A stretch of 64,000 nucleotides of DNA. Origin: an uncultured Bacteroidales bacterium (lineage in GTDB: Bacteria; Bacteroidota; Bacteroidia; Bacteroidales; JAKIYJ01). Under the pieces are notes generated by a model. The model saw only the letters and a list, made by a program, of their open reading frames with translations. It did no database searches and was not told where the DNA came from. The position numbers were made by a program, and so were the translations under genes. Numbering within the stretch: the stretch's first letter is position 1; every line of letters starts with the position of its first letter. Shown piece by piece: positions 1 through 64,000 of this stretch. The stretch spans positions 22,473 through 86,472 of the forward strand of contig CAZDEU010000002.1 in NCBI GenBank assembly GCA_964504265.1, read 5' to 3'.

Positions 1-66
1 AACAATTGTTTGAATACGCAACTAAATTTGATGCTGAAAATTTAATTAAAAAATCATAAATATTTC

Positions 67-97
67 TTGTGTATCTTAATTATTATTATTACATTTA
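67..97 (+). promoter_or_regulatory. Bacteroidota-type promoter (-33 TTG, 20-nt spacer, -7 TAcaTTTA)
   Basis: TTG at 67-69 within cTTGtgta and TACATTTA at 90-97. The architecture and downstream GTAATTAAAAC match the copies at 2103, 3266, 6278, 9793, 10615 and 10888. Confidence 0.5.
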
Positions 98-149
98 TCG
101 TGTAATTAAAACTAAAAAATTGCATTACAATTAATAAAAATTAAAGAAA

Positions 150-356
150 ATGGAAACAGTTATTCAGAAACCAGTAGTTTGGAAGTTATTTGATAATTTC
201 AAAGCTTACACTGAAAGTAAACGTATTGCTAATAAAATAGCTAAGATTACTAGTAGTGAACCATCAGCATTATACTTTAGCAAAACTGGTAAGGAATTTG
301 CATGGGACTTTATAGTTCCAAGCGATAAGGTTACAGCAGTTAGAAGATTAAGGTAA
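150..356 (+). CDS. hypothetical protein (68 aa)
   Basis: ORF about 50 nt downstream of the promoter-like motif. No recognisable motifs. Confidence 0.5.
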   Translation: METVIQKPVVWKLFDNFKAYTESKRIANKIAKITSSEPSALYFSKTGKEFAWDFIVPSDKVTAVRRLR

Positions 357-361
357 TTAAA

Positions 362-454
362 TAGTTAATTGTTGTAGCTCAGACTTGTTTGAAACACAAA
401 GGATGCTACAAATTAAATCTGAGGTCTTAAAGACTATATACCGGAGATTAACTA
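362..454 (+). ncRNA. structured element (three-way junction), function unknown
   Basis: A 7-bp closing stem (AGTTAAT 362-368 / ATTAACT 448-454) encloses two hairpins, TTGTAGC...GCTACAA and AATCT...AGATT. It lies in a 300-nt ORF-free gap. Strand is assumed from context. Confidence 0.25.
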
Positions 455-465
455 TTTATTAAATG

Positions 466-534
466 AGGTCTATAAATCAGTAAGCGCGCCTGATATATTG
501 GTAAATATTGGTTCGATTCCAATTAGACTTTCCA
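466..534 (+). ncRNA. tRNA-like minihelix (acceptor-like stem + canonical T-arm + NCCA), not a canonical tRNA
   Basis: AGGTCTA (466-472) pairs with TAGACTT (524-530). The T-arm is ATTGG-TTCGATT-CCAAT (507-523), followed by T-CCA (531-534). Only about 65 nt lie between the ends, and no D arm or 7-nt anticodon loop can be drawn. Confidence 0.35.
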
Positions 535-591
535 GGCTGATTAACGAATGAGCTTCTTAGGATGAAACACGTGAAAGGCACAGTCACCGAT

Positions 592-637
592 AGCAAAGCG
601 GGCTACCAAAAGTTAAAATACTTTGCTTATTTTTATT
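592..637 (+). terminator. possible intrinsic terminator closing the RNA locus
   Basis: AGCAAAG (592-598) / CTTTGCT (621-627) stem followed by TATTTTTATT. The loop is large (22 nt). Confidence 0.4.
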
Positions 638-664
638 GAAATGATTAAATAACAAAATACTAAT

Positions 665-1096
665 ATGGAAAAATTACAAATTAATTGCCCTGCTGGTTAT
701 GAAATAGATACCGATAAATCAGATTTATCAAAAGGTATTGTATATTTTAAAGAAAGCAAAAAATATTTAAGTTATAATGATGTTGCTAAAGAACTATTTT
801 ATCATAATTATGAAAAAAATAATTCAACCACTAAAGAACAACTTGAATCAATACTGGCATTAAATATGTTATGCAACGTTGCTAAGCACTTGAATGGTGA
901 TTGGTTACCAAAAATTAATAGTTCCGGTAAACATAGAAATTATTGTATTTGTTTTACATCTAATAAATTTGTTATCGATGATTTTACATATGTTCAACAT
1001 AGTAATGTATATTTTAAGTCAAAAGAATTAGCACTTCAAGCAATTGAAATCCTAGGTGAAGAAACGATAATGAAAGCATTAACTTTAAATCACTAA
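665..1096 (+). CDS. hypothetical protein (143 aa)
   Basis: ORF in a tightly packed + strand block, with a 2-nt gap to the next ORF. Confidence 0.6.
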   Translation: MEKLQINCPAGYEIDTDKSDLSKGIVYFKESKKYLSYNDVAKELFYHNYEKNNSTTKEQLESILALNMLCNVAKHLNGDWLPKINSSGKHRNYCICFTSNKFVIDDFTYVQHSNVYFKSKELALQAIEILGEETIMKALTLNH

Positions 1097-1098
1097 TA

Positions 1099-1437
1099 AT
1101 GAAAAAGCAACAAGCTAAAAAACTATCAATTGTTAAATGGGAAGCAATTGTTAAAAATAACGGCAAAGAATTAAATTATAAACAGTTAACTGAGTTAGGG
1201 TTAACTAATTTATTTGCAGATTGTGGTTATTGTGAAAAGTATTTACATGATCTTGAAGACTCTAAAATATGCCGACATTGCCCATTGAATGCTAAGAAAT
1301 TAAATATTAAATATGATAAAGTATTTAATTATGGAGAAGCACATTGTTTATTTAACGATCACCCATATAATATTTGGCAAGAAAATCAAACAGTTGAAAA
1401 TGCAGAACGTATGTTAAACTTAATAATTAAATCTTAA
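1099..1437 (+). CDS. hypothetical Cys-rich protein (112 aa)
   Basis: The CGYCEKY ... CRHCP pattern (CxxC...CxxC) suggests a Zn-binding module. Confidence 0.6.
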   Translation: MKKQQAKKLSIVKWEAIVKNNGKELNYKQLTELGLTNLFADCGYCEKYLHDLEDSKICRHCPLNAKKLNIKYDKVFNYGEAHCLFNDHPYNIWQENQTVENAERMLNLIIKS

Positions 1438-1438
1438 T

Positions 1439-1639
1439 ATGAAAACATTAAAAGCATGCATAATAAGCTTAATAGCAATATTTATACTAGCATACATAAC
1501 CGGTTGCTTAGTAGAAACATCATTTAATGCAGCTACATGGCAATATTCTTTAAGAATGGGGTTATTTATAACTGCAGGAGCAATAATATTGTGTAGCTGG
1601 TTAGCAATTATATTAATTAACTATTTAGATCCAAGATAA
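1439..1639 (+). CDS. small membrane protein (66 aa, two hydrophobic segments)
   Basis: Translation shows LIAIFILAYITGCLV and LFITAGAIILCSWLAIILI. Confidence 0.6.
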   Translation: MKTLKACIISLIAIFILAYITGCLVETSFNAATWQYSLRMGLFITAGAIILCSWLAIILINYLDPR

Positions 1640-2046
1640 TGTGCAACCTAAAAACAAGATATAGAAAGCAAAAACAATTTGTAGGCTACAAAGTAGCTGT
1701 ACATGTAGATGGTAAATTCTATTCACCAGCAACCGGTATTGAATATAAAATTGGGAAGGTTGAAATTCCTAATGAAATTAACATGAAATATGCTACCGGT
1801 GCATTTGAAGATAATTTATTATGCCCGCGCCGGCCGTATTTTAATACTAATATGATTGGAAGAACTGCTGCTTTTGAATATATTGGTGATGCTAGGGGTT
1901 TATTTAATGATATCTTGCCGATGGATATGACTGATGATCTGAAAATTATACAAATCACTTTATCTAGAAGTCTTATGAAAGGCAACTATGATGGTGAAAA
2001 TGTTGTTGCCGGCAAATATATTGAGAGTATTAAAATAGTTCAGTAG
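1639..2046 (+). CDS. hypothetical protein (135 aa)
   Basis: Start overlaps the previous stop (TAATG). The antisense ORF 1719-1985 was judged spurious. Confidence 0.6.
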   Translation: MCNLKTRYRKQKQFVGYKVAVHVDGKFYSPATGIEYKIGKVEIPNEINMKYATGAFEDNLLCPRRPYFNTNMIGRTAAFEYIGDARGLFNDILPMDMTDDLKIIQITLSRSLMKGNYDGENVVAGKYIESIKIVQ

Positions 2047-2102
2047 TTTTATTTATAATTGATATAAATAAGATAATTAAGCAAAAATAATTGTTAAAAA
2101 GC

Positions 2103-2133
2103 TTGTGTACATAGAAATAGCTTACTATCTTTA
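2103..2133 (+). promoter_or_regulatory. Bacteroidota-type promoter (-33 TTG, 20-nt spacer, -7 TAtcTTTA)
   Basis: aaaaGCTTGTGTA ... TAGCTTACTATCTTTA. The upstream ATTGATATAAATAA..AATAAT..AAAAATAA block is shared with the copy at 10888. Confidence 0.6.
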
Positions 2134-2165
2134 TATCGTAATTAAAACAATAAAACTTGACAAAA

Positions 2166-3083
2166 ATGGCAACAACAATTAAATTAAACAAAATCGGTGA
2201 CTACCAAATGATCACCAAAAATTTCTCTCTCTGCAATACTGCTTTCACCTCAGCAAAAGTTAAAGTATCGATTGGTACAACTGAAACTGAAGTTACTCTT
2301 AAGTTAGAAGCTAATAACCACGTAGTTTGTGTTATTCCTGAACAAATTTCGAATGTAATATCCGGATTAGGATTTTCAACAGATTGGACTGATCTTAAAG
2401 CTGATTTCATTGATTTCATTCAAAATCGTGAACAACGTGAAAAGGAAGCAAAAGAAGCAAAACGTCGTGCTGAATATATTAATAGTCCAATGCATGGTTA
2501 TATTGAAACTCTTAAAGCAATTGCTGCTAAAGACGTTGTTATCAGGCCATCAATGACTTTAGAATATTTTTTGCAAAACACGTATAATAGAGAGTTTGAT
2601 ATTATTGTTGAATACAAAGGAGTTAGCGGATTTATTAAAAATAACAACAAAATTTATAAATCAGGGTCATGGCATGCTGAAAAGACTGATAGATGTTGGA
2701 TTGCTAATTTCAATTACAAAAATGTACGTTACAGCACTTTAGATAAAGCTTATAAAGCTTTAATTACAAAAATATCAGAAAAGATTGCTGCAGACGAAGC
2801 TAAATCCAAAGCTGAAATTGAAAAGAAACTTAAGTTACACAGCACTTTAGAACTTTTAAAATCTACCTTCCCTGAATTTGAATCAAAATCAGAAGAAAAA
2901 TGGTATTCATATGGTCATGGTAGTCATGCAACTGGACGTAGTTATACTGAATATACTATTAATAAATTGGTAATCTCAGTTAACAATCAACCAGAATCTG
3001 AAGTAACATTTAACTGCTTTGGGTTCAATAACTTAACTGCAGAAGAAGTTAAACAAATAATGAAAATCGGTTTAAAGAAATAA
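2166..3083 (+). CDS. hypothetical protein (305 aa from first ATG)
   Basis: The track ORF starts at TTG 2157. The first ATG is at 2166, about 30 nt after the -7 box. The middle is Lys/Glu-rich. Confidence 0.6.
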   Translation: MATTIKLNKIGDYQMITKNFSLCNTAFTSAKVKVSIGTTETEVTLKLEANNHVVCVIPEQISNVISGLGFSTDWTDLKADFIDFIQNREQREKEAKEAKRRAEYINSPMHGYIETLKAIAAKDVVIRPSMTLEYFLQNTYNREFDIIVEYKGVSGFIKNNNKIYKSGSWHAEKTDRCWIANFNYKNVRYSTLDKAYKALITKISEKIAADEAKSKAEIEKKLKLHSTLELLKSTFPEFESKSEEKWYSYGHGSHATGRSYTEYTINKLVISVNNQPESEVTFNCFGFNNLTAEEVKQIMKIGLKK

Positions 3084-3119
3084 CCTGCTTTTTACCTGTC
3101 AAGTTTAGGCAGGAGTTAG

Positions 3120-3156
3120 CCCAGTCGCTTGTTATAGTGGCTGGGTTATTTTGTTT
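3120..3156 (+). terminator. intrinsic terminator
   Basis: CCCAGTCGC (3120-3128) / GTGGCTGGG (3137-3145) form a 9-bp stem including G.T pairs, followed by TTATTTTGTTT. Confidence 0.6.
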
Positions 3157-3265
3157 ACGTTAACTACAATTAAATCTTATCTATGATAGTACATGTAAAT
3201 TCAAATATTCGAATGTCATGCGATTAACTATTTTTAAAATAATCGAAAAATAATTAGTGAAAAGC

Positions 3266-3296
3266 TTGTGTATTTAATATTAGCATACTATCTTTA
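3266..3296 (+). promoter_or_regulatory. Bacteroidota-type promoter (-33 TTG, 20-nt spacer, -7 TAtcTTTA)
   Basis: aaaaGCTTGTGTA ... TAGCATACTATCTTTA, 25 nt before ATG 3321. Confidence 0.6.
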
Positions 3297-3320
3297 GAGC
3301 ATAATTAAAATTTTAGCAAG

Positions 3321-3635
3321 ATGAAAACACAATTAGCATTACAGCCGGCAACACAGAGAAAAACATATTATGTATCTCTTTATAAAAATGAACCTACTTA
3401 TAAAAACAAGCAATTATTTTTTGCTTATTATGGCGAAGATTATCCTACAGAGCATGATGCGAAAATGGAAGCAATTAAAGATTTTTTAAGTAAACAGGGC
3501 GCCTGCGGTTTCTATAATACCGTAACATTGACAGAACATAATGGAATCCAATTGGCGGATGCAAACGAACCATATATGATGAAAAGTGCAATTGTTAAAA
3601 TACTTGCTGTAAAAAGAGTAAAATTATACCGCTAA
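3321..3635 (+). CDS. hypothetical protein (104 aa)
   Basis: ORF flanked by a promoter (3266) and a terminator (3657). Confidence 0.6.
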   Translation: MKTQLALQPATQRKTYYVSLYKNEPTYKNKQLFFAYYGEDYPTEHDAKMEAIKDFLSKQGACGFYNTVTLTEHNGIQLADANEPYMMKSAIVKILAVKRVKLYR

Positions 3636-3656
3636 ATTCTAGTGGAATTTATTTAA

Positions 3657-3687
3657 CCCTTGTATTAATTTACAGGGGTTTCTTTTT
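3657..3687 (+). terminator. intrinsic terminator
   Basis: CCCTTGT (3657-3663) / ACAGGGG (3672-3678) stem followed by TTTCTTTTT. Confidence 0.65.
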
Positions 3688-4231
3688 GACTATATATCAC
3701 ATAATTTTAAATATTCGAATGTCATTGAGTTAATATACTTACAGATGTTAAAATCCTATATAAGTATCATTATCATTAGAGCAACGAATATTAGTCTAGC
3801 CAGCGTTCTACTGTTTCAAGGAAATTTCCGCATACGTATACTTTTGGTATTTGAATTTCAAAATTACTATAAAAATAGTGATTCGCTAATATATTGATAT
3901 CCAGATCTTAAATGCAAGTTAGATAATTTTATAAATATTTCCGCAGCTACGAACTTTGATTTTATTGCAATTCCATCCAGCATAATACTATTCCTCTTTA
4001 ACATCTCCGGCGGTTGGAAAGATCATTGCTAATTAGCTTACACAAAGTAGACTACGATGATAGCTCGTTGCGGCATAATATGATTTGTATATTTAGTTAG
4101 CATTGTTAGCGTTCAACTGTTGGATGCCGCAGAAAAATAATTCGAGAAATTGTTATATAGTGCCTGTAATAACTAACAATGATTTCAATATACACGGCAA
4201 TCTGATTGGTCCGACTTGCAATCACTAAAAA

Positions 4232-4313
4232 ATAAAAAATCGAATTTACCTACTGTACGATTCGATGATTTCAATCGATTCGAAGGAATTTTCTGCCAGA
4301 TACAAAGTATATA
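4232..4313 (+). repeat. degenerate direct repeat A, copy 1
   Basis: ATAAAAAATCGA ... GATTCGAAGGAATTTTCTGCCAGATACA aligns with copy 2 about 305 nt downstream. Confidence 0.6.
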
Positions 4314-4538
4314 CAACGGCGCCAATTAGTTACAATGATTAGATTAGCTTATGTAATTATACAGCAGTTAGTACTGATCATGCACCAAAAATTTTAAAAA
4401 TCTTACCAAAGTTTGACAACTAAATTTTACTTGCCATGTACATCACGCAGAAATTTCTTTCGAATCGAACTTAAAGTAAAGCTTGAAGTAAAATCATGAT
4501 CATTATATATAGCTACTTAAGCTAATATTATTTTTTTT

Positions 4539-4607
4539 ATAAAAAATCGATGCAGCTACGAAATCACTTTTTCACTTGATTCGAAGGATTTTCATGCTAG
4601 TTATACA
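4539..4607 (+). repeat. degenerate direct repeat A, copy 2
   Basis: ATAAAAAATCGA ... GATTCGAAGGATTTTCATGCTAGTTATACA. A third, weaker copy lies around 3925-3990. Confidence 0.6.
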
Positions 4608-4826
4608 TTATCTTATTTAACTGCAAGTAGTTACACTGGCTATAAAATGATTTATCAATCAGTCCACGCGTACGATATGCTTAACGATGCTATCTAGAAA
4701 GGTAGGCCTAGGCATAAAGTGACAATTATCTTAAGAAAATCAATTCCCAGATAGTTACGTGCATAGCTACCCTTGTAACTATTTAATACTGGCCGCATAA
4801 GAAAATACCCTGAGATATACAGATAA

Positions 4827-4880
4827 GTCTAAAAATAATTCCTAGTAGAATGCTAGATTCTTTATGGCTTAAATGCTAAC
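4827..4880 (+). repeat. direct repeat B, copy 1
   Basis: GTCTAAAAATAATTCCTAGTAGAATGCTAGATTCTTTATGGCTTAAATGCTAAC. Confidence 0.65.
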
Positions 4881-4973
4881 TCCGTCTGTGTAATAATAAG
4901 TTACAAGGGCAATGAATAAGATAACTAGCAATTTAAGCTCTGCCTCTAAATCTATGCAGCAGCACAATTATAT

Positions 4974-5026
4974 GTCTAAAATATTTTCCTAGGAGAATGC
5001 TAGTTCTTTTATGGCATTAATGCAAC
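4974..5026 (+). repeat. direct repeat B, copy 2
   Basis: GTCTAAAATATTTTCCTAGGAGAATGCTAGTTCTTTTATGGCATTAATGCAAC. About 85% identical to copy 1, 147 nt downstream. Confidence 0.65.
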
Positions 5027-5393
5027 ATATATAAATATCTATACATAATAAGTGTATAGCAGTTATTATATACTAACATGCATGCAACTACTTATGTATT
5101 TAGCATTTCTGAAAAATAATGCTAATTAGATTAAGTATTTCATGGTAAGTTGATTCTTAATTTTCCGATACGTGATGCAGGAAAGCTAATTCAGTACTTA
5201 AGTACTGAAATTATAATCAACTATTAACCAATCGACTAATCAATTTCATAACGTATCGTCTAACATGCGGAGATATCTTTGTTGCCGGCATGCTAATGTA
5301 GATATGGAAGAACCTATACTGATATAAAATAATTGTTAAATAATTAGGAATCAACAAATATATTCACTACATTTATCCTTTAAATTAAATAAT

Positions 5394-5627
5394 ATGCATG
5401 AAATTTCAATGACTGAGTTATGTGAAGAACATAACAAATTAATTGATGAACATAATGCTTTAAAAGCAAACTATGAATCATTAGAAGGAAAATTTGATAG
5501 AATGACTAAATTAGCTGAAATGGCAACTGATATAGCTATTGCAAAAGAAACATATATTCAAGCCCAATCTAATGAAATAGCTAGATTACATGCATTATTA
5601 CGTTTAGCTAATATACATTACATATGA
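5394..5627 (+). CDS. hypothetical coiled-coil protein (77 aa)
   Basis: Heptad-like, Glu/Lys/Ala-rich translation. Confidence 0.55.
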   Translation: MHEISMTELCEEHNKLIDEHNALKANYESLEGKFDRMTKLAEMATDIAIAKETYIQAQSNEIARLHALLRLANIHYI

Positions 5628-5782
5628 TAACATTCATCATTAAACTAGTAATAGGTATAATAATAGCAGCTATAGCAGTAACGCTATTCTTATGGATAAT
5701 ATTACCAATAATCTGTATAATAATTTTTGCTTTCCTACTAATAGGATTAATATATTTAATCATTAAACTATTAACAAGATGA
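5624..5782 (+). CDS. small hydrophobic membrane peptide (52 aa, not in ORF track)
   Basis: ATGA overlap with the previous stop and ATGA-type overlap with the next start. Translation is MITFIIKLVIGIIIAAIAVTLFLWIILPIICIIIFAFLLIGLIYLIIKLLTR. Confidence 0.5.
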   Translation: MITFIIKLVIGIIIAAIAVTLFLWIILPIICIIIFAFLLIGLIYLIIKLLTR

Positions 5783-6021
5783 AAACAAAACAAACAAAAG
5801 CTACTATATCATCAGTAGCAGTAATACTATTAATAGTATCATACATAATGTCATATGTAGTATTTAATCCAATAACAGTACTTACATATACATTAATAGC
5901 ATTATCAGTATTAACTGTATTAGCAACATTATTTGTTATCTACATTATACTAATAGCAAGTTATGTTGATTTTACTGAAGCTGCTGATGAACAATTTGAA
6001 TATCCTAGTACTAAATTCTAA
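5779..6021 (+). CDS. membrane protein (80 aa, two TM segments)
   Basis: Hydrophobic translation. The antisense track ORF 5608-5793 is considered a mirror artefact. Confidence 0.6.
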   Translation: MKTKQTKATISSVAVILLIVSYIMSYVVFNPITVLTYTLIALSVLTVLATLFVIYIILIASYVDFTEAADEQFEYPSTKF

Positions 6022-6062
6022 ATACTTAAGTAACTACTTTTTAATTAATATCTTTTTATTAT

Positions 6063-6221
6063 ATGCAAAAACAAAGCGTTACACTGGCATTACTATTCAT
6101 AATATTTATAGCAGTAACAACTATATTACCAATTAAAAATACAATAGTAGATGCTGGATATATAGTATTTGCTATAGCAAGTTTATCTATTGTATTAGCA
6201 AACTGGAAATACATAAAATAA
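6063..6221 (+). CDS. small hydrophobic membrane peptide (52 aa, not in ORF track)
   Basis: MQKQSVTLALLFIIFIAVTTILPIKNTIVDAGYIVFAIASLSIVLANWKYIK. This is the third consecutive small membrane ORF. Confidence 0.45.
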   Translation: MQKQSVTLALLFIIFIAVTTILPIKNTIVDAGYIVFAIASLSIVLANWKYIK

Positions 6222-6277
6222 CAGTATTGCTAGCCTACTTCGCTAACAAAATTTATTTAAAATAAATCAGATTTCTC

Positions 6278-6308
6278 TTGGATTTCTGATAATAGCATAC
6301 TATCTTTA
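6278..6308 (+). promoter_or_regulatory. Bacteroidota-type promoter (-33 TTG, 20-nt spacer, -7 TAtcTTTA)
   Basis: cTTGgatttctgataatagcatacTATCTTTA. It lies inside the 45-nt block 6261-6305, which is repeated exactly at 10309-10353. Confidence 0.55.
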
Positions 6309-6331
6309 TGGCATAATTAAAAACAAAGATT

Positions 6332-6565
6332 ATGCAAGCAAATATCGAAAACTTCAAAGAAATGTTAAATAAAGCAAATGGTAATAAAGTAGAAATGCAA
6401 AAAGCATTTGACAGAATTACTTCTTATTTAGCTTCTTCTGTATTGGGTAGAGATTTTAACGAAACAGTTGAAAGTTATTTAAACAGAAAGCCAAATATTA
6501 AAGAAATACATGACTGGTCAAAGAAAGTAATAATAAGTCCAAATTTCACAATAATAGCAATATAA
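6332..6565 (+). CDS. hypothetical protein (77 aa)
   Basis: ORF 24 nt after the -7 box. Confidence 0.6.
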   Translation: MQANIENFKEMLNKANGNKVEMQKAFDRITSYLASSVLGRDFNETVESYLNRKPNIKEIHDWSKKVIISPNFTIIAI

Positions 6566-6768
6566 TGAAAAAGATAATTGACATACCAGAATATATAGTA
6601 AAAGACCTTAAAAAATTAGCGGTTGATGAAAATGTTGATTTAAAAAACTACATTCAAAACAAGCTAATAAAAATAGTCGAATTATCAAAAGTTAAATATT
6701 GTACTTGTGATAAAAATACAGATGGCAGCCAAAATAAAATATGTGATGGTGATTGTCTGTTTCATTAA
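6565..6768 (+). CDS. hypothetical protein with Cys-rich C-terminus (67 aa)
   Basis: Start overlaps the previous stop. The C-terminus reads CTCDKNTDGSQNKICDGDC. Confidence 0.6.
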   Translation: MKKIIDIPEYIVKDLKKLAVDENVDLKNYIQNKLIKIVELSKVKYCTCDKNTDGSQNKICDGDCLFH

Positions 6769-6774
6769 TATGAC

Positions 6775-6895
6775 TTATAACGGTGAGTATTGGCGTTGTT
6801 GCCATCATAGAACTTAATTAATAACACTAAAATATAAAATTATGGAAAACTTATCAGAAAATACGAAAGGCAATAACGCTAATACTGTGTTATCG
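6775..6895 (+). repeat. attC-like imperfect inverted repeat E0 (121 bp)
   Basis: R'' is TTATAAC (6775-6781) and R' is GTTATCG (6889-6895). Arms GAGTATTGGCG (6785-6795) and CGCTAATACT (6877-6886) pair over 10 bp including one G.T. Confidence 0.55.
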
Positions 6896-7042
6896 GCTGG
6901 CTATTCTTACAAAATAGGCAAATTTCAAATAATACTTGATGAAGATACTGAAGAATTGAAAATAATAGTACACACCAACAAAGATAGGATGACGATAAAA
7001 CCAAATACGGATAATAGTTGCACTCTTATAGCTTGCCGATAA
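6842..7042 (+). CDS. cassette ORF, hypothetical (66 aa; start uncertain)
   Basis: The ATG at 6842 lies in the apical loop of E0, and the ORF reads through the E0 R' box. The stop TAA (7040-7042) is embedded in the E1 R'' box. Confidence 0.4.
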   Translation: MENLSENTKGNNANTVLSAGYSYKIGKFQIILDEDTEELKIIVHTNKDRMTIKPNTDNSCTLIACR

Positions 7043-7164
7043 CGTTTTGCATAAGACCAGTAAAGGAATGCGAGATATGAACTATCAAGATAAACAACAG
7101 TTTGAACGGGCTGTAATGCTGAAATTACCGATACAACCTTTATTGGTTTTATGCGGTGTTACCG
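7037..7164 (+). repeat. attC-like imperfect inverted repeat E1 (128 bp)
   Basis: R'' is CGATAAC and R' is GTTACCG. Arms TTGCATAAGACCA (7046-7058) and TGGTTTTATGCGG (7144-7156) pair over 13 bp including 3 G.T. Confidence 0.6.
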
Positions 7165-7229
7165 CCCGTTTTTATTAATCTTTAAATCAATTTATTATAA
7201 GCAAAAAACTCGAAATATTAAAACAATCA

Positions 7230-7685
7230 TTGGCGAAAAAAGAACAGCAATTAAACGCCAAACTTGACCAACATTTTGCAACCGTAAAACAAGCAAACGG
7301 GCAACCGCTTAACGACAAAAGAAACGAACAAGCTACATTAAACAAGTGGGAGCGACAAAATGAAAGTATTAGAACAATGCAAAAAAGCATTGAAGCGACT
7401 AAACAGGCAATTGAAATTGAAGAAGGCAAAATAAGAGGAGTTGAACACGCTAATACTTTTATACCTGCTGAAATTCAAAAGCTGGTTGAAACTGGAGAAC
7501 TAATTCAATGGCGAAAACACCCACATACATTTTTTGTTGCTGGAGTTGATAAGGCTCGAATTGTTTGGGATGAAAAACGCAAAGTAGTTGCCCATAAGTT
7601 TGTCAGTGAAATAACTATTCAAGAACAGCGGGCAAAATTTGTCAGAATATACAATCCGCTGAACGCTCTTTTAAATGGGCGGTAA
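7230..7685 (+). CDS. cassette ORF, hypothetical protein (151 aa)
   Basis: Visibly more G+C-rich than the backbone (38% in 7231-7290). The stop TAA (7683-7685) lies inside the E2 R'' box CGGTAAC. Confidence 0.65.
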   Translation: MAKKEQQLNAKLDQHFATVKQANGQPLNDKRNEQATLNKWERQNESIRTMQKSIEATKQAIEIEEGKIRGVEHANTFIPAEIQKLVETGELIQWRKHPHTFFVAGVDKARIVWDEKRKVVAHKFVSEITIQEQRAKFVRIYNPLNALLNGR

Positions 7686-7812
7686 CGGCTGCGGCTAAAC
7701 TGCGTTGCCGATTAAAACGCAGAAACTTATCAAATTACAACAATGGACGAAAGAGATTATAAAGCTATGAATAAGCACGAAAACGGCAATGAAGTTTTAG
7801 CCGTTGTTAGCT
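7680..7812 (+). repeat. attC-like imperfect inverted repeat E2 (133 bp)
   Basis: R'' is CGGTAAC (7680-7686) and R' is GTTAGCT (7806-7812). Arms are CGGCTAAA (7692-7699) and TTTAGCCG (7796-7803). Confidence 0.5.
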
Positions 7813-8003
7813 GCTGGGCTGTATTATTACAATGGACGACAGGGTGTGAGGCGGATGCAGAATCAACGGAAGTAAAAGCTATATTTATGACTAAACAACA
7901 GGCTGATGAATATTGCAAAATACTAAAGCCTAAAATAAAATGGCATCAATATTATCAGGGCTGCTTAGAAGTTGAAGAAGTGCCTTTCGAGCCTTGCAGC
8001 TAA
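7743..8003 (+). CDS. cassette ORF, hypothetical (86 aa as tracked; in-frame ATG at 7887 would give 38 aa)
   Basis: The first 23 codons overlap the right arm and R' box of E2, so the true start may be downstream. The stop TAA (8001-8003) is embedded in the E3 R'' box. Confidence 0.45.
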   Translation: MDERDYKAMNKHENGNEVLAVVSCWAVLLQWTTGCEADAESTEVKAIFMTKQQADEYCKILKPKIKWHQYYQGCLEVEEVPFEPCS

Positions 8004-8126
8004 CGTTGACGGTAGCAGAAGTACGGGACTTAACCGAACAAAGCTATCCAGTAACAATGACCTTAATAAAATGCAGTACACTAACATAACCACTAACACC
8101 CGTATTACTGCTACCGTGTGTTAGGC
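7998..8126 (+). repeat. attC-like imperfect inverted repeat E3 (129 bp)
   Basis: R'' is AGCTAAC and R' is GTTAGGC. In the arms GACGGTAGCAGAAGTACGGG (8008-8027) and CCCGTATTACTGCTACCGTG (8099-8118), 17 of 20 positions are Watson-Crick, one is G.T and two are mismatched. Confidence 0.65.
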
Positions 8127-8139
8127 AACGTTTTTAATT

Positions 8140-8349
8140 ATGGAAGATTTAGTAAAAGCATTTCAGATTTTTTTAAAGTATTCGGATGATAAATATCCGA
8201 CACATTGTGAACATGATTATTTATACGTAAATGTTCATCCTGACAAAGTTTCTCAGGAAGATAAAGCAGAGTTAGAAAAACTTGGATTTATCATTGATGG
8301 TGAGTATGGAGGTGATGGTTTTGGCTCATTTAGGTTCGGTAGCTGTTAA
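8140..8349 (+). CDS. cassette ORF, hypothetical protein (69 aa)
   Basis: Starts 14 nt after the E3 R' box (..TTTTTAATTATG). Confidence 0.6.
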   Translation: MEDLVKAFQIFLKYSDDKYPTHCEHDYLYVNVHPDKVSQEDKAELEKLGFIIDGEYGGDGFGSFRFGSC

Positions 8350-8354
8350 ATGTT

Positions 8355-8488
8355 GCCTAACGGTACTGCGCTATAAAATCGTGCGGGATTTCGAAGCGCA
8401 AAATTATCAACCGAGTAGAAAATAACAATAGTAGTAAACCGCTTGCATACACTCTAAAACCCGCATGTTTTATGAGCGCATGTTAGGC
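8355..8488 (+). repeat. attC-like imperfect inverted repeat E4 (134 bp)
   Basis: R'' GCCTAAC matches RYYYAAC exactly and R' GTTAGGC matches GTTRRRY exactly. Arms TGCGCT/ATAAAA/CGTGCGGG pair with CCCGCATG/TTTTAT/AGCGCA, with bulges. Confidence 0.7.
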
Positions 8489-8504
8489 ACTGTACTTTTT
8501 AATT

Positions 8505-8804
8505 ATGAATAGAGTTGAAGAAATAAGAGAAATATTAAGAGAATTTGTTGAATATGATAAGGGTAAGCGTTTGAGACAAGAACTTAAAGACATAGCAGAT
8601 AAAACATATATTCAAAAATACTCTGATAAGGAGCAGATTGATTTTTTAGATAGACATGAAGCTTCAATAAGAAGTTTACATGCTCAATCAACAAATTTTC
8701 CGTATTATCTCGAAATGTTTACCGTTTTAACTCAACATATTTATGCTGATAATATTAGGCAAATTATTGATAAAGGAATAGATATTGAACGGGCACGGTC
8801 TTAG
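8505..8804 (+). CDS. cassette ORF, hypothetical protein (99 aa)
   Basis: Starts 17 nt after the E4 R' box. Confidence 0.6.
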   Translation: MNRVEEIREILREFVEYDKGKRLRQELKDIADKTYIQKYSDKEQIDFLDRHEASIRSLHAQSTNFPYYLEMFTVLTQHIYADNIRQIIDKGIDIERARS

Positions 8805-8810
8805 TATTGT

Positions 8811-8906
8811 GCCTAACGGCTGGCGGTATGGTTATATGTGCCTATCTACTGCCTGTCAATTTACCACAAACTTTTAAAGGCACATTAATTATACCGCTTG
8901 TTATAA
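8811..8906 (+). repeat. attC-like imperfect inverted repeat E5 (96 bp, short loop)
   Basis: R'' is GCCTAAC and R' is GTTATAA. Arms are GCGGTAT..ATGTGCCT (8823-8843) and AGGCACAT..ATACCGC (8878-8897). Confidence 0.6.
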
Positions 8907-8928
8907 GCTGTATTAAAAATTTTTAGCT

Positions 8929-9168
8929 ATGGATGCAGAAATTTTAAATTACCCAACAGAAACAGGTAAACCAAGAAACAATTCAAAACTTGCTTATGTA
9001 GATTGCTGCATGAGGCTTATGGACTGGCATAGACCATTTGAAGAAATGAGTAACGATGACTTAGATAGCTTATATTTTGTAGCTTTCAAAAGTTGGGCTT
9101 ATCATTTAACACGACAGGCTTATATTGATTACTTAAATAAATACAGGATAGAACGCTGTCCGTGTTAA
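8929..9168 (+). CDS. cassette ORF, hypothetical protein (79 aa)
   Basis: ORF between E5 and E6. Confidence 0.6.
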   Translation: MDAEILNYPTETGKPRNNSKLAYVDCCMRLMDWHRPFEEMSNDDLDSLYFVAFKSWAYHLTRQAYIDYLNKYRIERCPC

Positions 9169-9172
9169 TTGC

Positions 9173-9304
9173 GTATAACGCTATTGCGGTATGAAATGAA
9201 GCGGTGAACGGGCTGCTAATGTATCAACCGACACAGAATTACAAGCGAGTGATTAACTTGCAAAATGTACTTAACCCGCTTTGTTTTATGACCGCTTGTT
9301 AGCG
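9173..9304 (+). repeat. attC-like imperfect inverted repeat E6 (132 bp)
   Basis: R'' is GTATAAC and R' is GTTAGCG. Arms GCGGTATGAAATGAAGCGG and CCGCTTTGTTTTATGACCGC pair with G.T pairs. Confidence 0.65.
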
Positions 9305-9332
9305 GTAGTTATTAATTTAAAATCATTTAATT

Positions 9333-9560
9333 ATGAAAGAACTACTTATCAAATTAAAAATAGTGCAAGTCGTATCAAATGAGCAACGACATAAAGAAGG
9401 ATTGAAAAGATTAGGTAAAGGTTATTTTAAAGCTTATCGACTTAACCCATTCAATCCGCTGAGTTATATCCTTGTAGTAGTAACAATTCCAGTTTTATTA
9501 CTTATGTACGGTTTTGTTGGCTCATTTGAAAAGGCAATCAATCCGTTTCGGTGGGATTAA
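9333..9560 (+). CDS. cassette ORF, small membrane protein (75 aa)
   Basis: Hydrophobic segment LSYILVVVTIPVLLLMYGFVG. Lies between E6 and E7. Confidence 0.6.
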   Translation: MKELLIKLKIVQVVSNEQRHKEGLKRLGKGYFKAYRLNPFNPLSYILVVVTIPVLLLMYGFVGSFEKAINPFRWD

Positions 9561-9564
9561 TTAC

Positions 9565-9693
9565 CGCTAACGGTGAGCGTATGAAATCGAAAGGGATTAG
9601 AAAGCATATCACTATCCCACGATAAAACGTTTATAGAAATCACAGCACAACGCATACCACTGACCCCCTTTTGTTTTATACGCTGTGTTATAT
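9565..9693 (+). repeat. attC-like imperfect inverted repeat E7 (129 bp)
   Basis: R'' is CGCTAAC and R' is GTTATAT. Arms are GCGTATGAAATCGAAAGGG and CCCTTTTGTTTTATACGC. Confidence 0.65.
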
Positions 9694-9792
9694 GCTGCTT
9701 TTTAATTAGTTACAATCAAAGCACGGAGTGGGTGCGGAGTGCGGAGTGATAAAATATTTTCACTTTCATTGAAAAATAATTGATTTAAACTA

Positions 9793-9822
9793 TTGTTAAT
9801 TCAAAAATAAACCTTATCTTTA
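9793..9822 (+). promoter_or_regulatory. Bacteroidota-type promoter (-33 TTG, 19-nt spacer, -7 TAtcTTTA)
   Basis: TATTGTTAATTCAAAAATAAACCTTATCTTTATG, 24 nt before ATG 9846. Confidence 0.5.
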
Positions 9823-9845
9823 TGTCATAATTAATACTTACAATT

Positions 9846-10028
9846 ATGAATGCAACGATTGAAAAATTTCAGAAACAACAAATTGAAAAGGCTAATTTCA
9901 TTAAAGATAAAGCTCAGAAAGAAATTGAATCTTTAGAAGATGAGATATTAAGATTGAAAAAACAAATAAACGCTCAAAAATCGATAGTAAAACAGGCAAA
10001 TAAAGATATTCAACATTATTCAGAATGA
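9846..10028 (+). CDS. hypothetical coiled-coil protein (60 aa)
   Basis: Lys/Glu/Gln-rich, heptad-like translation. Confidence 0.55.
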   Translation: MNATIEKFQKQQIEKANFIKDKAQKEIESLEDEILRLKKQINAQKSIVKQANKDIQHYSE

Positions 10029-10183
10029 AAGGCGGCAAAAGAACAGGTGCAGGGAGAAAACCTTGCACCGATAAAAAACAGCAAATGACAATCTATGTTT
10101 TAACTTCTCAAATCGAAAAGTTAGGCAAAGATGCAATTCGTCAAGTATGCGAAAAAGCTATCAACGAAGCGGTTTTAAAGTAG
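10025..10183 (+). CDS. small basic protein (52 aa, not in ORF track)
   Basis: ATGA overlap with the upstream stop. Translation is MKGGKRTGAGRKPCTDKKQQMTIYVLTSQIEKLGKDAIRQVCEKAINEAVLK. The last base of the stop TAG (10181-10183) is the first base of GCATATAAC (10183-10191). Confidence 0.5.
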   Translation: MKGGKRTGAGRKPCTDKKQQMTIYVLTSQIEKLGKDAIRQVCEKAINEAVLK

Positions 10184-10184
10184 C

Positions 10185-10285
10185 ATATAACTATTATATA
10201 ATTGAATTCCTTTATAACTAATTGATTATAAATGAAAAAGGTATATCAACTTTAGGAAATTTTAAAAATATTCTTAAAGTTAGGA
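10185..10285 (+). repeat. possible degenerate attC-like element E8 (101 bp)
   Basis: GCATATAAC (10183-10191) is the exact complement of GTTATATGC (9687-9695, the E7 R' box). An R'-like GTTAGGA lies at 10279-10285 and the loop motif TATCAAC at 10244-10250. The arms are AT-rich and only weakly paired. Confidence 0.3.
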
Positions 10286-10308
10286 ATTATTCACATATAA
10301 CAATTCAA

Positions 10309-10353
10309 AATAAATCAGATTTCTCTTGGATTTCTGATAATAGCATACTATCT
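10309..10353 (+). repeat. exact 45-nt copy of 6261-6305 (promoter block)
   Basis: AATAAATCAGATTTCTCTTGGATTTCTGATAATAGCATACTATCT is identical in both places. Here the -7 box is degraded to TATCTAAT. Confidence 0.85.
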
Positions 10354-10498
10354 AATAGATGCTTTTTTAAACTTGAAGAAGCAATTCTTTATGCCATTGG
10401 TAGTAATGTTGGTAAACGTAATGACACTACTTTGTTAGTTCATATCGACACTTTTGTAACAATGATAACGAAAGACTAATTATTGTTGAGTAGCAATT

Positions 10499-10524
10499 AA
10501 ACCAGCGTAACTGCTGGTTTTTTA
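10499..10524 (+). terminator. intrinsic terminator
   Basis: AACCAGC (10500-10506) / GCTGGTT (10513-10519) stem followed by TTTTT. Confidence 0.65.
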
Positions 10525-10539
10525 ATGATCACTCCATGC

Positions 10540-10559
10540 AGCGATAAGCGCTTATCGCT
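10540..10559. repeat. perfect 20-bp palindrome AGCGATAAGC|GCTTATCGCT
   Basis: The same half-sites (AGCGATAA ... TTATCGCT) recur at 11590-11609. Confidence 0.7.
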
Positions 10560-10614
10560 CTTATTTAGATCAATTATAAATAATACTACAATTCAAAAAT
10601 ATCTTGCAAAAAGC

Positions 10615-10645
10615 TTGTATATACAAATAAAATATATTACTTTTA
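10615..10645 (+). promoter_or_regulatory. Bacteroidota-type promoter (-33 TTG, 20-nt spacer, -7 TActTTTA) with no obvious ORF downstream
   Basis: aaaaGCTTGTATATACAAATAAAATATATTACTTTTA. Confidence 0.45.
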
Positions 10646-10666
10646 TACTAGTAAACTTTAAATCAA

Positions 10667-10728
10667 GGTATTGGGCAGGTATGACTATATATCAAATTAT
10701 TTGGCTATATGCATGCCTAGCCAATACC
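10667..10728 (+). ncRNA. candidate small RNA hairpin downstream of orphan promoter
   Basis: GGTATTGGGCAGG (10667-10679) is complementary to CCTAGCCAATACC (10716-10728) at 11 of 13 positions. It begins about 20 nt after the -7 box. Confidence 0.3.
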
Positions 10729-10887
10729 ACTACATGCAGTTTAATACTATAAATGTAAGAATAATTTTGCACATACACAAATAAAATAACAATTATTTTT
10801 ACAGCAGTACTAGCTTAAGCTACATCACTACACTTATTTAGAATTGATATAAATAACAAAATAATCGAAAAATAAATCAATAAAAGC

Positions 10888-10918
10888 TTGTGTATCTGGA
10901 AATAGCTTACTATCTTTG
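10888..10918 (+). promoter_or_regulatory. Bacteroidota-type promoter (-33 TTG, 20-nt spacer, -7 TAtcTTTG, exact consensus)
   Basis: aaaaGCTTGTGTATCTGGAAATAGCTTACTATCTTTG, 20 nt before ATG 10939. Confidence 0.65.
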
Positions 10919-10938
10919 GACTATTAAAATTAAACAAA

Positions 10939-11145
10939 ATGACACACTTAACTTATATTAAAATAGATAAACATAGAGCAAAATATAATGATGTTCTACG
11001 TAAAGGATTAGCTAAATTAAATATATCAATTGATATCAAATCATCAAAATATGGTAAAAATATTTATGTAATTAATTCAGTTGATGTATTTAAAGCTCAA
11101 AAGTTTTTACTAAGCATATCTTTAACAAACCCGCAATATATTTAA
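10939..11145 (+). CDS. hypothetical protein (68 aa)
   Basis: ORF after the promoter. Confidence 0.6.
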   Translation: MTHLTYIKIDKHRAKYNDVLRKGLAKLNISIDIKSSKYGKNIYVINSVDVFKAQKFLLSISLTNPQYI

Positions 11146-11171
11146 TTATTAATCATATAAATCTAAACAAA

Positions 11172-11384
11172 ATGAAAGCAAATTTAACATTAGCAGCACA
11201 AGAAGGTAAACTAAACTACATTCTTAGCCAATTATATGCATTAACAACCGAAGAAAAGTGCTATATAGCTGATAACTTATGTGATGAATTGGAGATCGAA
11301 CTAAACGAAGTTATTAAGTTACCTAGCAAGATCTTAGTTGTTACTGATAATTTATCTTCACAATTCAAAGAAAACGGCAAATAA
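11172..11384 (+). CDS. hypothetical acidic protein (70 aa)
   Basis: Preceded by the leader CATATAAATCTAAACAAAATG, which is repeated before the next ORF. Confidence 0.6.
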   Translation: MKANLTLAAQEGKLNYILSQLYALTTEEKCYIADNLCDELEIELNEVIKLPSKILVVTDNLSSQFKENGK

Positions 11385-11411
11385 CGTATTAACCATATAA
11401 ATCTAAACAAA

Positions 11412-11573
11412 ATGAAATACTACGAATGCAACGAATGCGGTAACACATTCACATCAAAAGAACAACATGTAAGCAATTGCCCAATCTGTGGTAGCAACTT
11501 AGAGCATGTCAATCAGATTTCAAAAGAATATTATGATGCTTTAAGTATCGCTTGTGCTGACATTGAAGATTAG
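11412..11573 (+). CDS. zinc-ribbon protein (53 aa, not in ORF track)
   Basis: MKYYECNECGN...CPICGS (CxxC-x17-CxxC), with the same leader CATATAAATCTAAACAAAATG. Confidence 0.55.
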   Translation: MKYYECNECGNTFTSKEQHVSNCPICGSNLEHVNQISKEYYDALSIACADIED

Positions 11574-11579
11574 AATAAG

Positions 11580-12600
11580 TTGAAAATACAGCGATAATAA
11601 CTTATCGCTAATAACGGTTGCAGCTTAACAGTAAATTAGCACATAGCTACAAATTCATAAGAATGGCAATATACTTAAAAAGCAAACTTAGCCAGGGAAT
11701 ATTATAAGTTCAGCCGTTATTTTTTTATTATTAGTATACTTAATCGTTATTTTTATAAGTTTGAGATACAAATTAATAAATAGCAAAACAAATTGTTTCA
11801 GCAATGCACGCTGGTAATTTATAAGTCAAAAAATAAGTTCGTAGAGTTTGCAGAGAATTATTTATGCGGGTTTGAGGTGAATGTGGAAATGGGCAGGTGG
11901 TCTAATGTATACGTCAAATAAGAATCATTCTTGTTTAGGAATAATTCTTTACGCTTCACGTAGCTGCTTTATTTCCGCTTGCAGTAATTTTCGCTTGATT
12001 AGCTTGTATCTGCAAGTTTCTATTTTCACTTATTTCTATTTACTTATTGCTTAACATATAATACTTACCAGCAATTATAGTTTCTATTCTTTGCAATATT
12101 TTAACATATAAACCACCGTTTATATAAGTATCTGTTTATATGTTGACTGCTGGTTATACTGCCAGTTAGATTTTGGTAATTACATTGCTGAGTATGCTTA
12201 AGTTTTTATTAATTTTTATTTGATTTTATTTGTATATTATACTTACATTTGTTTTTAAATAAATTAATATTATGAAAATACATTATTAGAGTATTGATAA
12301 CAATGATAGCTCTTTAGAAAGTTACTGTGAGTATTTAATTAGGATAAGATTAGTTGTATTACTGTTACTAATTATGATACAGATACAGTTATATGGTTTG
12401 CCAGTAAAGCTATTATAGTTACGGATTGTATTTAAGGTTGAATATTATTTTATGCTAGCGCATAGTAGCAAAAATTATTAGTATAATTAGCATGTATTGC
12501 TTAAATAAAAATGATAATAATGCTAGTTACATGCTTAAAATATATGTCAAATTGTTTGTGCAAATCGAATTAATTTCTTATTTTTGAGATATTAAATTTT
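11580..12600. other. 1.0-kb ORF-free AT-rich tract with short iterated motifs
   Basis: TTTCTATT occurs at 12017, 12033 and 12081. GTTTATAT occurs at 12118 and 12134. There are hairpins at 11590-11609 and at 11978-11984/12010-12016. Confidence 0.6.
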
Positions 12601-12605
12601 TGAAA

Positions 12606-12791
12606 ATGAATAATCAAAATGCATGGCGTTATATTGATAATGCAGAAAACTTGGCAGCAATGCCAAACGACAGAGATTTTGAGGTATTGTTTGATGATAC
12701 TACAATACTCAAATTTAGTTGTGATAATTTTCCTATTGCTGAGATTGTTACTTGGCGTGAATTAAAAAATAGTACATATGGAAAGTTTTGA
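12606..12791 (+). CDS. hypothetical protein (61 aa from ATG)
   Basis: The track ORF begins at TTG 12600; the first ATG is at 12606. Confidence 0.5.
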   Translation: MNNQNAWRYIDNAENLAAMPNDRDFEVLFDDTTILKFSCDNFPIAEIVTWRELKNSTYGKF

Positions 12792-12906
12792 ATGTTTAAA
12801 TTGTGATAATGTGTGGAAGGATCAACATCCTCATAAACCATTATATTGCCCGAAATGCAAGAGTACTTTAGTTGTAACAAATGAAGAATACAATGAAACT
12901 GACTAA
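12778..12906 (+). CDS. zinc-ribbon protein (42 aa, not in ORF track)
   Basis: MESFECLNCDNVWKDQHPHKPLYCPKCKSTLVVTNEEYNETD (CxxC-x16-CxxC). Confidence 0.45.
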   Translation: MESFECLNCDNVWKDQHPHKPLYCPKCKSTLVVTNEEYNETD

Positions 12907-13588
12907 AGTAAAATGTTGCAAAGATGATTCCGGCCATTGGTATGTGATACCTAATGATATTGCTGTTGATTTCTATAAGGAATTAAATCATATTATTAAA
13001 ACTGAATCTGATGAATTATGTGCATTATTTGATGCTAAATATGGTGCATACATGACAGGTGGTGATCCTGTTGAAGTAAATATGCGTTTAATTGATATTT
13101 TATGGGCTGCATTTGGTGGAACATATACAAATGGATTTAAGTTACTTATTCCGCAAGTAAGGCTTATTCAGGGCGATGGAATTGATATTGAAATGATTGA
13201 AAAAATACTTTCAGCAGCTAAAGCAAAAGGATATTGTGCTGATAATTGGGTATTCGGCTCAGGTGGTGGATTACTTCAGAAATTTGACAGGGATACACAA
13301 AATTTTGCTATTAAAGCTTCATATGGTGAACGCATTGTTAATGGCAATATTGAATTCTTTAATTTAGTTAAAGAACCAATTACTTCTAAAGGAAAACGTT
13401 CTAAAGCAGGTAAATTGAAACTTCAAAAAGGGGTTAATCAATACTTAACATTGAGTAGTGCAAAAGAAACTGATGTTCAATTTAATAGTTATGTTGACTA
13501 CATGGATGTTGTATTTGATAACGGAAAATTAGTAAGAGAGCAAACATTTGACGAAATTAAAAAAATAATAGAAAAAGAATTTATTTAA
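12881..13588 (+). CDS. NAMPT (NadV)-family C-terminal fragment fused to an unrelated N-terminus; likely gene remnant
   Basis: From GGDPVEV onward the protein matches the C-terminal third of nicotinamide phosphoribosyltransferase (RLIQGDGI, FGSGGGLLQKFDRDTQNFAIKAS, KEPITSKGKRSKAGKL). About 300 N-terminal residues of the family are absent. Confidence 0.65.
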   Translation: MKNTMKLTKVKCCKDDSGHWYVIPNDIAVDFYKELNHIIKTESDELCALFDAKYGAYMTGGDPVEVNMRLIDILWAAFGGTYTNGFKLLIPQVRLIQGDGIDIEMIEKILSAAKAKGYCADNWVFGSGGGLLQKFDRDTQNFAIKASYGERIVNGNIEFFNLVKEPITSKGKRSKAGKLKLQKGVNQYLTLSSAKETDVQFNSYVDYMDVVFDNGKLVREQTFDEIKKIIEKEFI

Positions 13589-13593
13589 AAATC

Positions 13594-14292
13594 ATGAAAA
13601 TAATAGCAGTAGGTGACATTCATGGTAGAACTAATTGGGAACAAATAGTTAAACAACATCCGGAATTTGATAAGTTTGTATTCATTGGCGACTATTTTGA
13701 TCCATATGATGATATACCAGCAACTAAGCAAATAGAAAACTTTAACAATATTATTGCTTTTAAAGCAGCAAATAAAGATAAAGTAATAATGCTAATTGGT
13801 AATCATGATTATCATTATATGAAAGATGTAGATGAAAATTATAGTAGATTTAATTACCATAATGCTGCTGCTATTAGTAATGAATTCACCAGACATAATG
13901 AATTATTGCAATTGTGCTGTATTATTGATAAATATTTATTTGTGCATGCAGGTGTTACTAAGTATTGGTGTTATGCAAATAATATTAATATTGATTGTAA
14001 TTTAGAATATCAACTCAATAATTTGTTTACAACTAATAAACGTGCTTTTAGATTTACGCCCGGTGAATATTTCAGTATGACTGGTGATGAAATTTGTCAA
14101 TCACCGATTTGGGTAAGACCTCAAAGCTTAATGGCTGATGCTATTGATAATTATACTCAAATTGTTGGTCATACACAAGTTAAAGAGATAAATGTGAATA
14201 ATCCTTTTTGTAATGCAATCTTTATTGATGCATTAAATTATAATCAATATTTAGTAATTGAAGATGATAATCCGAAAGTTGGTTATATTTAA
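13594..14292 (+). CDS. calcineurin-like metallophosphoesterase (Ser/Thr phosphatase family)
   Basis: Motifs VGDIHGR, FIGDYFD, GNHD and VHAG. Confidence 0.85.
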   Translation: MKIIAVGDIHGRTNWEQIVKQHPEFDKFVFIGDYFDPYDDIPATKQIENFNNIIAFKAANKDKVIMLIGNHDYHYMKDVDENYSRFNYHNAAAISNEFTRHNELLQLCCIIDKYLFVHAGVTKYWCYANNINIDCNLEYQLNNLFTTNKRAFRFTPGEYFSMTGDEICQSPIWVRPQSLMADAIDNYTQIVGHTQVKEINVNNPFCNAIFIDALNYNQYLVIEDDNPKVGYI

Positions 14293-14304
14293 GTTATGTA
14301 GACA

Positions 14305-14330
14305 AACCAGCAAATTGCTGGTTTTATTTT
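14305..14330. terminator. hairpin terminator at convergence of + and - strand blocks
   Basis: AACCAGC (14305-14311) / GCTGGTT (14317-14323) stem followed by TTATTTT. Lies between the convergent stops at 14292 and 14333. Confidence 0.65.
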
Positions 14331-14332
14331 GA

Positions 14333-15058
14333 CTAAAATTTTAGTTTTGATATTTTTTCCCAATCAATTCCTGGTGATAAGTTGTTTGGTTCACAGTGAG
14401 TGCAATAACCCGGAATACAAGAAATTAAATTACTTCCCCGTTTCCATAATTCCTGAAATTTATAATGATCAATTGGATTGGTTGTTTGGTCTAAATGTGT
14501 GAACATTTTATGAACATCAATATACTTTTTTAATGTTTTAAATTTACATGAATAAGTATCGCATGTTGATGGTGTAGTTCTCCAATGGATATTACCATCA
14601 AACAATATTGATGATTTTAAACCACGATACATTTCTGAATAATATTTATCAGGGTGATCATATAAAGTAAAGAAATCCGCATCTATAGCATTATGAGCAT
14701 GAAGCAAAACACTACTCCATCCAGGTACATGCAAGTAATCATCTTCCACAAAATATAAAATATCATCATCATTCCATTGCTGTTGTTCTGCAAACTCAAT
14801 CATTTTTAAATAACTTTTTGCACCAGTACCGCCTTGTATATTGTATATACGTGTATTTGGCCATTCAAAATCCTTCAAAAAATGTGCAGATATATCTCCA
14901 TCAAATAGTATTGATACGTCATATGTTCTGTTTTCAAGAGCAATTGTATGCATAAAATTATTGCAACAGTTTTGATATGAGAACCATTCAGGACGTTTTT
15001 TATTCACACTTTGTGGTGAATAATTACAATGTCTTTTTATTATATGTAGTTTTGCCAT
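14333..15058 (-). CDS. hypothetical protein, possible glycosyltransferase
   Basis: Acidic DxD-like motif ILYFVEDDYLH. It is the last gene of the sugar-modification cluster. Confidence 0.4.
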   Translation of the reverse strand: MAKLHIIKRHCNYSPQSVNKKRPEWFSYQNCCNNFMHTIALENRTYDVSILFDGDISAHFLKDFEWPNTRIYNIQGGTGAKSYLKMIEFAEQQQWNDDDILYFVEDDYLHVPGWSSVLLHAHNAIDADFFTLYDHPDKYYSEMYRGLKSSILFDGNIHWRTTPSTCDTYSCKFKTLKKYIDVHKMFTHLDQTTNPIDHYKFQELWKRGSNLISCIPGYCTHCEPNNLSPGIDWEKISKLKF

Positions 15059-15063
15059 AATTC

Positions 15064-15738
15064 CTAATGTATTTGCCAGTTTGTATTCAAAATATCACCA
15101 ATAACTTCAACAGTGCTTAATTTATCAATTGGTCGTTGATATATATGAACATTATGCATATCTTTTTTATATAACACTTCTATCATATAGTTTAAGCTAG
15201 TTGATACGGTGTGAATTTCACTTGCATTTTCAATAACTTTTGCCCAATCTAATAAAGTAAATCCGTTATAGTAATCAAGTTTTATTGCATTGGGGTTATG
15301 AATTGTATTTACTTTGTAATTTAATTTTGGATTAGCAAAATTGCAATTAACTAATATATATTCACTAATATCTTTCAAATTAAGCACATCATAATATAAT
15401 TTATTTTCTTTATCAATATTGCGTTTCCACTTTAATTTTTTCCATTCATTATGATCTAATTGTACTAAATTATATTTTGCTGACATTGTATATTTATGAT
15501 TTAATATACTTTGTGCATTTCTAAAAGGTATTTGGGTATATTTCCCATTACATGAAATATTCCATTTAGATAAAGGAATAAAATTAATATCAAAATAATC
15601 TTGTAACCAAAAAAATTCATCTTGTATTGGCCAGATTACACTATTTTCTTTTTGCAATTCAATTGCAATTGGAGTTAAAAATAATATATCACCAATACCA
15701 AATGGTTGATCAATTACATACTTCATATTGATATCCAA
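15064..15738 (-). CDS. hypothetical protein (GT9-like N-terminal motif?)
   Basis: FGIGDILFLTPIAIEL resembles the heptosyltransferase N-terminus, but the protein is short (224 aa). Confidence 0.3.
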   Translation of the reverse strand: MDINMKYVIDQPFGIGDILFLTPIAIELQKENSVIWPIQDEFFWLQDYFDINFIPLSKWNISCNGKYTQIPFRNAQSILNHKYTMSAKYNLVQLDHNEWKKLKWKRNIDKENKLYYDVLNLKDISEYILVNCNFANPKLNYKVNTIHNPNAIKLDYYNGFTLLDWAKVIENASEIHTVSTSLNYMIEVLYKKDMHNVHIYQRPIDKLSTVEVIGDILNTNWQIH

Positions 15739-16516
15739 AATTAGCTAATTTTTTAACTTTAATATTTTGATCAAATATATCTTGCAAATAATCTAATGTA
15801 CATTGATTAAACATTTCAGGTTGAAGTTTGTTCTTTCCATGGCCACCTGCATGATGTATAATTTTAATTATTTTATTATTAAGCTGCAACCCATTTGGTG
15901 TAACTATTATATCTTTTAAACTATCCCAATGAGTAACATTACCAGACAAGCAACTTACACCATAATAAACATTTGTATCAATTGCATCTAATATTTTACA
16001 TTTAAATTTGCCACTTGCAACAATCATATTTAATACAGTTTGTTCTTGAAAACTATATTTATTAGCACGTGCAATATTTTCATTTACCCAATCAATAATA
16101 AATTGTTTATTTGTAATAGCAGTAAATCCGGCATTGACATATAATTGAGGATTTAATCCTTCTATATCACAAATGTATGTATCTTTACCTGCTTTATTAT
16201 AATCATTGTTATTTCTAACGCATAAAACATCATAATTACTATATTCAAATAATTCAGTTAATGGTGTAGTAATAATGCAATCGGCATCAAAATGAACCAC
16301 CATATCATATTCATCAATTAATATATTTGATATAACTGGGTGTATTGTATTCCAGTTAAATTGATTATTTAATGCAAATATACTATTAATCATTTTATCA
16401 CCAAATACATAAAAAGGAATATCAGGATGAAATCTTTTAGCTGATTTTACTAATTTATCAGCACCTATGCTATAAAACCAATTATCTGAAACGTGTGTGC
16501 AAAAAGCTATTTTCAT
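15710..16516 (-). CDS. putative DxD glycosyltransferase (GT8-like), paralog 1
   Basis: FHPDIPFYVF and HFDADCII. The N-terminal half aligns with the adjacent ORF 16513-17283. Confidence 0.5.
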   Translation of the reverse strand: MKIAFCTHVSDNWFYSIGADKLVKSAKRFHPDIPFYVFGDKMINSIFALNNQFNWNTIHPVISNILIDEYDMVVHFDADCIITTPLTELFEYSNYDVLCVRNNNDYNKAGKDTYICDIEGLNPQLYVNAGFTAITNKQFIIDWVNENIARANKYSFQEQTVLNMIVASGKFKCKILDAIDTNVYYGVSCLSGNVTHWDSLKDIIVTPNGLQLNNKIIKIIHHAGGHGKNKLQPEMFNQCTLDYLQDIFDQNIKVKKLANFGYQYEVCN

Positions 16517-17283
16517 CCTAAAATTGAAGTTTCAATAAAATGAACAACATTTCCATTAAATAATTCACTTGGTGCAGGTTTATTAACACCACCTCTAGCA
16601 AAATGATATGCTTTAACTATTTTACCATCTAATTCTAAATGATCATTAACTACTTCAATTTGCTTTTCTCTACCAAGAGATGAACAACCATAATAGCATT
16701 TAAAATCAGGATTATTATATTCAAAATGGCCGTCTAATACTTTAAGCTTATATGGCAGCATATGGCACAATATATTTAATACATCATTTTCTTTATTGCC
16801 AAATATATCTGAATATTTTAAGCTAGCATATTCATATTGATTCCAAAATAATTTAGATGTACTAGCAATTAAGCCACCTTGTATATATTTTTCATATGGA
16901 ATAAATGTATTACTTGAAAATGTTCCACAAGTATTTGCAAATGTATTAGTTCCTAATGCTGAATTTAACCAAACGTTGTAATTTGATGGAATTGCAACAT
17001 CATAATCACCTTCAAGTATTTCTGTTAATGGTGCTAATATCAAATGATCTGCATCAATATTAACAACTAATTCATAATCATTATATAATAACTTAGCAAA
17101 TGATGCTTTTGAATTATAAAAATTTAATCTATTATCGGTTGCAAATAGATCGTTTATTTCTTTTTGCTTAAACACTACTAAATCTATATCAGGATGAAAA
17201 TGTTTAAAACTTTTGATAAAATCATCAGTTCTGCATCCCTTGTAGTGGGAATCTCCTATTATTGTATAAAAACATGTTTTCAT
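16513..17283 (-). CDS. putative DxD glycosyltransferase (GT8-like), paralog 2
   Basis: FHPDIDLVVF and NIDADHLI. Tandem paralog of 15710-16516. Confidence 0.5.
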   Translation of the reverse strand: MKTCFYTIIGDSHYKGCRTDDFIKSFKHFHPDIDLVVFKQKEINDLFATDNRLNFYNSKASFAKLLYNDYELVVNIDADHLILAPLTEILEGDYDVAIPSNYNVWLNSALGTNTFANTCGTFSSNTFIPYEKYIQGGLIASTSKLFWNQYEYASLKYSDIFGNKENDVLNILCHMLPYKLKVLDGHFEYNNPDFKCYYGCSSLGREKQIEVVNDHLELDGKIVKAYHFARGGVNKPAPSELFNGNVVHFIETSILG

Positions 17284-17284
17284 T

Positions 17285-17992
17285 TTAATTTATTTTAATT
17301 GTACAAAACATTCCATCTGCATTAAAATATTCAACATTATAGCCATATTTACGAAATAATGATGAATAAAGGTCTCTATATATATCAAAAGTAGTATCAT
17401 TTATTTCATGTACTTCTATTAATATTTTACAAACATGTTTGCTTAAAAATTCTATTGTTTTTTCAATTAAAACAGTTAGTTCAGAACCTTCTATATCCAT
17501 TTTTAAAAAATCAATTTTAGATAAATTAAATTTTAACATAATATCCGGAATTGTTATTGAATTAACTGTAATTTTATTAGAACCATGCCCACATTGCAAT
17601 GAATTCGTTGTTGTGTTTGATGAATATTCATAAAAATCAATAATGCCAGTTTTATTTGCTACTGCAGCTTGTAATCTTATTACATTATTAAACTTTCCAG
17701 TAATTTGTTCATTTAAAGTAAAATGATGTGGGGTTGGTTCAACTGTTATAATTTTATCAGCCCATGGAGTTACGTGTAAAGCAAATAATCCAATATTACC
17801 ACCCAAATCTAAAATAATTTTATCATCTTTCGAAATATAATTAGCATAATAATTAAGGTCATTAAATTGGTGTAATATTTCTTGTGTACAATTTTTAATA
17901 TCATTAAAATGATCAATTAATTCTGGTGTATTTAATTCAATAATATAATCAGTTCCATCAATTAATTTCTCTATTACTTTATCATCATTCAT
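17285..17992 (-). CDS. SAM-dependent methyltransferase (FkbM-like)
   Basis: ILDLGGNIGLFALH (SAM motif I) and LKMDIEGSE, which is typical of the FkbM family. Confidence 0.7.
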   Translation of the reverse strand: MNDDKVIEKLIDGTDYIIELNTPELIDHFNDIKNCTQEILHQFNDLNYYANYISKDDKIILDLGGNIGLFALHVTPWADKIITVEPTPHHFTLNEQITGKFNNVIRLQAAVANKTGIIDFYEYSSNTTTNSLQCGHGSNKITVNSITIPDIMLKFNLSKIDFLKMDIEGSELTVLIEKTIEFLSKHVCKILIEVHEINDTTFDIYRDLYSSLFRKYGYNVEYFNADGMFCTIKIN

Positions 17993-18456
17993 CTCGTTAA
18001 GTTTAAATAAGTTGGTAGTCCATTGTATAAGAAAGCATTAAATTTTGCAGTCAAATCTTCATTGTCGACTGGGTATATGCTTAATATGTTCTTAAAATTA
18101 TAATATGATTGATCTTCATAATGTGAATAACCATCATGCTTATAATCATCACCGCGACCTCCGCCAAGTAATTTAATTGGTATATTTTCATGGTCAACAT
18201 ACGTCCTTAGCAATTCAAATGGTCTTAATATTAAAAAAGGAGATATACTATAAGCAATTGGAATCTTTCCTGAATCTGCTAATCCTATAGCCATTCCAAT
18301 CATTAATTGCTCTGCTGCACCTACATTAATAAAATTATTAGGAAAATCTTTTTTAATATCATCCCACATTTTATACCCTAAATCAGCTGTAATTACAATA
18401 ATATTATTATCTTTTTCAATAGCATTATATAGCAATTGTTTTGCTAATTTCCTCAT
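17989..18456 (-). CDS. transketolase-family protein, C-terminal (pyrimidine-binding) subunit
   Basis: ITADLGYKMW..FINVGAAEQLMIGMAIGLA..GKIP. Confidence 0.75.
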   Translation of the reverse strand: MRKLAKQLLYNAIEKDNNIIVITADLGYKMWDDIKKDFPNNFINVGAAEQLMIGMAIGLADSGKIPIAYSISPFLILRPFELLRTYVDHENIPIKLLGGGRGDDYKHDGYSHYEDQSYYNFKNILSIYPVDNEDLTAKFNAFLYNGLPTYLNLTR

Positions 18457-19114
18457 ATTCAGAATTATTTAATATTTTATAATGAGCATCAATACATTTG
18501 CCATTTAAATTGATTGATTTTAATATTGGATGATTCATATCAAATCTATGTATATTAATAGTTGGTAAAAATGCACGTAATCTTTTTGCTAATACATCAT
18601 AATCAATATATCTATATGCTGAAGTACCATTATAATTGACATGTATTTCAATATTATTAATTTTGTTATCACTAATAAATTGTAATGATTCCCAAACTAT
18701 TCCTTCACTACATTCACCATCTGAAATAATACAATATACTTTTCTATATTTATCAGCAACAGCAAAACCAGTTGCAATAGCAATACCACAACCAAGACTG
18801 CCGGTTGATGCATCTATATAAAAGCTTTTAGTTGGATGTATGCCATTTTCTAAATAATGAAATTCAGCATTATAATATGGTTTGCAAAAATATTCTAATA
18901 CAACATATAATGCTAAGCCAGCATGACCATTTGATAATACAAATTTATCTTTCTTTAAATCAATTTTTTTATAAATATTATATATGATTGGTAATGAAGA
19001 TATGCAGCTATTTAAATGAGATAAATTATGTTTATAACTTATATCAATTATGCGTTTTTCTAACTGTTTAATTATTTTTTTGTCGTTGAATTTGAATGTA
19101 TTTTTTAATTCCAT
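18425..19114 (-). CDS. transketolase-family protein, N-terminal (TPP-binding) subunit
   Basis: SNGHAGLALYVVLE, TGSLGCGIAIATGFA and ISDGECSEG. Confidence 0.8.
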   Translation of the reverse strand: MELKNTFKFNDKKIIKQLEKRIIDISYKHNLSHLNSCISSLPIIYNIYKKIDLKKDKFVLSNGHAGLALYVVLEYFCKPYYNAEFHYLENGIHPTKSFYIDASTGSLGCGIAIATGFAVADKYRKVYCIISDGECSEGIVWESLQFISDNKINNIEIHVNYNGTSAYRYIDYDVLAKRLRAFLPTINIHRFDMNHPILKSINLNGKCIDAHYKILNNSEYEEISKTIAI

Positions 19115-19931
19115 TTTTTAAATGAGTGCTAAATTGAAAATCATAACAGGAAATAGCATAATCCATATCAGCAACCCAATTGTTATTATCAAATACTCTT
19201 AATTGTTTTGCTTTCTTATATTGTAAATTATAATTGTATATTTCTTTAAAAATATCAAACACTTCATAATTTGAAGTTTTAATACCGGTTCCAAAATTAA
19301 CAATATCGCCGGCAGCCTTTGTGCGATTACTAAACATTATATTAATTATATTTGTAACTACATCATCAATATAAATAAAATCATGTGTACCTTCTGATAT
19401 GCTAGGTTCTATATTATTTTCAAAACAATTATATAATGTAGGAATAAATCTGTGTGCAGGTTCATGATTACCATAAACTGAAAATGGACGTATTGTTACA
19501 ATTGGTTTTTTAAATGCAGTTGAATAATCTTTGCAAAGTAATGTTGCTGTATGTTTTGTTACTTCATACATTGTCCTTGGTTTGCAAATTGACGTTTCTT
19601 TCATTGGTTCTGTTTGATAACCATATTCTGAAGAAGATCCAATATTTACAAATAATTTATAATTAACATTTCTTGAAGCTTCAAGCAATTTATATGTGAA
19701 TTCAACATTTGATTTAAACATTTTATGTTCATCATATATTTCAGCAGCGCAGTGAATAATATAATCAGGTTTAAATAAATCAAAATATGACATATTTGAT
19801 GCATCACTATGATTATTAAAATCATATTGCCTTGATATATTGCCAATTACAGCGTCAGGGTCAATTAATTTAATTCTTTCAATTAAATTTTTGCCAATAA
19901 AGCCGGTACCGCCAGTTATAACGTATCTCAT
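19068..19931 (-). CDS. NAD-dependent sugar epimerase/dehydratase (extended SDR)
   Basis: VITGGTGFIGKNL Rossmann motif and a YxxxK-type YEVTK. Confidence 0.85.
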   Translation of the reverse strand: MRYVITGGTGFIGKNLIERIKLIDPDAVIGNISRQYDFNNHSDASNMSYFDLFKPDYIIHCAAEIYDEHKMFKSNVEFTYKLLEASRNVNYKLFVNIGSSSEYGYQTEPMKETSICKPRTMYEVTKHTATLLCKDYSTAFKKPIVTIRPFSVYGNHEPAHRFIPTLYNCFENNIEPSISEGTHDFIYIDDVVTNIINIMFSNRTKAAGDIVNFGTGIKTSNYEVFDIFKEIYNYNLQYKKAKQLRVFDNNNWVADMDYAISCYDFQFSTHLKNGIKKYIQIQRQKNN

Positions 19932-20431
19932 TGTTTTTCTCCTACAACCATGAATGAATTATTTAAATCAACTCCACTTGCAAATATATTAACATAACCA
20001 CGTTGTTGCATGTAATCTGTTATAATTTGTGGAGTAAATATATGCAAATGTTTTGTATTGTTCCAAGGACGCCAATATTCTTGGCTGTAATCAGGTAAAT
20101 ATAAAAATAATATTCCACCAGATTTTAGATTTTGCCACCAATAGTCCATAACATCAACCCAACTATTTCCATCCAGGTGTTCCAAGCAGTGACTGCTATA
20201 TATATAATCTAATCCTCCAATTTTATGTGGAATATTCATTGCATGCCATTCGTTACCAAACTCAATATCAATTGGAAATGCACCAGGAAATGCCCAATCC
20301 TTTTTCTTGCAACCAATATCTGCCCCATATCCTTTACAAAAATGTTTTGCATATGGAATAGCAAATTGACTTGCATTTCCTTCTGCTTGAAAATGTGGAT
20401 AATTTTTTCCTTTATAATTAATTAACTCCAT
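19928..20431 (-). CDS. class I SAM-dependent methyltransferase
   Basis: GADIGCKK and SSHCLEHL motifs, with a GGILFLYLP post-I region. Confidence 0.6.
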   Translation of the reverse strand: MELINYKGKNYPHFQAEGNASQFAIPYAKHFCKGYGADIGCKKKDWAFPGAFPIDIEFGNEWHAMNIPHKIGGLDYIYSSHCLEHLDGNSWVDVMDYWWQNLKSGGILFLYLPDYSQEYWRPWNNTKHLHIFTPQIITDYMQQRGYVNIFASGVDLNNSFMVVGEKQ

Positions 20432-20826
20432 TATTTATTAAAATGTGAAAGTTCATGTTCAATATTACGATTTAATGCAGCATCTTCAGTAAATTTAGCA
20501 GGATATCTTTTTTGTAGTTTTTCAATATTTCCTTCCATTATATCATTTAATGTTGTTTGCAATACATTAACTGCTACTGCTATATACCACATTACATCAC
20601 CAGTTTCTTCTTTTATATTGATAATATCAATTGGTTTGCCATAAAAAATATGCTTTTTTAATTGGTCAACAAATTCACCACTTTCTGTTGCTAATCCCAT
20701 TGCTGCATGTAATAATCTTACTGTTTCAGGATTTTGTAACCTTTGCATGATAATATTCATATCAGCTGATTCAGTGATTCTTGCTAAATTAGCATAATTT
20801 TCTGATGTAACTTTAGATTGTTTCAT
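20431..20826 (-). CDS. mazG: MazG-like nucleoside triphosphate pyrophosphohydrolase
   Basis: GLATESGEF and EETGDVMWYIAVA (EExxD metal motif). Confidence 0.8.
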   Translation of the reverse strand: MKQSKVTSENYANLARITESADMNIIMQRLQNPETVRLLHAAMGLATESGEFVDQLKKHIFYGKPIDIINIKEETGDVMWYIAVAVNVLQTTLNDIMEGNIEKLQKRYPAKFTEDAALNRNIEHELSHFNK

Positions 20827-21445
20827 AAAAACTGTTTTGTTTGCGTTGTCTAATAATATCTTTTGTATGATTTAAATAAAATAAAGGATTATTTTGATCA
20901 AATCTTGTAATTGAATTAAATCCAGCTACATGTTCATGTATAACACCTTCCCATTTTATTTCTTTTTTATTTTTGTATAAACGATATTGATAATCTGGAA
21001 AATTTACATAGCCATTAACATCAACAATCCAATTCCACTTCTTAATATCCGCAGGTGTTATACCGTTAACGATATTAATTCTTGGAATTCCAAATACTTC
21101 AATATTATTATTTGCTTCAAGTATTTGTTTAATATTTGCAAATAGATTAACATCATCAATTAATTCATCAGCATCAATATGAAATATATAATCACCAGAA
21201 CATAGTTTAGATGCATAATTCCTTTGGTTAGCAAAATCTTTATTAAGTGGATTACAATCTATTATAATATTTTCAAATCCATCAACTAATTTTTTTAAAT
21301 CATAATATGCAGAATCAAATTCTAAACCATCATATAAAATTATTATTTCATCATTAATATCCTTATAATCTTTCAGTTGACGAAGTAATCCAGTTAATTC
21401 TTTGTAATCATTTTGATTATATAATATAACATAACTTATTTTCAT
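20813..21445 (-). CDS. family 2 glycosyltransferase
   Basis: ISYVILYNQND N-terminus and HIDADE DxD motif. Confidence 0.7.
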   Translation of the reverse strand: MKISYVILYNQNDYKELTGLLRQLKDYKDINDEIIILYDGLEFDSAYYDLKKLVDGFENIIIDCNPLNKDFANQRNYASKLCSGDYIFHIDADELIDDVNLFANIKQILEANNNIEVFGIPRINIVNGITPADIKKWNWIVDVNGYVNFPDYQYRLYKNKKEIKWEGVIHEHVAGFNSITRFDQNNPLFYLNHTKDIIRQRKQNSFYETI

Positions 21446-22014
21446 TATTCGTTTTCGTTTTTATTTGGTCTGATATAACGTGATACAATTTTCTTTTTAT
21501 CATCAACTTGAGCATTTACTGATTTAGACATTTGTTTATTATAGGAATCTTGCAATATATCTTTCTTATCAGTAAATTTATAATCTAATGCACGAATCAT
21601 TTTGATATTCATCGTGTTGAATGTCCTATAAGTATTATCAAAAGATGTATTCAATCGTTTTTTTAACTCAGTTAAGTAAAACTTTTTTGAATCTTTTTTA
21701 TCCATTATAAGTTTCTCAATTGCTACTTTTCTGATAGTTTTCATATGTATAGAATACTCTAATCCAATATCATCAACAAACCTATCAAAATACATTGGAT
21801 TCATATATTCTAATGTCAATGCATGCATTAATTTATGCGGAAACGGCCCAAATCCTGGGTGAAGAATTACAACATAATAATATTTGAAAGTTCTTGAATC
21901 AAGTGGTTTATAATATAATTCGCATAGCAACCCACTTTCTAAAAAAGTTCTTGGAATTGTATATTTTCCTAAGATTCGCGTTTTATAATGCGAAGTATAA
22001 ATTAATTCACCCAT
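21445..22014 (-). CDS. hypothetical protein (189 aa)
   Basis: ORF with start/stop coupling to its neighbours. Confidence 0.6.
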   Translation of the reverse strand: MGELIYTSHYKTRILGKYTIPRTFLESGLLCELYYKPLDSRTFKYYYVVILHPGFGPFPHKLMHALTLEYMNPMYFDRFVDDIGLEYSIHMKTIRKVAIEKLIMDKKDSKKFYLTELKKRLNTSFDNTYRTFNTMNIKMIRALDYKFTDKKDILQDSYNKQMSKSVNAQVDDKKKIVSRYIRPNKNENE

Positions 22015-22445
22015 TACTCAATCATATATGATTCAAATAATCTTAAAGCATCTTCAAATTCATTCCATTTAAATGCAATTGCAGTTTCAACGTCGAGTCT
22101 TGTTTCATAATACTCATCAATTTTTCCTGGAATTGGATATTTAATTCTTTCTAATAATGGAATTGCTGCTATTTTTGCTACATGCCATCCATAAGGATGT
22201 AATTCATTTTCGGTACTGAACATTGAATATATTGCACCAACCCTTTCTAAATATAATGAAGTTGGAATCCATATATAACCATCATTATCAACGACATGTA
22301 TATCTCTTATAAACAATGGTGATTGATTAAATAGTTGTTCAGCTTCCGGCGTATTTACTAGGGCTTTAGATTTTAAAAATCCACACTTCATGCAAACTGG
22401 GTAGTCTTTATTTATTATATCGTTTGAACATTTTTCACATTTCAT
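22014..22445 (-). CDS. hypothetical protein with N-terminal zinc ribbon (143 aa)
   Basis: MKCEKCSN...CMKCG. Confidence 0.6.
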   Translation of the reverse strand: MKCEKCSNDIINKDYPVCMKCGFLKSKALVNTPEAEQLFNQSPLFIRDIHVVDNDGYIWIPTSLYLERVGAIYSMFSTENELHPYGWHVAKIAAIPLLERIKYPIPGKIDEYYETRLDVETAIAFKWNEFEDALRLFESYMIE

Positions 22446-23725
22446 TTTTCTATTTTTTTAAGGGTTGGCAAATTTAATTCTAAATATTCTGGTTTCTTTG
22501 GAATATATTTATTTAAAATATCTAAGAATTTTTCATCCATAGCAACTGTTGAATAATTTTTAATAACGTTATTTCTTTGTATTTTAGCATTATTTAAATA
22601 CTTTTGATAATTATCATATACTGCACGAATTTTATGGCCTGCAGCCACATAATCAACAGTAAACCAACTACTTTCTGGTAATATAAATCCTTTCCATACA
22701 GCACTCTCATGAACTTTTTTAACTACTCCATTCAATGGAATAAATCCGGGTGTTACAAGAAATTCTAATTGACCACTCCAATTGCTACATAAAATAGGTT
22801 TGCCAGTTACGCTAAACTCAGCAAGAGGTCTACAGTACCCTTCGCCTTTTGTAAACGATATAAGAGCTTTAACTTTTTGATGATTGTAAAGCTGGTTCAT
22901 TTCCGCATCAGTTAAATTCCCATGCAATAAATACACATCAGGTAAATCATTTTCAATATCAGGATTTTCTTTTATTACTTCTTTTTTTATTTGTGAAATT
23001 TTGTTAAGCATGTTTGTTTCGTCCTGCGGACTAAAATTGGCTCCTGATGTTTTTAAAATTAATCCAGGTTTATGATTATTTATATATGCTGCAGTTTGCA
23101 TGAAAACTTTAATGGCCATTCCAATGTCCTTTCTATCTTCACCAGTAATTCCGCTAAGCCAGTGGCCGCATACAAGATAATTAAAATCTGGTAAGTCTTT
23201 AAAATAATTATCTATTTTTGATATATCTTTTGTTTTAAAATATGTTGTAAGATCCACCCCCTCAAAAAGTACGACGATTGGAACCTCTATTTTAATAACA
23301 TTTTTATTTTGTTTGTTTTGCCATTGTGAATTTTCAAATACTTGTTTAGTAAACTTGCTGGGTGTCAAGATTAGATTCATTCGATTACACCCTTCAATAA
23401 ATTCAGCACTCGCAATTGTCGTTTCTATACCAGCTGTAATGCCAATATTATAATTTCCAATTGGTTGAAATTCATTTGGAACTGATATTTGAATAAATAC
23501 ATCCGGTTTTCTAGGAATTTGGCCATTTTTATTAATTAATATTTTAATTGATTCCTCTAATGGATAGTCCATGGGGCATTCTCCCCAACGCGTTGATGCT
23601 ATATGATATTCCCATTCAGGATATATTTTTAATAATGATCTAACTATATCTCTTGAATGTTGACCATACCCAGATACTGTTTCAACTGGTGCTTGTATCA
23701 AACAAAGTGTTTTATCGTCTAGCAT
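22442..23725 (-). CDS. putative GT-B fold glycosyltransferase
   Basis: Its size, position next to the GT1 enzyme, and the C-terminal FTKGEGYCRPLAEFSVTGKPIL resemble the GT1/GT4 E-x7-E region. Confidence 0.5.
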   Translation of the reverse strand: MLDDKTLCLIQAPVETVSGYGQHSRDIVRSLLKIYPEWEYHIASTRWGECPMDYPLEESIKILINKNGQIPRKPDVFIQISVPNEFQPIGNYNIGITAGIETTIASAEFIEGCNRMNLILTPSKFTKQVFENSQWQNKQNKNVIKIEVPIVVLFEGVDLTTYFKTKDISKIDNYFKDLPDFNYLVCGHWLSGITGEDRKDIGMAIKVFMQTAAYINNHKPGLILKTSGANFSPQDETNMLNKISQIKKEVIKENPDIENDLPDVYLLHGNLTDAEMNQLYNHQKVKALISFTKGEGYCRPLAEFSVTGKPILCSNWSGQLEFLVTPGFIPLNGVVKKVHESAVWKGFILPESSWFTVDYVAAGHKIRAVYDNYQKYLNNAKIQRNNVIKNYSTVAMDEKFLDILNKYIPKKPEYLELNLPTLKKIEK

Positions 23726-25179
23726 ATAATAACTGGTTTATAAGGTTTAAATTTTGTTGCATTAATTAATTTAAAATGTGGTTGAGGTTTCCAATTATTG
23801 AAAATATAATCTGTATAACGTATTACATTATATCCCATATATTCAGCACTCATCATACTTTCTTCACCCTTTATCCATGCATAACCAACCAAACCTCTTC
23901 TATCTCTTTCTTCTTTTGATAAATTATAAACAGTTTCAATAGCATTTGCTACATCATTAATACTGCATCTATCATCATAAATATATGGAGTTGGCACAGA
24001 TCCTTGCAATGATATTGATGCTGGAAATATTGGTATTGCCCATTCACCACAATTTTTATATTTACCTTCATGATTACTAGGGAATGATTCATCAAATTCT
24101 ATCCATTTGTTTTGATTATCATTAAATCTGCATTGGTCTTGTAATCCACCAGTAACATTATTTATAATCATTGTTCCAGCTGATAAACTTTCCATACTAG
24201 AAAGACCGAATCCTTCGTTAGAAGCTATATTTATAGTTGCATCAGCAATATTGTAATACAAATTCATATCATTGTCGCTAATTATACTGCTAATTAACAT
24301 TATTTTGCATTCTGAAGCTAGATCTGTTATTAAGCTTAATAAATTAGTACCATTTTCATCAACTGCTGGTGTATGCATTATAAGAATACATTTGTCTCTT
24401 TTTTCAGCCGGAATTTTCTTTAAAAATCTTTTAAATGCTAATATTACATCACCCGGCATTTTTCTTCGTATGTTACGATTATTCCAAAATAATATAAATT
24501 CAGAATCAATTTCATTTTGTTTTTTAAATGCTAATTTTTCTTCATTACTAACGGGAAAATATAATTTGCTATTTGCCCCATGCGGTACATAAGCCAAATT
24601 TACTTTATCAGTATTATATTCAAAATCAAAATTAGTAGATATATCAGTATATGATTTATTTCCTAAAACATTTTTAACTAATGCATGCGTTTGGCGACTT
24701 ATATTCATTATTAAATCACATGCACGATATGAATCTCTATTGTATAACGGAGCAGGAGGGCAATCCCAAATGTTGTAATATAAAATTGGAATGTTTTGCC
24801 TTATTTCATGTGACATATTATATAACCATTGCCATTGTCTTGGGTCTGTAAAATGTAGTATTGCATCAGGTTTTTCAATATTTATTAAAGTTCTTAATAA
24901 ATCAGGAGTACCGTAATTATCATGAGGATATAATTTTACATCAGCCTTTTCTATACCAGCTGCTTCTGCAACATCTTGACTCATATCATATACTTTACCT
25001 TTATCAGGATGACCAATAGCTGCGCCAACTTGTACCCAATTAAAATAATGTGCTGTATTAATTATAATTTGTTTTGACATTGTTCCGACACCTGATGGTA
25101 GACGCATGTCATCACTTAAAAATAATATTTTTTTTCTTTGTTCTATTGGAACTATGCCAGTAACTTGTTTAACATCCAT
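23719..25179 (-). CDS. group 1 glycosyltransferase (GT-B)
   Basis: SNEGFGLSSMESLSAGTMIIN is the classic GT1/GT4 motif. Confidence 0.8.
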   Translation of the reverse strand: MDVKQVTGIVPIEQRKKILFLSDDMRLPSGVGTMSKQIIINTAHYFNWVQVGAAIGHPDKGKVYDMSQDVAEAAGIEKADVKLYPHDNYGTPDLLRTLINIEKPDAILHFTDPRQWQWLYNMSHEIRQNIPILYYNIWDCPPAPLYNRDSYRACDLIMNISRQTHALVKNVLGNKSYTDISTNFDFEYNTDKVNLAYVPHGANSKLYFPVSNEEKLAFKKQNEIDSEFILFWNNRNIRRKMPGDVILAFKRFLKKIPAEKRDKCILIMHTPAVDENGTNLLSLITDLASECKIMLISSIISDNDMNLYYNIADATINIASNEGFGLSSMESLSAGTMIINNVTGGLQDQCRFNDNQNKWIEFDESFPSNHEGKYKNCGEWAIPIFPASISLQGSVPTPYIYDDRCSINDVANAIETVYNLSKEERDRRGLVGYAWIKGEESMMSAEYMGYNVIRYTDYIFNNWKPQPHFKLINATKFKPYKPVIIC

Positions 25180-25525
25180 ATTGTAATATTTTTTTTGCTG
25201 TATGATTATGAATTATTGTTGGTATATCTTTATCAATTTCAATTGAAGCTAAATAATCATTTTTAAATAATTTTAATTCACTTAATTTTGTAAAAGCTAT
25301 AATGCATTCTAATTGTTTGTTTACAATATCAAAATCTTTTACATATAGAAATACCAACATAATATCACCTTTTTTAATTGTATTATTAAAAAATGATACA
25401 TCTGGTAACTTCTGCAAGTGTGCATCTGTTAATTTAAATTGTTTTTTTAATTGATTTAAAAAGTAAATTGTTTTAAGATTGCTTTTAGTAGCAACTTCAT
25501 AACTTTTTTCGAATATTTTTGCCAT
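25169..25525 (-). CDS. hypothetical protein (118 aa)
   Basis: ORF. It is the first gene of this minus-strand run after the 25.5-25.9 kb gap. Confidence 0.55.
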   Translation of the reverse strand: MAKIFEKSYEVATKSNLKTIYFLNQLKKQFKLTDAHLQKLPDVSFFNNTIKKGDIMLVFLYVKDFDIVNKQLECIIAFTKLSELKLFKNDYLASIEIDKDIPTIIHNHTAKKILQYGC

Positions 25526-25569
25526 TAAAATAAAACTTTGCTATAAGTATTTAAATTTTATCAAAACTA

Positions 25570-25746
25570 TCATTTTCTAAAAATAAATTTATCAGCGTAC
25601 CAATAAATACACCCGCCAACAAACTGCATTACTATTGTTGATACCCAAATCGGCCAATGCCAATTGTCAATAAATAAATATAAAAGTGGTGTGCATATAA
25701 CGAAACCAGATTGCCATCTTAAATGATACAATAAATATTTCTTCAT
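25570..25746 (-). CDS. small membrane protein (58 aa, not in ORF track)
   Basis: MKKYLLYHLRWQSGFVICTPLLYLFIDNWHWPIWVSTIVMQFVGGCIYWYADKFIFRK. Confidence 0.45.
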   Translation of the reverse strand: MKKYLLYHLRWQSGFVICTPLLYLFIDNWHWPIWVSTIVMQFVGGCIYWYADKFIFRK

Positions 25747-25760
25747 AACTTTATTATTTT

Positions 25761-25919
25761 TTAGTAATTTTCAAATTCTTGGCTAAAACACAATGCTTTA
25801 TGATCTTCTATATATTCTTTTAATATATACTTACCGCAATACAGACATCGTTCACACGTGCATCCTTTCTTTTTACCAGTTATATTGCAATCACAAAATT
25901 CTGAATCTATAATGTCCAT
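25761..25919 (-). CDS. small Cys-rich protein (52 aa, not in ORF track)
   Basis: MDIIDSEFCDCNITGKKKGCTCERCLYCGKYILKEYIEDHKALCFSQEFENY. Confidence 0.45.
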   Translation of the reverse strand: MDIIDSEFCDCNITGKKKGCTCERCLYCGKYILKEYIEDHKALCFSQEFENY

Positions 25920-25924
25920 TTTAA

Positions 25925-27322
25925 TTAAATTATAATGTGTAAGTTATTACGCGGTCTTGTTGTTGCTGTATAGAATATCTGGTTTGATTCTTTTTGTTTT
26001 CTATTTGATTGAATATCATTCCAAATTACAATTGCATTATCATATGTGCTACCCTGGCTTTTGTGGCAAGTAATACAATAATTATAATTAACATCAGCAA
26101 ATTGCTCTTGAAAATGATAATATTCTTTCCACTTTTTAGTTGCATTAAATGAGCCTTGCCGTTCTCTTAATGCTTCTTTTTTTAAAATTTCTATAAATTC
26201 ATTATATTTTTTTGCACTTGATTCATGAATTATTTTTAATTTTGTTTCTAATTCAGCACCAAAGAATGATTCATATACAACAGTTGCATTATATACAGTT
26301 AATTTATTTCCTTTGAAATTAACATACTCATCATTTATAGTATATTTACTAACTTCAACTTCATCATTTGTATTAAGTATTGTTTGTTTTGATTTCTTGT
26401 CAATAATAGGACGATTTAATATTAACTTTTCATTTTTAGTTATTTTACTATTAATATCACCATATGTAATGTATCTTATTATTTCATTATATCTATCTAC
26501 TTCGTTATTAGTCCATGCAAGAACTTTAGCATAATCTGAATCTTTTTTAAACTTTGCTGAATTAAAATATATGTCTAGTAATTTAGCAACACTTTCTAAA
26601 TTTTCATCACTTCTATTTCTTATAAATTCAACATTACCAATAGCACTATTTAAATTGCTAATTGTTTGTGGAATTACAATTTGACCATCAACACGATTTC
26701 TTACCCAATGTGCAAAATCTATAATAGGATTGCCTTCATTTTGCCTAACAATCTTATTTAATTGAACAGTTTCAATTCCATATTTTTTTTGTGATTGTTC
26801 ATCAAATGGAATAGATGATGTATGGTTGATTGGCGGAATTTGCGCTGAGTCTCCAACAAATAATAATTTTAATCCATATCCTTGCACGTAATCAAGTAAC
26901 ATTCTAAAAATGTTATCATCTAACATAGAAGCTTCATCTAATATCAAATAACGATAATTTTCAAGATTACATTTAGAACCAGGAATTCTTGTAAACGTTT
27001 GTTTGCCAAACCCATCTATATTTTCACGTAACCCAAGTATACTATGAATTGTAGAATATTGTAACTTTGTATCTCTTATTCCGCAAGCATTTCTTAATAT
27101 TTTCACAGATTTATTAGTAGGACCGCAAAAGGCAATTTGTTGATTTTTATCTAACAAATATTGTACTATTTTTGATACAACATACGTTTTTCCAGTTCCT
27201 GCTGCACCATTTAATAAGAACATTCCTTTATGTTGACCTTCAAAGAAATCCGCAATTAATTTTGCAGCTTCATATTGGTCTTCGTTGAAATCATATTTTA
27301 TGCGTAATTCTTCAATCGTCAT
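25925..27322 (-). CDS. SF1 RecD/Dda-like DNA helicase
   Basis: Walker A GAAGTGKT, Walker B YLILDEASM, and the C-terminal motif ITCHKSQGSTYD. Confidence 0.85.
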   Translation of the reverse strand: MTIEELRIKYDFNEDQYEAAKLIADFFEGQHKGMFLLNGAAGTGKTYVVSKIVQYLLDKNQQIAFCGPTNKSVKILRNACGIRDTKLQYSTIHSILGLRENIDGFGKQTFTRIPGSKCNLENYRYLILDEASMLDDNIFRMLLDYVQGYGLKLLFVGDSAQIPPINHTSSIPFDEQSQKKYGIETVQLNKIVRQNEGNPIIDFAHWVRNRVDGQIVIPQTISNLNSAIGNVEFIRNRSDENLESVAKLLDIYFNSAKFKKDSDYAKVLAWTNNEVDRYNEIIRYITYGDINSKITKNEKLILNRPIIDKKSKQTILNTNDEVEVSKYTINDEYVNFKGNKLTVYNATVVYESFFGAELETKLKIIHESSAKKYNEFIEILKKEALRERQGSFNATKKWKEYYHFQEQFADVNYNYCITCHKSQGSTYDNAIVIWNDIQSNRKQKESNQIFYTATTRPRNNLHIII

Positions 27323-27347
27323 TTATTATGCTATTTTATTATTAAAT

Positions 27348-28559
27348 TTATAAAGAATTAATCTTTATTGGATTAAGCACTAATCCTATATCGGTTGGCA
27401 CGTATGCATCACCGAATTCTTTTCTTCCAATGTTGAGACTACCGTTAATGTCTGCGTTAATTAATAAATTTTTTGAAGTTTTAAATAATCCTCTTTTAAT
27501 GCGATTACCTAAATAATTTTCATGTTTACAAATTTTTTCATTATCTAAAGCAGAACACTTCGAAGTGTAATTTTCAGTTATAACTTTGCAATTAATTCCT
27601 TCCAATTTACATTTATACTCTATCATTTTGATAAATGTTAAATGCGGAATACTTACAAATTGCTGGTTATTTCTCTTTCCTAAATTTACTTCTTGCTTCC
27701 ATTCAGGGTTATAACCTACTACTAAACTACTTACATTATTTTTTGCTAAATAATTGACTATAATTCTGGAAGATTTATGAAGATAGTCTTTGATTTTGTT
27801 ATTTCGCTTTGTTGTAAAGTTTGTAAGTTTTTTACTTGTTTTCTTTTTGTGATTTTTTTCTAAACTACATTGTATTTTTGCTTTATGTTTATTATAATAT
27901 TGATTAATTGATTTTAATGGTTTGCCATTAATTATTATTGCATTATTGTTATTAAATGTAAGAGTTGCCAAATTATTAATACCTAAATCTATTGCTGAAT
28001 AATTATTGTTTGTAATTAATTCTTTTTCAGGAACTTCATATACAACTTCTATAGTGTAGTTGCCAGATTTAGGAATAATTCTAACTTCTTTTATTTTTGT
28101 TGTTATGTTTGTTTTTATTGGTTGTAGATTAGTTTTTTTTGGAAAATGAACAAACCCATTTTTTAAAATTTTAGTATTAAATCCTGAAAAAATTAGAATA
28201 TTTCTGCCTTTTAATTTATCTTTATATTTTGGAAATTTTGGACAACCATTTAACGATGTTTTATCCTTTTTATATTTTTTTATTAATGCAAAGAATGATT
28301 TAATATTATGATCTAATAATAATAAAATTTGTTGAGAAACTTGTGAATTTAGTTTTCTATAATCATTAAATTGTTCTTCTTTATTTTTCAGTATTTTTTC
28401 AATTGCATGATATCTTAAAGTTTTGCCAGTTAATAAATAATGTTGCTTTATTTCATATAAAGCTTGATTATAAAGATTTTTAGATAGAAAGCATAATGCA
28501 TCAATTTGTTTCCAAGATTGGTGATGTTTTGATATATTGTGTTGTTCTACTAAAATCAT
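27348..28559 (-). CDS. tnpB: TnpB-like RNA-guided nuclease (IS200/IS605 OrfB, IS1341-type; no tnpA)
   Basis: RuvC-I SAIDLGINNLATL; VVGYNPEWKQEVNLGKRNNQQF; ENYTSKCSALDNE; and GNRIKRGLFKTSKNLLINADINGSLNIGRK, the characteristic C-terminal RuvC-III block. The canonical CxxC pairs of the Zn finger are not present. Confidence 0.85.
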   Translation of the reverse strand: MILVEQHNISKHHQSWKQIDALCFLSKNLYNQALYEIKQHYLLTGKTLRYHAIEKILKNKEEQFNDYRKLNSQVSQQILLLLDHNIKSFFALIKKYKKDKTSLNGCPKFPKYKDKLKGRNILIFSGFNTKILKNGFVHFPKKTNLQPIKTNITTKIKEVRIIPKSGNYTIEVVYEVPEKELITNNNYSAIDLGINNLATLTFNNNNAIIINGKPLKSINQYYNKHKAKIQCSLEKNHKKKTSKKLTNFTTKRNNKIKDYLHKSSRIIVNYLAKNNVSSLVVGYNPEWKQEVNLGKRNNQQFVSIPHLTFIKMIEYKCKLEGINCKVITENYTSKCSALDNEKICKHENYLGNRIKRGLFKTSKNLLINADINGSLNIGRKEFGDAYVPTDIGLVLNPIKINSL

Positions 28560-28580
28560 ACTTATATATAATTTTTATTT

Positions 28581-28598
28581 ACATATAAGTATGTATTT
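28581..28598 (-). promoter_or_regulatory. conserved upstream motif (minus strand AAATACATACTTATATGT); candidate middle/late promoter
   Basis: 22 nt upstream of the tnpB ATG. Member of the ACATAYWTAT family (see finding). A second copy lies at 28692-28706. Confidence 0.4.
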
Positions 28599-28720
28599 AA
28601 ATAAAATTTTATAATAAATTTTGAAAACAATTATATACAAGAATTATTACAATATTTATATATTTTTGCAATTATTTTTATTAATAATCCAAGATAAGTA
28701 TATCACAAAAGTGAATTCAA

Positions 28721-28753
28721 TAAAAAACCCATGCAAATAGGATCACATGGGTT
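28721..28753 (-). terminator. intrinsic terminator (minus strand)
   Basis: AACCCATG (28726-28733) / CATGGGTT (28746-28753) stem, followed on the minus strand by TTTTTT. Lies downstream of stop 28782. Confidence 0.7.
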
Positions 28754-28781
28754 AAAGAATATTTGACTTCTTTTTGCTATT

Positions 28782-28970
28782 TTATTTATTTTTTAATAAT
28801 TCATTTCCTTTTGCTGTTGTATAATAGCTATAACCATGACCAGAATGATATTTTTCTCTAATATAGCCATTTTTAATAAGTTCATCTAAAATTTTATCCG
28901 GTATTTTATTAAGAACATCATGTTTTGCAAAAATATCAATTGTGCTTTTTGATGCATCATATCCTATCAA
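28782..28970 (-). CDS. hypothetical protein, possibly winged-helix (62 aa; TTG start in track, start uncertain)
   Basis: LIKNGYIREKY...YYTTAKGNELL resembles a wHTH wing. Confidence 0.4.
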   Translation of the reverse strand: MIGYDASKSTIDIFAKHDVLNKIPDKILDELIKNGYIREKYHSGHGYSYYTTAKGNELLKNK

Positions 28971-29133
28971 CCTTTTTAATTTTTGCAGCTTTATAAAAAT
29001 TTTTAAGCCAATTTAGTGATGTTGATGATAATGAAGATTCTTTAATTATATCAATTAATTTTATCATTATTTTCATTTATTTTTTGAATTTCTTCTTTAA
29101 TAATTTGTATTAGTTCTGATTTTTTCATTATTT

Positions 29134-29451
29134 TTATTTATTTTTAATAATACTCATAAAATCATGAGCATCTGCATGATTCATATGGTAATCATGTTTT
29201 GCAAAATTTTTATCTTCGAATTCTTTTTGTTTTTGTCTATGAAATTTTGCAGCATCTTTATGATCTTTCGAAGTATAATCTTTATGATTACTTTTAAAAC
29301 TACTAGTTGGATTTAAACCACCTCTATCATAATTAGCTATAGCATTACCACCATATATGGCTTTTCCTGATTTGGTGTGGCCAATTACTTTTCCGCCGCG
29401 GCTACCTTCGCCTGTTTTAGCTTCTTTAATTATATCAATTAATTTTATCAT
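29134..29451 (-). CDS. hypothetical basic/His-rich protein (105 aa)
   Basis: ORF. Its first 10 codons and 5 upstream nt are duplicated exactly at 29038-29072. Confidence 0.55.
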   Translation of the reverse strand: MIKLIDIIKEAKTGEGSRGGKVIGHTKSGKAIYGGNAIANYDRGGLNPTSSFKSNHKDYTSKDHKDAAKFHRQKQKEFEDKNFAKHDYHMNHADAHDFMSIIKNK

Positions 29452-29834
29452 TATTTAACAGTAAATTTATTAAGTGTTCTTGATGATATTTTATCTATAT
29501 TATACCCCAGCAATACTGAAATAGGATAAATACCCATTGATAGAATATCAAATCCTGCTAAAGTAAAGTTTAATCCAGCATCTTTATAAAATCTCAACCA
29601 TAAAAAAGTTACAATTGCATTTATCAATAATGTAATAAATTTATTTACAACATTATTTCTCCACCAGTAACTCCAAGAAAATTTATGAGGACTTTTCTTG
29701 CTATTAACAATTCCTTCTCTAGTATTTTTTGCCCAAAATAAAACTGCACCAATGATGCTAAATATATAGCATACGATAAGTGTTGTAGTTGTTAAATTTT
29801 GTCCTAATAATTCATGAATAATTGTAGTTTTCAT
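29451..29834 (-). CDS. membrane protein (127 aa, 3-4 TM segments)
   Basis: Hydrophobic segments LIVCYIFSIIGAVLFWA, FITLLINAIVTFLWL and ILSMGIYPISVLLGY. Confidence 0.6.
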   Translation of the reverse strand: MKTTIIHELLGQNLTTTTLIVCYIFSIIGAVLFWAKNTREGIVNSKKSPHKFSWSYWWRNNVVNKFITLLINAIVTFLWLRFYKDAGLNFTLAGFDILSMGIYPISVLLGYNIDKISSRTLNKFTVK

Positions 29835-29942
29835 CTTAAAGAGCTTTTAAGATAAATATGCAATTAATTAAAAATCATTATTTATTTGTAAAATTTTTTA
29901 ATTAATTTAGCTGTTTCAAATGTTATTATTTCATCAATCATG

Positions 29943-30464
29943 TTAAATAATTTTAAACATTTTATCTTGCATTACAGGCCACCAATATCTACCACCATTA
30001 TAATTTTCATCTTCTGGGAATTTTGGTAAATAAAATTCTCTATTCTTTTCAATTAGTCTAGCACGATGTGACCTATGGAAATTTTCATTATCTAACCAAA
30101 AAGGAAAAGGATAATTATTTGCATTATACCTGTAATCTTCCCATTTTATAAAGTTTAGTATTTCGCCATCACCATCTATAAATTCCGGATTTGAAAATGT
30201 ACAATATTGGTAATGCAACGTTGTATTTATTTTATGTACTTTTTTGCAATGTAAAAGAAACATATTATAATAATGTTTAAGCAAATCCTCATAACCAACC
30301 CACATTTGAACTGCAGGATGATTTATATAACGATGTGACTTACTTGTTACATCTGTTAAGCATTCGATAATTTGTTTTGCTTCTACGACTTGTTTCCAGC
30401 AACGTTTTTTGTCTAAAACTTGCGCTGATAGTTGGAAGCTGCTGTAGGGAAGGAATGTCTGCAT
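29943..30464 (-). CDS. hypothetical protein; MQTFLPY...HPAVQMW family (often annotated pyrimidine-dimer DNA glycosylase-like)
   Basis: N-terminal MQTFLPYSSFQLSAQVLDKKRCWKQVVEAKQI and NHPAVQMW were recognised from memory only. Confidence 0.35.
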   Translation of the reverse strand: MQTFLPYSSFQLSAQVLDKKRCWKQVVEAKQIIECLTDVTSKSHRYINHPAVQMWVGYEDLLKHYYNMFLLHCKKVHKINTTLHYQYCTFSNPEFIDGDGEILNFIKWEDYRYNANNYPFPFWLDNENFHRSHRARLIEKNREFYLPKFPEDENYNGGRYWWPVMQDKMFKII

Positions 30465-30466
30465 TT

Positions 30467-30646
30467 TTAAATTTTAATTAATTGGTAATAAAATCTTTTA
30501 GTTATTTCATTATTTTTACTATGTATTGCAGCCATTTTATCATTCATTTTGGTAATTTCACCAATTACGAATTCTTTATAATTTCTACGCATATATACAA
30601 CTTTATCACCAATATTCAATTCGTTACCCAAAAAATCTGTTTTCAT
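30467..30646 (-). CDS. hypothetical protein (59 aa, not in ORF track)
   Basis: MKTDFLGNELNIGDKVVYMRRNYKEFVIGEITKMNDKMAAIHSKNNEITKRFYYQLIKI. Confidence 0.45.
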   Translation of the reverse strand: MKTDFLGNELNIGDKVVYMRRNYKEFVIGEITKMNDKMAAIHSKNNEITKRFYYQLIKI

Positions 30647-30713
30647 ATGATTTTAATTTAAAGAACAAATGTAAGAAATATTTTTCAAATTTCAAAGAAA
30701 ATAATGATTTAAA

Positions 30714-30739
30714 TGAAAAAGGTGCAATTTCTGCACCTT
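30714..30739 (-). terminator. intrinsic terminator (minus strand)
   Basis: AAGGTGCA (30719-30726) / TGCACCTT (30732-30739) stem, followed on the minus strand by TTTTTCATT. Confidence 0.65.
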
Positions 30740-30744
30740 TAAAA

Positions 30745-30972
30745 TTATTTTGGTATTGATTCTTCTAAAACTTCACCGCATTGCCCGCATTCAAACACTT
30801 GCACTGGTAATATTGATTCTTTACCAGCTAATAATGCTGATACTTTCCTCAATAAAAATACAGTTATAAATCTATCGTGCCCACATGCTTTACATACAAT
30901 TGGGGTTGTTTCGTCTAATGAAATATTAAAATTCTTGTTGTCCATATATGTCTTCTTTTTTATTTTTATCAA
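30745..30972 (-). CDS. zinc-ribbon protein (75 aa)
   Basis: CKACGH ... CGQCGE. Overlaps the GroEL 3' end. Confidence 0.5.
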   Translation of the reverse strand: MIKIKKKTYMDNKNFNISLDETTPIVCKACGHDRFITVFLLRKVSALLAGKESILPVQVFECGQCGEVLEESIPK

Positions 30973-32566
30973 TTATGTTTGTAATAACTGCTTCTGTTGT
31001 AAGTAACATACCAGCTGCACTAGCTGCTTTTTGTAATGCTGTTTTTATTACTTTTGTTGGATCAATAATACCTGCTTCATACATATCTACTTTAACATTA
31101 TTTCTAATATCATGACCAATTTGAAATTCAGTATTTTTTAAATCAGGAATTACATCATAATCATTATAACCAGCATTTGAAATAAGTTTCATGAATGGTT
31201 TTTTAATTGAATCTAATACAATATTATAACCAATTTGATTATCTTTTGTCATACTAATAGAAGTAGTTGCTGGTGATTCTTGTATCAATTTAGAAATCTT
31301 ATATAAAGCAATTCCTCCGCCTGGTAATATTCCTTCTTCAAGTGCTGCTCTAGTAGCATGTAATGCATCATCAACACGGTCTTTCTTTTCTTTTAATTCA
31401 ATTTCAGTTTCAGCACCAATATTAAGAATAGCAACTCCTCCAGCTAATTTAGCAAGTCTTTCTTGCATACGTTCTTTATCATATGCGGAGTCTGCTATAT
31501 CAATTGCTGATTTAATTTCATTAATTCTTTCAGCAATTTTTTCTGTATCGCCTGCGCCACTGATAATAGTAGTTTCTTTTGAATTAACTACAACACGTTT
31601 AGCTTGACCAAACATATCAACTGTTACTTTATCAAGTGTATGGCCTTTTTCTGGTGATATTACTGTGCCATTTGTAACAACTGCTATATCTTCTAATATT
31701 GCAGCACGTCTATTTCCAAAATCTGGTGCCTTTACTGCACAAACAGCTAAAGTTCCTCTCATTTTGTTAACAACTAATCCAGCAAGAGCTTCCCCATCTA
31801 CATCTTCAGCAATAATCAACAAAGGTTTATTTTTAGTAATTACTTGCTCAAGCACTTTAATAAATTCTTTTGTCATTGAATTTAATTTGTGATTGAATAT
31901 GAAAATATATGGATCTTTCATTTCAACTTGCATTTCATTATTATTAGTAATAAAATAAGGTGATAAATATCCACGTTCAAATTGCATACCTTCAACTACT
32001 TCTAATGTAGTTTCGTTACGTTTGCTTTCTTCAACCGTTATAACTCCATCAAGACCAACTTTTTCCATTGCTGATGCAATTAGTTTACCAATTTCAACAT
32101 CATTGTTTGCTGAAACAGTTCCTACTTGAATGATTTCATCAGTTGTTTTAATATCCTTTTTATGTGATTTTAATTCAGCAATTACATCTTTAACTGCCAT
32201 ATCAATACCACGTTTAATCTCTATTGGATTACATTTAAGTTGGTTGATATTATATAATGCTTGATCAAATATTTCATGGGCAAGAATAGTTGCTGTTGTA
32301 GTACCATCACCAGCTACATCACCAGTTTGAATTGCTGCTTCTTTAATTATTTCGCAACCCATATTTTCAACAGGATCCTGTAATGTTATTGATTTAGCAA
32401 CTGTTACACCATCTTTTGTGATACTAGGTTTGTGATATTCATTTTCAATAAGTACATTACGACCCCCAGGCCCCAATGTAGCACTCACAGCATCATATAA
32501 CTTATCTGCACCAGCTTTTAACTTATTTTTTGCATCTTCTTTAAAATGTAACTCTTTATTGTTCAT
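30926..32566 (-). CDS. groL: chaperonin GroEL (Cpn60)
   Basis: Full-length match to the GroEL pattern: [45 protein letters not shown] and ILPGGG. It has no GGM tail. Confidence 0.95.
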
Positions 32567-32568
32567 GT

Positions 32569-32865
32569 TTATTTATTAATAACTGTTAGTATATCGTTTT
32601 CTTTGCCAATAATGAATGTTTCGCCATCATGCTCAAATTTAAGCATTCCAAATTTAGGATATAATACTGTATCACCTACCTTTGTAAACAATGGATTTAT
32701 TTTTCCAGTTGTAAAATCCATATATCCCGGGCCAACCGCTATAACTTCACCAATAGTTGCTTCATTTTGAGCACTTTCTGGCAAAATAACTCCACCTGTA
32801 GAAACATCTTTTCTATCTTGCGGTTTAATTATAATTTTGTCAAGTATTGGGCTGAATTTATTCAT
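32569..32865 (-). CDS. groES: co-chaperonin GroES (Cpn10)
   Basis: 98 aa, with IIIKPQD...TGGVILPESA...GEVIAVGPG and LYPKFG...FIIGKENDILTVI. Confidence 0.9.
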   Translation of the reverse strand: MNKFSPILDKIIIKPQDRKDVSTGGVILPESAQNEATIGEVIAVGPGYMDFTTGKINPLFTKVGDTVLYPKFGMLKFEHDGETFIIGKENDILTVINK

Positions 32866-33037
32866 ATTTTATATTATCAAATTCGTTTCTAATTTCATTT
32901 GGCAATTCTTCTATAATCATTTCCCTAAGAAACGATGATACTGTTCGATGCTTTAATGCTGCAGTTGACAAAATAATATTGTACAATTCATCTTCAACAT
33001 GAACTTGTAATTTGTTGTTTTTTAATGTGTTACTCAT
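32858..33037 (-). CDS. ribbon-helix-helix (CopG/Arc-like) protein (59 aa, not in ORF track)
   Basis: KLQVHVEDELYNIILSTAALKHRTVSSFLREMIIEEL has a beta-alpha-alpha pattern. The start and stop overlap the neighbouring genes. Confidence 0.45.
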   Translation of the reverse strand: MSNTLKNNKLQVHVEDELYNIILSTAALKHRTVSSFLREMIIEELPNEIRNEFDNIKYE

Positions 33038-33500
33038 CTTTCGTTTTATTTATTTTAATTAAACTTGTTATTTTTTTTTCGTCTAAACCAAATTTCTTTA
33101 ATATTTCTTTCACTTGTAAAAACATCATTGGATTGCTGAAATAAATGTTTAAATATTCTTCAGCTTCATTTACTGAACACTCATAATAAATTGAAATATA
33201 ATTAACTAATTCTTTATTATATTTATCAACTCCTTTGCCCTTTACATATTTTAAATATATTTTCTTTTTAGGTAAAGTATTTAATAAAATATTATATGAT
33301 TGTTCAGGAGTTAATAATGAAACAGTATATTGCTGCAACATATTAATTAATTCCAAACAATCACTATTCATTGACAACCACTTATTAATCATGTAAGGTG
33401 AATAGCATTTACGTTCACTTTCTGTATATGATTTCCATGGAGTTTTATTAATAGTTAAATTACTTAAAAAATCTATAATACTAATTGCTTTTGTTGCCAT
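33030..33500 (-). CDS. clamp-loader small subunit (T4 gp62-like)
   Basis: It follows the AAA+ clamp-loader gene. YSPYMINKWLSMNSDCLELINMLQ and NILLNTLPKKK resemble the T4 gp62 layout. Confidence 0.5.
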   Translation of the reverse strand: MATKAISIIDFLSNLTINKTPWKSYTESERKCYSPYMINKWLSMNSDCLELINMLQQYTVSLLTPEQSYNILLNTLPKKKIYLKYVKGKGVDKYNKELVNYISIYYECSVNEAEEYLNIYFSNPMMFLQVKEILKKFGLDEKKITSLIKINKTKDE

Positions 33501-33669
33501 CTACTCCTTCACTTAGTTTTGACCTCTCACTTTCAGGTACATAAGGTATAATACGTTTCTTTTTGTTATGTTTATTACTACATTTTTCGCAATTACCACA
33601 ACACTCTTCTTTAATCAAATATTGTGGTATAAAATTAATATTACTAGTATTGCTAAATATATTGAACAT
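33481..33669 (-). CDS. small Cys-rich protein (62 aa)
   Basis: CCGNCEKCSNKHNKKKR. Confidence 0.45.
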   Translation of the reverse strand: MFNIFSNTSNINFIPQYLIKEECCGNCEKCSNKHNKKKRIIPYVPESERSKLSEGVDGNKSN

Positions 33670-34601
33670 TATAAACTATTTATAATATTAATAAACATAG
33701 CCATTACATTAATTTCTTTATCAACAACGGATACATCACGAAATTGACCGTCTGCAATATGCATAGTTAATTCAGCTTGTTTAGTTGCATCTTTAGTAAT
33801 ATCTTCTATACTGTCATACATAAACCTATATAAATGTTCAAATGTACGAACTTTGCTATCTGCTAATATTTGTCTAATAGTTAAGAAAGCAGTTTGTTTA
33901 TTCCTTTCTTTCTTTAATATTTCAACAATCTTCATCATATAATTTTGTTCAATAATACTTTGTGTATCTAATTCTAGAACTCCATTATTTGAATGTAATT
34001 GGCATGTATTAATAACCTTACGAATATCAGGATAAGATGATTTTACAATGGTTGCAACATCTTCTGTTTTAAATTGTATTTTTTCTTCAGTTAAGATGCG
34101 GATTGTATGTTTTGCTACTTCTTGCATTGATGGTGCAACAATTTGGAACATCTGGCATCTTGAACGAATTGGTTCAATTATTTTTTCAATATAATTACAA
34201 GTTAAAATAAATCTTGTGTGCATTGAAAATTGTTCCATAAGAGCCCTCAAAGCTGCTTGTCCATTAGCTGTTATATAATCACTTTCATCAAGTATAACGC
34301 ACTTTAGAGATTTAAATCCAATTGTGCTTGCAAAATTTTTAACTTTTGTTCTTATTGTTTCAACATTATTTTCATCTGAAGCATTTATATAAATGTAATC
34401 ACATTCAATATTATTAACAATAAGTTTTGCTAAAGTAGTTTTTCCAGTTCCTGCTGTACCTGATAGAAGTAAGTGAGGTATATCATTATCAGCAAGATAA
34501 TTTTTAACCTTGCTAATTAAATGTTCGTTTCCAATATAATTTTCTAACTTAATTGGGCGGTATTTCTCCACCCATAAAGTATGCTCTTTATTTTCTATCA
34601 T
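33669..34601 (-). CDS. AAA+ clamp loader (RFC small subunit / T4 gp44-like)
   Basis: WVEKYRP, Walker A GTAGTGKTT, Walker B ILDESD, and SRC motif PIRSRC. Confidence 0.9.
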   Translation of the reverse strand: MIENKEHTLWVEKYRPIKLENYIGNEHLISKVKNYLADNDIPHLLLSGTAGTGKTTLAKLIVNNIECDYIYINASDENNVETIRTKVKNFASTIGFKSLKCVILDESDYITANGQAALRALMEQFSMHTRFILTCNYIEKIIEPIRSRCQMFQIVAPSMQEVAKHTIRILTEEKIQFKTEDVATIVKSSYPDIRKVINTCQLHSNNGVLELDTQSIIEQNYMMKIVEILKKERNKQTAFLTIRQILADSKVRTFEHLYRFMYDSIEDITKDATKQAELTMHIADGQFRDVSVVDKEINVMAMFINIINSL

Positions 34602-34604
34602 TTA

Positions 34605-35321
34605 TTAATTCAATTCAAGCTTAACCATGAAATATTGACTTGTATACCCAACACTATCAAATTCTAACTTTAATAAACCAGCACTACTAATATAAAGTGT
34701 TCCAGTTATTAAATCTTTATTAGCATTTAACACAGCTTTTAAATAATCACTATTAAAGCAAATTGGAATTAATGTTGTTTTGCTTTTTGCTTTAGTTGAA
34801 AAAGTAATCCTGTTTGAATTAACTTGATTAAACCCATGAATTAATTCTATTGTTTCAGCATCTTTTGATTTGAAAGCAATAATAGTTGAATCAATTGCAC
34901 CCTTAGTTTTATTAAACTTATTAATAAAATCAGTTGTGATTTCAAACGAATGTTCAAAGTCCGGTAATTGTTTTGGGATGCCTGCTTTAGGAATAATAGC
35001 TGGGTCTGAAAGAATATAAGTTAAATTAACTTCATCATCTACTAATGTAATATTTACTGATTTTCCACCTTGTTGATTAACTTTGAAATCTAAATCTTCA
35101 CCAACAGCACTAAGCATTTTTACTAATGTTGATGTTTCATAAATACCAAATTCCATATCAGCATTATCAAATTGCTTCATACTGACATTACCAATAAGAG
35201 TTTTGTCTTCAGTATTAAATAATACTTTAGCTGTTTTTTGGGAGATTTCCCATTTGACTGATTCTACTTGCGAGCCAAGCGAATATTTTTCAATAAACTG
35301 TAACAGTTCTTTCTTTTTCAT
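34605..35321 (-). CDS. probable sliding clamp (gp45-like)
   Basis: 238 aa, immediately upstream of the clamp loader in the transcription direction. The call rests on size and synteny only. Confidence 0.5.
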   Translation of the reverse strand: MKKKELLQFIEKYSLGSQVESVKWEISQKTAKVLFNTEDKTLIGNVSMKQFDNADMEFGIYETSTLVKMLSAVGEDLDFKVNQQGGKSVNITLVDDEVNLTYILSDPAIIPKAGIPKQLPDFEHSFEITTDFINKFNKTKGAIDSTIIAFKSKDAETIELIHGFNQVNSNRITFSTKAKSKTTLIPICFNSDYLKAVLNANKDLITGTLYISSAGLLKLEFDSVGYTSQYFMVKLELN

Positions 35322-35345
35322 TTTATAACTTTATTTAAATAATTT

Positions 35346-35365
35346 ATTATATGTATGTCATTTTT
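35346..35365 (-). promoter_or_regulatory. conserved upstream motif (minus strand AAAAATGACATACATATAAT)
   Basis: 25 nt upstream of ATG 35321. Confidence 0.4.
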
Positions 35366-35400
35366 ATTAATTCAATATATTGAAAACTTGCAGAAATATT

Positions 35401-35658
35401 TTAATTTCTTCTAGCAGAATCAATTGCATCTTCTTCACTACAATCTTGTTCTCTTAAATTTTCAATCACTTCTTCACGTAAATCAATTTGATTATTAATT
35501 GGTCTACCCCACCATTCTTCACGCATTTGTAAAGTTTTATTATAATTATCTAAACAACGTTGTAAATATTCAGCAAGAATAAAATCTGGTGTATCACTTT
35601 CATTCTCAAGTGAACATTGATTAATTAACGTTTCTAATTCTTTTTTAAAATTTTTCAT
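35401..35658 (-). CDS. hypothetical acidic protein (85 aa)
   Basis: ORF directly after the DpdA-like gene. Confidence 0.55.
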   Translation of the reverse strand: MKNFKKELETLINQCSLENESDTPDFILAEYLQRCLDNYNKTLQMREEWWGRPINNQIDLREEVIENLREQDCSEEDAIDSARRN

Positions 35659-35661
35659 AAT

Positions 35662-36873
35662 TTAAAATTCAAAAAATGTTTTAATACTTTCTTTATCACT
35701 TACATCAGTAGCATCAGCACTGATTTTCAAATATATATTTTTGTATTTTTCATACACTTCAAGTGGTTTATTTACACCCTCAAACATTTCTTTGATACTA
35801 CAATAAACTTGCCACCAATCATTGTTGAAAACTTCTTTAATTGCTTGGTCATCTGAATCTATAATTGTATTAATTTTCTTTATTGCATCTAAAAATACAT
35901 ATAGATTATGCAAAGTAGTTATTTTAACAGAACGTCTATCCCATGGAGCTAAATCAACCCCAACAGTATGGCCTTTACATGCAATACAATCAAGCAAACA
36001 TGGTAAACTAGCATCGTTATCATATGTTACACTGCCATCTTTTGGAAAATATAATGACTTCCAAGTTAATTTATCCCAATTAAATCCATAATAAAATGTT
36101 CCATAATTAGTTGCTCTACTTGGCGAACTGCTATCAGTCGTTAATACTATTTTATGGCTAAATCTTTTATTAACAAACTTTTGCATTATAGCAAGCATTA
36201 ACAAATGGTCTATCCCCGTTATGCCTAAATAATGAATCCATTTATTTTTTGGGTTATCAAGTTCACCGTTTTCAAGTAATAATGCCATTGTAAATGCCAT
36301 TCTTTTTATATCACGGCAATTTGATGGAGCCCAACCTTGGAAATCAAATCCTTTAACTGCTTTGTACCACGCAACATATTCAGCTTCATTTGACGAACTT
36401 CCTTGCAACACATTTAAAAAATCTGTTTTACCTGATTGTTTCTTTTCAAATATTTTAAAATTTTCTAAACTAATATCAAGTGCTTCATTAAATCTTCCTA
36501 AATAATTTAAACGTGGCGGAATATCTAAGTTCATAGCAATATCTGAATTAGTTTCTAACCATTCAAATATTTCATCACGTAATAATGTTGACCATTTTAA
36601 AGCACCAGTTGCTATTTGATATCCACCACTATCACCCATTACAAGTGAATTCTCTAATCCCCATGTTTTTCGAAAAGTCTTTTCTTTATAATTATGGCCT
36701 GCTGTTGTAAGATAAAATTTATATCTCCATGCTTCAGGCATATCATCTGAATAATATCGAATTGGTATTTTATTATTAACATCTAATGGATTAATAATTT
36801 CATTAAGTTTTAGCCATTGGCGCATTCCACCAGTAGACATTGATGGAAAGTAAATAAATTTATGTTTATTCAT
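35662..36873 (-). CDS. dpdA: tRNA-guanine transglycosylase-family enzyme, DpdA-like (7-deazaguanine DNA base exchange)
   Basis: GDSGGYQ (the TGT catalytic DSGGFQ motif) and a Zn site CLLDCIAC...TLHNLY (CxxxCxxC-x25-H). The phage context points to DNA rather than tRNA as the substrate. Confidence 0.75.
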   Translation of the reverse strand: MNKHKFIYFPSMSTGGMRQWLKLNEIINPLDVNNKIPIRYYSDDMPEAWRYKFYLTTAGHNYKEKTFRKTWGLENSLVMGDSGGYQIATGALKWSTLLRDEIFEWLETNSDIAMNLDIPPRLNYLGRFNEALDISLENFKIFEKKQSGKTDFLNVLQGSSSNEAEYVAWYKAVKGFDFQGWAPSNCRDIKRMAFTMALLLENGELDNPKNKWIHYLGITGIDHLLMLAIMQKFVNKRFSHKIVLTTDSSSPSRATNYGTFYYGFNWDKLTWKSLYFPKDGSVTYDNDASLPCLLDCIACKGHTVGVDLAPWDRRSVKITTLHNLYVFLDAIKKINTIIDSDDQAIKEVFNNDWWQVYCSIKEMFEGVNKPLEVYEKYKNIYLKISADATDVSDKESIKTFFEF

Positions 36874-38062
36874 TATGATTTATTAAGTATTTAATTGCTT
36901 CTTTTTCGTGCCATATATTGTATTCGCGGTCTATTCCGTTAACTATAATATAACACATTAATTCTCTTCCATAATCAGAATTTTCAATGATATTATTAGT
37001 ATACAAATTAGTTTCATTATCACTTGTATAATGAATTGCATTATCTAATGTTTGTATAGCACTTTCAACATTAAATGCTGTATATCTTAATCTTGGTGGT
37101 ATCATTTCTTTAAATGACCTAAAATCAGGATATACTAAATTACATCTAAATATTGATGCTTCTACACCAGTAAATGAAACATAATCTTGTAATGCACTAT
37201 TAAATTGAACACTTGCTGAAGATAGTTCTTCGTAATATTGTTCCTTTGTTAAATTTTCTTTTATTTTAAATCTTGGTTCTTCTTGTGCAAATTTATATAA
37301 TTCATCAACTATACCGGGCATGTTACTTCTTAACTTGGATGCACTAGTAGTACAAACCCATTCCCATCTCGGATATCTTTTTAAGAATTTCTTTGCAACT
37401 TCTAACATAAAAAATGGATTCTTTTCTGAATCATATCTACTAGTATATACAACTTTACTAGTTTTAACTTTATCAGTTTTGTTAATTTTATTTTTAACTA
37501 ATCTAGAATCAACTGTTAGAGATACAACATGAATAGGGCATTCAAATCCAGCAGCTTTTAACTCATCTCTGTGAATTGTTGATGCAACGAAGATTGCGTT
37601 AAGTCGCTTACTTAAGCCAATTTCATATGGCCTCATCCAATTTCTCATGTTATATGTGAAGTCAAATTGATCCACGGACTGTGCCCAGCACGTAGCATAC
37701 ACATTAATTTTAATATTATATAAATCAAGTGCATAAAAAATACTTTCTACACCTGCAGTCCAAAATTCTTGCAAAAATATTGTGTCACCATTTTTAACTT
37801 CACCTGCAGCTATTTTATTAAGAAAGTTTTTACATTGTTGTAATGCAAACTTCCCGCGGCCGATGGCATCTAGAACTTGCCCCACCTGCACATCTCCATT
37901 AGCTGAATCATCTCCTTCTATTACAACAAAATTAATTTTATTTTTGTACTTTTCAAATGTCGCAGGTATCCACTCGTTAGATAATTGATGCGTGTAACGC
38001 GACTTTAATGATTCCAATGGGAAATAAAATACATTGTGTTTTTCTTTAATAACGTTATTCAT
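36866..38062 (-). CDS. hypothetical protein, possible GT-B glycosyltransferase
   Basis: VVYTSRYDSEKNP and YVSFTGVEASIFRCNLVYPD resemble the GT1/GT4 C-terminal domain. Translationally coupled to the DpdA-like gene. Confidence 0.35.
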   Translation of the reverse strand: MNNVIKEKHNVFYFPLESLKSRYTHQLSNEWIPATFEKYKNKINFVVIEGDDSANGDVQVGQVLDAIGRGKFALQQCKNFLNKIAAGEVKNGDTIFLQEFWTAGVESIFYALDLYNIKINVYATCWAQSVDQFDFTYNMRNWMRPYEIGLSKRLNAIFVASTIHRDELKAAGFECPIHVVSLTVDSRLVKNKINKTDKVKTSKVVYTSRYDSEKNPFFMLEVAKKFLKRYPRWEWVCTTSASKLRSNMPGIVDELYKFAQEEPRFKIKENLTKEQYYEELSSASVQFNSALQDYVSFTGVEASIFRCNLVYPDFRSFKEMIPPRLRYTAFNVESAIQTLDNAIHYTSDNETNLYTNNIIENSDYGRELMCYIIVNGIDREYNIWHEKEAIKYLINHNE

Positions 38063-38071
38063 ATTTAATTT

Positions 38072-38419
38072 TTAAATTTCTACAATAGCTCCATTTTCTG
38101 CATCTTCAAGCACTTCCACAGATTGGCACCCGAATTCATTTAATATTTCAGTTGCAATCATTTCACATGACATATTATTAAACATTAAACAATCATATGT
38201 TTTGGAATAATATTTCTTTTTAAGATAATCAATTATAAATCTCTTAAAGAGTATAATCTCTACATCGCGATCTGCATGTGATACAAGTCTTTTTACTTTT
38301 ATGTAAAATTGATGCCTATGCAAATGCTGAAGAAATCCAACTGTTTGTGCTTTTTCAAATGCATCTTTCCATTGATGCAAACCCTCAATCTGAATCGATA
38401 TTACTACAAATGTCTTCAT
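38072..38419 (-). CDS. QueD/PTPS-like T-fold protein (divergent)
   Basis: The layout IEGLHQW / LQHLHRHQFYIKVK / DRDVEIILFK / MSCEMIATEI / VEVLEDAENGAIV parallels QueD (AAHxL / HGHxFxVxV / DFxxLK / TSExLA / VxExxxxxA). HRH replaces HGH. Confidence 0.45.
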   Translation of the reverse strand: MKTFVVISIQIEGLHQWKDAFEKAQTVGFLQHLHRHQFYIKVKRLVSHADRDVEIILFKRFIIDYLKKKYYSKTYDCLMFNNMSCEMIATEILNEFGCQSVEVLEDAENGAIVEI

Positions 38420-38421
38420 AA

Positions 38422-38853
38422 TTAAATTTTTATGGTATCAAACTTATAACTATCAGCATCTACGTGTTGCATAATATGCTTAGCTACAACATAAGTATTG
38501 TATTCCCCATTGTCAATTGTAATGCAATCTTGTTTTTTTAAATAATCGATGTCGCACGTTGGAACTTGCATTCTATAAAGAATATGTGCATGATTGTAAA
38601 TTCTTTTTGGAATTTTACGTAATGTTTTATCATTTGCTTCTAATGAAATTGCAATTTTAGTTGCATCCATAATATCTGCAATTAAATCCCATGATTTTTT
38701 ATTTGCAATACAAGCTTCAACCCATTCATATGTAAAATATAAATGAGGATAATCTTTATAATTTTTTGGAATTTCACTACGAATAAATAATGTTGGAATA
38801 TCAGAAAAAGTGCCCTCCACTTCAATTCCTGCCCAGTAAGCAAGTCCTTTCAT
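38422..38853 (-). CDS. hypothetical protein (143 aa)
   Basis: First gene of the 38853-35401 run. Confidence 0.55.
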   Translation of the reverse strand: MKGLAYWAGIEVEGTFSDIPTLFIRSEIPKNYKDYPHLYFTYEWVEACIANKKSWDLIADIMDATKIAISLEANDKTLRKIPKRIYNHAHILYRMQVPTCDIDYLKKQDCITIDNGEYNTYVVAKHIMQHVDADSYKFDTIKI

Positions 38854-38887
38854 AACTTTTAAAATTTTATAACTTTTACTTTTGTGA

Positions 38888-38904
38888 CAATATATATGTC
38901 AAAA
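38888..38904 (-). promoter_or_regulatory. conserved upstream motif (minus strand TTTTGACATATATATTG)
   Basis: 35 nt upstream of ATG 38853. Identical 17-mer to 60558-60574. Confidence 0.45.
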
Positions 38905-39064
38905 TTTTTGAAACAATATAAAAAAATATGCTTTTCTATAATTATTTTACGAAATTATTAGAAAAGCATTAAAACCTTTAATTCAACCAAGACTCGCAAT
39001 TAACTTCAATAACCTAGTTATATTCATTAACCCTGTAAGTTTATTTGGATGCAACAGTTTAATT

Positions 39065-39421
39065 TTAATCTACAACAATTTCTTTTGTAGGATTCAACTT
39101 TTTAGCTAGCTTAGCTATTTTCACAACTAATATGCCAGCTTCATACTTAGCAGTTACTTTTGATGCATCTACATCATCCGGTAGTTGCCAATAGTAATCA
39201 ATTTTGTTTGATTGATACTTCAATTGCTTATCAACCTTGATTGTTAATTTATTTTCAGCAACTTTTATTTTAAAGTCTTCTTTTTCCAACCCAGGCGCAA
39301 CTACATCAATAACGTATACGTTATCAAGTGTTTTAACATTTGCGACTTTCTGGTATGGGAATTCGAATGCATCAAAAAAAGTGCCATTAAATAAATCTTC
39401 AAATTTACTTGCATAATACAT
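39065..39421 (-). CDS. small heat-shock protein (Hsp20/alpha-crystallin)
   Basis: VIDVVAPGLEKEDFKIKVAENKLTIKV ... AKYEAGILVVKI. Confidence 0.85.
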   Translation of the reverse strand: MYYASKFEDLFNGTFFDAFEFPYQKVANVKTLDNVYVIDVVAPGLEKEDFKIKVAENKLTIKVDKQLKYQSNKIDYYWQLPDDVDASKVTAKYEAGILVVKIAKLAKKLNPTKEIVVD

Positions 39422-39462
39422 ATTTACCTCCAGTTTTATAAAAATGTTATTTTAATTTTTCA

Positions 39463-39479
39463 ATTATATGTATGTTAAT
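39463..39479 (-). promoter_or_regulatory. conserved upstream motif (minus strand ATTAACATACATATAAT)
   Basis: 42 nt upstream of ATG 39421. Confidence 0.4.
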
Positions 39480-39481
39480 TT

Positions 39482-39973
39482 TTAAAATTCAATCAATTTT
39501 TTTACTTCTTCATGCAAATTTTCTATTGTACTATTATTATCAATTACTAAATCATATTTATAATTATATACATTTTTGTCTGCATGATTATCAGGAATAT
39601 GTTTTAATCTTTTTTGTGCATCTACTAATAAAGTAACACATTGATCACCAAAATATTCTTTAAATTTAGCAATTTCTTTAGGTTCCCTGCAATGAATAAA
39701 TATTACTGAATATTGATTTTGTAAATTAACAAAGTTAATTAATGATTTAAATATTCCATCATTATATTCTGTAATTAAATCTTTTAAATCAGATAAAAAC
39801 TTTCTTGATTTATCATCTTTAGTTCCGTCCCAACCTATACTTGTAGCTATTTCTTTAGGTATTTCAACAGTTGATTTATTAAAAACTATTTTATTTTGCA
39901 ATTTAGTAAATATTTCAACTACAGTATCTTTGCCTGATCTAGCTGTTCCATTTATTATTATAACTTTTTTCAT
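39482..39973 (-). CDS. P-loop kinase, dNMP kinase-like
   Basis: IIINGTARSGKDT Walker A, typical of phage deoxynucleotide monophosphate kinases. Confidence 0.55.
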   Translation of the reverse strand: MKKVIIINGTARSGKDTVVEIFTKLQNKIVFNKSTVEIPKEIATSIGWDGTKDDKSRKFLSDLKDLITEYNDGIFKSLINFVNLQNQYSVIFIHCREPKEIAKFKEYFGDQCVTLLVDAQKRLKHIPDNHADKNVYNYKYDLVIDNNSTIENLHEEVKKLIEF

Positions 39974-40186
39974 TTTATTCCATTTATTGTGAGGACTTTT
40001 ATTTTACAATTATATCATCAAAAATCACAGGTATTTTACTTTGTAAATCTTTAAGTAAAGGAATCATTAATTCTCTCATTTGTGAATGCGCAGCAGTTGA
40101 AGTTCTCTGTTTAAAAATAGTTCGCCATTCTCTCAAATTTGCTGTTTACTTAAAATTTCATAACTTGAATTAATTAATTTCATATT

Positions 40187-40747
40187 TTAAAAATTTATAT
40201 CTACACAATCTATATTAAAGTCATTAAACATAATACAATCACCTGAAAATAAATATAATCCACTCATTCCTTTATTTTCAAATTCAGATATCAATGCTGA
40301 TTCAAAGGTTTTTGGCTTTTGAGTTCTTTTACCACACGCTTCAACAATTAAGTTTCTTTTTGAACTTCGCAATGGTTTAACTTTTTTATTGGTAAAAAGC
40401 ATTAAATGCTCTGTATTGTTTCTAAAATGATTTCCAAGACCATAAAATAAATTACCTTTAGTCGTAAGCTTTGACCATGTAACTAATGTTTTATATTTAT
40501 AAGTTTTAAAATCACTATTAAATACATTTTCAATCATTGAATTAGTAACCCATATGAACAAATATTTAGCATTAATTTTGTCAAAAATTAAATTTAAATC
40601 AGTATTATCCCATAAATTATATGATAGTTGATTTATTTTTAATTTTGGTCTTATATCATCATATGACCAAGGCGGGTCAACAATAGCGTAATCATATATA
40701 ACTTCTTCTTTCAAGAAATCTTTATAATCTGCATGTATTTGTTTCAT
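40187..40747 (-). CDS. MT-A70 family DNA N6-adenine methyltransferase
   Basis: DYAIVDPPWSY (catalytic DPPW). Confidence 0.8.
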   Translation of the reverse strand: MKQIHADYKDFLKEEVIYDYAIVDPPWSYDDIRPKLKINQLSYNLWDNTDLNLIFDKINAKYLFIWVTNSMIENVFNSDFKTYKYKTLVTWSKLTTKGNLFYGLGNHFRNNTEHLMLFTNKKVKPLRSSKRNLIVEACGKRTQKPKTFESALISEFENKGMSGLYLFSGDCIMFNDFNIDCVDINF

Positions 40748-40819
40748 TCAATTAAATTTTTGTGATTTTTAATATTTTAACTACTTAATAAAGATACTAA
40801 ATTCCAAATTTTGTATTAT

Positions 40820-40966
40820 CTATTTTCTCTTCTTTTTCTTTGGTGTAAAATTAGTAGGTTTTCTGCGTTTGGGTGCTCGTATTCTATTACCTTCATCATC
40901 AAATATATAATAATCCGGATTTTCAACCATTGCAACAGTACCGGCACCAAAACTTTTTTCAATCAT
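40820..40966 (-). CDS. possible small basic protein (48 aa, not in ORF track)
   Basis: MIEKSFGAGTVAMVENPDYYIFDDEGNRIRAPKRRKPTNFTPKKKKRK. It fills the 230-nt gap between the RNR and the methylase. Confidence 0.3.
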   Translation of the reverse strand: MIEKSFGAGTVAMVENPDYYIFDDEGNRIRAPKRRKPTNFTPKKKKRK

Positions 40967-40976
40967 TTTTGGTATT

Positions 40977-43550
40977 TTAACATTTCCCATATTCGCAATA
41001 TTTACATCTTACACATCCTTCTGAATAATATAGTCCATCTTCTGCATTACAGTTAGGACATTTAGTATTTGAAGGTGTATCATTTTCTTTTATATAGTTT
41101 TTAAGAACTCTTCCAATTGCTTTACCAAATGAAATGATATCATCTTTTGATTTATCAAGTTGTTCATAAGCAAATTTAACATCAGCACCATGCCTTAATG
41201 CCAGTGCAGTCATTCTTGTTAATGCTTCTTCCCCGCCGGTATCAAATAGTTCATTAATATTTTCAATTAAAGCAACTCCCGGAATTTCTAAATTATAAAC
41301 TCCGCCTTTTCTAATTTTAATTAATTTGCCTTCTGTAAACTTTTCTGCTATTGTTACATTTTCTTTTTTAAATGCAAATACTTCATAAGGCATGCCATTT
41401 AATTTACCAACTAATACCATCCATCTTACACCCTTTGATGTAACATATTTAATATCACATGGAATTTCTTTTGGTCTTTTTGGTGCTGAATTTGTAATTA
41501 TGTGGCCATTACGAGGAACTTGTCCGCGGACTAGTCCGCCGTCTTCTTTATTAATTAATACACCACTTCTTGAACCTTCACGATATACAGTACAACCCTT
41601 GCAACCTTCTTTCCAAGCTTTAATATATAAATCATTTACTTGTTCAACTGTTGTATTAATAGGTAAGTTAGCTGTAACACTAATTGAATGATCAATATAT
41701 TGTTGTATTTGCCCTTGCATATGTACTTTTTCAAGTGCATCGATGTCATTTGCCGTTGCACCATAATAAGGAGATTTCTTAATGATATCATCCAATGTTT
41801 TTTTATCAAGAGCTTCTAGAAAACGTTTACATGAAAGAATATCACTAAATTCATTAGCATTATTAATTAAATACCAATCAACTAATTTATGATGCAAAAC
41901 ATTAAATTCTTGCCATTTTTCGCCGGTTTCATCTACAAAATCAACACGTGCATTTTTATCACTTGGATTTATTTTCTTTCTGCGTGTATATGCAAGTTTA
42001 AATACTGGTTCAATTCCTCCAGAAGTTTGAGTCATTTGGGATGTTGTACCAGTTGGGGCAACTGTAGCAAGAGATATATTTCGTCTACCACATTGTTTAT
42101 GAATTTCAAGTAAATCATTATCTAATATTCTATTTATAAATGGATTATTTTTTTCTTTATCATAATTCCATATAGGAAATGCACCACGTTCTTTTGCCAT
42201 TATAATAGATGATTCATATAAATTTACAATATATTCTTTTTGCAAATTAGTAGCAAATTCAGTTGCTTCACCTGTACCATATTTTAATCCTAATGCCGCA
42301 ATACAATCACCTAATCCTGTAAATCCTGTGCCAGTTCTTCTTCCATTAATTGCTGATTGTTTTATTTTTTTCCATAAATTAATTTCAATTTGTTTAATTT
42401 CATCTTCTTCAGGATCTTGGTTTATTTTTTCAAGTATTGTATCAATTTTTTCTAATTCCAAATCAATAATATCATCAGCAAGACGTTGTGCTATAATTGA
42501 ATGTTTTTTAAATAATTTAAAATCAAAAAAAGCTTCATTTGTAAATGCATTATTAACATATGAATAAAAATTAATTGCTAGCAAACGGCAGGAATCATTT
42601 GGACAAAGTGGAATTTCCCCGCACGGGTTGCAAGTTACAGTGTTAAATCCTTCTTCTTTATAACAATCAGTGGGGGATTCCCTTATAATTGTGTCCCAAA
42701 ATAATATTCCAGGTTCAGCAGATTTCCATGCATTATACATTAATTTTTTCCAAAGTTCTTTTGCTTTAATTTTTTTAATATACCCACCATCAACTACATA
42801 TAATTTATTATAATCATAATTAGATGATATAATTGTATCAACATTTAAATCAATTGGATATCTTAATAAATAATCATCATCAGCAACAACACTATACATA
42901 AAATCATCAGTCATTTTGACCGATATATTTGCTCCAGTAACCTTTCCTTTTTCTAATTTAGCATCTATAAAATCCGCAACATCTGGGTGTTTACATGATA
43001 TTGAAATTAATAATGCACCTCTTCTTCCATCCTGCGCTACTTCTCTTGTTGTATTCGAATATCGTTCCATAAAAGGAACAACTCCAGTTGATGTTAATGC
43101 TGAATTTTTAACTGGCGATCCTTTGGGTCTTATATGAGATAAATCTGTACCTACCCCACCGCGTCTTTTCATAAGTTGAGCTTGTTCTTGGTCTATTTGC
43201 ATGATGCCACCATATGAATCTGCGCCATTGCCTATTACAAAACAATTACTTAAACTAACTACTTGTTCATTATTACCAATCCCAGCCATTGGGCTACCCT
43301 GAGGAACAATATATCTAAATTTGTCAATCAAATCAAATATTTCTTGTTCACTTATTGGGTTTGGATATTTTTGTTCAATACGTGCTAATTCTTTAGCTAT
43401 TCTTTTGTGCATGTCTGTTGGTGATTGTTCTAATAATTCACCTTTATCGTTTTTCAAACAATATTTTCCAATCCAAATATTTGCTGCTAGTTCATCACCA
43501 TTAAAATATTCAAGTGATGCTTTAAATGCTTGTTCGTAAGTGTATATCAT
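40977..43550 (-). CDS. nrdJ: class II (adenosylcobalamin-dependent) ribonucleotide reductase
   Basis: 857 aa, with the active-site loop TCNPCGEIPL and a C-terminal Cys cluster CPNCN...CVRCKYCEYGKC. Confidence 0.85.
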   Translation of the reverse strand: MIYTYEQAFKASLEYFNGDELAANIWIGKYCLKNDKGELLEQSPTDMHKRIAKELARIEQKYPNPISEQEIFDLIDKFRYIVPQGSPMAGIGNNEQVVSLSNCFVIGNGADSYGGIMQIDQEQAQLMKRRGGVGTDLSHIRPKGSPVKNSALTSTGVVPFMERYSNTTREVAQDGRRGALLISISCKHPDVADFIDAKLEKGKVTGANISVKMTDDFMYSVVADDDYLLRYPIDLNVDTIISSNYDYNKLYVVDGGYIKKIKAKELWKKLMYNAWKSAEPGILFWDTIIRESPTDCYKEEGFNTVTCNPCGEIPLCPNDSCRLLAINFYSYVNNAFTNEAFFDFKLFKKHSIIAQRLADDIIDLELEKIDTILEKINQDPEEDEIKQIEINLWKKIKQSAINGRRTGTGFTGLGDCIAALGLKYGTGEATEFATNLQKEYIVNLYESSIIMAKERGAFPIWNYDKEKNNPFINRILDNDLLEIHKQCGRRNISLATVAPTGTTSQMTQTSGGIEPVFKLAYTRRKKINPSDKNARVDFVDETGEKWQEFNVLHHKLVDWYLINNANEFSDILSCKRFLEALDKKTLDDIIKKSPYYGATANDIDALEKVHMQGQIQQYIDHSISVTANLPINTTVEQVNDLYIKAWKEGCKGCTVYREGSRSGVLINKEDGGLVRGQVPRNGHIITNSAPKRPKEIPCDIKYVTSKGVRWMVLVGKLNGMPYEVFAFKKENVTIAEKFTEGKLIKIRKGGVYNLEIPGVALIENINELFDTGGEEALTRMTALALRHGADVKFAYEQLDKSKDDIISFGKAIGRVLKNYIKENDTPSNTKCPNCNAEDGLYYSEGCVRCKYCEYGKC

Positions 43551-44926
43551 TATGTTGTTTTAAAAAGTTCTTGATATTTATTTGCTAAATGTTTTTTGAC
43601 AAATGCACTACCATTGTCCATATCTTTTTGTGCTGACTTTCCGTCGATACTAGATGCTTCATATATTGTAATTAATCCAGTGCTCATGTTTGTCTTGCAT
43701 GGGTATGTCAATCCATCAGGACCAAATCTATTTTTGATTATAAATACTCTTGCAGTTCCAGCAGCTTTATCTTCAGTTTTTCTTGCTAATGAAAATACAA
43801 AATCACCAATCATAATCTTTTCATATGATGCTGCAATTTTATTTCCTTCAATTATATTTGAATTTTCTGATTCTCTCCCTGCTTGGCTAGCAGTCCAGAT
43901 AGGAATTTTATAAATTCCAGCTAATCCACGTAAATCTGTAAATATATTTCCGATAAGTTCATCAGAACGCAAGTTTTTATGTGTAATGTTTGGTTTTAAT
44001 AAATCAGCATAATCTAATATTATTATATCAGGTTTTTTGCCAACTTGTATCATTTTTTCAATATGTGCTTCAATAGTTAATATTGATGCATTTCTTGAAG
44101 GATATGATTTTATTATTAATTCACCGGGTAATTCTGATATTTTTTGTTTAAATTCTTCAACATGAAATTTTAAATCTTGAAATGGCATGCCATGCAATAT
44201 AGCATCATACCTCATAGCTGTATATTCATCTGAAAGTTCTAAGGTATAATGTAAGACTGTATAACCTTTCTTTATGGATGCTGCACCAATATTAGCTAAA
44301 ATCCATGATTTTCCTCCACCCGCTGATGACGCTACTATTCCAAGTTCACCAGCCCCAAGGCCACCATTACACAAATCATTAATAACTTCCCAATCAGTTG
44401 GAATTGGATTTCTATTTTTATCTTCATATCTAGAAGTTACGCTAGTCTTATAATCCAACCCAACATCTTTATTCATTCCAGCTTTTAAAGCATCATCTAT
44501 TAAAAGTTTAATTCCACCAAAATCACCCTTCTCAAGCAATTCTACTGAATCATATATAGCTTTCTTAAGATTTTGATTTATACAAAATTTTAAAGTTTCA
44601 TCTTTAATAAATTGTAAATCACTTGCTGTAACATATTGAAATGCATTCTTTAATATATCTTTTGCATTGTTTATTAATATTGTATCATCAATTTCTTTAA
44701 ACTTTGCCGCAAATACTTCAACTGATGGTAATGATTTATATTGTTTAAAATAATTAATTGTAATATCAACTATTTTTTTTATAGCATCATTTTCAAAAAA
44801 ATCAGGTTTTAAAATATCATGGATTTGTTCAAAGTATGCCTGATCTGTTAATATTGAAGTGATTAGTTTAATTTGATACGTATACCCAAATTCAGATATT
44901 TTTTGAACTTCACTCATTTCTAGCAA
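43550..44926 (-). CDS. DnaB/gp41-like replicative DNA helicase
   Basis: Walker A SSAGGGKSW, Walker B IIILDYADL, and a RecA-like C-terminal domain. Confidence 0.85.
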   Translation of the reverse strand: MLEMSEVQKISEFGYTYQIKLITSILTDQAYFEQIHDILKPDFFENDAIKKIVDITINYFKQYKSLPSVEVFAAKFKEIDDTILINNAKDILKNAFQYVTASDLQFIKDETLKFCINQNLKKAIYDSVELLEKGDFGGIKLLIDDALKAGMNKDVGLDYKTSVTSRYEDKNRNPIPTDWEVINDLCNGGLGAGELGIVASSAGGGKSWILANIGAASIKKGYTVLHYTLELSDEYTAMRYDAILHGMPFQDLKFHVEEFKQKISELPGELIIKSYPSRNASILTIEAHIEKMIQVGKKPDIIILDYADLLKPNITHKNLRSDELIGNIFTDLRGLAGIYKIPIWTASQAGRESENSNIIEGNKIAASYEKIMIGDFVFSLARKTEDKAAGTARVFIIKNRFGPDGLTYPCKTNMSTGLITIYEASSIDGKSAQKDMDNGSAFVKKHLANKYQELFKTT

Positions 44927-45968
44927 ATAAACTTAATTTATTAAATGTTTGATTAATCCAAATATCAGGATTTTTAAATACAACACCATCCTCAATCATT
45001 AATTTCATTATATCTAATTTATGCAATTGATTTATTGGTTGCAGAATATAATTATCAATTATAATACGCTTTTCTCTTGGTATATATTCGTCTGATAATT
45101 TAACTAAACTATAATTTTTATATAAAACAGCTTCGTTAGCTAATATTTTTTTATAAAAGTTATTTTCTTCATTTTTACTTTTGATAAGTATATCACTAAT
45201 TTGAATTCGTTTTGATTTATCATTAAATTCTTTAAAGTTTTTTAATAATGTCTTCAAGCCAACTCCATGCACTCCGGGGATATTATCACTTTTATCACCC
45301 ATGAAACATTTTACTACACCATGATTTTGAGGCGCATAATTAAATTCTTCAAAAAATGATTGTTCATTATATATTTTTTTCTTTGTCGGACTCCATACAC
45401 TTATTTTATCATTTATAAGTTGATAAAAATCTTGGTCTGAAGACATTATAATTACTTCACTATTTTTAAATGTATTTGTTGCTAAATAACCAATAGCATC
45501 ATCAGCTTCTATGTCATTAGCAATATAATATTGAACTGGTAATTTTTGTAAATATAAAGCAATTCTTTTCATTTGAAATTGCATTGCTGCACGTTCGTTT
45601 ATACGATCAACAAATATTGGATGCTTAGTTATTCTTGCAGCTTGACTGCGATTACCTTTATATTCTGGATAGATTTCTTTTCTTCTTTTACTGCCACCCT
45701 CGCCATCAAACAATATGATACAGCGAGTTGGATTGAATGTTTTTATTGCATAACCAATACTATATAAAAATCCTACAATACCGCCAATTGGTACTCCGTT
45801 ATCATTTACATAAGTATTTACACAAAAAGCACGAATAAATGTATTCATACCATCAATTAATAATATTCTAGAATTTTTGTGTAATTCTTCTCTTGGTTCT
45901 TCTTTTATTTGTGCTAATAAAGCAGCATAATGTGGGTTCATATATAACTTTTTAAAAAAGAAAGCCAC
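44910..45968 (-). CDS. 5'-3' exonuclease / flap endonuclease (T4 RNase H-like)
   Basis: LLIDGMNTFIRAF, EADD, and GDKSDNIPGVHGVGLKT (H3TH). Confidence 0.85.
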   Translation of the reverse strand: MAFFFKKLYMNPHYAALLAQIKEEPREELHKNSRILLIDGMNTFIRAFCVNTYVNDNGVPIGGIVGFLYSIGYAIKTFNPTRCIILFDGEGGSKRRKEIYPEYKGNRSQAARITKHPIFVDRINERAAMQFQMKRIALYLQKLPVQYYIANDIEADDAIGYLATNTFKNSEVIIMSSDQDFYQLINDKISVWSPTKKKIYNEQSFFEEFNYAPQNHGVVKCFMGDKSDNIPGVHGVGLKTLLKNFKEFNDKSKRIQISDILIKSKNEENNFYKKILANEAVLYKNYSLVKLSDEYIPREKRIIIDNYILQPINQLHKLDIMKLMIEDGVVFKNPDIWINQTFNKLSLFARNE

Positions 45969-45979
45969 TTTAAAGTGGC
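45964..45979 (-). terminator. intrinsic terminator (minus strand)
   Basis: GCCACTTTAAAGTGGC palindrome followed on the minus strand by TTTCTTTTTT. Lies downstream of stop 45995. Confidence 0.65.
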
Positions 45980-45994
45980 ATTCAATGTTGTGTA

Positions 45995-47167
45995 TTATTG
46001 GTCTTCTGAAACGTCTGTTTCGATATCATCTTTACTTAATTCAGATGACTTATATTTCATTATGAATAAGTCGCATAATTCTCTATAGAGAGTATCATGA
46101 ATTTCTGGTTTTGATTTTTTCAAATCTTCATAATCTGATTCTTTAAACTCATATATTTCTTCACCAGTTTCAGGATTAGCATATACATATTTTGATCCAA
46201 CTTTTGTTAAAATTTTATAAGTTTTCAATAATTCAAGCATACTACCTGTATCATCTATTCCTCTATCAAAATAAATATCAAATTCAACTGCTTTATGGGG
46301 CGGACCCACGCGGTTTTTAATTACTTTAACTAATGTTTTAACACCAATTATTTGATCAACCCCATGAACTTTAGCTTTTAACTTTCCAACTGATGTAATT
46401 CGCAACCTAACTGATGCGTGAAATGGGAGTGCTTTACCTGCGCTAGTAGAGTATTTTTCACCAAACATTGCATTCATATTAACACGCAATTGATTTGTGA
46501 ATACTACCAATACATTTTCTCTTGCAATAAGATTAGTAATTTTGCGCAATCCCTTACCCATTACAATTGCTTTCTGAGTTGCATAACCATCTTTATCAAA
46601 ATTAGCATCCATTTCAGCTTTAGTTGATGCACCCATTACTGAATCTACAACTATTGTTAAAAATGTTTTTTTATTTGTTTCTCTAAATTTGATAATTGAT
46701 TTTTCAACAGCATCTAAGCAATCTTCAATTGTCTCAAGCTGCATGTAAAGTAATTTCTTTTTATCAACACCAATTGCTTCGATAAATTCTGAAGATAATG
46801 CGCTTTCAGTATCAATATATACAGCAAACCCGCCACGTTTTTGAGTTTCAGCACATATATGTGCTGCCAGCAGAGTCTTGCCACTCCCCTCAAGTCCTGA
46901 AAACTCCAGTATTTTACCGCATGGAACGCCGCAATTTGGTCTGTTTGATACAGCCAAGTCAAGTAACGTAGACCCCGTGCTTATCCAATCCTTTACATCA
47001 GTTGCAATATCGTCATCTTGGCCAAATATTGATGCAACTTTATAATTTAAACCTTTAAAGTCAGCATTTAACGATGCTTGGAGTACAGAAGCTAAATCCT
47101 CTATTTCAACTGATTTAGAGGATTTATTTGTGTCTACAGCTTTAGGAACTTTTTCCTTTTTTGCCAT
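45995..47167 (-). CDS. RecA-family recombinase (UvsX functional analogue)
   Basis: Walker A GLEGSGKT, Walker B VVDSV, and FTNQ. Confidence 0.8.
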   Translation of the reverse strand: MAKKEKVPKAVDTNKSSKSVEIEDLASVLQASLNADFKGLNYKVASIFGQDDDIATDVKDWISTGSTLLDLAVSNRPNCGVPCGKILEFSGLEGSGKTLLAAHICAETQKRGGFAVYIDTESALSSEFIEAIGVDKKKLLYMQLETIEDCLDAVEKSIIKFRETNKKTFLTIVVDSVMGASTKAEMDANFDKDGYATQKAIVMGKGLRKITNLIARENVLVVFTNQLRVNMNAMFGEKYSTSAGKALPFHASVRLRITSVGKLKAKVHGVDQIIGVKTLVKVIKNRVGPPHKAVEFDIYFDRGIDDTGSMLELLKTYKILTKVGSKYVYANPETGEEIYEFKESDYEDLKKSKPEIHDTLYRELCDLFIMKYKSSELSKDDIETDVSEDQ

Positions 47168-47169
47168 AA

Positions 47170-47961
47170 TTATTTCTTACTTTTTATTGCTGGTTTTGCT
47201 GGAAATAAATCATCCAACTCTTTATCAATATCAGTCATTTTTGCTGCTGGTGGAGTATCATGTACTTCTTCAGTAGTTGCTGCAGCTTCATCTGTTTCAG
47301 TTTCTTCTGAAGAATTCATATATTTATCAAGAGCTTCTGCTATTTCAGCATAAGTAGACTTTTTATAAATATCAAAAATATTAGGTTGCTCACTTAATAA
47401 TTTTGTAACTAAATCAGTGTCAGTTGAAATTGGTGATTGGCTTGGTTTCATTCTTATGGTCATTTTACCATAATCATTCTTAGCTTCAGCAGGAGTTTGA
47501 TATTCAACCGTTATGTCTCTACCGTGCATTGGATCAGTAATATCACCATAATCAGGGTCAGACATTGTTTTTAGCAATTCAGTGTAAATTTCTTTACCAA
47601 ATGCCCAAAATTTAATACCTTCTTTTTCTTTACCGCGAATAATCACTGGTACATAGGTTCTTAATTTTGGTTCCATTTTTTTACCAAGCTTCCAGTCTTC
47701 TTTATTGCCAGTTTGTTTTAACTTGTCACTAAATTCAACTATTGGGTCTGATTCATTAAATGTTGATAACGAAAGGATCGGACGTTTTGATATGTTGTAA
47801 TGAAAATACAACTCTGTGAAAGGATTATCAATTTGAAATTGATTTGGAACGATTCTTAAAATCGTAGTGCCTGGTTCAGGCTTCCATTGAAGGTTTGAAC
47901 GATTTGAAGCGGTCTGCATTGCAGCCAACTTTTTCTTGATAGCATCTAAGTTAATAGCCAT
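47170..47961 (-). CDS. ssDNA-binding protein (T4 gp32-like)
   Basis: N-terminal WKPEPGTTILRIVP pattern, an acidic C-terminal tail (ETETDEAAATTEE), and a position next to the recombinase. Confidence 0.65.
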   Translation of the reverse strand: MAINLDAIKKKLAAMQTASNRSNLQWKPEPGTTILRIVPNQFQIDNPFTELYFHYNISKRPILSLSTFNESDPIVEFSDKLKQTGNKEDWKLGKKMEPKLRTYVPVIIRGKEKEGIKFWAFGKEIYTELLKTMSDPDYGDITDPMHGRDITVEYQTPAEAKNDYGKMTIRMKPSQSPISTDTDLVTKLLSEQPNIFDIYKKSTYAEIAEALDKYMNSSEETETDEAAATTEEVHDTPPAAKMTDIDKELDDLFPAKPAIKSKK

Positions 47962-48020
47962 GTTGTTTAATTTTTAATTGTTAATAATTAATTTTTATTA
48001 CAGTCGACGTAATTTTAATA

Positions 48021-48040
48021 TTACATAAGTATGTCAAAAA
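48021..48040 (-). promoter_or_regulatory. conserved upstream motif (minus strand TTTTTGACATACTTATGTAA)
   Basis: 60 nt upstream of ATG 47961. Confidence 0.45.
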
Positions 48041-48042
48041 TT

Positions 48043-48429
48043 CTAATTCAACTCAACTACTTCCCTTAATTTTATATGCAAAATCCTTGTAGAATTGTCA
48101 GGGTTACTGAGTATGAATTTATTTTGGTAATTTTCCCAATTAATTTTATAATTTTTATCCAATACACCGTTATTCGATTCACATATTAAACAATTCAATG
48201 CATTGATAGTATACAATATATTTAAATTATTTTTTCTATGAATTGATAAAGTATTTTGTAATGGTTGTATTGTTTGTGTTACGCTATATACATAAATGTA
48301 TTCAGTAACTAATGGTAATACATCATAACTGTAAACTTTTTTATCTTTTAAAATATAACGTTCCTTTATTTTATTTAATGTTGAAAGTAACGACCATTTA
48401 TCTGTAAATGTGCATAATAGCTGTTGCAT
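48043..48429 (-). CDS. hypothetical protein (128 aa)
   Basis: ORF coupled to the upstream gene. Confidence 0.55.
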   Translation of the reverse strand: MQQLLCTFTDKWSLLSTLNKIKERYILKDKKVYSYDVLPLVTEYIYVYSVTQTIQPLQNTLSIHRKNNLNILYTINALNCLICESNNGVLDKNYKINWENYQNKFILSNPDNSTRILHIKLREVVELN

Positions 48430-50480
48430 TATAATTCTTGATTTTTTATGCGTTGTTCAAATTTCTTTGTATCTTTTGCATTTATTGATTCTGCACCATA
48501 TACTTCGACATGCGCTTTATATAAGTTTGTTGCAAAGTTTGAATTTAATTTCATTTCAAATTTAAAAATTCCGCCATATCCCATGCCATCTTCACGAATT
48601 TTTATATTTGCAATCTTAATATTTTTCTTTATACCTTCAACATCAGCAATATAATTAATTGTTGGATTTTCATCATCACCCCCAATTTCTAGTTTATCTG
48701 CTATTTTTTCATAATCAGTTGTACCAAACATTTTTTCCAATGTAAACATATCAAGTGATAATGAACCAATACACATTGATTCTTCAGCACTTGCAATTGA
48801 TTTAATTGGTAAATTTTCACGAATACTATTAATTACACCGAATTTAATTTCTTTGTTACTTGCAATTGCTAAAGTAGCATTTTTAGCAAATCCTCTAGAT
48901 TCTTGTAAATGTTGATTGACAAATTTGTCTGATTTAACATCACCTAATTTTGCTGATAATTGTATTGATAATAATATGTATTTATTTATATGTCTTTGGT
49001 CTTTGCTTGGTACTTCTTCTCCTTTTTTATTTTTCGTACCTAAAAATTTTGAACTTCTAATTATATCAATTAGTGTTTCATTAGCTTTTTTATTATTAAT
49101 AGCATCTTGTAACTTTGCAAAGAATTCTGTTAACTCTTTTTTATATGTATCTATTTTTGCATTACCTTTAGCAATATCATCAATTGCTTCTTTAAATTCA
49201 TCTGAATCTAAATCTGATAATTGAATATTATTTATAACGTTATCTTCGTTAGCTTTCAAAAAATCTTCAAATTGTAATTTTCTTTTTTCTTTAAATATAT
49301 TAACATCAACATTAGATGGCAACTCATCTGTATATTTAGTGAATTCACCAACTGATCCATTCCATAAATTAACAACATCATCTTTCTTTAATGATGGTTC
49401 ATCTAATATATATTTACCATCAACTAATATTTTTACATAAATATCTGAAGAAAATCCTTTGTTTTGTTTATAGTCTAGCAACCCTAATTGTGATACATCA
49501 TTTTCATTATCCCAACTTAATGCATCTATAGTTGCTTTTTCTCCATATTGTTTTTTAATTCTTACACGAAATGCATTTGCACAATTATTTGCTGCAGTTA
49601 CCCAATCATGTGTGAGAACTGATTTATTACCGGTTTGTTTTATATGTGCAACTAATTCTTTAGTTAATTTATTTGCTTCATCTGCTTGTAAACTGCATAA
49701 CACCAAAGTCATTAATTCACCTGCTTGTGATTGTATATCACCAGCTCCTGCAGTGTTAATTATGTTTTTAATTTGGTGCATATTTTTATTTTTACCATTA
49801 TAATTCAGCATTCTTTCTAATGCTTTTATGTACTTTTGTGGTACTAATTGTAAATTATAATTTTGAAATGAATATGCTGGTTCTATTTTTTCTATATTTA
49901 ATTTAGCAAATTCTTCCTCTGTTGGGGAAATTTGTTCTGTATATAAAGCAGATTCCTTTGTATTTACAGGTACTAATGTTTTATCTTTTTGATTATACAA
50001 TACATTAGTTTCTTTATTTTGTGTATCAATTTTCTCATCAGCAAGTTTATCTTGCAAATGTTCTATTTCTCCATCACTCATAAAATTTTTATCGTATTGT
50101 TTATCACCAACAGTTAAAATATTTTTATTTTTTTTGTTTTTAATAAACTCTGCTTCTTTCTTTTTTTCCATATGTAACTTTTCTAATTCAAATTTAGCAA
50201 TATTATAAATTTCACTATCATTTCCATTTGGGTCAAATTGCAAAGCTGTTGCTATCTTTATATCATTTCCGGTTTTCGGGTTTTTAATTGTATGTTGCAA
50301 CAATTCATCACTTTCAGCTTCACGTAAATTTGTAATACATTCATCAATCAATTTATTATCATCAGTAATTTCTAATAATATTTCTTTAACTGTTTGAAGT
50401 GTTTTTTCTTGCTTAAAGTCTATAACTGATGGATTTTTTAATCTCCATTGTAATTCTTGTAATATGTAATCTAAAATCAT
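48429..50480 (-). CDS. large hypothetical protein (683 aa) in replication module
   Basis: Long ORF translationally coupled to PolA. No motif recognised. Confidence 0.6.
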   Translation of the reverse strand: MILDYILQELQWRLKNPSVIDFKQEKTLQTVKEILLEITDDNKLIDECITNLREAESDELLQHTIKNPKTGNDIKIATALQFDPNGNDSEIYNIAKFELEKLHMEKKKEAEFIKNKKNKNILTVGDKQYDKNFMSDGEIEHLQDKLADEKIDTQNKETNVLYNQKDKTLVPVNTKESALYTEQISPTEEEFAKLNIEKIEPAYSFQNYNLQLVPQKYIKALERMLNYNGKNKNMHQIKNIINTAGAGDIQSQAGELMTLVLCSLQADEANKLTKELVAHIKQTGNKSVLTHDWVTAANNCANAFRVRIKKQYGEKATIDALSWDNENDVSQLGLLDYKQNKGFSSDIYVKILVDGKYILDEPSLKKDDVVNLWNGSVGEFTKYTDELPSNVDVNIFKEKRKLQFEDFLKANEDNVINNIQLSDLDSDEFKEAIDDIAKGNAKIDTYKKELTEFFAKLQDAINNKKANETLIDIIRSSKFLGTKNKKGEEVPSKDQRHINKYILLSIQLSAKLGDVKSDKFVNQHLQESRGFAKNATLAIASNKEIKFGVINSIRENLPIKSIASAEESMCIGSLSLDMFTLEKMFGTTDYEKIADKLEIGGDDENPTINYIADVEGIKKNIKIANIKIREDGMGYGGIFKFEMKLNSNFATNLYKAHVEVYGAESINAKDTKKFEQRIKNQEL

Positions 50481-51799
50481 TTTATTTTGTATTTTTGCAT
50501 ATTGTGATAGTTCAAACCATATTTTATTGAAACAGGATATTTATCACCATTTAAAATATCAATTAAAGTTGGCAGTGTATCTTTTAGTTCTGTTAATTTG
50601 ATATCAAAAAGAAAACTATCATATTGATACAATATAAGTCTACTTAAATAGATATCTAAATATTTAGAAATATCTAAAATCAATTGCATATTTCTCTCTG
50701 TCTCATGAGCTTGCAATAAATAGTTAAACAATTTGTATTGATTTTCAAATTTACCTAATATCTTCTTACCTGCTATTTTTGTATATACATCTTTATTAAT
50801 ATATTTTTCATTCCAAAGATTTCGCACAAAATCATCTGTTTGTTGAAAAAATGGAATAACTTTAAATTCTTTTTGTATTCCACCATACAGCAATTGCCAC
50901 GTTATTAATTTTGCTTCTTTTATTTCTTCAGGTGTTACAACATCTTTCTGAAAATATTGTTTAGCTAAATATGCATGAGCATTTTCATTTGGTAAATTAT
51001 ACCCAATTAAATCAGCAATTAATCTGATATGATATGATTCAAAATCACATTCAACTAATAATCCATCAGTACCAAATCTGCTGCAAATAACACTTCGTTC
51101 TCCATTTTCTTTATTAAGTGCAGCAAAATTAATATTTGCATAACAGTTAGATGGCCTACCAGTTGCTGTATTTAGATTATAATTACTATAAATTAAATTA
51201 TTTGTAAAATATTTTTGTTTATATGGAAAATATTTGTTTAAATTAGTATAAGCAATTCCATTTTTTTCAATATTATATAATGCTTCATTTGCTATATCAT
51301 TATAAAAATTAAATCCTTCAATTTGCGCAAAATCATAAGTTAAAAATAAATCTTTAAGATTGCGACCCCACACATTTAAAATTTGAATTGAAATTGCATT
51401 TCTTATATTTGCAGCATTATAATGTTTTTCTTCTAAAACTCGCTGGGTGTTATGCTTATATGTATTTACATCAATTATTTGTGAATTTATAAAATGTAAA
51501 TATAGGTTGATATCAATTATATTGTCATGTGCACCTAGGATATGCATCAATGACTTCTTATCAAAAGTAAATATCTTAACTTCATTCCAATTTACATTCG
51601 AAATATCAATTAATTTTGACGGATGATCATAAATAAATAAATATTCTTCATGTGTTTTTAATACATAACAATACATTGCACATAATTTATTACATGCAAC
51701 ATGTTTGTTTGTATCTAGCAATATTGGATGCAAGAATACATAATTATTTTTAATTTCAGATAATGCAGTATTTAACTGATTCTCATGTAGGATAAGCAT
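50477..51799 (-). CDS. family A DNA polymerase (compact, 440 aa)
   Basis: Motif A CDFESYHIRLIA, motif B EAKLITWQLLYGG, and motif C LYQYDSFLFD. No clear DxE exonuclease motif was seen in the N-terminus. Confidence 0.75.
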   Translation of the reverse strand: MLILHENQLNTALSEIKNNYVFLHPILLDTNKHVACNKLCAMYCYVLKTHEEYLFIYDHPSKLIDISNVNWNEVKIFTFDKKSLMHILGAHDNIIDINLYLHFINSQIIDVNTYKHNTQRVLEEKHYNAANIRNAISIQILNVWGRNLKDLFLTYDFAQIEGFNFYNDIANEALYNIEKNGIAYTNLNKYFPYKQKYFTNNLIYSNYNLNTATGRPSNCYANINFAALNKENGERSVICSRFGTDGLLVECDFESYHIRLIADLIGYNLPNENAHAYLAKQYFQKDVVTPEEIKEAKLITWQLLYGGIQKEFKVIPFFQQTDDFVRNLWNEKYINKDVYTKIAGKKILGKFENQYKLFNYLLQAHETERNMQLILDISKYLDIYLSRLILYQYDSFLFDIKLTELKDTLPTLIDILNGDKYPVSIKYGLNYHNMQKYKIK

Positions 51800-52373
51800 A
51801 TTCTGCGTAACTTGTAATTATATTTGATAAATCCAAAACTTTTTGTTCTTCAACTTGTTTTCTATTAAAATCAATTATACCATCAATAATTAATCCATTA
51901 TGATATGATGATTCTAATTTGCCTGTAATTTGCCACTCTATACGAATAGCAACATAAAAATTTTCATTAATTCCAGAACCTTTTTTGATCCAACTATTAT
52001 ATTGACCTTCGTCAATTTCAGTAACAGCGGAATGTTCATCGTTTCTTTGGCGAATGAAATGACGATAAATTTTACCATTTTCAATATCCTTGCTAGTTAT
52101 AACAGGAATATATTGTTTGGGTATTAAATTATTTTTGACTATATATATTCTATTTTTTAAATTACAATATGTAATATAATCTAAATTATTCGAATATGTA
52201 TATAATTTTATTGCATCATCTTGATATGTGCAACCAACATAATATACATCATCTAAAATATAATATTGACCAATATATTCATCACCATTAGCATACATCA
52301 ATTCTTTTCCATTAGTATAATATATACTACTTATTTTTGATTGTTTTATTTGGGCTAAGGGTGAGTATTTCAT
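51783..52373 (-). CDS. hypothetical protein (196 aa)
   Basis: ORF between the tail-hub region and PolA. Confidence 0.55.
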   Translation of the reverse strand: MKYSPLAQIKQSKISSIYYTNGKELMYANGDEYIGQYYILDDVYYVGCTYQDDAIKLYTYSNNLDYITYCNLKNRIYIVKNNLIPKQYIPVITSKDIENGKIYRHFIRQRNDEHSAVTEIDEGQYNSWIKKGSGINENFYVAIRIEWQITGKLESSYHNGLIIDGIIDFNRKQVEEQKVLDLSNIITSYAEYAYPT

Positions 52374-54628
52374 AATATTGGTGCGCTTTTTAATTGAATA
52401 ACTGTATCAAATGTTGTAGTCCAACCAGAACTATTTATTACGTGAGTTACATCTTTAATCATAAAATATGTGCTATCTAGATAACGAGTTGGTAAATAAT
52501 CAATATTTATAATATTACCAAATTTCACTCCACTGATACCATCTAATGTAATTGAAACTGATATTGGTAAAATTACAGTTTGTTTATCACTAACTACATT
52601 ATTACCAATCTGCAAAACATCTACAATATATTTATTTAATGCTGTCTTGCATGTATCTGATATATCTGGTGTATATGATCTATATAATTTTTCTATAGCA
52701 TCCGCCATCTGCCCATAATAATCATATTGAATTCCAAATGTTTTATCATTTGCAGTCAACGTTCCTTGCTCAATATTTTTATATATTAAATTTGTAAGAT
52801 GTGCACCATATAATAAGAATCCATATGAAGATGTATTACCAGCTGCTGATGCACTGGGATTTGTGTTATACATTGTCATAGCTTTTATTTCTTCAGAAAC
52901 TAATGTTGATACATTAACATCCTTTACAATACTATCTTTATTATAAACCTTAAATGTAATTGTCTTTGGGTCTGTAGTTGGGTATTCTGAATTTTTATCA
53001 ATAATTGAAATAATATTTGGTTTATCTTCATCTATATGCAATTGAAAATGCCATAATCCGCCACATGACTCAGATATTTTATTAAATAATGTTATTAAAA
53101 ATTCTGATAATGTAGATGATTGTCTATATGTATCATATAAATATTGTACATTAATTAATATAGAATGTAATTTAATTTTATTGTCTTTAAATTCTGCAGC
53201 AAGTTGTGGGGTATTAATTGGCCCTAAATAATTTTTTAATCTATCATATTTATCAGTATAATTGCCATTATCTTTTACTTTTTTACCGTTTTGCAAAATG
53301 ATATCCTCCGAAGGATTTTGATATGATGATAATAAACAAATAGAAGGATCACCAGATACTATGCCAGGTCTATAATTAATCCATACATTTGAATTATCTA
53401 ATTTAACTATTTGCCCGTTTTCATCTTTTGGGCACAAACTATTATTGACAATTGTATCTAGATATGCAACAGATGTATAATGCTGTATTTCATCATTTGA
53501 TGATTTATCAATTTGATCTTTAATATCTGGTGCTACTGTGTCTTCTGGTAATATTTTATAATTTGTTGAAAGTCGTACTATATTATTATTTGAATCATAT
53601 ATAGTTTTCGGAACATCAATTTCAGTTGAAACTTGAGTACTGCTATATCTTTGTGAACCAGCATATAATGAATCAGGTACGTTTTTAGCAACTTTATTGT
53701 TGATTATTGAGTTTAATTCATTTTTAAAATTTTCAATAATAATTTTATTTGAATCTACATCTTCTTTTTGTAAATTTTTAGATGTTGAATGTATTTCCAT
53801 TGATAAAAACATATCAGCAATTGATGTTATAGTAGTAGTGCAATCAAACCCACCCAATGAATTTAATTGATATTGAAAATCACTAACAATACCTTGCATA
53901 GCATCATAATGTCCATTTGTTTTTTTTATTTTTTCAATAATTTTTAAAAGTGCTTTATCATCACTTATTGGTGTATTAACTAATTCATCTAATGCACGAA
54001 ATGTTTGACCATTTGTTGTATCAATTGACCAACCCCATTCAACTAATACTGAATTTCCAAATGCCATATATAATCTTTCTAGCATTTGTAGTTGATTTAA
54101 ATCCCAACATACAAATTCAACAACAGCTTCACGAGTTGACCCCATCGAACCTTTATTCTTTATAGTAGCACCTTTTATACCAGGCATTGGACGTAATCCA
54201 AATGATCCACCAGCATCTTTATATTGTTTATTATATTGTATTTTTCTTGTAACCCCGACTGCAAGTGGGGCTGGAACAGTTGGTTGATTTTGTTGCATCA
54301 TAGATGCATCTATAGCATCTAATAATGGCATATTTAATAAATCAACAGAAGTTATATTTGAATTAGCATCAATTGTTACAATTTTTTCTTGTTTTGATGT
54401 ATACATATCATCTGACGTATTATATACATCATATAATCCAAATTTATTACCTTTCAATCCGGCTGATAATTCCCATTCTTTTCGTAAATTTTCATCACCA
54501 TCAATAGCCATTAAAGAATTCATGCGAATCCACGGTGTTTTTTGATTATACACCAATTTATTAATTTTAGAAGATTGTCTGTCTTCTAATGTTTTTAATA
54601 TTTCTAATCGAATTTGATGATCAAACAT
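52370..54628 (-). CDS. tail/baseplate-hub associated protein (752 aa)
   Basis: Position downstream of the tape measure and the LysM protein. The call rests on synteny only. Confidence 0.4.
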   Translation of the reverse strand: MFDHQIRLEILKTLEDRQSSKINKLVYNQKTPWIRMNSLMAIDGDENLRKEWELSAGLKGNKFGLYDVYNTSDDMYTSKQEKIVTIDANSNITSVDLLNMPLLDAIDASMMQQNQPTVPAPLAVGVTRKIQYNKQYKDAGGSFGLRPMPGIKGATIKNKGSMGSTREAVVEFVCWDLNQLQMLERLYMAFGNSVLVEWGWSIDTTNGQTFRALDELVNTPISDDKALLKIIEKIKKTNGHYDAMQGIVSDFQYQLNSLGGFDCTTTITSIADMFLSMEIHSTSKNLQKEDVDSNKIIIENFKNELNSIINNKVAKNVPDSLYAGSQRYSSTQVSTEIDVPKTIYDSNNNIVRLSTNYKILPEDTVAPDIKDQIDKSSNDEIQHYTSVAYLDTIVNNSLCPKDENGQIVKLDNSNVWINYRPGIVSGDPSICLLSSYQNPSEDIILQNGKKVKDNGNYTDKYDRLKNYLGPINTPQLAAEFKDNKIKLHSILINVQYLYDTYRQSSTLSEFLITLFNKISESCGGLWHFQLHIDEDKPNIISIIDKNSEYPTTDPKTITFKVYNKDSIVKDVNVSTLVSEEIKAMTMYNTNPSASAAGNTSSYGFLLYGAHLTNLIYKNIEQGTLTANDKTFGIQYDYYGQMADAIEKLYRSYTPDISDTCKTALNKYIVDVLQIGNNVVSDKQTVILPISVSITLDGISGVKFGNIINIDYLPTRYLDSTYFMIKDVTHVINSSGWTTTFDTVIQLKSAPIL

Positions 54629-54890
54629 TATATTGCGAAACTGATGTGTTATTTGGAATTCTTAGTCTTATACCCGGCGCTACAAAAAATGTTCCTTTAC
54701 CCAAATTATTTGCTATAGCAATTATATACCACAATCTAGCATCTTTAAGATATTTTGCTGCTAATAAATCAAGTCTATCACCACGTTTTGATTCAATATA
54801 AATATCACCCAATACTATTGGAATATCAGGATAAATTGTTTGTTTATATTTGTCTGCTACTATATCCGTTGTGCTATATCTACTTATCAT
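54621..54890 (-). CDS. LysM-domain tail protein (P2 gpX-like)
   Basis: GDRLDLLAAKYLKDARLWYIIAIANN LysM pattern. 89 aa, in the tail module. Confidence 0.65.
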   Translation of the reverse strand: MISRYSTTDIVADKYKQTIYPDIPIVLGDIYIESKRGDRLDLLAAKYLKDARLWYIIAIANNLGKGTFFVAPGIRLRIPNNTSVSQYNV

Positions 54891-56491
54891 TATATGCTAT
54901 TTAAACGTAATGGATCACTATATTCTCTTTCAGATGCAGGTTTCAATTTTTTAAGTTCTTGTGCTTTAATATTTTTAATATTTGTCAATTGTTTATTTAA
55001 ATAACTTCCTGCTAATATATTAGCATCTGTTTCAAGTATTTCATAACTTATATTAACTTTCATGTACATTGGTAATTCTGCATCTAAATCCCATATATAA
55101 GAATCATCTATGTCATATGTTAATGATGTTATTATACCTGCAACAGAATTTTTACCATTTGCAAATAATAAATTACCAATTTTTAATTTCATTATAGGAG
55201 CCTGCATTCTAGATGCACCACGCGGCATGCAACACCCCTGTAAATAATCTAATTTTTTATACATATTAATTAAATCACCACTTAAAGCAACCGTTATAAA
55301 ATTAAAATCTATTGTACGATTGAATCCTTTGTATAAATGGAATTTTTCAGGTCTGCCAACATAATTGATGCCTTCCCATTCCGGATTGATTTTTATACTC
55401 AATCCTTGAATTGTTGCTCTAAATTGTAACCATTTATTTCCATCTAATACATTATTAAAAGCTAATTTTATAAAATCTGGGGTTAGTTCTTCATCAATTA
55501 ATACATCATTATATATTGGGTCTATATGATCATTACTTAAAATATTTTTGGATGTATTTGGTATTTTATATTTTATATGTTTATTTTGCAATACATCTGT
55601 TTCATAATTTGAAAAGTATTTTAATTGCCCATCAATATATTCATCAAAATATTTAAATCTGTTTGGTGTGTTTGATGCTGATGGATACCCTAATGCTAAT
55701 GCATTAATTAAATAAGTTGTTTTATATTCAGAATCATTAACATCAGTTACAGTTAGTGATCCACCACCATCATATTTAATAGTAATATCGCGTTTCTTAT
55801 ATTTACTTTCAAAATCATATGAATTTACCCATTCAACCGGATTTCCTGGTGCATTTGTAAAGACTTTTGTAAATCCTAATCCATACAAACTGTTTGGCCC
55901 ACCAAGTCCAGATTGCATTGGAATTAGTTTTCCGGGCATAAGATTTACACCTAATTTTTTTGCAGCTTTAGAAACAAATTTACCTAATTTTGATTTTTTA
56001 GCACCTGCTGTTGCTGTTTTAGCTGTTTGAAATGTATTATATAACGATACTAATCTATTTTTACCACCAGTTCTATCAATTTGTTCATAATTTCTTGCAA
56101 CTAATGCTCCATCTCTTCTAAATCTAAATCCAAATGGAGCTGTTGCCATATTTGCAGCTAATTTAATTGGATTATAAATTTGAGTATCAATATTTTCTGA
56201 AATAGGATTTGATATTTGCAACCCCATTTGTGAGAGATGAAATAATATTCCTTTTGGTGTAGATGAAAATTTAGCAAAATTAACTGTATCATATGCAGCT
56301 ACTTTTAGCTTTAATGCTAGTCCGGTTGGATCCCCAGAAGTTATTGTATCTTTTTTGTATGGTGATTCAACTTGCTTTTCAATAGAGGGTGTAATTGGCG
56401 GATTAACTAATAAACTAGCTTCATATAAAGAACGTTGTTGATCAACATCCAATAAATGCTTATTTTGAATTTTGTTAATATCTAAAGCCAT
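54890..56491 (-). CDS. tail protein following tape measure (533 aa)
   Basis: Synteny only. Confidence 0.4.
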   Translation of the reverse strand: MALDINKIQNKHLLDVDQQRSLYEASLLVNPPITPSIEKQVESPYKKDTITSGDPTGLALKLKVAAYDTVNFAKFSSTPKGILFHLSQMGLQISNPISENIDTQIYNPIKLAANMATAPFGFRFRRDGALVARNYEQIDRTGGKNRLVSLYNTFQTAKTATAGAKKSKLGKFVSKAAKKLGVNLMPGKLIPMQSGLGGPNSLYGLGFTKVFTNAPGNPVEWVNSYDFESKYKKRDITIKYDGGGSLTVTDVNDSEYKTTYLINALALGYPSASNTPNRFKYFDEYIDGQLKYFSNYETDVLQNKHIKYKIPNTSKNILSNDHIDPIYNDVLIDEELTPDFIKLAFNNVLDGNKWLQFRATIQGLSIKINPEWEGINYVGRPEKFHLYKGFNRTIDFNFITVALSGDLINMYKKLDYLQGCCMPRGASRMQAPIMKLKIGNLLFANGKNSVAGIITSLTYDIDDSYIWDLDAELPMYMKVNISYEILETDANILAGSYLNKQLTNIKNIKAQELKKLKPASEREYSDPLRLNSI

Positions 56492-56492
56492 T

Positions 56493-58649
56493 TTAATTTT
56501 CTATTGAATTAATTTTTGATGTCATTTTACCAAGCCATACACCAATTTGCTTTTCATTTATTCTAATATCAGCACCTTGTTCTAATAATATTATTAATTT
56601 ATCTAATCTATTTACAATTTCAGCATTAGATGGTTGATTAAAAGATTCATTATTTGATTCGGTACCAATACCTGCTATATTATAATTTTGTAATTGTGGT
56701 AATGCTGTTAATGCACCTGTATTAGTTACAACATTTCCAATTGAGTCTGCTAATTTATTCATTGCATCAGCAGTTGCATATATACCATCAATTGGCATAT
56801 CAATTATTGATTTACCAAAATCTAATATTTGTGCACCAAAACTTGGCAACATTGGCATTGTACTTGCAAATGATTGTAATGGATTGCTTAATTGTTGCAT
56901 TGCTTTACCTATGCCATATATTGCAACAGCCATAATTCCAATAGCAGCAGCTCCAGCTACTATAGCAACAGCACCAATACCAGAACTCATTAATGCACCC
57001 ATACCAACCATTACACCAACTAATCCAGTTAATGCAACACCAGCAACAGCAATGGTTTCCCACTGTATTCCTTGAAATTCTTGCATTGCTTTTCCTAACA
57101 CCCACATTGAACCAGCTATAATTCCGATAGCTGCAGCACCCATTAATATACTTGGCATTGCTTTTCCCAAACCTTGCCATATTCCACCAACTTTTGCAAC
57201 ATTTGGATCAACTTTTGGTATTTTTGGAGTTGCTTTTTTTTTGGAACCTAATGCTTCAGCTGGTGTAAATAACTTATTTATTTTACCTATTAAACCGGGC
57301 ATAATTTTCATATTTGTTAGCATTGTTCCGAGTGTAGGAAGCAATCTAACTAAGTTAGCCCCAAACGCAACAGTTCCGGTTACTAAACCTATATTACCCC
57401 ATATTGTATTTTTAATATTTTTAAGTGATAATAATATATCCCCAGATACAGTTCTTGAATTACTTGTTTTTTCATTTAATGCTGCTTGTTGTGAGACCAT
57501 TGCAGTCATTTCTTCAACACTCAATCCAATAGATTGTGCAAGAGCTCTACGTTGAAGAACATTCATTTTTTCTAATTCATTAATTCCACCAAGTTGGGTA
57601 ACAATACTTTTTAATGCACCAGCATGATCACCTGCTAATGATAGTTCTCTTGCTGCATTATAATTAAGTTGTTTACCCAATAACACAGATGCATGCATTT
57701 CAGCTTCAATTGAACTTGTTACATCTAATATAGAATCAGAAATACTTGACATTCCTTTTAATCCAATTCCTAATTTTGTAGCGGCTATAGCTGCGTCTGT
57801 AATATTTTTACTTCCATTTTTTGAATACGAAGCCCAATATTCAGCATTATTTGCCATATCTTCCATTACCTTTCCGGGTGCTAAACCACTTTGTGTAATT
57901 ATTGCTGCAGTTTGTTCTAATGTTGCTCCATTTATTCTTTTTTGCATTATATATAAATCTGCTGCTGCAGATTCTGCCATACCATAATAATTAGCAGCTT
58001 TTCCTATTTCAACAATTGTATCTGTAGTTGCTAATCTTAAATCACCCGTTGAACTTATTAATTTACCGGCAATTTCATTTGCATTATCTAAAGAAATTCC
58101 ATAAGCAATTCCTTCAACAGCAGCAAATCCAGTATTTTTTGCCATTTTTAAAGTTTGAGTTCCAGTTAATCCAGCACTCTTTTGTAATGCAAAAAATGTT
58201 GAAGTTACATCAACTAATTTTTCAACCAAAGTAGCACCAAATACTACAGCAGTTAATTTTAAATCATTTGCCATTAGGGTAATGTCACCCCACATTGATT
58301 TTAAAGATTTATGCCAATTTACAAATATATTGCCTGATAATAATTCATCTCGTTGGTCTGCTAATTTAGACTCAATTTCAGATTCTAAATTAAGTCTTTC
58401 TCTAGCATCATTAGCTACTTGTGCAGCATATTTTAATTCATCACGAGATAAATTTTTATGAGATGATGCTTTTTGTAATATCTCTTTTTCTAAATCAGTA
58501 AGTTGTTTATATTTATCGATATCGCTACTTACAATATCTGAAATATCGTCCATAATAGTGCGTAACTCTTCATAAATCTTCTTATTTTGATTTAAGCCGA
58601 TTTGTTGTGGTGTCAATTGCCAACCAAATAAAGAGTCATCTAAAGCCAT
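56493..58649 (-). CDS. tail tape measure protein
   Basis: 718 aa, with a coiled-coil N-terminus, Gly/Ala-rich TM-like repeats (GAAAIGIIAGS, VAGAAAIGIMAVAIYGIG), and a position after the chaperone genes. Confidence 0.8.
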   Translation of the reverse strand: MALDDSLFGWQLTPQQIGLNQNKKIYEELRTIMDDISDIVSSDIDKYKQLTDLEKEILQKASSHKNLSRDELKYAAQVANDARERLNLESEIESKLADQRDELLSGNIFVNWHKSLKSMWGDITLMANDLKLTAVVFGATLVEKLVDVTSTFFALQKSAGLTGTQTLKMAKNTGFAAVEGIAYGISLDNANEIAGKLISSTGDLRLATTDTIVEIGKAANYYGMAESAAADLYIMQKRINGATLEQTAAIITQSGLAPGKVMEDMANNAEYWASYSKNGSKNITDAAIAATKLGIGLKGMSSISDSILDVTSSIEAEMHASVLLGKQLNYNAARELSLAGDHAGALKSIVTQLGGINELEKMNVLQRRALAQSIGLSVEEMTAMVSQQAALNEKTSNSRTVSGDILLSLKNIKNTIWGNIGLVTGTVAFGANLVRLLPTLGTMLTNMKIMPGLIGKINKLFTPAEALGSKKKATPKIPKVDPNVAKVGGIWQGLGKAMPSILMGAAAIGIIAGSMWVLGKAMQEFQGIQWETIAVAGVALTGLVGVMVGMGALMSSGIGAVAIVAGAAAIGIMAVAIYGIGKAMQQLSNPLQSFASTMPMLPSFGAQILDFGKSIIDMPIDGIYATADAMNKLADSIGNVVTNTGALTALPQLQNYNIAGIGTESNNESFNQPSNAEIVNRLDKLIILLEQGADIRINEKQIGVWLGKMTSKINSIEN

Positions 58650-58927
58650 TATTTACGAATAAGTTTTTTCATTAATATTGATATTTCTTCTTTTGATAAA
58701 TTACCTTTTATATAGTGTTCAAGTTCTTTTCTATTTTGTTCTAATACATCTAAACGTTTTTTAAATTCTCCTTCAACTTCTTTTTTAATAGCAGCAGTTC
58801 TGCCAGTTGTAATAAGATTATCAACATAATTTAAAAAATTAGTTACAATATCTTCATTTAAAGATTGCTTATTAGTTTGTTTTATAATTTCTTCACGAAT
58901 TATTGTGCGAAGTTCAGATTTTTTCAT
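58649..58927 (-). CDS. hypothetical coiled-coil protein (92 aa)
   Basis: Starts MKKSELRTIIREEI. Coupled to the tape measure start. Confidence 0.55.
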   Translation of the reverse strand: MKKSELRTIIREEIIKQTNKQSLNEDIVTNFLNYVDNLITTGRTAAIKKEVEGEFKKRLDVLEQNRKELEHYIKGNLSKEEISILMKKLIRK

Positions 58928-58943
58928 AATTAACGGTTATATA

Positions 58944-58961
58944 GTATAAATATACATTCAC
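58944..58961 (-). promoter_or_regulatory. conserved upstream motif, weaker copy (minus strand GTGAATGTATATTTATAC)
   Basis: 17 nt upstream of ATG 58927, just after the terminator at 58966-58990. Confidence 0.3.
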
Positions 58962-58965
58962 AAAA

Positions 58966-58990
58966 AAATCCGTAGTTTGGCCACGGATTT
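58966..58990 (-). terminator. intrinsic terminator (works on both strands)
   Basis: AAATCCGT (58966-58973) / ACGGATTT (58983-58990) stem, flanked by A7 and a T run. Confidence 0.7.
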
Positions 58991-59204
58991 ATCTTTTTTT
59001 AGGTTTATTTTGTTGTTTTATGCGTTCTATTTGTTGTTTTTCAGCTTCTTTAACTTCATTTAGTGTATTAAAAATATATTTTCTTAACCAAACTGGCATG
59101 TTATACACTGTATTATAATCGAACCCACCATTGCCATAATAAGCAATATCAAATATTTGCCTGTATCTACTTAGTTTATCCTCAGACCGTAGGCCAAAAA
59201 AAAT
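58989..59204 (-). CDS. +1-frame extension of tail assembly chaperone (GT-like frameshift product, about 68 extra codons)
   Basis: The +1 frame opens at a TGA 9 codons before the zero-frame stop, spans the U8 run (59196-59203), and ends at a TAA at 58989-58991 that overlaps the first bases of the terminator stem on the minus strand. Confidence 0.5.
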   Translation of the reverse strand: MFFGLRSEDKLSRYRQIFDIAYYGNGGFDYNTVYNMPVWLRKYIFNTLNEVKEAEKQQIERIKQQNKPKKR

Positions 59205-60018
59205 GAACAGTCATTGGAAGTGATGCTTGATTTACAGTATCACAATTATCACATACATATTCAATTTCTCTATTAATTGTTGGTGTAATTGTTTTTAAAT
59301 GTTTTCTAAATGCAAGTGAATCATATGCTAGCATATGATCTACAAAATCACGAATTATTTTTTGGTCTCTTTTATCATCAATTGCAATGATTACCCGTTT
59401 TAATCTTGTTGTTAATTCAACCGAATCACCTTCTTTTTTATTTAATTTTTTATTCATTACACCGATTGCTTTTAATTCTTCATTAATTGCTTTATCGTCT
59501 GCAATAGTTAATAATTTAAATGTTAATTTTACACCAGATTTTGGTAATGTAAATTCATATTCATTAAGTTCATTTAATAAATCTGTGTTTATTTCTGCAT
59601 CTTTTAATGTAAATAAATCAATCGTTTTCGTACGTTTTTCATTACAATTACTACAAACCAATTCAACATCATAATTACTACCATAACCTAATATTCTTGC
59701 AGCCATAATTAATGCATCTTTATCACCAAGTAATAAATCGTCATAATTAATATTATCTACAATTAAAGCTTGAAGTAATTTTTCAATAACATTTCCTTTC
59801 TGAATATATTGTTGATTTGATAAAATATCTTCTTCTTTTGTTGTCATATAGCGTAAGTTAACTACTCCTGACGATAACGGATTTGATTTAGGATAACATT
59901 TTCCTTTTGATGGTAAATCAACTTGTTCAGTCATATATTGGCTTGATTGCTTTTGTGTAGCTAAAACTGTATCTACAACTTGTGCTGGTAATTTTGCTTT
60001 ATAATCTTCTGGTGTCAT
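59182..60018 (-). CDS. tail assembly chaperone (gpG-like)
   Basis: Position between the tube and the tape measure. Ends ..HFFWPTV* with a slippery U8 run. Carries Cys pairs CSNCN and CDNCD. Confidence 0.6.
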   Translation of the reverse strand: MTPEDYKAKLPAQVVDTVLATQKQSSQYMTEQVDLPSKGKCYPKSNPLSSGVVNLRYMTTKEEDILSNQQYIQKGNVIEKLLQALIVDNINYDDLLLGDKDALIMAARILGYGSNYDVELVCSNCNEKRTKTIDLFTLKDAEINTDLLNELNEYEFTLPKSGVKLTFKLLTIADDKAINEELKAIGVMNKKLNKKEGDSVELTTRLKRVIIAIDDKRDQKIIRDFVDHMLAYDSLAFRKHLKTITPTINREIEYVCDNCDTVNQASLPMTVHFFWPTV

Positions 60019-60019
60019 A

Positions 60020-60532
60020 TTATGAATTTAATTTATATATCGATGTTAATTGTCTCATTATTTGATTATTATCTAACCCATATCCAACTACAAAGTCATC
60101 TTTAGCAACTTTATAACCAAAATAATCTGGGTTAATATTAACTTTTCTTGCATCTGGTTTATCTAATAAAGATACAATAGTTAATTTTTTTATTTTGCAA
60201 TTTTCTAAATGTTCTTTAATGCTTTGTATTGTTTTTCCTGTATCTACAATATCTTCAATTAAAATTATTTCTTTATTAGTTATACTTGCCATTTCTGGAA
60301 ATAAACTATACTTGATTTCATTTGATTGTTGATTATCTTTATATGAAGCAACTTTAATAAATTCAACTGTATGATCGAATACTAATTGTTTCATTAAATC
60401 GGTAGCAAAAAATATTCCGCCTGTTAATGTAATTAAACATACAGGCGGTTCCATGTAATAATTACTATTTAGAATTCTTGCTATGCGTGATACTGCTATG
60501 CTAATATCAACTTCACTGAGTAATTTTTTCAT
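60020..60532 (-). CDS. hpt: hypoxanthine-guanine phosphoribosyltransferase
   Basis: PRPP motif IILIEDIVDTGKT and C-terminal FVVGYGLDNNQIMRQL. Confidence 0.88.
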   Translation of the reverse strand: MKKLLSEVDISIAVSRIARILNSNYYMEPPVCLITLTGGIFFATDLMKQLVFDHTVEFIKVASYKDNQQSNEIKYSLFPEMASITNKEIILIEDIVDTGKTIQSIKEHLENCKIKKLTIVSLLDKPDARKVNINPDYFGYKVAKDDFVVGYGLDNNQIMRQLTSIYKLNS

Positions 60533-60557
60533 ATGTAACTTTATTTCATAAAATATA

Positions 60558-60574
60558 CAATATATATGTCAAAA
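60558..60574 (-). promoter_or_regulatory. conserved upstream motif (minus strand TTTTGACATATATATTG)
   Basis: 26 nt upstream of the HPRT ATG. Identical to 38888-38904. Confidence 0.45.
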
Positions 60575-60627
60575 AAAAGATTACAAGCATTTCTACATGT
60601 AATCTTTTATAATTTAAATTAAAAATC

Positions 60628-61116
60628 TTAATATTGAAGAATTGGGTAGTCGAAACGCAATGATACCGAAATACTTACTGCATCTGAAGTTGACCAATCT
60701 AAATCACCAAAATTAGAAGTTTTAATCCACGTTCCCTTTAAAGTCCATTCACTTACGATATCACCGATCGGGCCAATTACCTGAATTGATACATCTTTCT
60801 TATACATATCTGCATATCCATCTCTACCGGTTGTGCTTTCATGTGATAATCGAATCCATTCCATTACTGATTGTGCTCCTGATGGAACAATAGCATCATA
60901 TAATTCAATTCCTAATTCAGACCAGCGAGATTTGCCTTTTACGTAATATTCTGTATTAATATGGTGAATAACTACTTCATCACTTTCAAAATTTGGTGTG
61001 CCAGTTTTACGAATCATATATGATGGAACTCCATCAATACTCATTATAAAACGATTCTGTAATTTTGGTTCAAATTGAGTGAAAAATAATTGTGTGTTGT
61101 CAAGAATACTGCTCAT
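60628..61116 (-). CDS. tail tube protein (T4 gp19-like)
   Basis: 162 aa, directly after the sheath. Shows the FQPKLQNRFIMSIDGVPSYMIRK...GKSRWSELGIELYD pattern. Confidence 0.8.
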   Translation of the reverse strand: MSSILDNTQLFFTQFEPKLQNRFIMSIDGVPSYMIRKTGTPNFESDEVVIHHINTEYYVKGKSRWSELGIELYDAIVPSGAQSVMEWIRLSHESTTGRDGYADMYKKDVSIQVIGPIGDIVSEWTLKGTWIKTSNFGDLDWSTSDAVSISVSLRFDYPILQY

Positions 61117-61130
61117 TATTTTCTATTTAT

Positions 61131-61146
61131 AAATAAGTATGTTAAT
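61131..61146 (-). promoter_or_regulatory. conserved upstream motif (minus strand ATTAACATACTTATTT)
   Basis: 15 nt upstream of ATG 61116. Confidence 0.4.
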
Positions 61147-61184
61147 TTTAAAAAAGTAAGGTATATTTCAACCCTACTTTTATT

Positions 61185-63500
61185 TTATGCACCGAATGAA
61201 GCTCCGGTACTTGTTACATTTAAATCAATTATAATGAATTCAGCAGTTTTTGTTGGTTTTAAATATAATGCACCATGAAGTTCATTTCTATCTAATGTAT
61301 CACCAGTATTATTTGTTTCATCCATTACAACTTTAAATTCATATAATCCAGCTTTTTGTTGAATCATTTCCAAATATGGATTTACTGAATTTAAAAATTG
61401 TGTATATAATTGTTGAGTTGCACCTTCAAAAACAAGGTATTTAGATGTTGATGCAATAAATTTCTTAACATTAATAAGCAATCTACGTACATTAACTCTA
61501 TCTAATGCTGAAGCTCTATTTTGCATTGTCTTTTGCCCCCAAATTGTGATACCTACATTAGGGAATGATGCAATTGGATTAATGCGTTCTTCATATAAAG
61601 AATCACGATCAGCTTGTTTTAAGTTTACATATACATCAGATGCATTTGTTAAACCACGATTTAACCCTGCAGGAGCAAACCATTCGTATCCAACTTTATC
61701 ATTATATGAAATAGCTTCAATTGCTGCAACAGAAGGTGGACACCAAACATATTTATTTTTATCTACATCTAATTTTTTAATCCATGGCCAATATGTAGCT
61801 GCATAACTACTATTTACAGAACTAACTGCATCTATTACTGTTGTAATTGTTGTTGTAGTTGGAATAACCGGATCAAATACTAAGAATGCATCACCACGAG
61901 TTTCAACCATATCAATTGCATTTGTAATTACTGCAGGAGCCAAATCATATGTTATACCAGGCATAAATACTGCATTAACATCATAATTATCAACATCACT
62001 TAATAAAGTAATTGCTCTATTAAATGCAACTGATCCACTAGCTGTATTTGCTGAAAGATCATATCCCATTACATTTGTTGCAACAGTGATATCAGTTCCC
62101 ATTTTAGATTCTATAGCAGGATCTACACCATCAAATCCACCTTGCATAGGAACAATGAATTTTCTATTAGCTACATCAGCATTTTCAAATGTTACACCAC
62201 CGTTAAAATAAACAGCACTTGACAAATTGAAATCAGCATTGTTACCAGAAATTGCATTACTAGCTATTGGTGTTAAATAATTTAAATTATCTGTTGTATC
62301 AAAATCAAAATTAAATCCAAAATGAATTTTATCATTATACTGGCTATTATATGATTGTGTTACAACCATTGATGCTGTTGGCATTACATATGAACCGCTA
62401 AATGGTTGTGATATAGCCCTAAATCCAGCAGGTACTAATGAAGGTGATAATGATTTCTTTTCTACGTTTGCTTGAATATCAACATAGATATATTTACTCA
62501 TATTTGCATAATCACCTGAAGTAATTAATTTATCAACTACAAAACTAGTAGATTTAGTACCTATTTTTTTACCAATATAATTAGTAGAATCAGGGTCTAA
62601 TGTTAGATTATTAAATTGTTCTAATACTATTTGTTGTCTATCATTATCATTAACATCTCTTACAACTACTGAAAAAGTTCCATAATCAGAACCAACTACT
62701 TCAGAAGCAAGTTTAATGTTTGTAATAGCAACCTTTACTTCTCTGTTTGTTGAAGTTCCATGTGAAATTGATTTAAATTGGAATAAATTTTGTGCTACAC
62801 CTGAAACCAATTGTGAAGTAATTATTGGAGTATAAGCTTGAGAATAATCAGTTGCTAAAGGTAATGAAATTAAATTAACTACAACTACACCTGCAGTACC
62901 AGAAGATGATACATGAAGGTCAGCATAATTTTTAAATAATGTATAATTAAATGCATCTGCGGTTGAATTAATTGGGTTTGACCCTAAAATCTTACCAATT
63001 GATCCAGTTGATGTTGATAACATTGACAATCCTGTATAAGTTTGACCAACAGTACCAACAATGTTTGTACCACTTACAATTAATGAAAAGTTTTGTGATT
63101 GTGTTGCTGCACCAACTAAAGCGCCAGATGTAAATGCTGCTGATGGTGATTTACTTGTATGATGAAGTAATCCAACTGTTTTAATTCCATAAGAACCACT
63201 TAATGTAAGAGCAATTGCACTTGCATGGCTATAGCCACCAAGCCCCAAAGTTCTTACAATTGTTGCAGTTCCAGAATTTTTAAGATATTCACGTAGAGCA
63301 ACTGGTAAATATGAATTTCCGTTTGATGCTCCAAATTTTATTTGATAATCAGCATAAGATGATACTTTCGTAGGTACAAATGCAGGCCCCTTTGTTGTTG
63401 GCCCAATAAATGCTGCACCTATTTCTGCTATCCCTTGCTGTACAAATGATTGATCGTTTTCACGAGTAAATACACCCGCTGATACTATGCGTTCTGCCAT
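61185..63500 (-). CDS. contractile tail sheath protein
   Basis: 771 aa, with N-terminal SAGVFTRENDQS and the C-terminal conserved block NPIASFPNVGITIWGQKT...ALDRVNVRRLL. Confidence 0.9.
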   Translation of the reverse strand: MAERIVSAGVFTRENDQSFVQQGIAEIGAAFIGPTTKGPAFVPTKVSSYADYQIKFGASNGNSYLPVALREYLKNSGTATIVRTLGLGGYSHASAIALTLSGSYGIKTVGLLHHTSKSPSAAFTSGALVGAATQSQNFSLIVSGTNIVGTVGQTYTGLSMLSTSTGSIGKILGSNPINSTADAFNYTLFKNYADLHVSSSGTAGVVVVNLISLPLATDYSQAYTPIITSQLVSGVAQNLFQFKSISHGTSTNREVKVAITNIKLASEVVGSDYGTFSVVVRDVNDNDRQQIVLEQFNNLTLDPDSTNYIGKKIGTKSTSFVVDKLITSGDYANMSKYIYVDIQANVEKKSLSPSLVPAGFRAISQPFSGSYVMPTASMVVTQSYNSQYNDKIHFGFNFDFDTTDNLNYLTPIASNAISGNNADFNLSSAVYFNGGVTFENADVANRKFIVPMQGGFDGVDPAIESKMGTDITVATNVMGYDLSANTASGSVAFNRAITLLSDVDNYDVNAVFMPGITYDLAPAVITNAIDMVETRGDAFLVFDPVIPTTTTITTVIDAVSSVNSSYAATYWPWIKKLDVDKNKYVWCPPSVAAIEAISYNDKVGYEWFAPAGLNRGLTNASDVYVNLKQADRDSLYEERINPIASFPNVGITIWGQKTMQNRASALDRVNVRRLLINVKKFIASTSKYLVFEGATQQLYTQFLNSVNPYLEMIQQKAGLYEFKVVMDETNNTGDTLDRNELHGALYLKPTKTAEFIIIDLNVTSTGASFGA

Positions 63501-63534
63501 TTTAGAAATTTGAATTAATTAAAATTATACTTTT

Positions 63535-63550
63535 ATATAGATAAGTATAC
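63535..63550 (-). promoter_or_regulatory. conserved upstream motif (minus strand GTATACTTATCTATAT)
   Basis: 35 nt upstream of ATG 63500. Confidence 0.4.
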
Positions 63551-63620
63551 AAATTTAATTCAAACATGCAACGACAATACATAAAAATCCCGATGTAAAC
63601 AATTTACAACGGGCAATATT

Positions 63621-63890
63621 CTATTTTATTGAAGTAAACGTGCCGTCTTGAACATTAATCTCACCTTCACCGTATTTTTCCTTTAGTTCAGCAAGAATTT
63701 GTTCTTCTTTTATTGATATTTCTTTATATTCTAATAATGCTTGTTCTTTCTTTGATTGCAAAATACTTAAATCATTTTTAAGAATTTCTTCTTGTTGTAT
63801 AATTTGACCAAGCAACAATGTATTATTAGTAATACTAGTTTGTAATTCGTTAACTTTTTTAATTTCTTCTTCGGTGATTTTTGTTTGCAT
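63621..63890 (-). CDS. hypothetical coiled-coil protein (89 aa)
   Basis: Glu/Lys/Leu/Gln-rich translation, upstream of the sheath. Confidence 0.55.
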   Translation of the reverse strand: MQTKITEEEIKKVNELQTSITNNTLLLGQIIQQEEILKNDLSILQSKKEQALLEYKEISIKEEQILAELKEKYGEGEINVQDGTFTSIK

Positions 63891-64000
63891 TATAACTTAA
63901 AATTTTTCTGTGATTACTATTTTTGTAGGTTGTATTTGTTTATATGATTGCATTTTCTTTTGCAAATTATCTGGTATTATATAACCATCCATTTTAATTT

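What the first reader, a model, noticed from the sequence alone, without database searches (positions are those of the whole stretch)
3690..5390. 1.7-kb ORF-free tract of decayed, roughly periodic repeats in a gene-dense phage
No ORF of 60 aa or more exists on either strand for 1.7 kb, although the rest of the window is more than 90% coding. The tract begins with a 17-nt exact copy (3709-3725, AAATATTCGAATGTCAT) of the sequence found upstream of the promoter at 3266 (3203-3219), but no promoter boxes follow. It contains a repeat family with about 305-nt periodicity (about 3925, 4232-4313, 4539-4607), which shares TTTATAAAAAATCGA..GCAGCTACGAA..GATTCGAAGGA..TTTTC.TGC.AG.TATACA. It also contains a 53-nt repeat pair (4827-4880 and 4974-5026, about 85% identity). 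Many (C)CGCA(G/T) motifs occur about every 100-130 nt. I found no tRNA-like T-arms here. The candidates are an array of non-coding RNA genes, a replication or packaging-related iteron field, or the decayed remains of duplicated promoter-leader cassettes.
Basis: seen in the sequence. Interest (0 to 1): 0.6.

Follow-up and report, generated by a model that had tools for sequence, protein, structure and literature searches.

The report
Non-coding spacer in phage early region
A 1.76-kb stretch with no genes in the early-gene arm of an uncultured large phage is real and truly non-coding, but it is mostly unique sequence with a few local duplications and one 194-base inverted-repeat element, and nothing found here shows that it has a function.

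Summary
The ORF-free tract is real: window 3636-5393 (1758 nt) is the longest gap without an ORF of 60 aa or more in the five largest contigs of the assembly. Four tests say it is non-coding, not decayed or recoded genes.

The "periodic repeat family" is overstated. Only three repeat relations beat shuffles: 4232-4337/4539-4638, an inverted partial copy at 4442-4468, and 4823-4876/4970-5023. The copy near 3925 and the CGCA spacing do not hold.

Layout: terminator 3655-3680; a 61-nt promoter-less copy of the neighbouring intergenic module, including the exact 17-mer; about 1.58 kb of unique DNA; then the leader of ORF 5394.

I found no Rfam family, tRNA, recognisable promoter, tandem iterons, DnaA boxes or unusual AT-rich core. 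The only structure signal is a 194-nt inverted-repeat element, 4275-4468 (+ strand RNA fold z -4.9).

No relative turned up in any collection, so conservation is untestable.

Best reading (0.45): a lineage-specific spacer left by recombination in a hyperplastic early region. Rivals are a + strand structured RNA or a cis-acting DNA site. Earlier scan notes on this genome supplied the PeSL lead.

The parts
3321..3635 (+). Upstream early ORF (104 aa) with no family assignment, driven by the cassette promoter at 3266
   Evidence: no PHROG hit; Pfam hits all below cut-off; promoter
3655..3680 (+). Intrinsic-terminator-like hairpin plus T-run that closes the upstream unit
   Evidence: 10-pair stem, 4 G-C pairs, tail TCTTTTTGAC
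3681..3741 (+). Promoter-less partial copy of the intergenic module 3175-3236; includes the exact 17-mer at 3709-3725
   Evidence: D2; score 22, 0 of 200 shuffles; no promoter boxes follow
3742..5325 (.). Unique non-coding interior (GC 0.31)
   Evidence: No coding signal. No match elsewhere in the assembly, in phage records or in 400 other genomes of the phylum
4120..4145 (-). Weak fourth copy of the arm motif, reverse orientation
   Evidence: I7: 26 nt, 73% complementary to 4280-4305; D8: 78% to 4446-4463; not significant against shuffles (36 of 300)
4232..4337 (+). Direct repeat copy U2
   Evidence: score 27 vs 4539-4638, 0 of 300 shuffles
4275..4468 (.). 194-nt inverted-repeat element with arms 4275-4301 and 4442-4468 (by my count from the sequence: 23 Watson-Crick pairs and 1 G-T of 27)
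   Evidence: I1, 85% complementary.: + strand RNA -55 kcal/mol, z -4.86, 0 of 200 shuffles.: - strand z -2.62
4335..4382 (+). Inner hairpin of the element; its 15-bp stem has 3 G-U pairs, so it forms only on the + strand
   Evidence: Structure; 120-nt window at 4320 gives z -3.0 (+) against -0.5 (-)
4539..4638 (+). Direct repeat copy U3
4823..4876 (+). Direct repeat R1 (54 nt)
   Evidence: D1; score 32, 0 of 300 shuffles
4970..5023 (+). Direct repeat R2 (80% identical to R1)
5190..5209 (.). Perfect 20-nt palindrome (8-bp stem, 4-nt loop), with no convincing T-run on either strand
5326..5393 (+). Leader of ORF 5394; weakly resembles the early promoter cassette
   Evidence: 68.6% over 70 nt to the cassette at 2084-2152, E 0.009; D5, 87% of 23 nt; not significant with the cassette profile (E 37)
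5394..5627 (+). Downstream early ORF (77 aa) with a positive coding score
   Evidence: 0.325 per codon; no family; no relatives

Best explanation
The tract is a lineage-specific, non-coding spacer in the hyperplastic early-gene arm of an uncultured large myovirus. It lies between the terminator of one early transcription unit (3655-3680) and the leader of the next gene (ORF 5394).

Its left edge is a promoter-less half copy of the neighbouring terminator/promoter cassette. Its 1.58-kb interior is unique DNA that has undergone a few local duplications and one inversion-duplication. These give the 4232/4539 repeat pair, the 194-nt inverted-repeat element at 4275-4468, and the 4823/4970 pair.

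I infer, but have not shown, two steps. First, the tract arose by recombination at a cassette, of the kind proposed for PeSL elements of T4-type phages, which captured or stranded non-coding DNA. Second, it is carried as largely dispensable filler and is transcribed at most by read-through. The inverted-repeat element is the only part that looks as if it could work, either as an RNA hairpin or as a DNA site.
For: SHOWN.
- It is non-coding by four tests. It is not open under TAG=Q or code 4. Six-frame read-through with X at stops gives only 2 PHROG hits, both at E 0.2. The best-frame Markov coding score is -8 to -16.5 per 120 nt in the tract against about -7 to +11 in neighbouring genes. Period-3 power is 0.12-1.57, compared with a shuffle mean of 0.64 and mostly 1.5-6 in genes. 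All 9 of 9 internal ORFs of 30 aa or more score negative, whereas 11 of 13 neighbouring small ORFs score positive.
- The edges are as described: a terminator, then the 61-nt cassette copy without promoter boxes.
- The region is a cassette-rich ORFan arm. The promoter cassette occurs 5 times in the window (nhmmer E 1e-8 to 9e-20). The 308-aa neighbour found only itself among 5.8 billion proteins. The flanking ORFs have no relatives.
- No promoter of three classes lies inside the tract: the cassette profile; TTG-N17-22-TAnnTTT[GA], with one loose match at 4068-4095 whose spacer is 3 nt shorter than in the cassettes; and the motif found upstream of minus-strand genes, with a best score of 9.4 against 14-20 for 8 of its 9 training sites.
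- A second ORF-poor spacer (11575-12536) sits in the same kind of position, so this arm tolerates non-coding DNA.

FROM THE LITERATURE (passages read). Degraded 'half' PeSLs lie next to indels in the hyperplastic regions of T4-type phages (PMC4122927).
Against: - Phage genomes are compact, and 1.76 kb of filler is unusual.
- The tract's GC (0.314) is above short intergenic DNA (0.262) and far above four-fold sites (0.114). It is therefore not old neutral DNA at mutational equilibrium.
- The core 4100-4800 folds better than shuffles on the + strand (z -3.2 to -4.3 in 400-nt windows, against -0.4 to -2.2 on the - strand). The inner hairpin depends on G-U pairs.
- TCGA-containing words are concentrated here. 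11 of the contig's 93 TCGA sites lie in the tract, which is the densest 1.65-kb window, although TCGA is depleted in the contig overall (observed/expected 0.41).
- The tract persists. Two sister runs of the same study hold 0.85-0.89 of the sampled words of 2000-7000, too many for the tract to be missing. One run of another study has a 167-nt contig at 5159-5325 with 0 differences, while its contigs on the genes at 5705-6334 differ at 16 of 550 positions. Those contigs may come from different strains.
- I could not show the donor DNA, the recombination event or dispensability.
Confidence: 0.45

Rival explanations
1. The core of the tract (about 4100-4800) encodes one or more + strand structured RNAs. 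The centre would be the 194-nt long hairpin at 4275-4468, expressed by read-through of the 3655-3680 terminator or from a promoter type I could not define. This would parallel the abundant long non-coding early transcripts of another Bacteroidota phage.
For: - The + strand fold of 4250-4485 is -55 kcal/mol, z -4.86, with 0 of 200 shuffles as stable; the - strand gives z -2.62.
- 400-nt windows from 4100 to 4800 give z -3.2 to -4.3 on the + strand.
- The inner hairpin 4335-4382 has 3 G-U pairs.
- GC is above the intergenic baseline.
- Precedent: two long intergenic regions of Cellulophaga phage phi14:2 are transcribed above most genes, function unknown (bioRxiv 10.1101/2020.03.07.982082, passages read).
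Against: - No promoter was recognised and no + strand terminator follows.
- Rfam gave nothing.
- Inverted repeats lower the fold energy whether or not an RNA is made.
- The two flanking putative units do not fold better than shuffles (z 0.05 and -0.64).
- GC 0.32 is far from the GC-rich islands typical of structured RNAs in AT-rich genomes (own knowledge).
- No covariation test is possible because there are no relatives.
Confidence: 0.25
2. The tract is a cis-acting DNA region bound by phage or host proteins. Candidates are a replication origin, a packaging or terminal-repeat boundary, or a DNA-entry control region like the 1662-bp non-coding iss region of phage T5. The TTCGAA/GATTCGA palindromes and the alternating arm copies would be the binding sites.
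For: - ATTCGA/TCGAAT occurs 8 times in the tract, against 6 in the other roughly 12.6 kb of the early arm (positions listed).
- CGATTCGA or its reverse complement occurs 3 times in the contig, all in the tract.
- Four arm-like copies alternate in orientation at about 140-160 nt spacing: 4120-4145 (-), 4275-4301 (+), 4442-4468 (-), 4578-4608 (+) (I1, I2, I7).
- Its size and its position at the end of a block of small early genes resemble the T5 iss region (bioRxiv 10.1101/866236, passages read).
Against: - There is no tandem iteron array, and 0 of the 18 DnaA-box matches in the window fall in the tract.
- There is no exceptional AT-rich core and no A-tract phasing (72nd percentile).
- The cumulative GC skew shows only a small local dip rather than a switch.
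- No DNA-binding or initiator gene was recognised nearby.
- Only three repeat relations are significant.
- This is a contractile-tailed phage (tail sheath gene); two-step entry is known to me only from T5-like siphoviruses (own knowledge).
- Physical genome ends could not be examined.
Confidence: 0.17
3. The tract holds real but very small genes (30-50 aa), or the recent remains of genes.
For: Neighbouring early genes are tiny (52-80 aa). A 50-aa ATG ORF lies at 3745-3897.
Against: - 9 of 9 internal ORFs of 30 aa or more have negative coding scores.
- There is no period-3 signal.
- Read-through translation gives only 2 PHROG hits, both at E 0.2, and the 50-aa ORF has no Pfam hit.
- The 104-aa neighbour leaves no tblastn trace in the tract at E up to 10.
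Confidence: 0.08

Closest known systems
PeSL (promoter-early stem-loop) cassettes and their degraded 'half' forms in hyperplastic regions of T4-type phages (Arbiol et al. 2010, PMC2839356, search listing only; Comeau et al. 2014, PMC4122927, passages read)
   Same: A repeated terminator/promoter/start-codon cassette punctuates an arm of small ORFan early genes (5 copies). A partial copy without its promoter sits at the edge of an anomalous segment.
   Different: The promoter is of the TTG...TAnnTTT[GA] type rather than sigma-70 type (reading this as Bacteroidota-like is my own knowledge). What lies beside the half cassette is 1.58 kb of non-coding DNA, not a swapped ORF. No close relative exists to show an indel.
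The 1662-bp non-coding iss region in the left terminal repeat of phage T5 (Davison, bioRxiv 10.1101/866236, passages read)
   Same: [quoted passage not shown]
   Different: T5 has a dense, conserved set of repeats and about 8 paired DnaA boxes. Here there are only three significant repeat relations and no DnaA box. This phage has a contractile tail. A terminal repeat could not be tested.
Long non-coding early transcripts of Cellulophaga phage phi14:2, at the g004-g005 and g005-g006 intergenic regions (bioRxiv 10.1101/2020.03.07.982082, passages read)
   Same: A long intergenic tract among early genes, on the gene strand, in a phage of a low-GC, probably Bacteroidota-type host.
   Different: No sequence similarity to any phage record. 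No transcription data exist here. The phage type is different (crAss-like podovirus there, myovirus here).
MITE-like inverted-repeat elements
   Same: The 194-nt element has 27-nt imperfect terminal inverted repeats (I1).
   Different: It is single-copy. No other copy was found in the assembly, in 400 other genomes of the phylum, or with the arm pattern in viral or genome collections. I saw no target-site duplication in the sequence.

Membership tests
PeSL-type terminator/promoter cassette (the tract's edges) | Stem-loop or terminator placed just upstream of a conserved early promoter | tested here: not met
   The terminator (3655-3680) and the 61-nt upstream module are present, but the promoter boxes are absent. 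At best this is a 'half' cassette.
PeSL-type terminator/promoter cassette (the tract's edges) | The same cassette repeated several times in a variable early region | tested here: met
   Five copies in the window, at 2062, 3228, 6237, 10303 and 10846 (nhmmer E 1e-8 to 9e-20).
PeSL-type terminator/promoter cassette (the tract's edges) | Association with insertions, deletions or replacements between close relatives | not testable with these tools
   No relative was found.
Known RNA families / tRNA array | A match to a curated covariance model or a tRNA fold | tested here: not met
   Rfam at gathering thresholds gave 0 matches in the window. The best match in 3000-6000 had E 6. ARAGORN found 0 tRNAs in the window. 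A relaxed run gave only one implausible tmRNA call and one tRNA-Stop call.
Iteron-type replication origin | Three or more regularly spaced direct repeats of about 17-22 bp | tested here: not met
   Tandem Repeats Finder gave only three arrays of about 2 copies with 7-12 nt units in the tract. The repeats that exist are single pairs.
Iteron-type replication origin | DnaA boxes and/or an exceptional AT-rich unwinding element | tested here: not met
   0 of the 18 matches in the window (one mismatch or fewer) fall in the tract. The minimum 60-nt GC of 0.15 is matched or beaten by 3.4% of the contig's 60-mers.
Iteron-type replication origin | An adjacent initiator gene | tested here: inconclusive
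   The flanking ORFs have no family above cut-off. An ORFan could still be an initiator.
T5 iss-type non-coding region | A non-coding tract of about 1.7 kb after the first early genes | tested here: met
   1758 nt without an ORF of 60 aa or more.
T5 iss-type non-coding region | Paired DnaA boxes inside large inverted repeats | tested here: not met
T5 iss-type non-coding region | Location in a long terminal repeat, conserved among relatives | not testable with these tools
   No raw reads from the source sample were laid, and no relatives are available.
MITE | Terminal inverted repeats | tested here: met
   27-nt arms, 85% complementary (I1).
MITE | Multiple dispersed copies | tested here: not met
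Pseudogene remnants | Residual coding signal or homology | tested here: not met

The most novel reading that the evidence does not exclude
The core of the tract (about 4100-4800) is a gene for a new, lineage-specific + strand structured RNA built around the 194-nt hairpin at 4275-4468. Alternatively, the same element is a cis-acting DNA site that governs entry, replication or packaging in a contractile-tailed phage, a counterpart of the T5 iss region. Either way, the ORF-free spacers of this early arm would be functional loci rather than debris.
Probability: 0.2. Interest if true: 0.55.

Novelty: new member of a known kind. Interest (0 to 1): 0.25.

Why it matters
Long gene-free stretches are rare in phages. 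In the few cases that have been studied they proved important: the T5 injection-stop region, and the abundant non-coding early RNAs of phi14:2. Here the evidence points mostly to a by-product of cassette-mediated shuffling in an ORFan-rich early arm. If that is right, it is an ordinary though large example of how such regions accumulate non-coding DNA. It would matter more if the 194-nt inverted-repeat core proved to be transcribed or bound, because the phage has no known relatives and the element matches no described family.

Tried and rejected
- Alternative genetic codes (TAG=Q, code 4) do not open the tract.
- Six-frame read-through against PHROGs gave 2 hits at E 0.2 and nothing better.
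- Rfam gave nothing at E-value or gathering thresholds. ARAGORN gave nothing credible at normal or relaxed settings.
- Decayed tRNA array: I inspected the four TTCGAA sites in the tract by eye in the sequence. None has a T-arm stem.
- T4-type late promoter TATAAATA: it precedes only 2 of 90 genes, so it is not this phage's late signal.
- A PWM of the minus-strand-gene upstream motif gave no hit of 10 or more in the tract.
- A profile of the early cassette gave no hit in the tract interior.
- attC-like sites of the neighbouring array share no similarity with the tract.
- Host CRISPR repeats as a source of solitary repeats: a naive scan found no array in the assembly.
- The second ORF-poor gap (11575-12536) shares no significant similarity with the tract (best E 0.014 for 24 nt).
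- Searches for relatives all failed:
  - Phage records by blastn: none.
  - Viral contigs with three flanking proteins: none. Tail sheath: one 38%-identical fragment.
  - Viral contigs with four DNA patterns: one hit with no DNA or protein similarity to the assembly, otherwise zero.
  - Metagenome contigs: none with the 77-aa protein. One pattern match lies inside a long ORF of a 42% GC locus with no blastn match to C2.
  - Genome contigs: zero with the arm pattern. One unrelated 35% match over 49 residues with the NAMPT-like protein.
  - 40 related genomes and 400 other genomes of the phylum: only matches of 27-54 nt.
- Sequencing runs: no RNA holder is listed for 2000-7000. Contigs from four runs of other studies cover mainly 5575-7000. 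On the tract they give one 167-nt piece (5159-5325) plus short, low-likeness pieces. The parts without cover say nothing. One joint (2084 to 6627; one contig, 21-nt side) is too weak to use.
- My first sliding-window folding script timed out; I re-ran it with a corrected shuffle routine.
- ATGCTAGTT occurs 4 times in the window, 3 of them in ORF-free gaps on the + strand. This is too few to interpret.
Full report
CONTEXT. The window is G000:C2:22473-86472, part of an 89-kb, 28.5% GC contig in a 3.2-Mb, 353-contig assembly. The contig is a large contractile-tailed phage. It carries a tail sheath (45% identical to that of Microcystis phage Mel-JY01), a baseplate hub, a clamp loader, a UvsX-like recombinase, DnaB- and Dda-like helicases, a ribonucleotide reductase and GroEL. 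It also has an array of 11 tRNA genes about 6.6-9.4 kb upstream of the window's first base. Window 1-14300 is a + strand arm of small genes with no family assignment. The rest of the window is transcribed on the - strand.

THE OBSERVATION. No ORF of 60 aa or more exists on either strand from 3636 to 5393 (1758 nt). This is the longest such gap in the five largest contigs; the next longest is 1215 nt, also in this early arm. ORFs of 60 aa or more cover 86.8% of the window, or 89.3% without the tract. The exact 17-mer copy is real and is part of a 61-nt similarity, 3681-3741 against 3175-3236 (score 22; 0 of 200 shuffles reach it). The 54-nt pair 4823-4876/4970-5023 is real and 80% identical.

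The "305-nt periodic family" shrinks to one significant direct pair, 4232-4337/4539-4638 (score 27; 0 of 300 shuffles), and one inverted partial copy at 4442-4468 (score 19; 0 of 300). The copy near 3925 is not significant (15 of 300). Of the 10 pairs among five consecutive 220-350 nt units, only one beats the shuffles. The CGCA motif is neither regularly spaced nor significantly enriched after correction.

IS IT CODING? No.
- It does not open under TAG=Q or code 4.
- Reading all six frames through with X at stops gives only 2 PHROG hits, both at E 0.2.
- A 3-periodic Markov model trained on the contig's 57 long ORFs scores the tract at -8 to -16.5 per 120 nt in the best frame of either strand. 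That is the level of known intergenic DNA. Neighbouring genes range from about -7 to +11.
- Period-3 Fourier power is 0.12-1.57 in the tract. The shuffle mean is 0.64, and genes mostly give 1.5-6.
- All 9 internal ORFs of 30 aa or more score negative, against 11 of 13 positive for neighbouring small ORFs.
- The upstream 104-aa gene leaves no trace in the tract.
The tract is therefore neither a set of tiny genes nor recently decayed genes.

ANATOMY. The upstream unit ends in a terminator-like hairpin at 3655-3680. Next comes the 61-nt copy of the module that, 506 nt upstream, precedes the promoter at 3266; in the tract no promoter boxes follow it.

That promoter belongs to a cassette (GCTTGTGTA...TAGC.TACTATCTTTA...ATTAAAA...ATG) present five times in the window, at 2062, 3228, 6237, 10303 and 10846 (nhmmer E 1e-8 to 9e-20). 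The cassette profile finds nothing inside the tract. Its TTG-N20-TAnnTTT[GA] layout resembles the promoter consensus reported for Bacteroidota (my own knowledge, not tested here).

The right edge, 5326-5393, which leads ORF 5394, resembles the cassette only weakly: blastn E 0.009 over 70 nt, 20 of 23 nt in one block, nhmmer E 37. Between the edges lie 1.58 kb that match nothing else in the assembly.

SIGNALS INSIDE THE TRACT.
- Promoters. I found none of three classes: the cassette profile; the generic TTG...TAnnTTT[GA] pattern, with one loose match at 4068-4095 whose spacer is 3 nt shorter than in the cassettes; and a motif I derived from upstream regions of minus-strand genes, TT(G/A)ACATA(C/T)(A/T)TAT, with a best tract score of 9.4 against 14-20 for 8 of its 9 training sites.
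- Known RNAs. There is no Rfam family and no tRNA.
- Origin features. Tandem Repeats Finder gave only three small arrays of about 2 copies with 7-12 nt units. There are no DnaA boxes, no exceptional AT-rich core and no A-tract phasing. The cumulative GC skew shows only a small local dip.
- RNA folding. Folding is unremarkable outside 4100-4800 (z between +1.6 and -2 in 120- and 400-nt windows). Inside 4100-4800 the + strand folds better than shuffles (z -3.2 to -4.3), whereas the - strand gives -0.4 to -2.2.
- The inverted-repeat element. The fold signal comes from a 194-nt element at 4275-4468. Its 27-nt arms are 85% complementary (I1). Its + strand fold is -55 kcal/mol with z -4.86 (0 of 200 shuffles), against z -2.62 on the - strand. 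The strand asymmetry comes largely from G-U pairs in an inner hairpin, 4335-4382. Further arm-like copies at 4120-4145 (-) and 4578-4608 (+) give an alternating pattern (I2, I7), but the putative flanking units do not fold better than chance (z 0.05 and -0.64).
- Word composition. TCGA words are concentrated here: 11 of the contig's 93, the densest 1.65-kb window, in a contig where TCGA is depleted (observed/expected 0.41). Part of this reflects the generally higher CpG content of the early arm (0.79-0.99, against 0.57 in the late region; 1.14 in the tract), and part reflects the repeated arms.
- GC content. The tract's GC is 0.314. Short intergenic DNA has 0.262, the second gap 0.271, and four-fold sites 0.114.

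RELATIVES. None. The tract has no blastn match in 50,697 phage records. In the 40 related genomes and the 400 other genomes of the phylum searched, it gives only matches of 27-54 nt. Patterns from its repeats found nothing in the viral or genome collections. In metagenome contigs one pattern found a single match, inside a long ORF of a 42% GC locus with no blastn match to C2. The flanking ORFs have no relatives, and the 308-aa neighbour found only itself among 5.8 billion proteins. Conservation and covariation therefore cannot be tested.

Run data give only hints. Two sister runs of the probable source study hold 0.85-0.89 of the sampled words of 2000-7000, so they must contain most of the tract. 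One run from another study has a 167-nt contig at 5159-5325 with no differences, while its contigs on the genes at 5705-6334 differ at 16 of 550 positions. These may come from different strains. No RNA holder is listed.

INTERPRETATION. The best-supported reading (0.45) is that this is a non-coding spacer produced by the recombinational turnover typical of such early arms. It is bounded by a terminator plus a promoter-less half cassette on one side and by the next gene's leader on the other. It lies in an arm full of repeated cassettes and ORFans, next to an array that earlier notes of this scan read as integron-like cassettes. A second ORF-poor spacer sits in the same kind of position.

This matches the description of degraded "half" PeSLs beside indels in the hyperplastic regions of T4-type phages (PMC4122927, passages read; the lead came from earlier notes on this genome). 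The capture event and dispensability are inferred, not shown.

Against it stand the size of the tract, its GC above the intergenic baseline, its persistence across samples, and the + strand fold of the core. Those points keep two rivals alive. One is a + strand structured RNA around 4275-4468 (0.25); the precedent is the long non-coding early RNAs of phi14:2 (bioRxiv 10.1101/2020.03.07.982082, passages read). The other is a cis-acting DNA site (0.17); the closest anatomical analogue is the 1662-bp non-coding iss region of T5 (bioRxiv 10.1101/866236, passages read), whose defining DnaA boxes are absent here. Small or decayed genes are unlikely (0.08).

VERDICT. The tract is real but probably ordinary. 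Interest is low to moderate. The one element worth an experiment is the 194-nt inverted repeat.

Noticed in passing
window 11575-12536: A second ORF-poor spacer (the gap without an ORF of 60 aa or more is 1215 nt), again lying just upstream of a gene start (ORF at 12600). It contains a full TTTG-N21-TAnnTTTG promoter-like match at 12219-12251 that no ORF of 60 aa or more follows. It may be a small non-coding transcription unit.
   Followed up: partly
window 2062-2159, 3228-3320, 6237-6334, 10303-10353, 10846-10940: A five-copy early promoter cassette (GCTTGTGTA...TAGC.TACTATCTTTA...ATTAAAA...ATG). One copy, 10303-10353, is 98% identical to 6255-6305. This is a PeSL-like design with a TTG/TAnnTTT[GA]-type promoter.
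   Followed up: partly
window, upstream of minus-strand genes (sites at 25557, 35363, 38904, 39480, 48039, 60574, 61147): A conserved motif, TT(G/A)ACATA(C/T)(A/T)TAT, lies about 20-45 nt before the start codons of at least seven minus-strand genes. It is a candidate middle or late promoter of this phage. The T4 late motif TATAAATA is not used (it precedes 2 of 90 genes).
   Followed up: partly
window 6778-6892: This roughly 110-nt stretch at the head of the neighbouring cassette array is held, at 80-97% identity, by many separate contigs in four runs from four other studies. It runs into unlike DNA on both sides, as expected of a mobile or recombination site.
   Followed up: no
G000:C2:13119-15862 (upstream of the window): An array of 11 tRNA genes. 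One of them is called by ARAGORN with a two-base anticodon ('tRNA-???').
   Followed up: no
whole contig C2: CpG observed/expected is 0.57 in the late minus-strand region but 0.8-1.0 in the early arm. TCGA observed/expected is 0.41 for the contig. The two arms seem to have different mutational or selective histories.
   Followed up: partly
window 27348-28559 (-): A 403-aa gene matches a PHROG transposase family (phrog_506, E 4.5e-50) inside the replication-gene block of the phage.
   Followed up: no

Follow-up and report, generated by a model that had tools for sequence, protein, structure and literature searches.

The region at positions 6778–10191 of the window (the whole 64-kb stretch of DNA analysed here) can with moderate confidence be read as eight mobile, attC-like gene cassettes arranged in an array and moved in trans. 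Along the sense strand each unit comprises a TAAC box, a hairpin body (a ~22-bp stem containing fixed G.T wobbles, set off by a 5-nt spacer and topped by an A-rich loop), a GTTA box and one ORF, the 3' end of which is complementary over 10–12 nt to the sequence directly after the GTTA box, with the next TAAC closing the unit. This cassette type is found mainly in phages infecting, or appearing to infect, Bacteroidota. Although a first-pass annotation took cassette arrays to be undescribed in phages, phage attC clusters have been known since 2023, when 17 CALINs, or attC clusters without an integrase, were reported in phages (Qi et al. 2023, PMC9892861); the polarity seen here, with the site preceding its ORF, is the reverse of that in canonical integrons.

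A structured hairpin family

A hairpin scan of the window identified eight elements of this type, and 100 dinucleotide shuffles of positions 6500–10500 yielded none. A covariance model (R1) built from 45 diverse family members, with E0 and E5 outside the training set, scored all eight at 37–87 bits, seven of them with E-values between 1e-10 and 1e-17 and E5 with 3e-6. Given as core spans from TAAC through GTTA, all on the + strand, these are E0 (6778–6892, 72.5 bits), E1 (7040–7161, 68.1 bits), E2 (7683–7809, 87 bits), E3 (8001–8123, 79.4 bits), E4 (8358–8485, 66.1 bits), the short-form E5 (8814–8903, 37 bits), E6 (9176–9301, 56.4 bits) and E7 (9568–9690, 71.9 bits), each within ~3 nt of its annotated position. 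Searching both strands of the 64 kb with R1 revealed nothing comparable beyond these, and none on the – strand. Of a possible ninth element (E8, 10185–10285) only the TAAC at 10188–10191 and its flank at 10178–10187 proved real; together they form the terminal box AAGTAGCATATAAC (10178–10191, + strand), the right end of the array, which pairs without mismatch with the flank of the E7 GTTA and is followed by no hairpin body.

Family elements measure 49–135 nt and have invariant ends, TAACG at the 5' and TGTTA at the 3' side, or ~5 invariant nt per end, while mean column identity among elements of one array is 52–59%. In the alignment 90.5% of cells are paired, versus 64% in shuffles and ~40% with slid partners, and compensatory double changes occupy 266 cells versus 86 expected. 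E0–E7 are genuine members of one structured family in which, as first proposed, structure is conserved more than sequence. The annotated boxes RYYYAAC and GTTRRRY shrink to TAAC and GTTA, the four adjoining bases being cassette-specific; the TAA of the TAAC box does terminate, as had been noted, the ORFs that run up to E1, E2 and E3. A terminator and promoter scan detected neither a sigma-70 promoter nor an intrinsic terminator signal in the elements, and Rfam gave no match for them. T-runs follow some elements, and fold z-scores of single elements are modest (–1.3 to –3.6, the latter for E4); these two features would favour chance inverted repeats or plain transcription terminators, an explanation refuted by the shuffles, the E-values, the strong covariation, the recurrence of the family in many other phages and the terminator scan, and left with next to no probability.

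Contrary to the expectation that the bottom strand should be folded, the ORF-sense strand gives the more stable fold for 87 of the 98 elements compared (p = 4e-15). It reads TAAC-G...T-GTTA, resembling the bottom strand of attCaadA7, and has a 3' spacer of only 1–2 nt. The extrahelical bases anticipated in the first-pass annotation are not conserved in the family alignment, and two fixed stem positions hold conserved G.T pairs instead. At related loci 31 of 52 units have their first in-frame ATG within the loop of the hairpin upstream, with all three frames used, and A is enriched at positions –3, –4, –5, –11 and –12 relative to the start codon. Wobbles on the sense strand and a start codon in the loop would suit a function at the RNA level equally well.

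Pairing ends and boundaries of the unit

Across each ORF, the flank following GTTA is the reverse complement of the flank preceding the next TAAC. For 52 pairs of neighbouring elements, taken from many loci, the 8 nt behind GTTA match the reverse complement of the 8 nt ahead of the following TAAC at 6.0 of 8 positions, compared with 2.6 for random pairs and 2.8 for an element's own two flanks, and position 7 is a G.T wobble in every case. All eight junctions of the window form cassette-specific helices of 13–16 bp, and in methyltransferase cassettes the two ends, ~750 nt apart, exhibit compensatory change (GCGGTAGT/ATTACCGC versus GTGGCAGT/ATTGCCAC). As judged from the alignments, the two ends of a unit are shown to co-vary so as to pair. 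A cassette-specific inverted repeat joining GTTA to the next TAAC is a hallmark of integron cassettes. This complementarity, the strongest cassette evidence, had been missed in the first-pass annotation.

Inter-phage comparisons locate the boundaries. A viral contig (L133) shares 91% identity with positions 7040–7686, exactly TAAC-E1-ORF-TAAC, with both flanks unrelated, and for a shared methyltransferase cassette 62 alignments have TAAC as the point where homology sets in, and five have the next TAAC as the point where it stops. Since homology starts and stops at TAAC boxes, the unit is a hairpin with its downstream ORF, running from TAAC to TAAC, and not an ORF followed by its site as originally described. 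Such comparisons show units to have been exchanged, so far as sequence can tell, between unrelated phages, with breakpoints inside TAAC. This unit is not absolute: the E0 body matches one in the 462-kb phage LR756500 at 82% identity, the homology stopping at either box, and the E2 body has 74% identity to an element in Cellulophaga phage phi17:1, homologous bodies so bounded pointing to exchange at GTTA as well. Of the integron reading first put forward, the attC-like hairpins bounding discrete cassettes are upheld by flank complementarity, and the polarity is reversed.

Cassette contents and genomic surroundings

The array is located in an early operon of a T4-like phage, downstream of an early-promoter-like repeat (6255–6322, + strand, direct-repeat families D1 and D3), 51 nt of which (6255–6305) recur with 98% identity as a second promoter-like direct repeat at 10303–10353 (+ strand), the two copies bracketing the whole block. 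Between promoter and first element, outside any cassette, lie two small + strand ORFs (6332–6565 and 6565–6768) with no significant family match. The cassette ORFs, all on the + strand, begin with that of unit 0 (6842–7042, 66 aa), which starts in the E0 loop and, like that of unit 1 (7197–7685), stops at the TAA of the next TAAC. Unit 1 homologues begin at an ATG where the window has ATA (7197–7199), leaving 151 aa from a TTG at 7230. The unit 2 ORF (7743–8003, 86 aa) has its start codon inside the E2 loop, and is followed by those of units 3 (8140–8349, 69 aa), 4 (8505–8804, 99 aa), 5 (8929–9168, 79 aa) and 6 (9333–9560, 75 aa). Unit 7 (9691–10187, + strand) carries a promoter-like copy (9772–9836) and ORFs at 9846–10028 and 10025–10183. 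None of the window's own cassette cargo has a significant family match; the 735-kb phage LR756501 carries a homologue of the unit 3 ORF as an ordinary gene without flanking elements. GC content is 0.31–0.40 in the array versus 0.25–0.29 in its flanks, a contrast we count in favour of a foreign origin.

Elements of the family also occur in Cellulophaga phages, Polaribacter phages, jumbo phages and many viral contigs, and DNA methyltransferases make up most of the identifiable cargo at related loci. Among 185,579 species genomes the family-specific pattern is present in only seven contigs, mostly Bacteroidota-type MAG contigs, with no integrase beside the matches in those examined. Weighing against the cassette reading, the window's phage has no close relative in the collections searched, and neither circular forms nor empty sites nor recent differences among near-identical genomes came to light.

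Recombinase and proposed mechanism

In agreement with the first-pass annotation, no recombinase domain was detected in the 50 ORFs of at least 120 aa in the window, itself part of the phage genome, nor is an integrase annotated in two complete phage genomes. The window, phi17:1 and P12002L have the element family in common and no common protein by BLASTP; this, with the absence of an integrase from the window ORFs screened and from the two annotations, is counted in favour of action in trans. As no recombinase was identified, the chemistry of exchange is purely inferential. The sense strand would fold when single-stranded during phage replication or recombination, and a recombinase that recognises the structure and is provided in trans may cut two sites, each behind the TAA of its 5' box, and exchange their strands. 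A tyrosine recombinase of the host is the most likely candidate, an HUH-type enzyme a less likely one. The logic would be that of integron IntI/attC or Xer/CTX-phage, but with the ORFs on the recombining strand. Excision would produce a circle in which the unit ends pair as a perfect 14-bp helix below the hairpin, and insertion would take place at another TAAC, often the TAA stop codon of a gene. In a second role, the loop may provide the captured gene with a portable, Shine-Dalgarno-free translation start.

Alternative explanations

The elements might instead be primarily RNA or regulatory elements, mRNA hairpins between cistrons with a role in start-codon presentation, transcript stability or the control of read-through, their shuffling a by-product of general phage recombination or of replication template switching at the conserved boxes with no dedicated recombinase, a doubtful though possible account. 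It is consistent with the better folding of the transcribed strand and its fixed G.U-type wobbles, with a start codon inside an A-rich loop in most units, with an early T4-like operon bracketed by 98% identical promoter repeats and with the failure to find a recombinase, and TAAC direct repeats apposed by a hairpin are a classic substrate of replication slippage. Shuffling of this kind has been proposed for PeSL motifs, the promoter-early stem-loops of T4-type phages, and PeSL-mediated shuffling and mini-circles are documented (Arbiol 2010, PMC2839356; Comeau 2014, PMC4122927). However, ~5 invariant nt per end, at 52–59% mean column identity, are too little for homologous recombination, and dozens of comparisons place the breakpoint precisely at TAAC. 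Moreover, the unit-end helix encloses the ORF and has its 5' arm inside coding sequence, in all three frames, making an RNA role of this helix unlikely, and it is nevertheless kept by compensatory change; the lack of a sigma-70 promoter, intrinsic terminator or Rfam match at the elements is a further argument against this account.

It is unlikely that the array is an ordinary CALIN, composed of canonical attC cassettes from a bacterial integron and recombined by a host IntI, even though AAC/GTT boxes, an unpaired spacer, sizes of 49–135 nt and cassette-specific box complementarity fit attC and a breakpoint within the 5' box, on the strand that folds, agrees with IntI chemistry. One family member, P12002L_attC1, belongs to one of the 17 phage clusters and is thus already on record as an attC of a phage, and five further phage attC sites were recombined by IntI1; however, P12002L_attC1 was predicted by HattCI only, being missed by the Infernal step, and was the sole tested site that IntI1 failed to recombine (PMC9892861). 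Very few integrons have been reported in Bacteroidetes (PMC9024848), a scarcity that, together with the IntI1 failure, weighs against cassettes moved in trans too. Further points against canonical cassettes are the rarity of the pattern (seven contigs, with no adjoining integrase in those examined), ORFs on the recombining strand that often start inside the site, the 1–2-nt 3' spacer without conserved extrahelical bases, and a cargo that, where identifiable, is mostly DNA methyltransferases at related loci and that has no significant family match in the window. It is very improbable that the units are non-autonomous transposons that move as single strands in the manner of IS200/IS605 or REP/PATE, with a Y1 HUH transposase reading the hairpin and the adjacent GTTA guiding cleavage of both TAAC. 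The hairpin is strand-specific, the same tetranucleotide stands at both unit ends with no further target duplication, the single GTTA at the hairpin foot can pair with either TAAC, and a TnpB (OrfB_IS605) gene lies in the window (27348–28559). Yet the ends of this gene do not resemble the elements, a Y1 transposase is absent from the window ORFs screened and from the phi17:1 and P12002L annotations, and an IS200/IS605 element bears one hairpin at each end and has no long terminal inverted repeats.

Comparison with known systems

Reading the array as cassettes moved in trans invites comparison with several systems. As with PeSL, small accessory ORFs of the early, hyperplastic regions in T4-like phages are set between short repeated motifs, which mark the borders of modular gene exchange, for which mini-circles are reported in the PeSL case. 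A PeSL, however, is a promoter with a terminator, of high sequence identity and homology-driven, whereas the present elements, which are spread over unrelated phage types, have no promoter or terminator signal, share ~5 nt per end and bear terminal inverted repeats specific to each cassette; the PeSL-like feature of the window is rather the pair of 51-nt promoter repeats (6255–6305, 10303–10353) bracketing the block. Strand-specific hairpins, a tetranucleotide as cleavage or target site, action in trans and absence of target duplication recall IS200/IS605 elements and the non-autonomous PATE and REP derived from them, from which the units differ in their one hairpin, long terminal inverted repeats, arbitrary ORF cargo and lack of a detected Y1 transposase. 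The forked attP(+) hairpin of CTX phage, used by Xer, is a possible parallel, a folded single strand that mimics a recombinase site for a host enzyme acting in trans, and pdif modules similarly place genes between inverted sites, but no dif-like 11-6-11 organisation and no sequence likeness beyond TGTTA was found.

Integron attC sites share with the elements an imperfect hairpin whose terminal boxes contain invariant AAC and GTT, an unpaired spacer that separates box helix from inner stem, a size of 49–135 nt, structure conserved above sequence and crossover in the 5' box of the better-folding strand. Integron cassettes likewise hold one ORF per unit in tandem same-strand arrays with complementary ends, and CALINs likewise lack a linked integrase. 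Unlike in integrons, nearly all occurrences of the family are on viral contigs, and these belong to a phylum with very few reported integrons, and its tested member was not recombined by IntI1. Only TAAC/GTTA is fixed here instead of RYYYAAC/GTTRRRY, the box helix extends to 13–16 bp, the 3' spacer is 1–2 nt as against about 5, and fixed G.T wobbles replace conserved extrahelical bases; the ORFs lie on the folding, bottom-like strand, each site preceding its ORF and often containing its start codon.

The repeated element and its structure

Eight hairpin elements lie on the + strand between 6.78 and 10.19 kb of the window, at 6778–6892 (E0), 7040–7161 (E1), 7683–7809 (E2), 8001–8123 (E3), 8358–8485 (E4), 8814–8903 (E5), 9176–9301 (E6) and 9568–9690 (E7), each with TAACG at its 5' end and TGTTA at its 3' end. 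A scan of all 64 kb for hairpins anchored in TAAC and GTTA returned exactly these eight, and the same scan found none in 100 dinucleotide-preserving shuffles of positions 6500–10500. A covariance model built from 45 family members (R1) scores them at 37–87 bits, on the + strand only, including two that were not in its training set, E0 (72.5 bits) and E5 (37 bits). The array of attC-like elements described in the first-pass annotation is thus confirmed, with the exception of a doubtful ninth element at 10185–10285, where R1 detects nothing and only a terminal box (10178–10191) is present, without a hairpin body. Rfam gave zero hits in the whole window at gathering score, and only chance-level hits within 6500–10600 at E ≤ 10. 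The next-best R1 match, at 20 bits (E = 0.02; match 11608–11708), is a hairpin followed by a T-run, AATAACGGTTGCAGCTTA...TAAGTTCAGCCGTTATT, at 11608–11719 (+); it ends in CGTTA rather than TGTTA, and probably represents either a family-like terminator or a solo element in decay.

When the eight window elements were aligned with MAFFT alone, RNAalifold derived no structure, and a structure derived by hand on an alignment of 45 long-form members of diverse origin (six of them window elements, the remainder from other loci) was used instead. The consensus comprises a box helix of 5 bp (TAACG/TGTTA) closing in an invariant G.T, an asymmetric spacer of ~5 nt on the 5' side and 1–2 nt on the 3' side, and an inner stem of ~22 bp capped by an A-rich loop. 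In this alignment 90.5% of cells are paired, as against 64% after shuffling and ~40% with slid partners, and compensatory double changes number 266 where 86 are expected. G.T occupies one stem position in 41 of the 45 sequences, and mean column identity among elements is 52–59%. Of 98 elements, 87 fold more stably as the sense strand than as the antisense strand.

Boundaries, polarity and complementary ends of the cassette

The repeated unit is a hairpin together with the ORF downstream of it, bounded by TAAC at both ends on the ORF-sense strand. A viral contig (L133) matches window positions 7040–7686 at 91%, a span that covers exactly TAAC, the E1 body, a 151-aa ORF and the next TAAC, with flanks on both sides unrelated to the window and no E2 body following. 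Similarly, TAAC marks the start of the common methyltransferase cassette in 62 pairwise alignments, and the next TAAC marks its end in all five alignments in which the 3' end of the gene is conserved. A sense-strand ORF occupies 49 of 52 inter-element intervals, and in 31 of these 52 units the first in-frame ATG falls within the loop of the upstream element, 45–65 nt before GTTA. The polarity proposed initially, ORF first and then site, is therefore to be reversed. All three reading frames are used, indicating that DNA and not peptide is what is conserved. This A-rich, Shine-Dalgarno-free start region is a candidate expression module, in agreement with translation initiation as known in Bacteroidota.

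Exchange is not limited to TAAC, since the E0 and E2 bodies have homologues joined to different ORFs, and in one pair of loci a common ORF follows bodies that have diverged from each other with compensatory changes in the stem. The 151-aa ORF also has more distant homologues, four ordinary genes that lack elements; two of these end in ...GGTAAC or ...GATTAAC, so that a terminal box can derive from the gene's own TAA stop. In five viral contigs (L133–L136 and L139) homologues of this ORF begin with an ATG (MSKKLEILK...) at the equivalent of 7197–7199, which reads ATA in the window, where the sole remaining start is a TTG at 7230; the window gene may be inactivated, or may use an unusual start.

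The two ends of each unit are related. Across the ORF between them, the flank 3' of a GTTA box and the flank 5' of the next TAAC box are reverse complements of one another, and all eight junctions in the window, including that of E7 with the terminal box at 10178–10191, form helices of 13–16 bp. In 52 adjacent pairs from many loci the flanks match at 6.0 of 8 positions, compared with 2.6 for random pairs, and flank position 7 is always G opposite T. Homologous methyltransferase cassettes carry compensatory changes at both ends, ~750 nt apart. Complementarity of unit ends, overlooked in the first-pass annotation, is the defining property of integron cassettes.

Two other accounts of the hairpins were considered and rejected. 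MITE-type insertion of hairpin bodies is at odds with the two flanks of one and the same element, which match at 2.8 of 8 positions and are neither direct nor inverted repeats, and with bodies that travel together with the downstream ORF. Processing of the RNase III type at the unit-end helix is at odds with the 5' arm of that helix, which lies within coding sequence, downstream of the start codon.

The family in other genomes and its cargo

BLAST of the region identified element bodies, with homology bounded by the boxes, in Cellulophaga phage phi17:1 and in a 462-kb uncultured phage, both of which hold arrays of the same type, and a 15-nt pattern from E2 retrieved many viral contigs. R1 recognizes 59 significant elements in 100 loci, several of them with arrays of 6–8, and Polaribacter phage P12002L contains short forms (49–58 nt) adjoining methyltransferase genes. 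In the 462-kb phage (LR756500, locus L002) at least seven AT-rich elements at 7130–9624 obey the flank-complementarity rule and are missed by R1 at E < 1e-3, and the family is thus broader than R1 captures.

A specific two-part pattern was found in only 7 contigs among 185,579 species genomes, mostly Bacteroidota-type MAG contigs. One of the seven has a solo element of the methyltransferase type, at 5067–5201 of locus L128, in a 239-kb bacterial contig of Algibacter sp. (NZ_CANLZX010000004.1), between chromosomal housekeeping genes (an M42 peptidase, a T9SS-signal protein and DUF4294); an examination of 8 kb showed neither a cassette array nor genes of a phage.

Identifiable cargo in related loci consists mostly of DNA methyltransferases of several classes, and the cargo of the window's own cassettes has no significant family match. 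Megablast found no close relatives in which presence/absence polymorphisms could be followed, and the ORFs at 6332–6562 and 8505–8801 have no relatives.

The phage and the search for a recombinase

Pfam assignments identify the window phage as a T4-like myovirus (tail sheath, tail tube, baseplate), also encoding UvsX/RecA, gp32, a clamp loader, ribonucleotide reductase, a Cpn60 chaperonin (full-length, of the Cpn60/GroEL type) and a sugar-modification block. The sheath protein has 45% identity to its counterparts in a Microcystis phage and a Flavobacterium phage. What unites the window phage with phi17:1 and P12002L is the host group, established for those two cultured phages and likely for the window phage. 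The long block of sugar/nucleotide-sugar modification genes and the chaperonin gene occupy 14333–25179 (-) and 30926–32566 (-); in the block are glycosyltransferases, an NAD epimerase, FkbM and other methyltransferases, split transketolase-like subunits and MazG.

Pfam revealed no recombinase of the tyrosine, serine or Y1 class in the 50 window ORFs of at least 120 aa, and for these the absence of an integrase, claimed earlier, holds. Integrase annotations are absent from the complete genomes of phi17:1 and P12002L, BLASTP found no protein shared between any two of the window, phi17:1 and P12002L, and ORF clustering across 20 array loci yielded no common recombinase, only methyltransferases and singletons. 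Array-adjacent genes in bacterial and MAG contigs encode, by Pfam, unrelated DDE or IS30 transposases, a primase-polymerase and housekeeping functions. Among the replication genes of this lytic-looking phage lies a TnpB-like ORF of 403 aa (27348–28559, -) with OrfB_IS605 and Cas12f1-like TNB domains; it has no adjacent TnpA and no recognisable ends, with ~25 nt to the next gene. Inspected for a link with single-strand transposition, this gene showed no ends related to the elements.

Promoter-like repeats in the early region

A 51-nt promoter-like sequence occurs at 6255–6305 and again, 98% identical and 4,048 bp away, at 10303–10353, bracketing the cassette block. The sequence is part of a 65-nt family represented six times within the first 11 kb (at 2083, 3246, 5325, 6258, 9772 and 10868) and the pattern AAAAATAATTG...GCTTGTGTA...TACTATCTTTA...ATAATTAAAA, probably the early promoters of the phage. 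Recombination between the near-identical 51-nt copies could delete or transfer the entire block, in the manner of the promoter-early stem-loops (PeSL) of T4-type phages. Two + strand stretches of the early region, 3660–5390 (~1.7 kb) and 11720–12600 (~0.9 kb), contain no ORF of at least 120 aa, and each lies 3' of a terminator-like hairpin. Neither has an Rfam or tRNA match, and they could be non-coding RNAs or decayed genes. The motif AAATATTCGAATGTCAT is found at 3203–3219 and again at 3709–3725.

Interpretation and alternatives

Taken together, we lean towards reading the array as hairpin cassettes mobilised in trans, similar to integron cassettes but on the gene-sense strand. Crossover would occur after TAA in the 5' box, the two unit ends would form a perfect helix in a circular intermediate, and the loop would double as an A-rich, Shine-Dalgarno-free start region. 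The sequences themselves demonstrate the family and its structure, the strand bias, the unit boundaries, the co-varying unit ends and where the start codon lies; we infer that the single strand folds in vivo, and likewise the chemistry of cleavage, the circle and the enzyme. In a wider and more tentative proposal, Bacteroidota phages may share a cassette-exchange system of their own, a sense-strand 'phage integron' with a portable translation start, served by a non-IntI recombinase (an Xer/Int-type or HUH enzyme of the host, or a phage protein not yet recognised as such) and spreading methyltransferases and ORFans between unrelated lytic phages.

The first-pass description of the array as integron-like stands insofar as the units are cassette-like and their sites attC-like, but a canonical integron array it is not, and we consider it unlikely that this is an ordinary IntI-dependent CALIN, a cluster of attC sites without an integrase. 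Such clusters do occur in phages: a screen of 10,705 phage genomes reported three complete integrons and 17 CALINs, one of them in P12002L (Qi et al. 2023, PMC9892861), so that phage cassette arrays are not, as had been supposed, undescribed. IntI1 recombined five of the six phage sites tested in that study, the exception being P12002L_attC1, a site predicted by HattCI only and missed by the Infernal step (PMC9892861), and it is P12002L_attC1 that belongs to the window family. This failure, the near-absence of the family from the bacterial genomes searched, the reversed polarity and the altered site architecture all argue against an ordinary CALIN. A primarily RNA-level or regulatory hairpin, shuffled by general recombination or template switching as for PeSL, is a minor contender; it is opposed by the ORF-enclosing helix, whose 5' arm lies inside coding sequence in all three frames. 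A single-strand transposon of the IS200/IS605 type is decidedly improbable. Such transposons have a Y1 HUH transposase, subterminal hairpins at both ends and a specific tetra- or pentanucleotide target; the units described here have TAAC at both ends and a strand-specific hairpin, with only one hairpin per unit, and Pfam found no Y1 transposase in window ORFs of at least 120 aa. Chance or terminators are hardly credible as an origin of the elements, at which neither promoter-like nor terminator-like sites are enriched.

Significance

To our knowledge, the swapping of small accessory genes in lytic phages is largely unexplained beyond homologous recombination. The array supplies a precise and testable exchange unit, a hairpin plus one gene bounded by TAAC, that is common to myoviruses, siphoviruses and jumbo phages without shared proteins. 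Phages use DNA methyltransferases against host restriction, and since cassettes in related loci often carry such genes, the system could matter in the phage-host arms race. An integron-like logic is also extended, with reversed gene polarity, to a phylum reported to be poor in integrons, which points to a recombinase yet to be identified. As a caution, not every attC-like hit in a phage should be filed as an IntI substrate.

Comparison with known systems

A literature search returned no paper on this family, on its polarity or on its placing of the start codon in the loop. Modular exchange in T4-type genomes has a known phage analogue in the PeSL motif, a strong sigma-70-type early promoter with a terminator stem-loop and high identity between copies. 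The elements differ from it in these respects, and PeSL-type promoter repeats are present in the window but separate from the elements, bracketing the block.

P12002L_attC2, a published site which is active with IntI1, was rejected as a family member, being an opposite-strand site in which the end box of a family cassette happens to be included. It was predicted on the strand opposite the genes (29175–29243 of locus L132, +), with its GTTAGGC box complementary to the TAAC box that terminates the family cassette with methyltransferase gp35. The published P12002L CALIN thus mixes a family element with a site based on an end box.

Integrons are among the closest known systems. According to the IntegronFinder 2 paper, Bacteroidetes are almost without them. 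Complementary halves at cassette ends, giving hybrid sites within an array, are common to integrons and the window units. A complete integron has intI and attI nearby, whereas the 50 window ORFs of 120 aa or longer include no tyrosine recombinase. attC boxes read RYYYAAC...GTTRRRY; here AAC and GTT, within TAAC(G) and (T)GTTA, are invariant across 98 elements, and the four bases adjoining them are cassette-specific and not limited to RRRY/RYYY. Strand choice at attC is set by conserved extrahelical bases; the 45-sequence alignment has hairpin and spacer but no conserved bulged base, with fixed G.T pairs instead. Finally, attC lies 3' of its ORF and is recombined on the antisense strand, whereas here the site is 5' of the ORF and the folding strand is sense. 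That sense strand reads TAAC-G...T-GTTA, resembling the bottom, recombined strand of attCaadA7. The oligonucleotide in the supplement of Qi et al. that we take to be the attCaadA7 bottom strand occupies the same position there as the P12002L_attC1 oligonucleotide, which is the gene-sense strand of P12002L. Sense-strand folding, likeness to the attCaadA7 bottom strand and unit polarity together make the array resemble that of an integron seen from the recombining strand, which here also encodes the genes.

Follow-up and report, generated by a model that had tools for sequence, protein, structure and literature searches.

The stretch of DNA analysed here (64,000 nucleotides; hereafter the window) encodes a tail sheath, a T4 baseplate protein, gp32, a RecA/UvsX-like protein and a DnaB-like helicase, together with a clamp loader, a Dda helicase, a ribonucleotide reductase and GroEL. 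Its GC content of 26–30% rises to 33–38% in an array where eight attC-type imperfect palindromes of 100–138 nt alternate with small ORF modules (Table 1). The left box of the leftmost module is missing or degenerate, and the whole block is bracketed by two copies of a 51-nt promoter segment, spaced 4048 nt apart. The unit 1 ORF carries ATA in the window where its homologs have ATG, its first canonical start being the TTG at 7230.

Table 1. Features of the hairpin and ORF array (positions in the window, strand in parentheses).
Feature	Position	Description
Leftmost ORF module	6258..6781 (+)	Phage-type early promoter 6258-6322; ORF 6332-6565; ribbon-helix-helix-like ORF 6565-6768; terminal 5' box ACTTATAAC 6773-6781
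Hairpin E0	6774..6897 (+)	5' box CTTATAAC; stem of 18 bp, AGTATTGGCGTTGTTGCC / GGCAATAACGCTAATACT (fold); 3' box GTTATCGGC at 6889
Unit 0 ORF	6842..7042 (+)	66 aa; starts in E0 loop, runs through L' and 3' box
Hairpin E1	7035..7166 (+)	attC-type; covariance model
Unit 1 ORF	7197..7685 (+)	162-aa family, 827 homologs
Hairpin E2	7678..7814 (+)	attC-type; ATG at 7743 within loop
Unit 2 ORF	7743..8003 (+)	86 aa; leader from E2 loop, body from ORF module
Hairpin E3	7996..8128 (+)	attC-type
Unit 3 ORF	8140..8349 (+)	69 aa; no family match on searching
Hairpin E4	8353..8490 (+)	3' arm with G bulge at position 15 and unpaired T at position 23
Unit 4 ORF	8505..8804 (+)	99 aa
Hairpin E5	8809..8908 (+)	Short, 100 nt
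Unit 5 ORF	8929..9168 (+)	79 aa
Hairpin E6	9171..9306 (+)	attC-type
Unit 6 ORF	9333..9560 (+)	75 aa
Hairpin E7	9563..9695 (+)	attC-type
Last ORF module	9696..10191 (+)	G-rich heptad repeats 9724-9748; phage-type promoter 9772-9836; ORFs 9846-10028 and 10025-10183; closing 5'-type box GCATATAAC 10183-10191, without a hairpin after it
Promoter segment, second copy	10303..10353 (+)	51 nt, 98% identical to 6255-6305

All sites share one layout, in which a 5' box ending in TAAC is followed by a spacer of 4–6 nt, a stem with a long loop, a second spacer of 1–3 nt, and a 3' box beginning with GTTA. Alignment of the seven hairpins E1–E7 reveals a structure that is more conserved than the sequence, with compensatory changes in 12 of the 20 consensus pairs. 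A covariance model trained on E1–E7 only recovers E0 independently (6768–6903, 46 bits, E-value 8e-9), and finds no site besides the array's eight anywhere in the 64 kb. E0, regarded as a lone box in an earlier sequence-only reading of this DNA, is therefore a full hairpin (6774–6897) with an 18-bp stem. The same reading proposed an eighth unit of roughly 590 bp with a site of its own, but nothing hairpin-like is detected after the last box (10183–10191), either by the covariance model or by folding. The extrahelical bases of these sites do not fully follow the canonical pattern; the 3' arm carries a G bulge at position 15 in 8 of 102 sites, and about 15 sites have T bulges in the 5' arm.

The outer boxes follow a chain rule: at all eight junctions, the 3' box of a hairpin and the 5' box of its successor are reverse complements. 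When the 14 nt from each GTTA were compared with the reverse-complemented 14-nt segments that end in TAAC, this neighbour pairing gave 65 matches out of 80 outside the GTTA core (8, 9, 8, 9, 8, 5, 9, and 9 out of 10 for the successive junctions), while the two boxes of the same hairpin matched at just 1–5 positions out of 10. Of all 40,320 permutations, the neighbour assignment alone attains the top score, and in 200,000 random permutations this score was reached by the identity only. As a background, scores of at least 8/10 are reached by 0.75% of box pairs drawn from different loci, compared with seven of the eight junctions in the window and 34 of 70 adjacent junctions beyond it. Exact 9-mer partners (GTT.../...AAC) no more than 1.5 kb apart number 24 per strand in the 64 kb, and seven of these constitute the chain within the 3.3 kb of the array. 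Mismatches between the extended boxes follow a systematic pattern, with TG or G on the 3'-box side against AA or A on the 5'-box side, and are G·T wobbles on the + strand. These results bear out the neighbour complementarity described in the sequence-only reading, as well as the poor agreement between the boxes of a single element; all of its box sequences and coordinates are present in the sequence, and its cassette sizes of 269, 648, 314, 362, 418, 398 and 389 bp are arithmetically correct as G-to-G spacings.

A register shift of this kind is the classical hallmark of gene cassettes in integrons, for which the 59-base element/attC cassette model is reportedly the work of Hall, Stokes and Collis. 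The region from about 6258 to 10191 is likely to be an integron-type cassette array without integrase (CALIN), located among the + strand early genes of an AT-rich, virulent, T4-like phage whose host is probably a member of the Bacteroidota. Folding and exchange would involve the ORF-sense + strand, equivalent to the bottom strand of a canonical attC site, with cleavage at AA/C within the 5' box. A mobile unit would then consist, in order, of the C, the hairpin, the 3' box, the ORF, and the 5' box through its TAA, and the predicted units (6781-7042, 7043-7685, 7686-8003, 8004-8360, 8361-8816, 8817-9178, 9179-9570 and 9571-10190) have sizes of 262–643 bp. The TAA stop of the unit 0 ORF is formed by the three bases immediately before the putative crossover C. 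Once a unit is circularised, its terminal 5' box would pair with the 3' box near its start, so that in the linear array each 3' box would match the 5' box of the next hairpin. Sites reconstituted in silico in this manner (next 5' box, hairpin core, and own 3' box) fold 2–10 kcal/mol more stably than those in situ. The earlier proposal that the units were once closed through a site of two matching boxes, here of integron type, is supported. The exchange would be catalysed by an IntI-type tyrosine recombinase provided by the host or by an element outside the window. Against this reading, no tyrosine recombinase was found among 40 of the 43 window ORFs of at least 150 aa, including every ORF of at least 200 aa, or among ten large ORFs of related loci. 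The array may have entered the phage lineage by IntI-type events or by exchange with other phages.

The same family of sites is abundant in uncultured phage contigs, and units are mobile between unrelated contigs of this kind, with their end points in TAAC. One identical unit occurs in three different contexts (L002, L004, and L005), where identity begins directly after the TAAC of the upstream hairpin and ends at the TAAC of the downstream one. Likewise, the match between the window and L008, a phage contig unrelated in its other parts, covers precisely 7040–7686, from TAAC to TAAC, with 91% identity, and includes the E1 hairpin and the downstream ORF. ORFs of the 162-aa family are flanked by the same type of hairpin in L002, L004, L005, L007, L008, L044, and L045. 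Homologous ORFs in other contexts lie between hairpins of this type and have their end points in common, so that the sequence-only reading is upheld on this count. The boxes act as recombination breakpoints, as had been proposed. Hairpin cores and ORF modules are, in addition, reassorted independently of each other. Most related pairs share an ORF only (39 downstream and 22 upstream) or a hairpin core only (33), while the hairpin together with its downstream ORF is shared by four site pairs, representing only two independent cassettes, a small number that counts against the integron-type reading. The E2 core is identical at 117 of 118 positions to that in L056 (485–632), where boxes and flanking ORFs differ, and the E6 core is common with L039 (4565–4710, 83%), although the boxes differ. 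Homologs of the unit 2 ORF combine its body with another leader, or its leader with another body. Some breakpoints lie at the border between spacer and stem or within the stem, and neither these nor the reassortment of cores and ORFs is explained by a one-box AA/C crossover. In older comparisons, breaks fall at or near both boxes, so that some events may have taken place at the 3' box.

The register shift alone cannot tell which box carries the crossover, as it fits AA/C in the 5' box and G/TT in the 3' box equally well, since in both cases a unit contains the 3' box of one hairpin along with the 5' box of its successor. The sequence-only reading had placed the crossover at G/TT in the 3' box, with TTRRRY at the 5' end of the cassette. 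According to this canonical layout, which we consider unlikely, the + strand would be the attC top strand, and each cassette would comprise TTRRRY, the ORF, the 5' box, the hairpin behind the gene, and the G. The succession of ORF and hairpin, in which stop codons fall within the TAAC box or immediately ahead of it, indeed resembles classical cassettes, and several breaks map to the 3' box or its vicinity (the match spans 9298–9571 at 89%, box to box, in L016, and 7805–8004 in L057). Moreover, homologs of the leftmost ribbon-helix-helix module in L030, L031, L033, and L039 are bounded by GTTATAAGC...GCTTATAAC, starting at GTTATAAGC behind four different hairpins and with five different ones downstream. 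Yet the recently moved units (100% and 91% identical) take the upstream hairpin with them and break in the 5' boxes, and among the compared site pairs there are no cases of a hairpin shared with its upstream ORF alone. The ORFs at 6842–7042 and 7743–8003, which start inside hairpin loops, would straddle cassette borders, and both the E0 5' box and the box at 10183–10191 would become orphans.

Strand polarity points in the same direction. The 5' spacer is the longer of the two in 99 of 102 sites. With DNA folding parameters, the + strand folds more stably in 90 of 106 sites, with a mean difference of -2.23 kcal/mol (p = 3e-15), the published figure for canonical attC bottom strands being 2.12 kcal/mol (PMC5027507). 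In addition, a Cyclobacteriaceae chromosomal array (L045), with at least 16 sites of this family and cassette genes encoding Peptidase_S41, DUF3500, DUF4139, and DUF6882 proteins, has genes that run against the model orientation in 11 of 13 intervals, whereas in the window and the viral and metagenomic contigs 33 intervals have the same strand and 3 the opposite one. Three independent lines, namely the fold-stability skew, the L045 gene orientation, and the TAAC breakpoints of moved cassettes, favour the ORF-sense + strand as the bottom-strand counterpart and, consequently, a crossover at AA/C in the 5' box. It follows that the phage cassettes have the reverse arrangement, in which the hairpin precedes the ORF.

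Homologous exchange without a site-specific recombinase has to be considered as well, as proposed for the PeSL (promoter-early stem-loop) repeats of T4-type phages in a model said to have been put forward by Arbiol, Comeau, Krisch and colleagues in 2010. Hairpins and promoters would then be mere short common sequences at which the phage machinery swaps modules. In favour of this view, the T4-like phage encodes UvsX, gp32, and Dda of its own; the promoter copies at 6255–6305 and 10303–10353 bracket the block; hairpin cores are mosaic and common to unrelated ORFs; and an integrase was not found. The locus also resembles PeSL loci in its hyperplastic early-gene region, with small ORFs between repeated regulatory or hairpin motifs. 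Nevertheless, whole-unit transfers break at a conserved 4-nt TAAC with flanks devoid of homology, and the box pairs vary between units yet are complementary within a unit, which argues for a structure-specific site rather than for homology. Unlike PeSLs, the hairpins are attC-type palindromes of 100–138 nt with unit-specific complementary boxes, and they also occur in a bacterial chromosome, where cellular genes and sites of this family make up a typical cassette array. As a full explanation, shuffling of this kind is thus improbable. The promoter in the last module and the 51-nt direct repeat around the block suggest, however, that homologous exchange has also shaped the locus.

Very improbable is a single-strand transposition of the HUH (IS200/IS605) type, or a set of immobile intergenic terminators or REP-like hairpins. 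The elements are hairpins between co-oriented genes, and a TnpB-like gene (OrfB_IS605 plus a Cas12f-like TNB domain) is located at 27348–28559, but it lies 17 kb away and no Y1 transposase was seen. Furthermore, an IS200/IS605 element ends in two subterminal hairpins that differ from each other, instead of a single palindrome between symmetric TAAC/GTTA boxes, and static terminators would account neither for the register shift nor for units that are identical between unrelated genomes.

Compared with sedentary chromosomal integrons, the integron-type array of the window shares the AAC/GTT boxes, the imperfect palindrome with an unpaired spacer and a variable loop, a site length within 57–141 nt, and a strand that folds better by about 2 kcal/mol, in accordance with the attC structure rules (Nivina et al. 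2016, PMC5027507). It also shares the cassette-start box that complements the box of its own site, giving the one-unit shift in arrays, and its family builds a bacterial array (L045). On the other hand, the window ORFs run in the reverse orientation with respect to the site, the RYYY/RRRY consensus is followed only loosely, the spacers are strongly asymmetric (4.5 versus 2 nt), the extrahelical bases are irregular, about one third of the loops hold a start codon reading into the following module, and attI, Pc, and intI are absent from the array.

CALINs in virulent phages, including Polaribacter phage P12002L, were published in 2023 (PMC9892861). Like the window, they combine an attC-type array with small ORFs, most of which cannot be annotated, in a lytic phage without integrase, and DNA methylase cassettes occur in arrays related to that of the window (L002, L006, and L050). 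The window differs in having eight sites in one array of a T4-like phage, with its ORFs on the bottom-strand side, a polarity not addressed in that work. P12002L carries six sites of the window's family on the gene-sense strand, one of them being P12002L_attC1. IntI1 recombined five of the six phage sites tested, failing only with P12002L_attC1 (PMC9892861); as the family's one experimentally tested site, the latter argues against the integrase reading.

Finally, integrase-mediated cassette insertion at non-att genomic sites has been reported for bacterial genomes and canonical cassettes (bioRxiv 10.1101/2022.09.11.507474), whereas here the target is phage DNA. Consistent with such insertions, the L008 unit sits as a single cassette outside any array, between ...TTAA and C..., and the window array ends at TAA/C TATTATATAAT without a hairpin.

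The window is a piece of a large AT-rich T4-like myovirus and carries genes for a tail sheath, a T4 baseplate protein, gp32, a RecA/UvsX-like protein, a DnaB-like helicase and a clamp loader, as well as for a Dda helicase, a ribonucleotide reductase and GroEL; a block of genes for sugar-modifying enzymes is also present. Its first 14 kb hold small ORFs on the + strand with a repeated promoter-like motif between them (copies starting at 2083, 3246, 5325, 6258, 9772, 10303 and 10868), and at 6774–9695 eight imperfect palindromes of 100–138 nt, E0 to E7, alternate with single small ORFs. The GC content is 26–30% in the window and 33–38% across this array. The first 25 kb gave no match when compared by megablast with 50,697 phage records. 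Relatives of this phage were sought that might show an empty site or a different form of the array, but its NAPRTase-like gene matched nothing in viral or metagenome contigs; likewise, the exact 29-nt promoter core was absent from the viral contigs searched, and the 99-aa cassette protein had no match in either set of contigs. Exact-protein look-ups yielded only short contigs, probably from the same sample (L001 and L055), and one foreign context, the 870-nt contig L054 (ENA ERZ27257423). Elsewhere in the window, a TnpB-like gene with OrfB_IS605 and Cas12f1-like TNB domains (27348–28559, - strand) lies within a block of phage replication and repair genes, with no accompanying TnpA seen.

In anatomy, the eight hairpins correspond to integron attC sites, which hold AAC and GTT boxes, an unpaired spacer, a stem and a variable loop within 57–141 nt (PMC5027507). 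TAAC...GTTA, containing AAC and GTT, the conserved triplets of the 7-nt inverse-core and core boxes, is present in all eight sites, and AAC and GTT fall at the expected columns in 102 of 109 model hits elsewhere, while the RYYY/RRRY purine-pyrimidine pattern is kept only loosely. Sites were taken from covariance-model hits, a symmetric hairpin finder having been dropped because it could not assign the strand and mis-set one box. The only further match in the window of a covariance model built from E1–E7 only is E0, which had been read as a lone box and turns out to be a complete hairpin (6768–6903, 46 bits). Compensatory changes occur in 12 of 20 consensus pairs among seven sites and none of the 28 pairs of window cores could be aligned by BLAST, so that structure rather than sequence is conserved; an Rfam scan of 5000–12000 at E values up to 1 matched no family. 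In canonical attC sites, which an integron integrase recombines as folded single-stranded DNA, the bottom strand folds more stably, the central spacer is unpaired, and extrahelical G and T bases lie on that strand's 3' arm. A spacer is present in the hairpins described here, but strongly asymmetric, and the extrahelical bases are irregular, a G bulge at position 15 being present in only 8 of 102 sites and most T bulges lying on the opposite arm. The polarity of these bases was considered as a strand criterion, and is too irregular to decide alone.

The register shift, in which the 3' box of one hairpin complements the 5' box of the next, is confirmed and highly non-random. The box sequences and coordinates of the sequence-only reading are all correct, and over 14-nt flanks neighbouring boxes match at 65 of 80 positions outside the GTTA core; the two boxes of a single hairpin match at only 1–5 of 10. 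Neighbour pairing is the unique optimum among all 40,320 assignments in a permutation test, and a score of 8/10, reached by seven of the eight window junctions, is found in 0.75% of box pairs from unrelated loci. Even the mismatches are non-random, with TG or G on the 3'-box side and AA or A opposite, and would thus be G.T wobbles if the + strand folds. Outside the window, 34 of 70 junctions score 8/10 or more. This shift is reportedly, from the work of Hall, Stokes and Collis, the classical consequence of cassettes closed through one site: the box at one end of each cassette complements the box in its own site, as found here. The eighth unit does not stand as it had been described, with no hairpin following the final box (10183–10191). 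A candidate ninth hairpin at 10183–10290, with a 3' box GTTAGGAAT at 10279, was rejected for its weak fold (-15 kcal/mol), lack of a model match and lack of a downstream partner box.

The register shift is compatible with a crossover in either box, since the 3' box of one element and the 5' box of the next share one unit in both models. The sequence-only reading had placed the crossover at G|TT in the 3' box, with each hairpin behind its ORF. Recent transfers, however, have other end points. One unit is 100% identical in three different contexts (loci L002, L004 and L005), where the identity starts just after the TAAC of the upstream hairpin and stops at the TAAC of the downstream one. Similarly, contig L008 matches the window over exactly 7040–7686 (91%), this unit being a single insertion between ...TTAA and C... 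in L008. The same cassettes are therefore found in different contexts with their end points in boxes. Among all related site pairs, four (representing two independent cassettes) share only the hairpin and its downstream ORF, and none shares only the hairpin and its upstream ORF. The second line is the fold skew, as in 90 of 106 sites the fold of the ORF-sense strand is the more stable one, with a mean difference of -2.23 kcal/mol under DNA parameters; the published skew of canonical attC bottom strands is 2.12 kcal/mol (PMC5027507). The third is gene orientation: in the window and the viral and metagenomic contigs, genes lie on the model strand in 33 intervals and on the opposite one in 3, whereas in L045, a Cyclobacteriaceae chromosome stretch, the cassette genes of 11 of 13 intervals run against the model orientation.

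These three independent lines favour the 5' box, with the window + strand as the probable attC bottom strand and cleavage at AA|C, so that neither the G|TT crossover nor the cassette borders derived from it hold, while the interpretation of the units as integron-type cassettes was right. With cleavage at AA|C, no box is left orphan, and the ORFs starting within loops (6842–7042 and 7743–8003) stay inside single units. A core joined to the next 5' box also folds 2–10 kcal/mol more stably.

Predicted cassette units of the array with cleavage at AA|C in the 5' box, and the outer modules and bracketing repeat of the block
Feature	Coordinates	Strand
Unit 1	6781–7042	+
Unit 2	7043–7685	+
Unit 3	7686–8003	+
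Unit 4	8004–8360	+
Unit 5	8361–8816	+
Unit 6	8817–9178	+
Unit 7	9179–9570	+
Unit 8	9571–10190	+
Upstream outer module	6258–6781	
Downstream outer module	9696–10191	
51-nt promoter-like segment, first copy	6255–6305	
51-nt promoter-like segment, second copy	10303–10353	

In the textbook cassette, the ORF is on the top strand with the attC at its 3' end, and expression is driven from Pc. The array of L045 has this arrangement; the window and the viral contigs do not. Judged from the sequences compared, the phage ORFs would lie on the bottom-strand side and the hairpin would travel 5' of its ORF, an arrangement inverted with respect to bacterial cassettes.

Modules of the PeSL type, known from T4-like phages, are each flanked by an early promoter and a short stem-loop, and are exchanged through the homology of these repeats. 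The array differs from them in two respects: at the block, promoter repeats are found only at 6258, 9772 and 10303 and not at each unit, and the breakpoints of the units lack flanking homology. In a complete integron, intI, attI and Pc adjoin the array; the locus has no attI or Pc. No tyrosine recombinase or Phage_integrase-type domain was found in the scanned window ORFs (40 of the 43 of at least 150 aa, including all of at least 200 aa), and the locus is thus a CALIN, an attC cluster without a nearby integrase, rather than a complete integron. The kind of element is already known and the core finding is not new, as the register shift is textbook knowledge and attC clusters without an integrase were reported from virulent phages in 2023 (PMC9892861). 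What is added here is scale, with one site family found in numerous contigs of uncultured phages as well as in a chromosomal array of a bacterium, and orientation, with the phage gene-to-site arrangement opposite to that of bacterial cassettes.

For the largest cassette ORF (7197/7230–7685), 827 homologs were found, the closest with 95% identity. In the contigs compared that carry it, the gene is flanked by the same type of hairpin, and none of these contigs is otherwise related to the window; a tblastn search with the 162-aa protein yielded a single distant match, in a Proteus phage. At the start of the window copy of this 162-aa family gene (7197–7232), ATA replaces the initial ATG of all close homologs, and the first canonical start is a TTG at 7230, so that this copy may be poorly translated or decaying. 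In uncultured viral contigs, among them L030, L031, L033, L034 and L036, as many as a dozen sites occur within 10 kb, always on the ORF strand. Polaribacter phage P12002L (L043) holds six sites of the window's family on the gene-sense strand, located among methyltransferase and Mom-like genes (NC_028924, 29999–39255, - strand). Two P12002L sites were tested in the 2023 study, where P12002L_attC1 was the only phage site not recombined by IntI1, in contrast to the other phage attC sites (PMC9892861). P12002L_attC1 is one of the six sites and belongs to the window's family. P12002L attC2, on the opposite strand, resembles one half of a site of the family.

On the bacterial side, where integrons are known from Bacteroidota (PMC8618304), the 20-kb stretch L045 contains at least 16 sites and obeys the complementarity between neighbours at all 13 scored junctions. 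Its cassette products are cellular proteins (Peptidase_S41, DUF3500, DUF4139 and DUF6882), and the array is interrupted by IS110-family (1188–2237) and IS3-type (rve, 6489–7304) transposases; the L045 ORF 3354–4403 equals the IS110 gene in length, and by length only may be a second copy of it. The occurrence of one site family in both a bacterial array and phage contigs, together with identical cassettes in unrelated phages, is direct evidence, at the sequence level, for a trade in early genes among phages through site-specific exchange of the integron type.

Most related pairs share less than a unit, having in common only the ORF module (39 downstream and 22 upstream) or only the hairpin core (33). 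The ribbon-helix-helix module GTTATAAGC...GCTTATAAC is found with four different upstream and five different downstream hairpins, and the E2 core is identical to that of contig L056 at 117 of 118 positions, while boxes, spacers and both neighbouring ORFs differ. L002 and L044 have the boxes and the base of the stem in common, but differ in its interior. This reassortment of cores and ORFs could result from top-strand events at the 3' box, from homologous exchange inside shared cores, which is plausible in a T4-like phage, or from both. By raw count, 32 of 97 phage-type hairpins have a loop ATG whose frame crosses the 3' box and continues into the module that follows, and ORFs reading through L' and the 3' box in this way occur in the window (the two loop-starting ORFs) and in L008, L030, L031, L033, L036, L056 and L057. 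Homologs of ORF 7743–8003 retain the body with a different leader, the proteins P0130 and P0131 retain the leader MDERDYKAMNKHENGNEVLA with a different body, and in L057 one core and leader serve two different bodies. The cassette proteins had no significant match in Pfam, PHROG or PDB.

A tentative and rather doubtful extension of these observations is that Bacteroidota phages would keep their own pool of inverted cassettes, where the upstream attC hairpin doubles as an expression module by providing a start codon in the loop, an N-terminal leader and a stable RNA hairpin on the sense strand, with cassettes, cores and ORF bodies being traded among virulent phages and host chromosomal integrons through a host IntI or an unrecognised recombinase. 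If so, integron chemistry would be a general engine of early-gene, and possibly anti-defence, turnover in lytic phages. The orientation in itself, apart from this extension, matters for annotation, because tools and readers would set the cassette borders one hairpin off, and for expression, since the array lacks a Pc and the message would carry the hairpin in its 5' portion; it is also relevant to the question of which of the two DNA strands has to be single-stranded in the course of infection. Worth following up are the inverted orientation, the abundance with which uncultured phages carry the site family, and the fact that a bacterial array has this family, as well as homologs of one cassette gene, in common with them. 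A further question is by which enzyme the sites are recombined in a virulent T4-like phage without an integrase among its scanned ORFs.

The two outer modules of the block each carry a phage-type promoter and two ORFs. The ribbon-helix-helix module and the array are bracketed by a 51-nt promoter-like segment whose two copies are 98% identical with a spacing of 4048 nt, the other members of its promoter family being only 60–82% alike; this bracketing repeat may be the footprint of the homologous insertion of a circular segment. L054 matches window 6317–6624 at 98% identity in another context, sharing ORF 6332–6565 and the initial 60 nt of the ORF after it, with the break inside the ribbon-helix-helix ORF. 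The segment is bounded there by a different repeat, ACCGG..CGGG..AATTCAAGTCAAT, and break and repeat point to a second, unrelated module-shuffling system. Both in the window (10188–10205) and in L057 (3238–3255), the array ends in a box with no hairpin after it, and the sequence that follows is near-identical (TAAC TATTATATAAT in the window and TAAC TATAATATAAT in L057), so that it may be a preferred entry site. Just after E7, a G-rich run with three GGAGTG/GCGGAGT repeats (9724–9748) stands out from its AT-rich surroundings. Downstream of the array, a 31-nt intergenic repeat (11147–11177 and 11387–11417, 97% identity) precedes two consecutive small ORFs.
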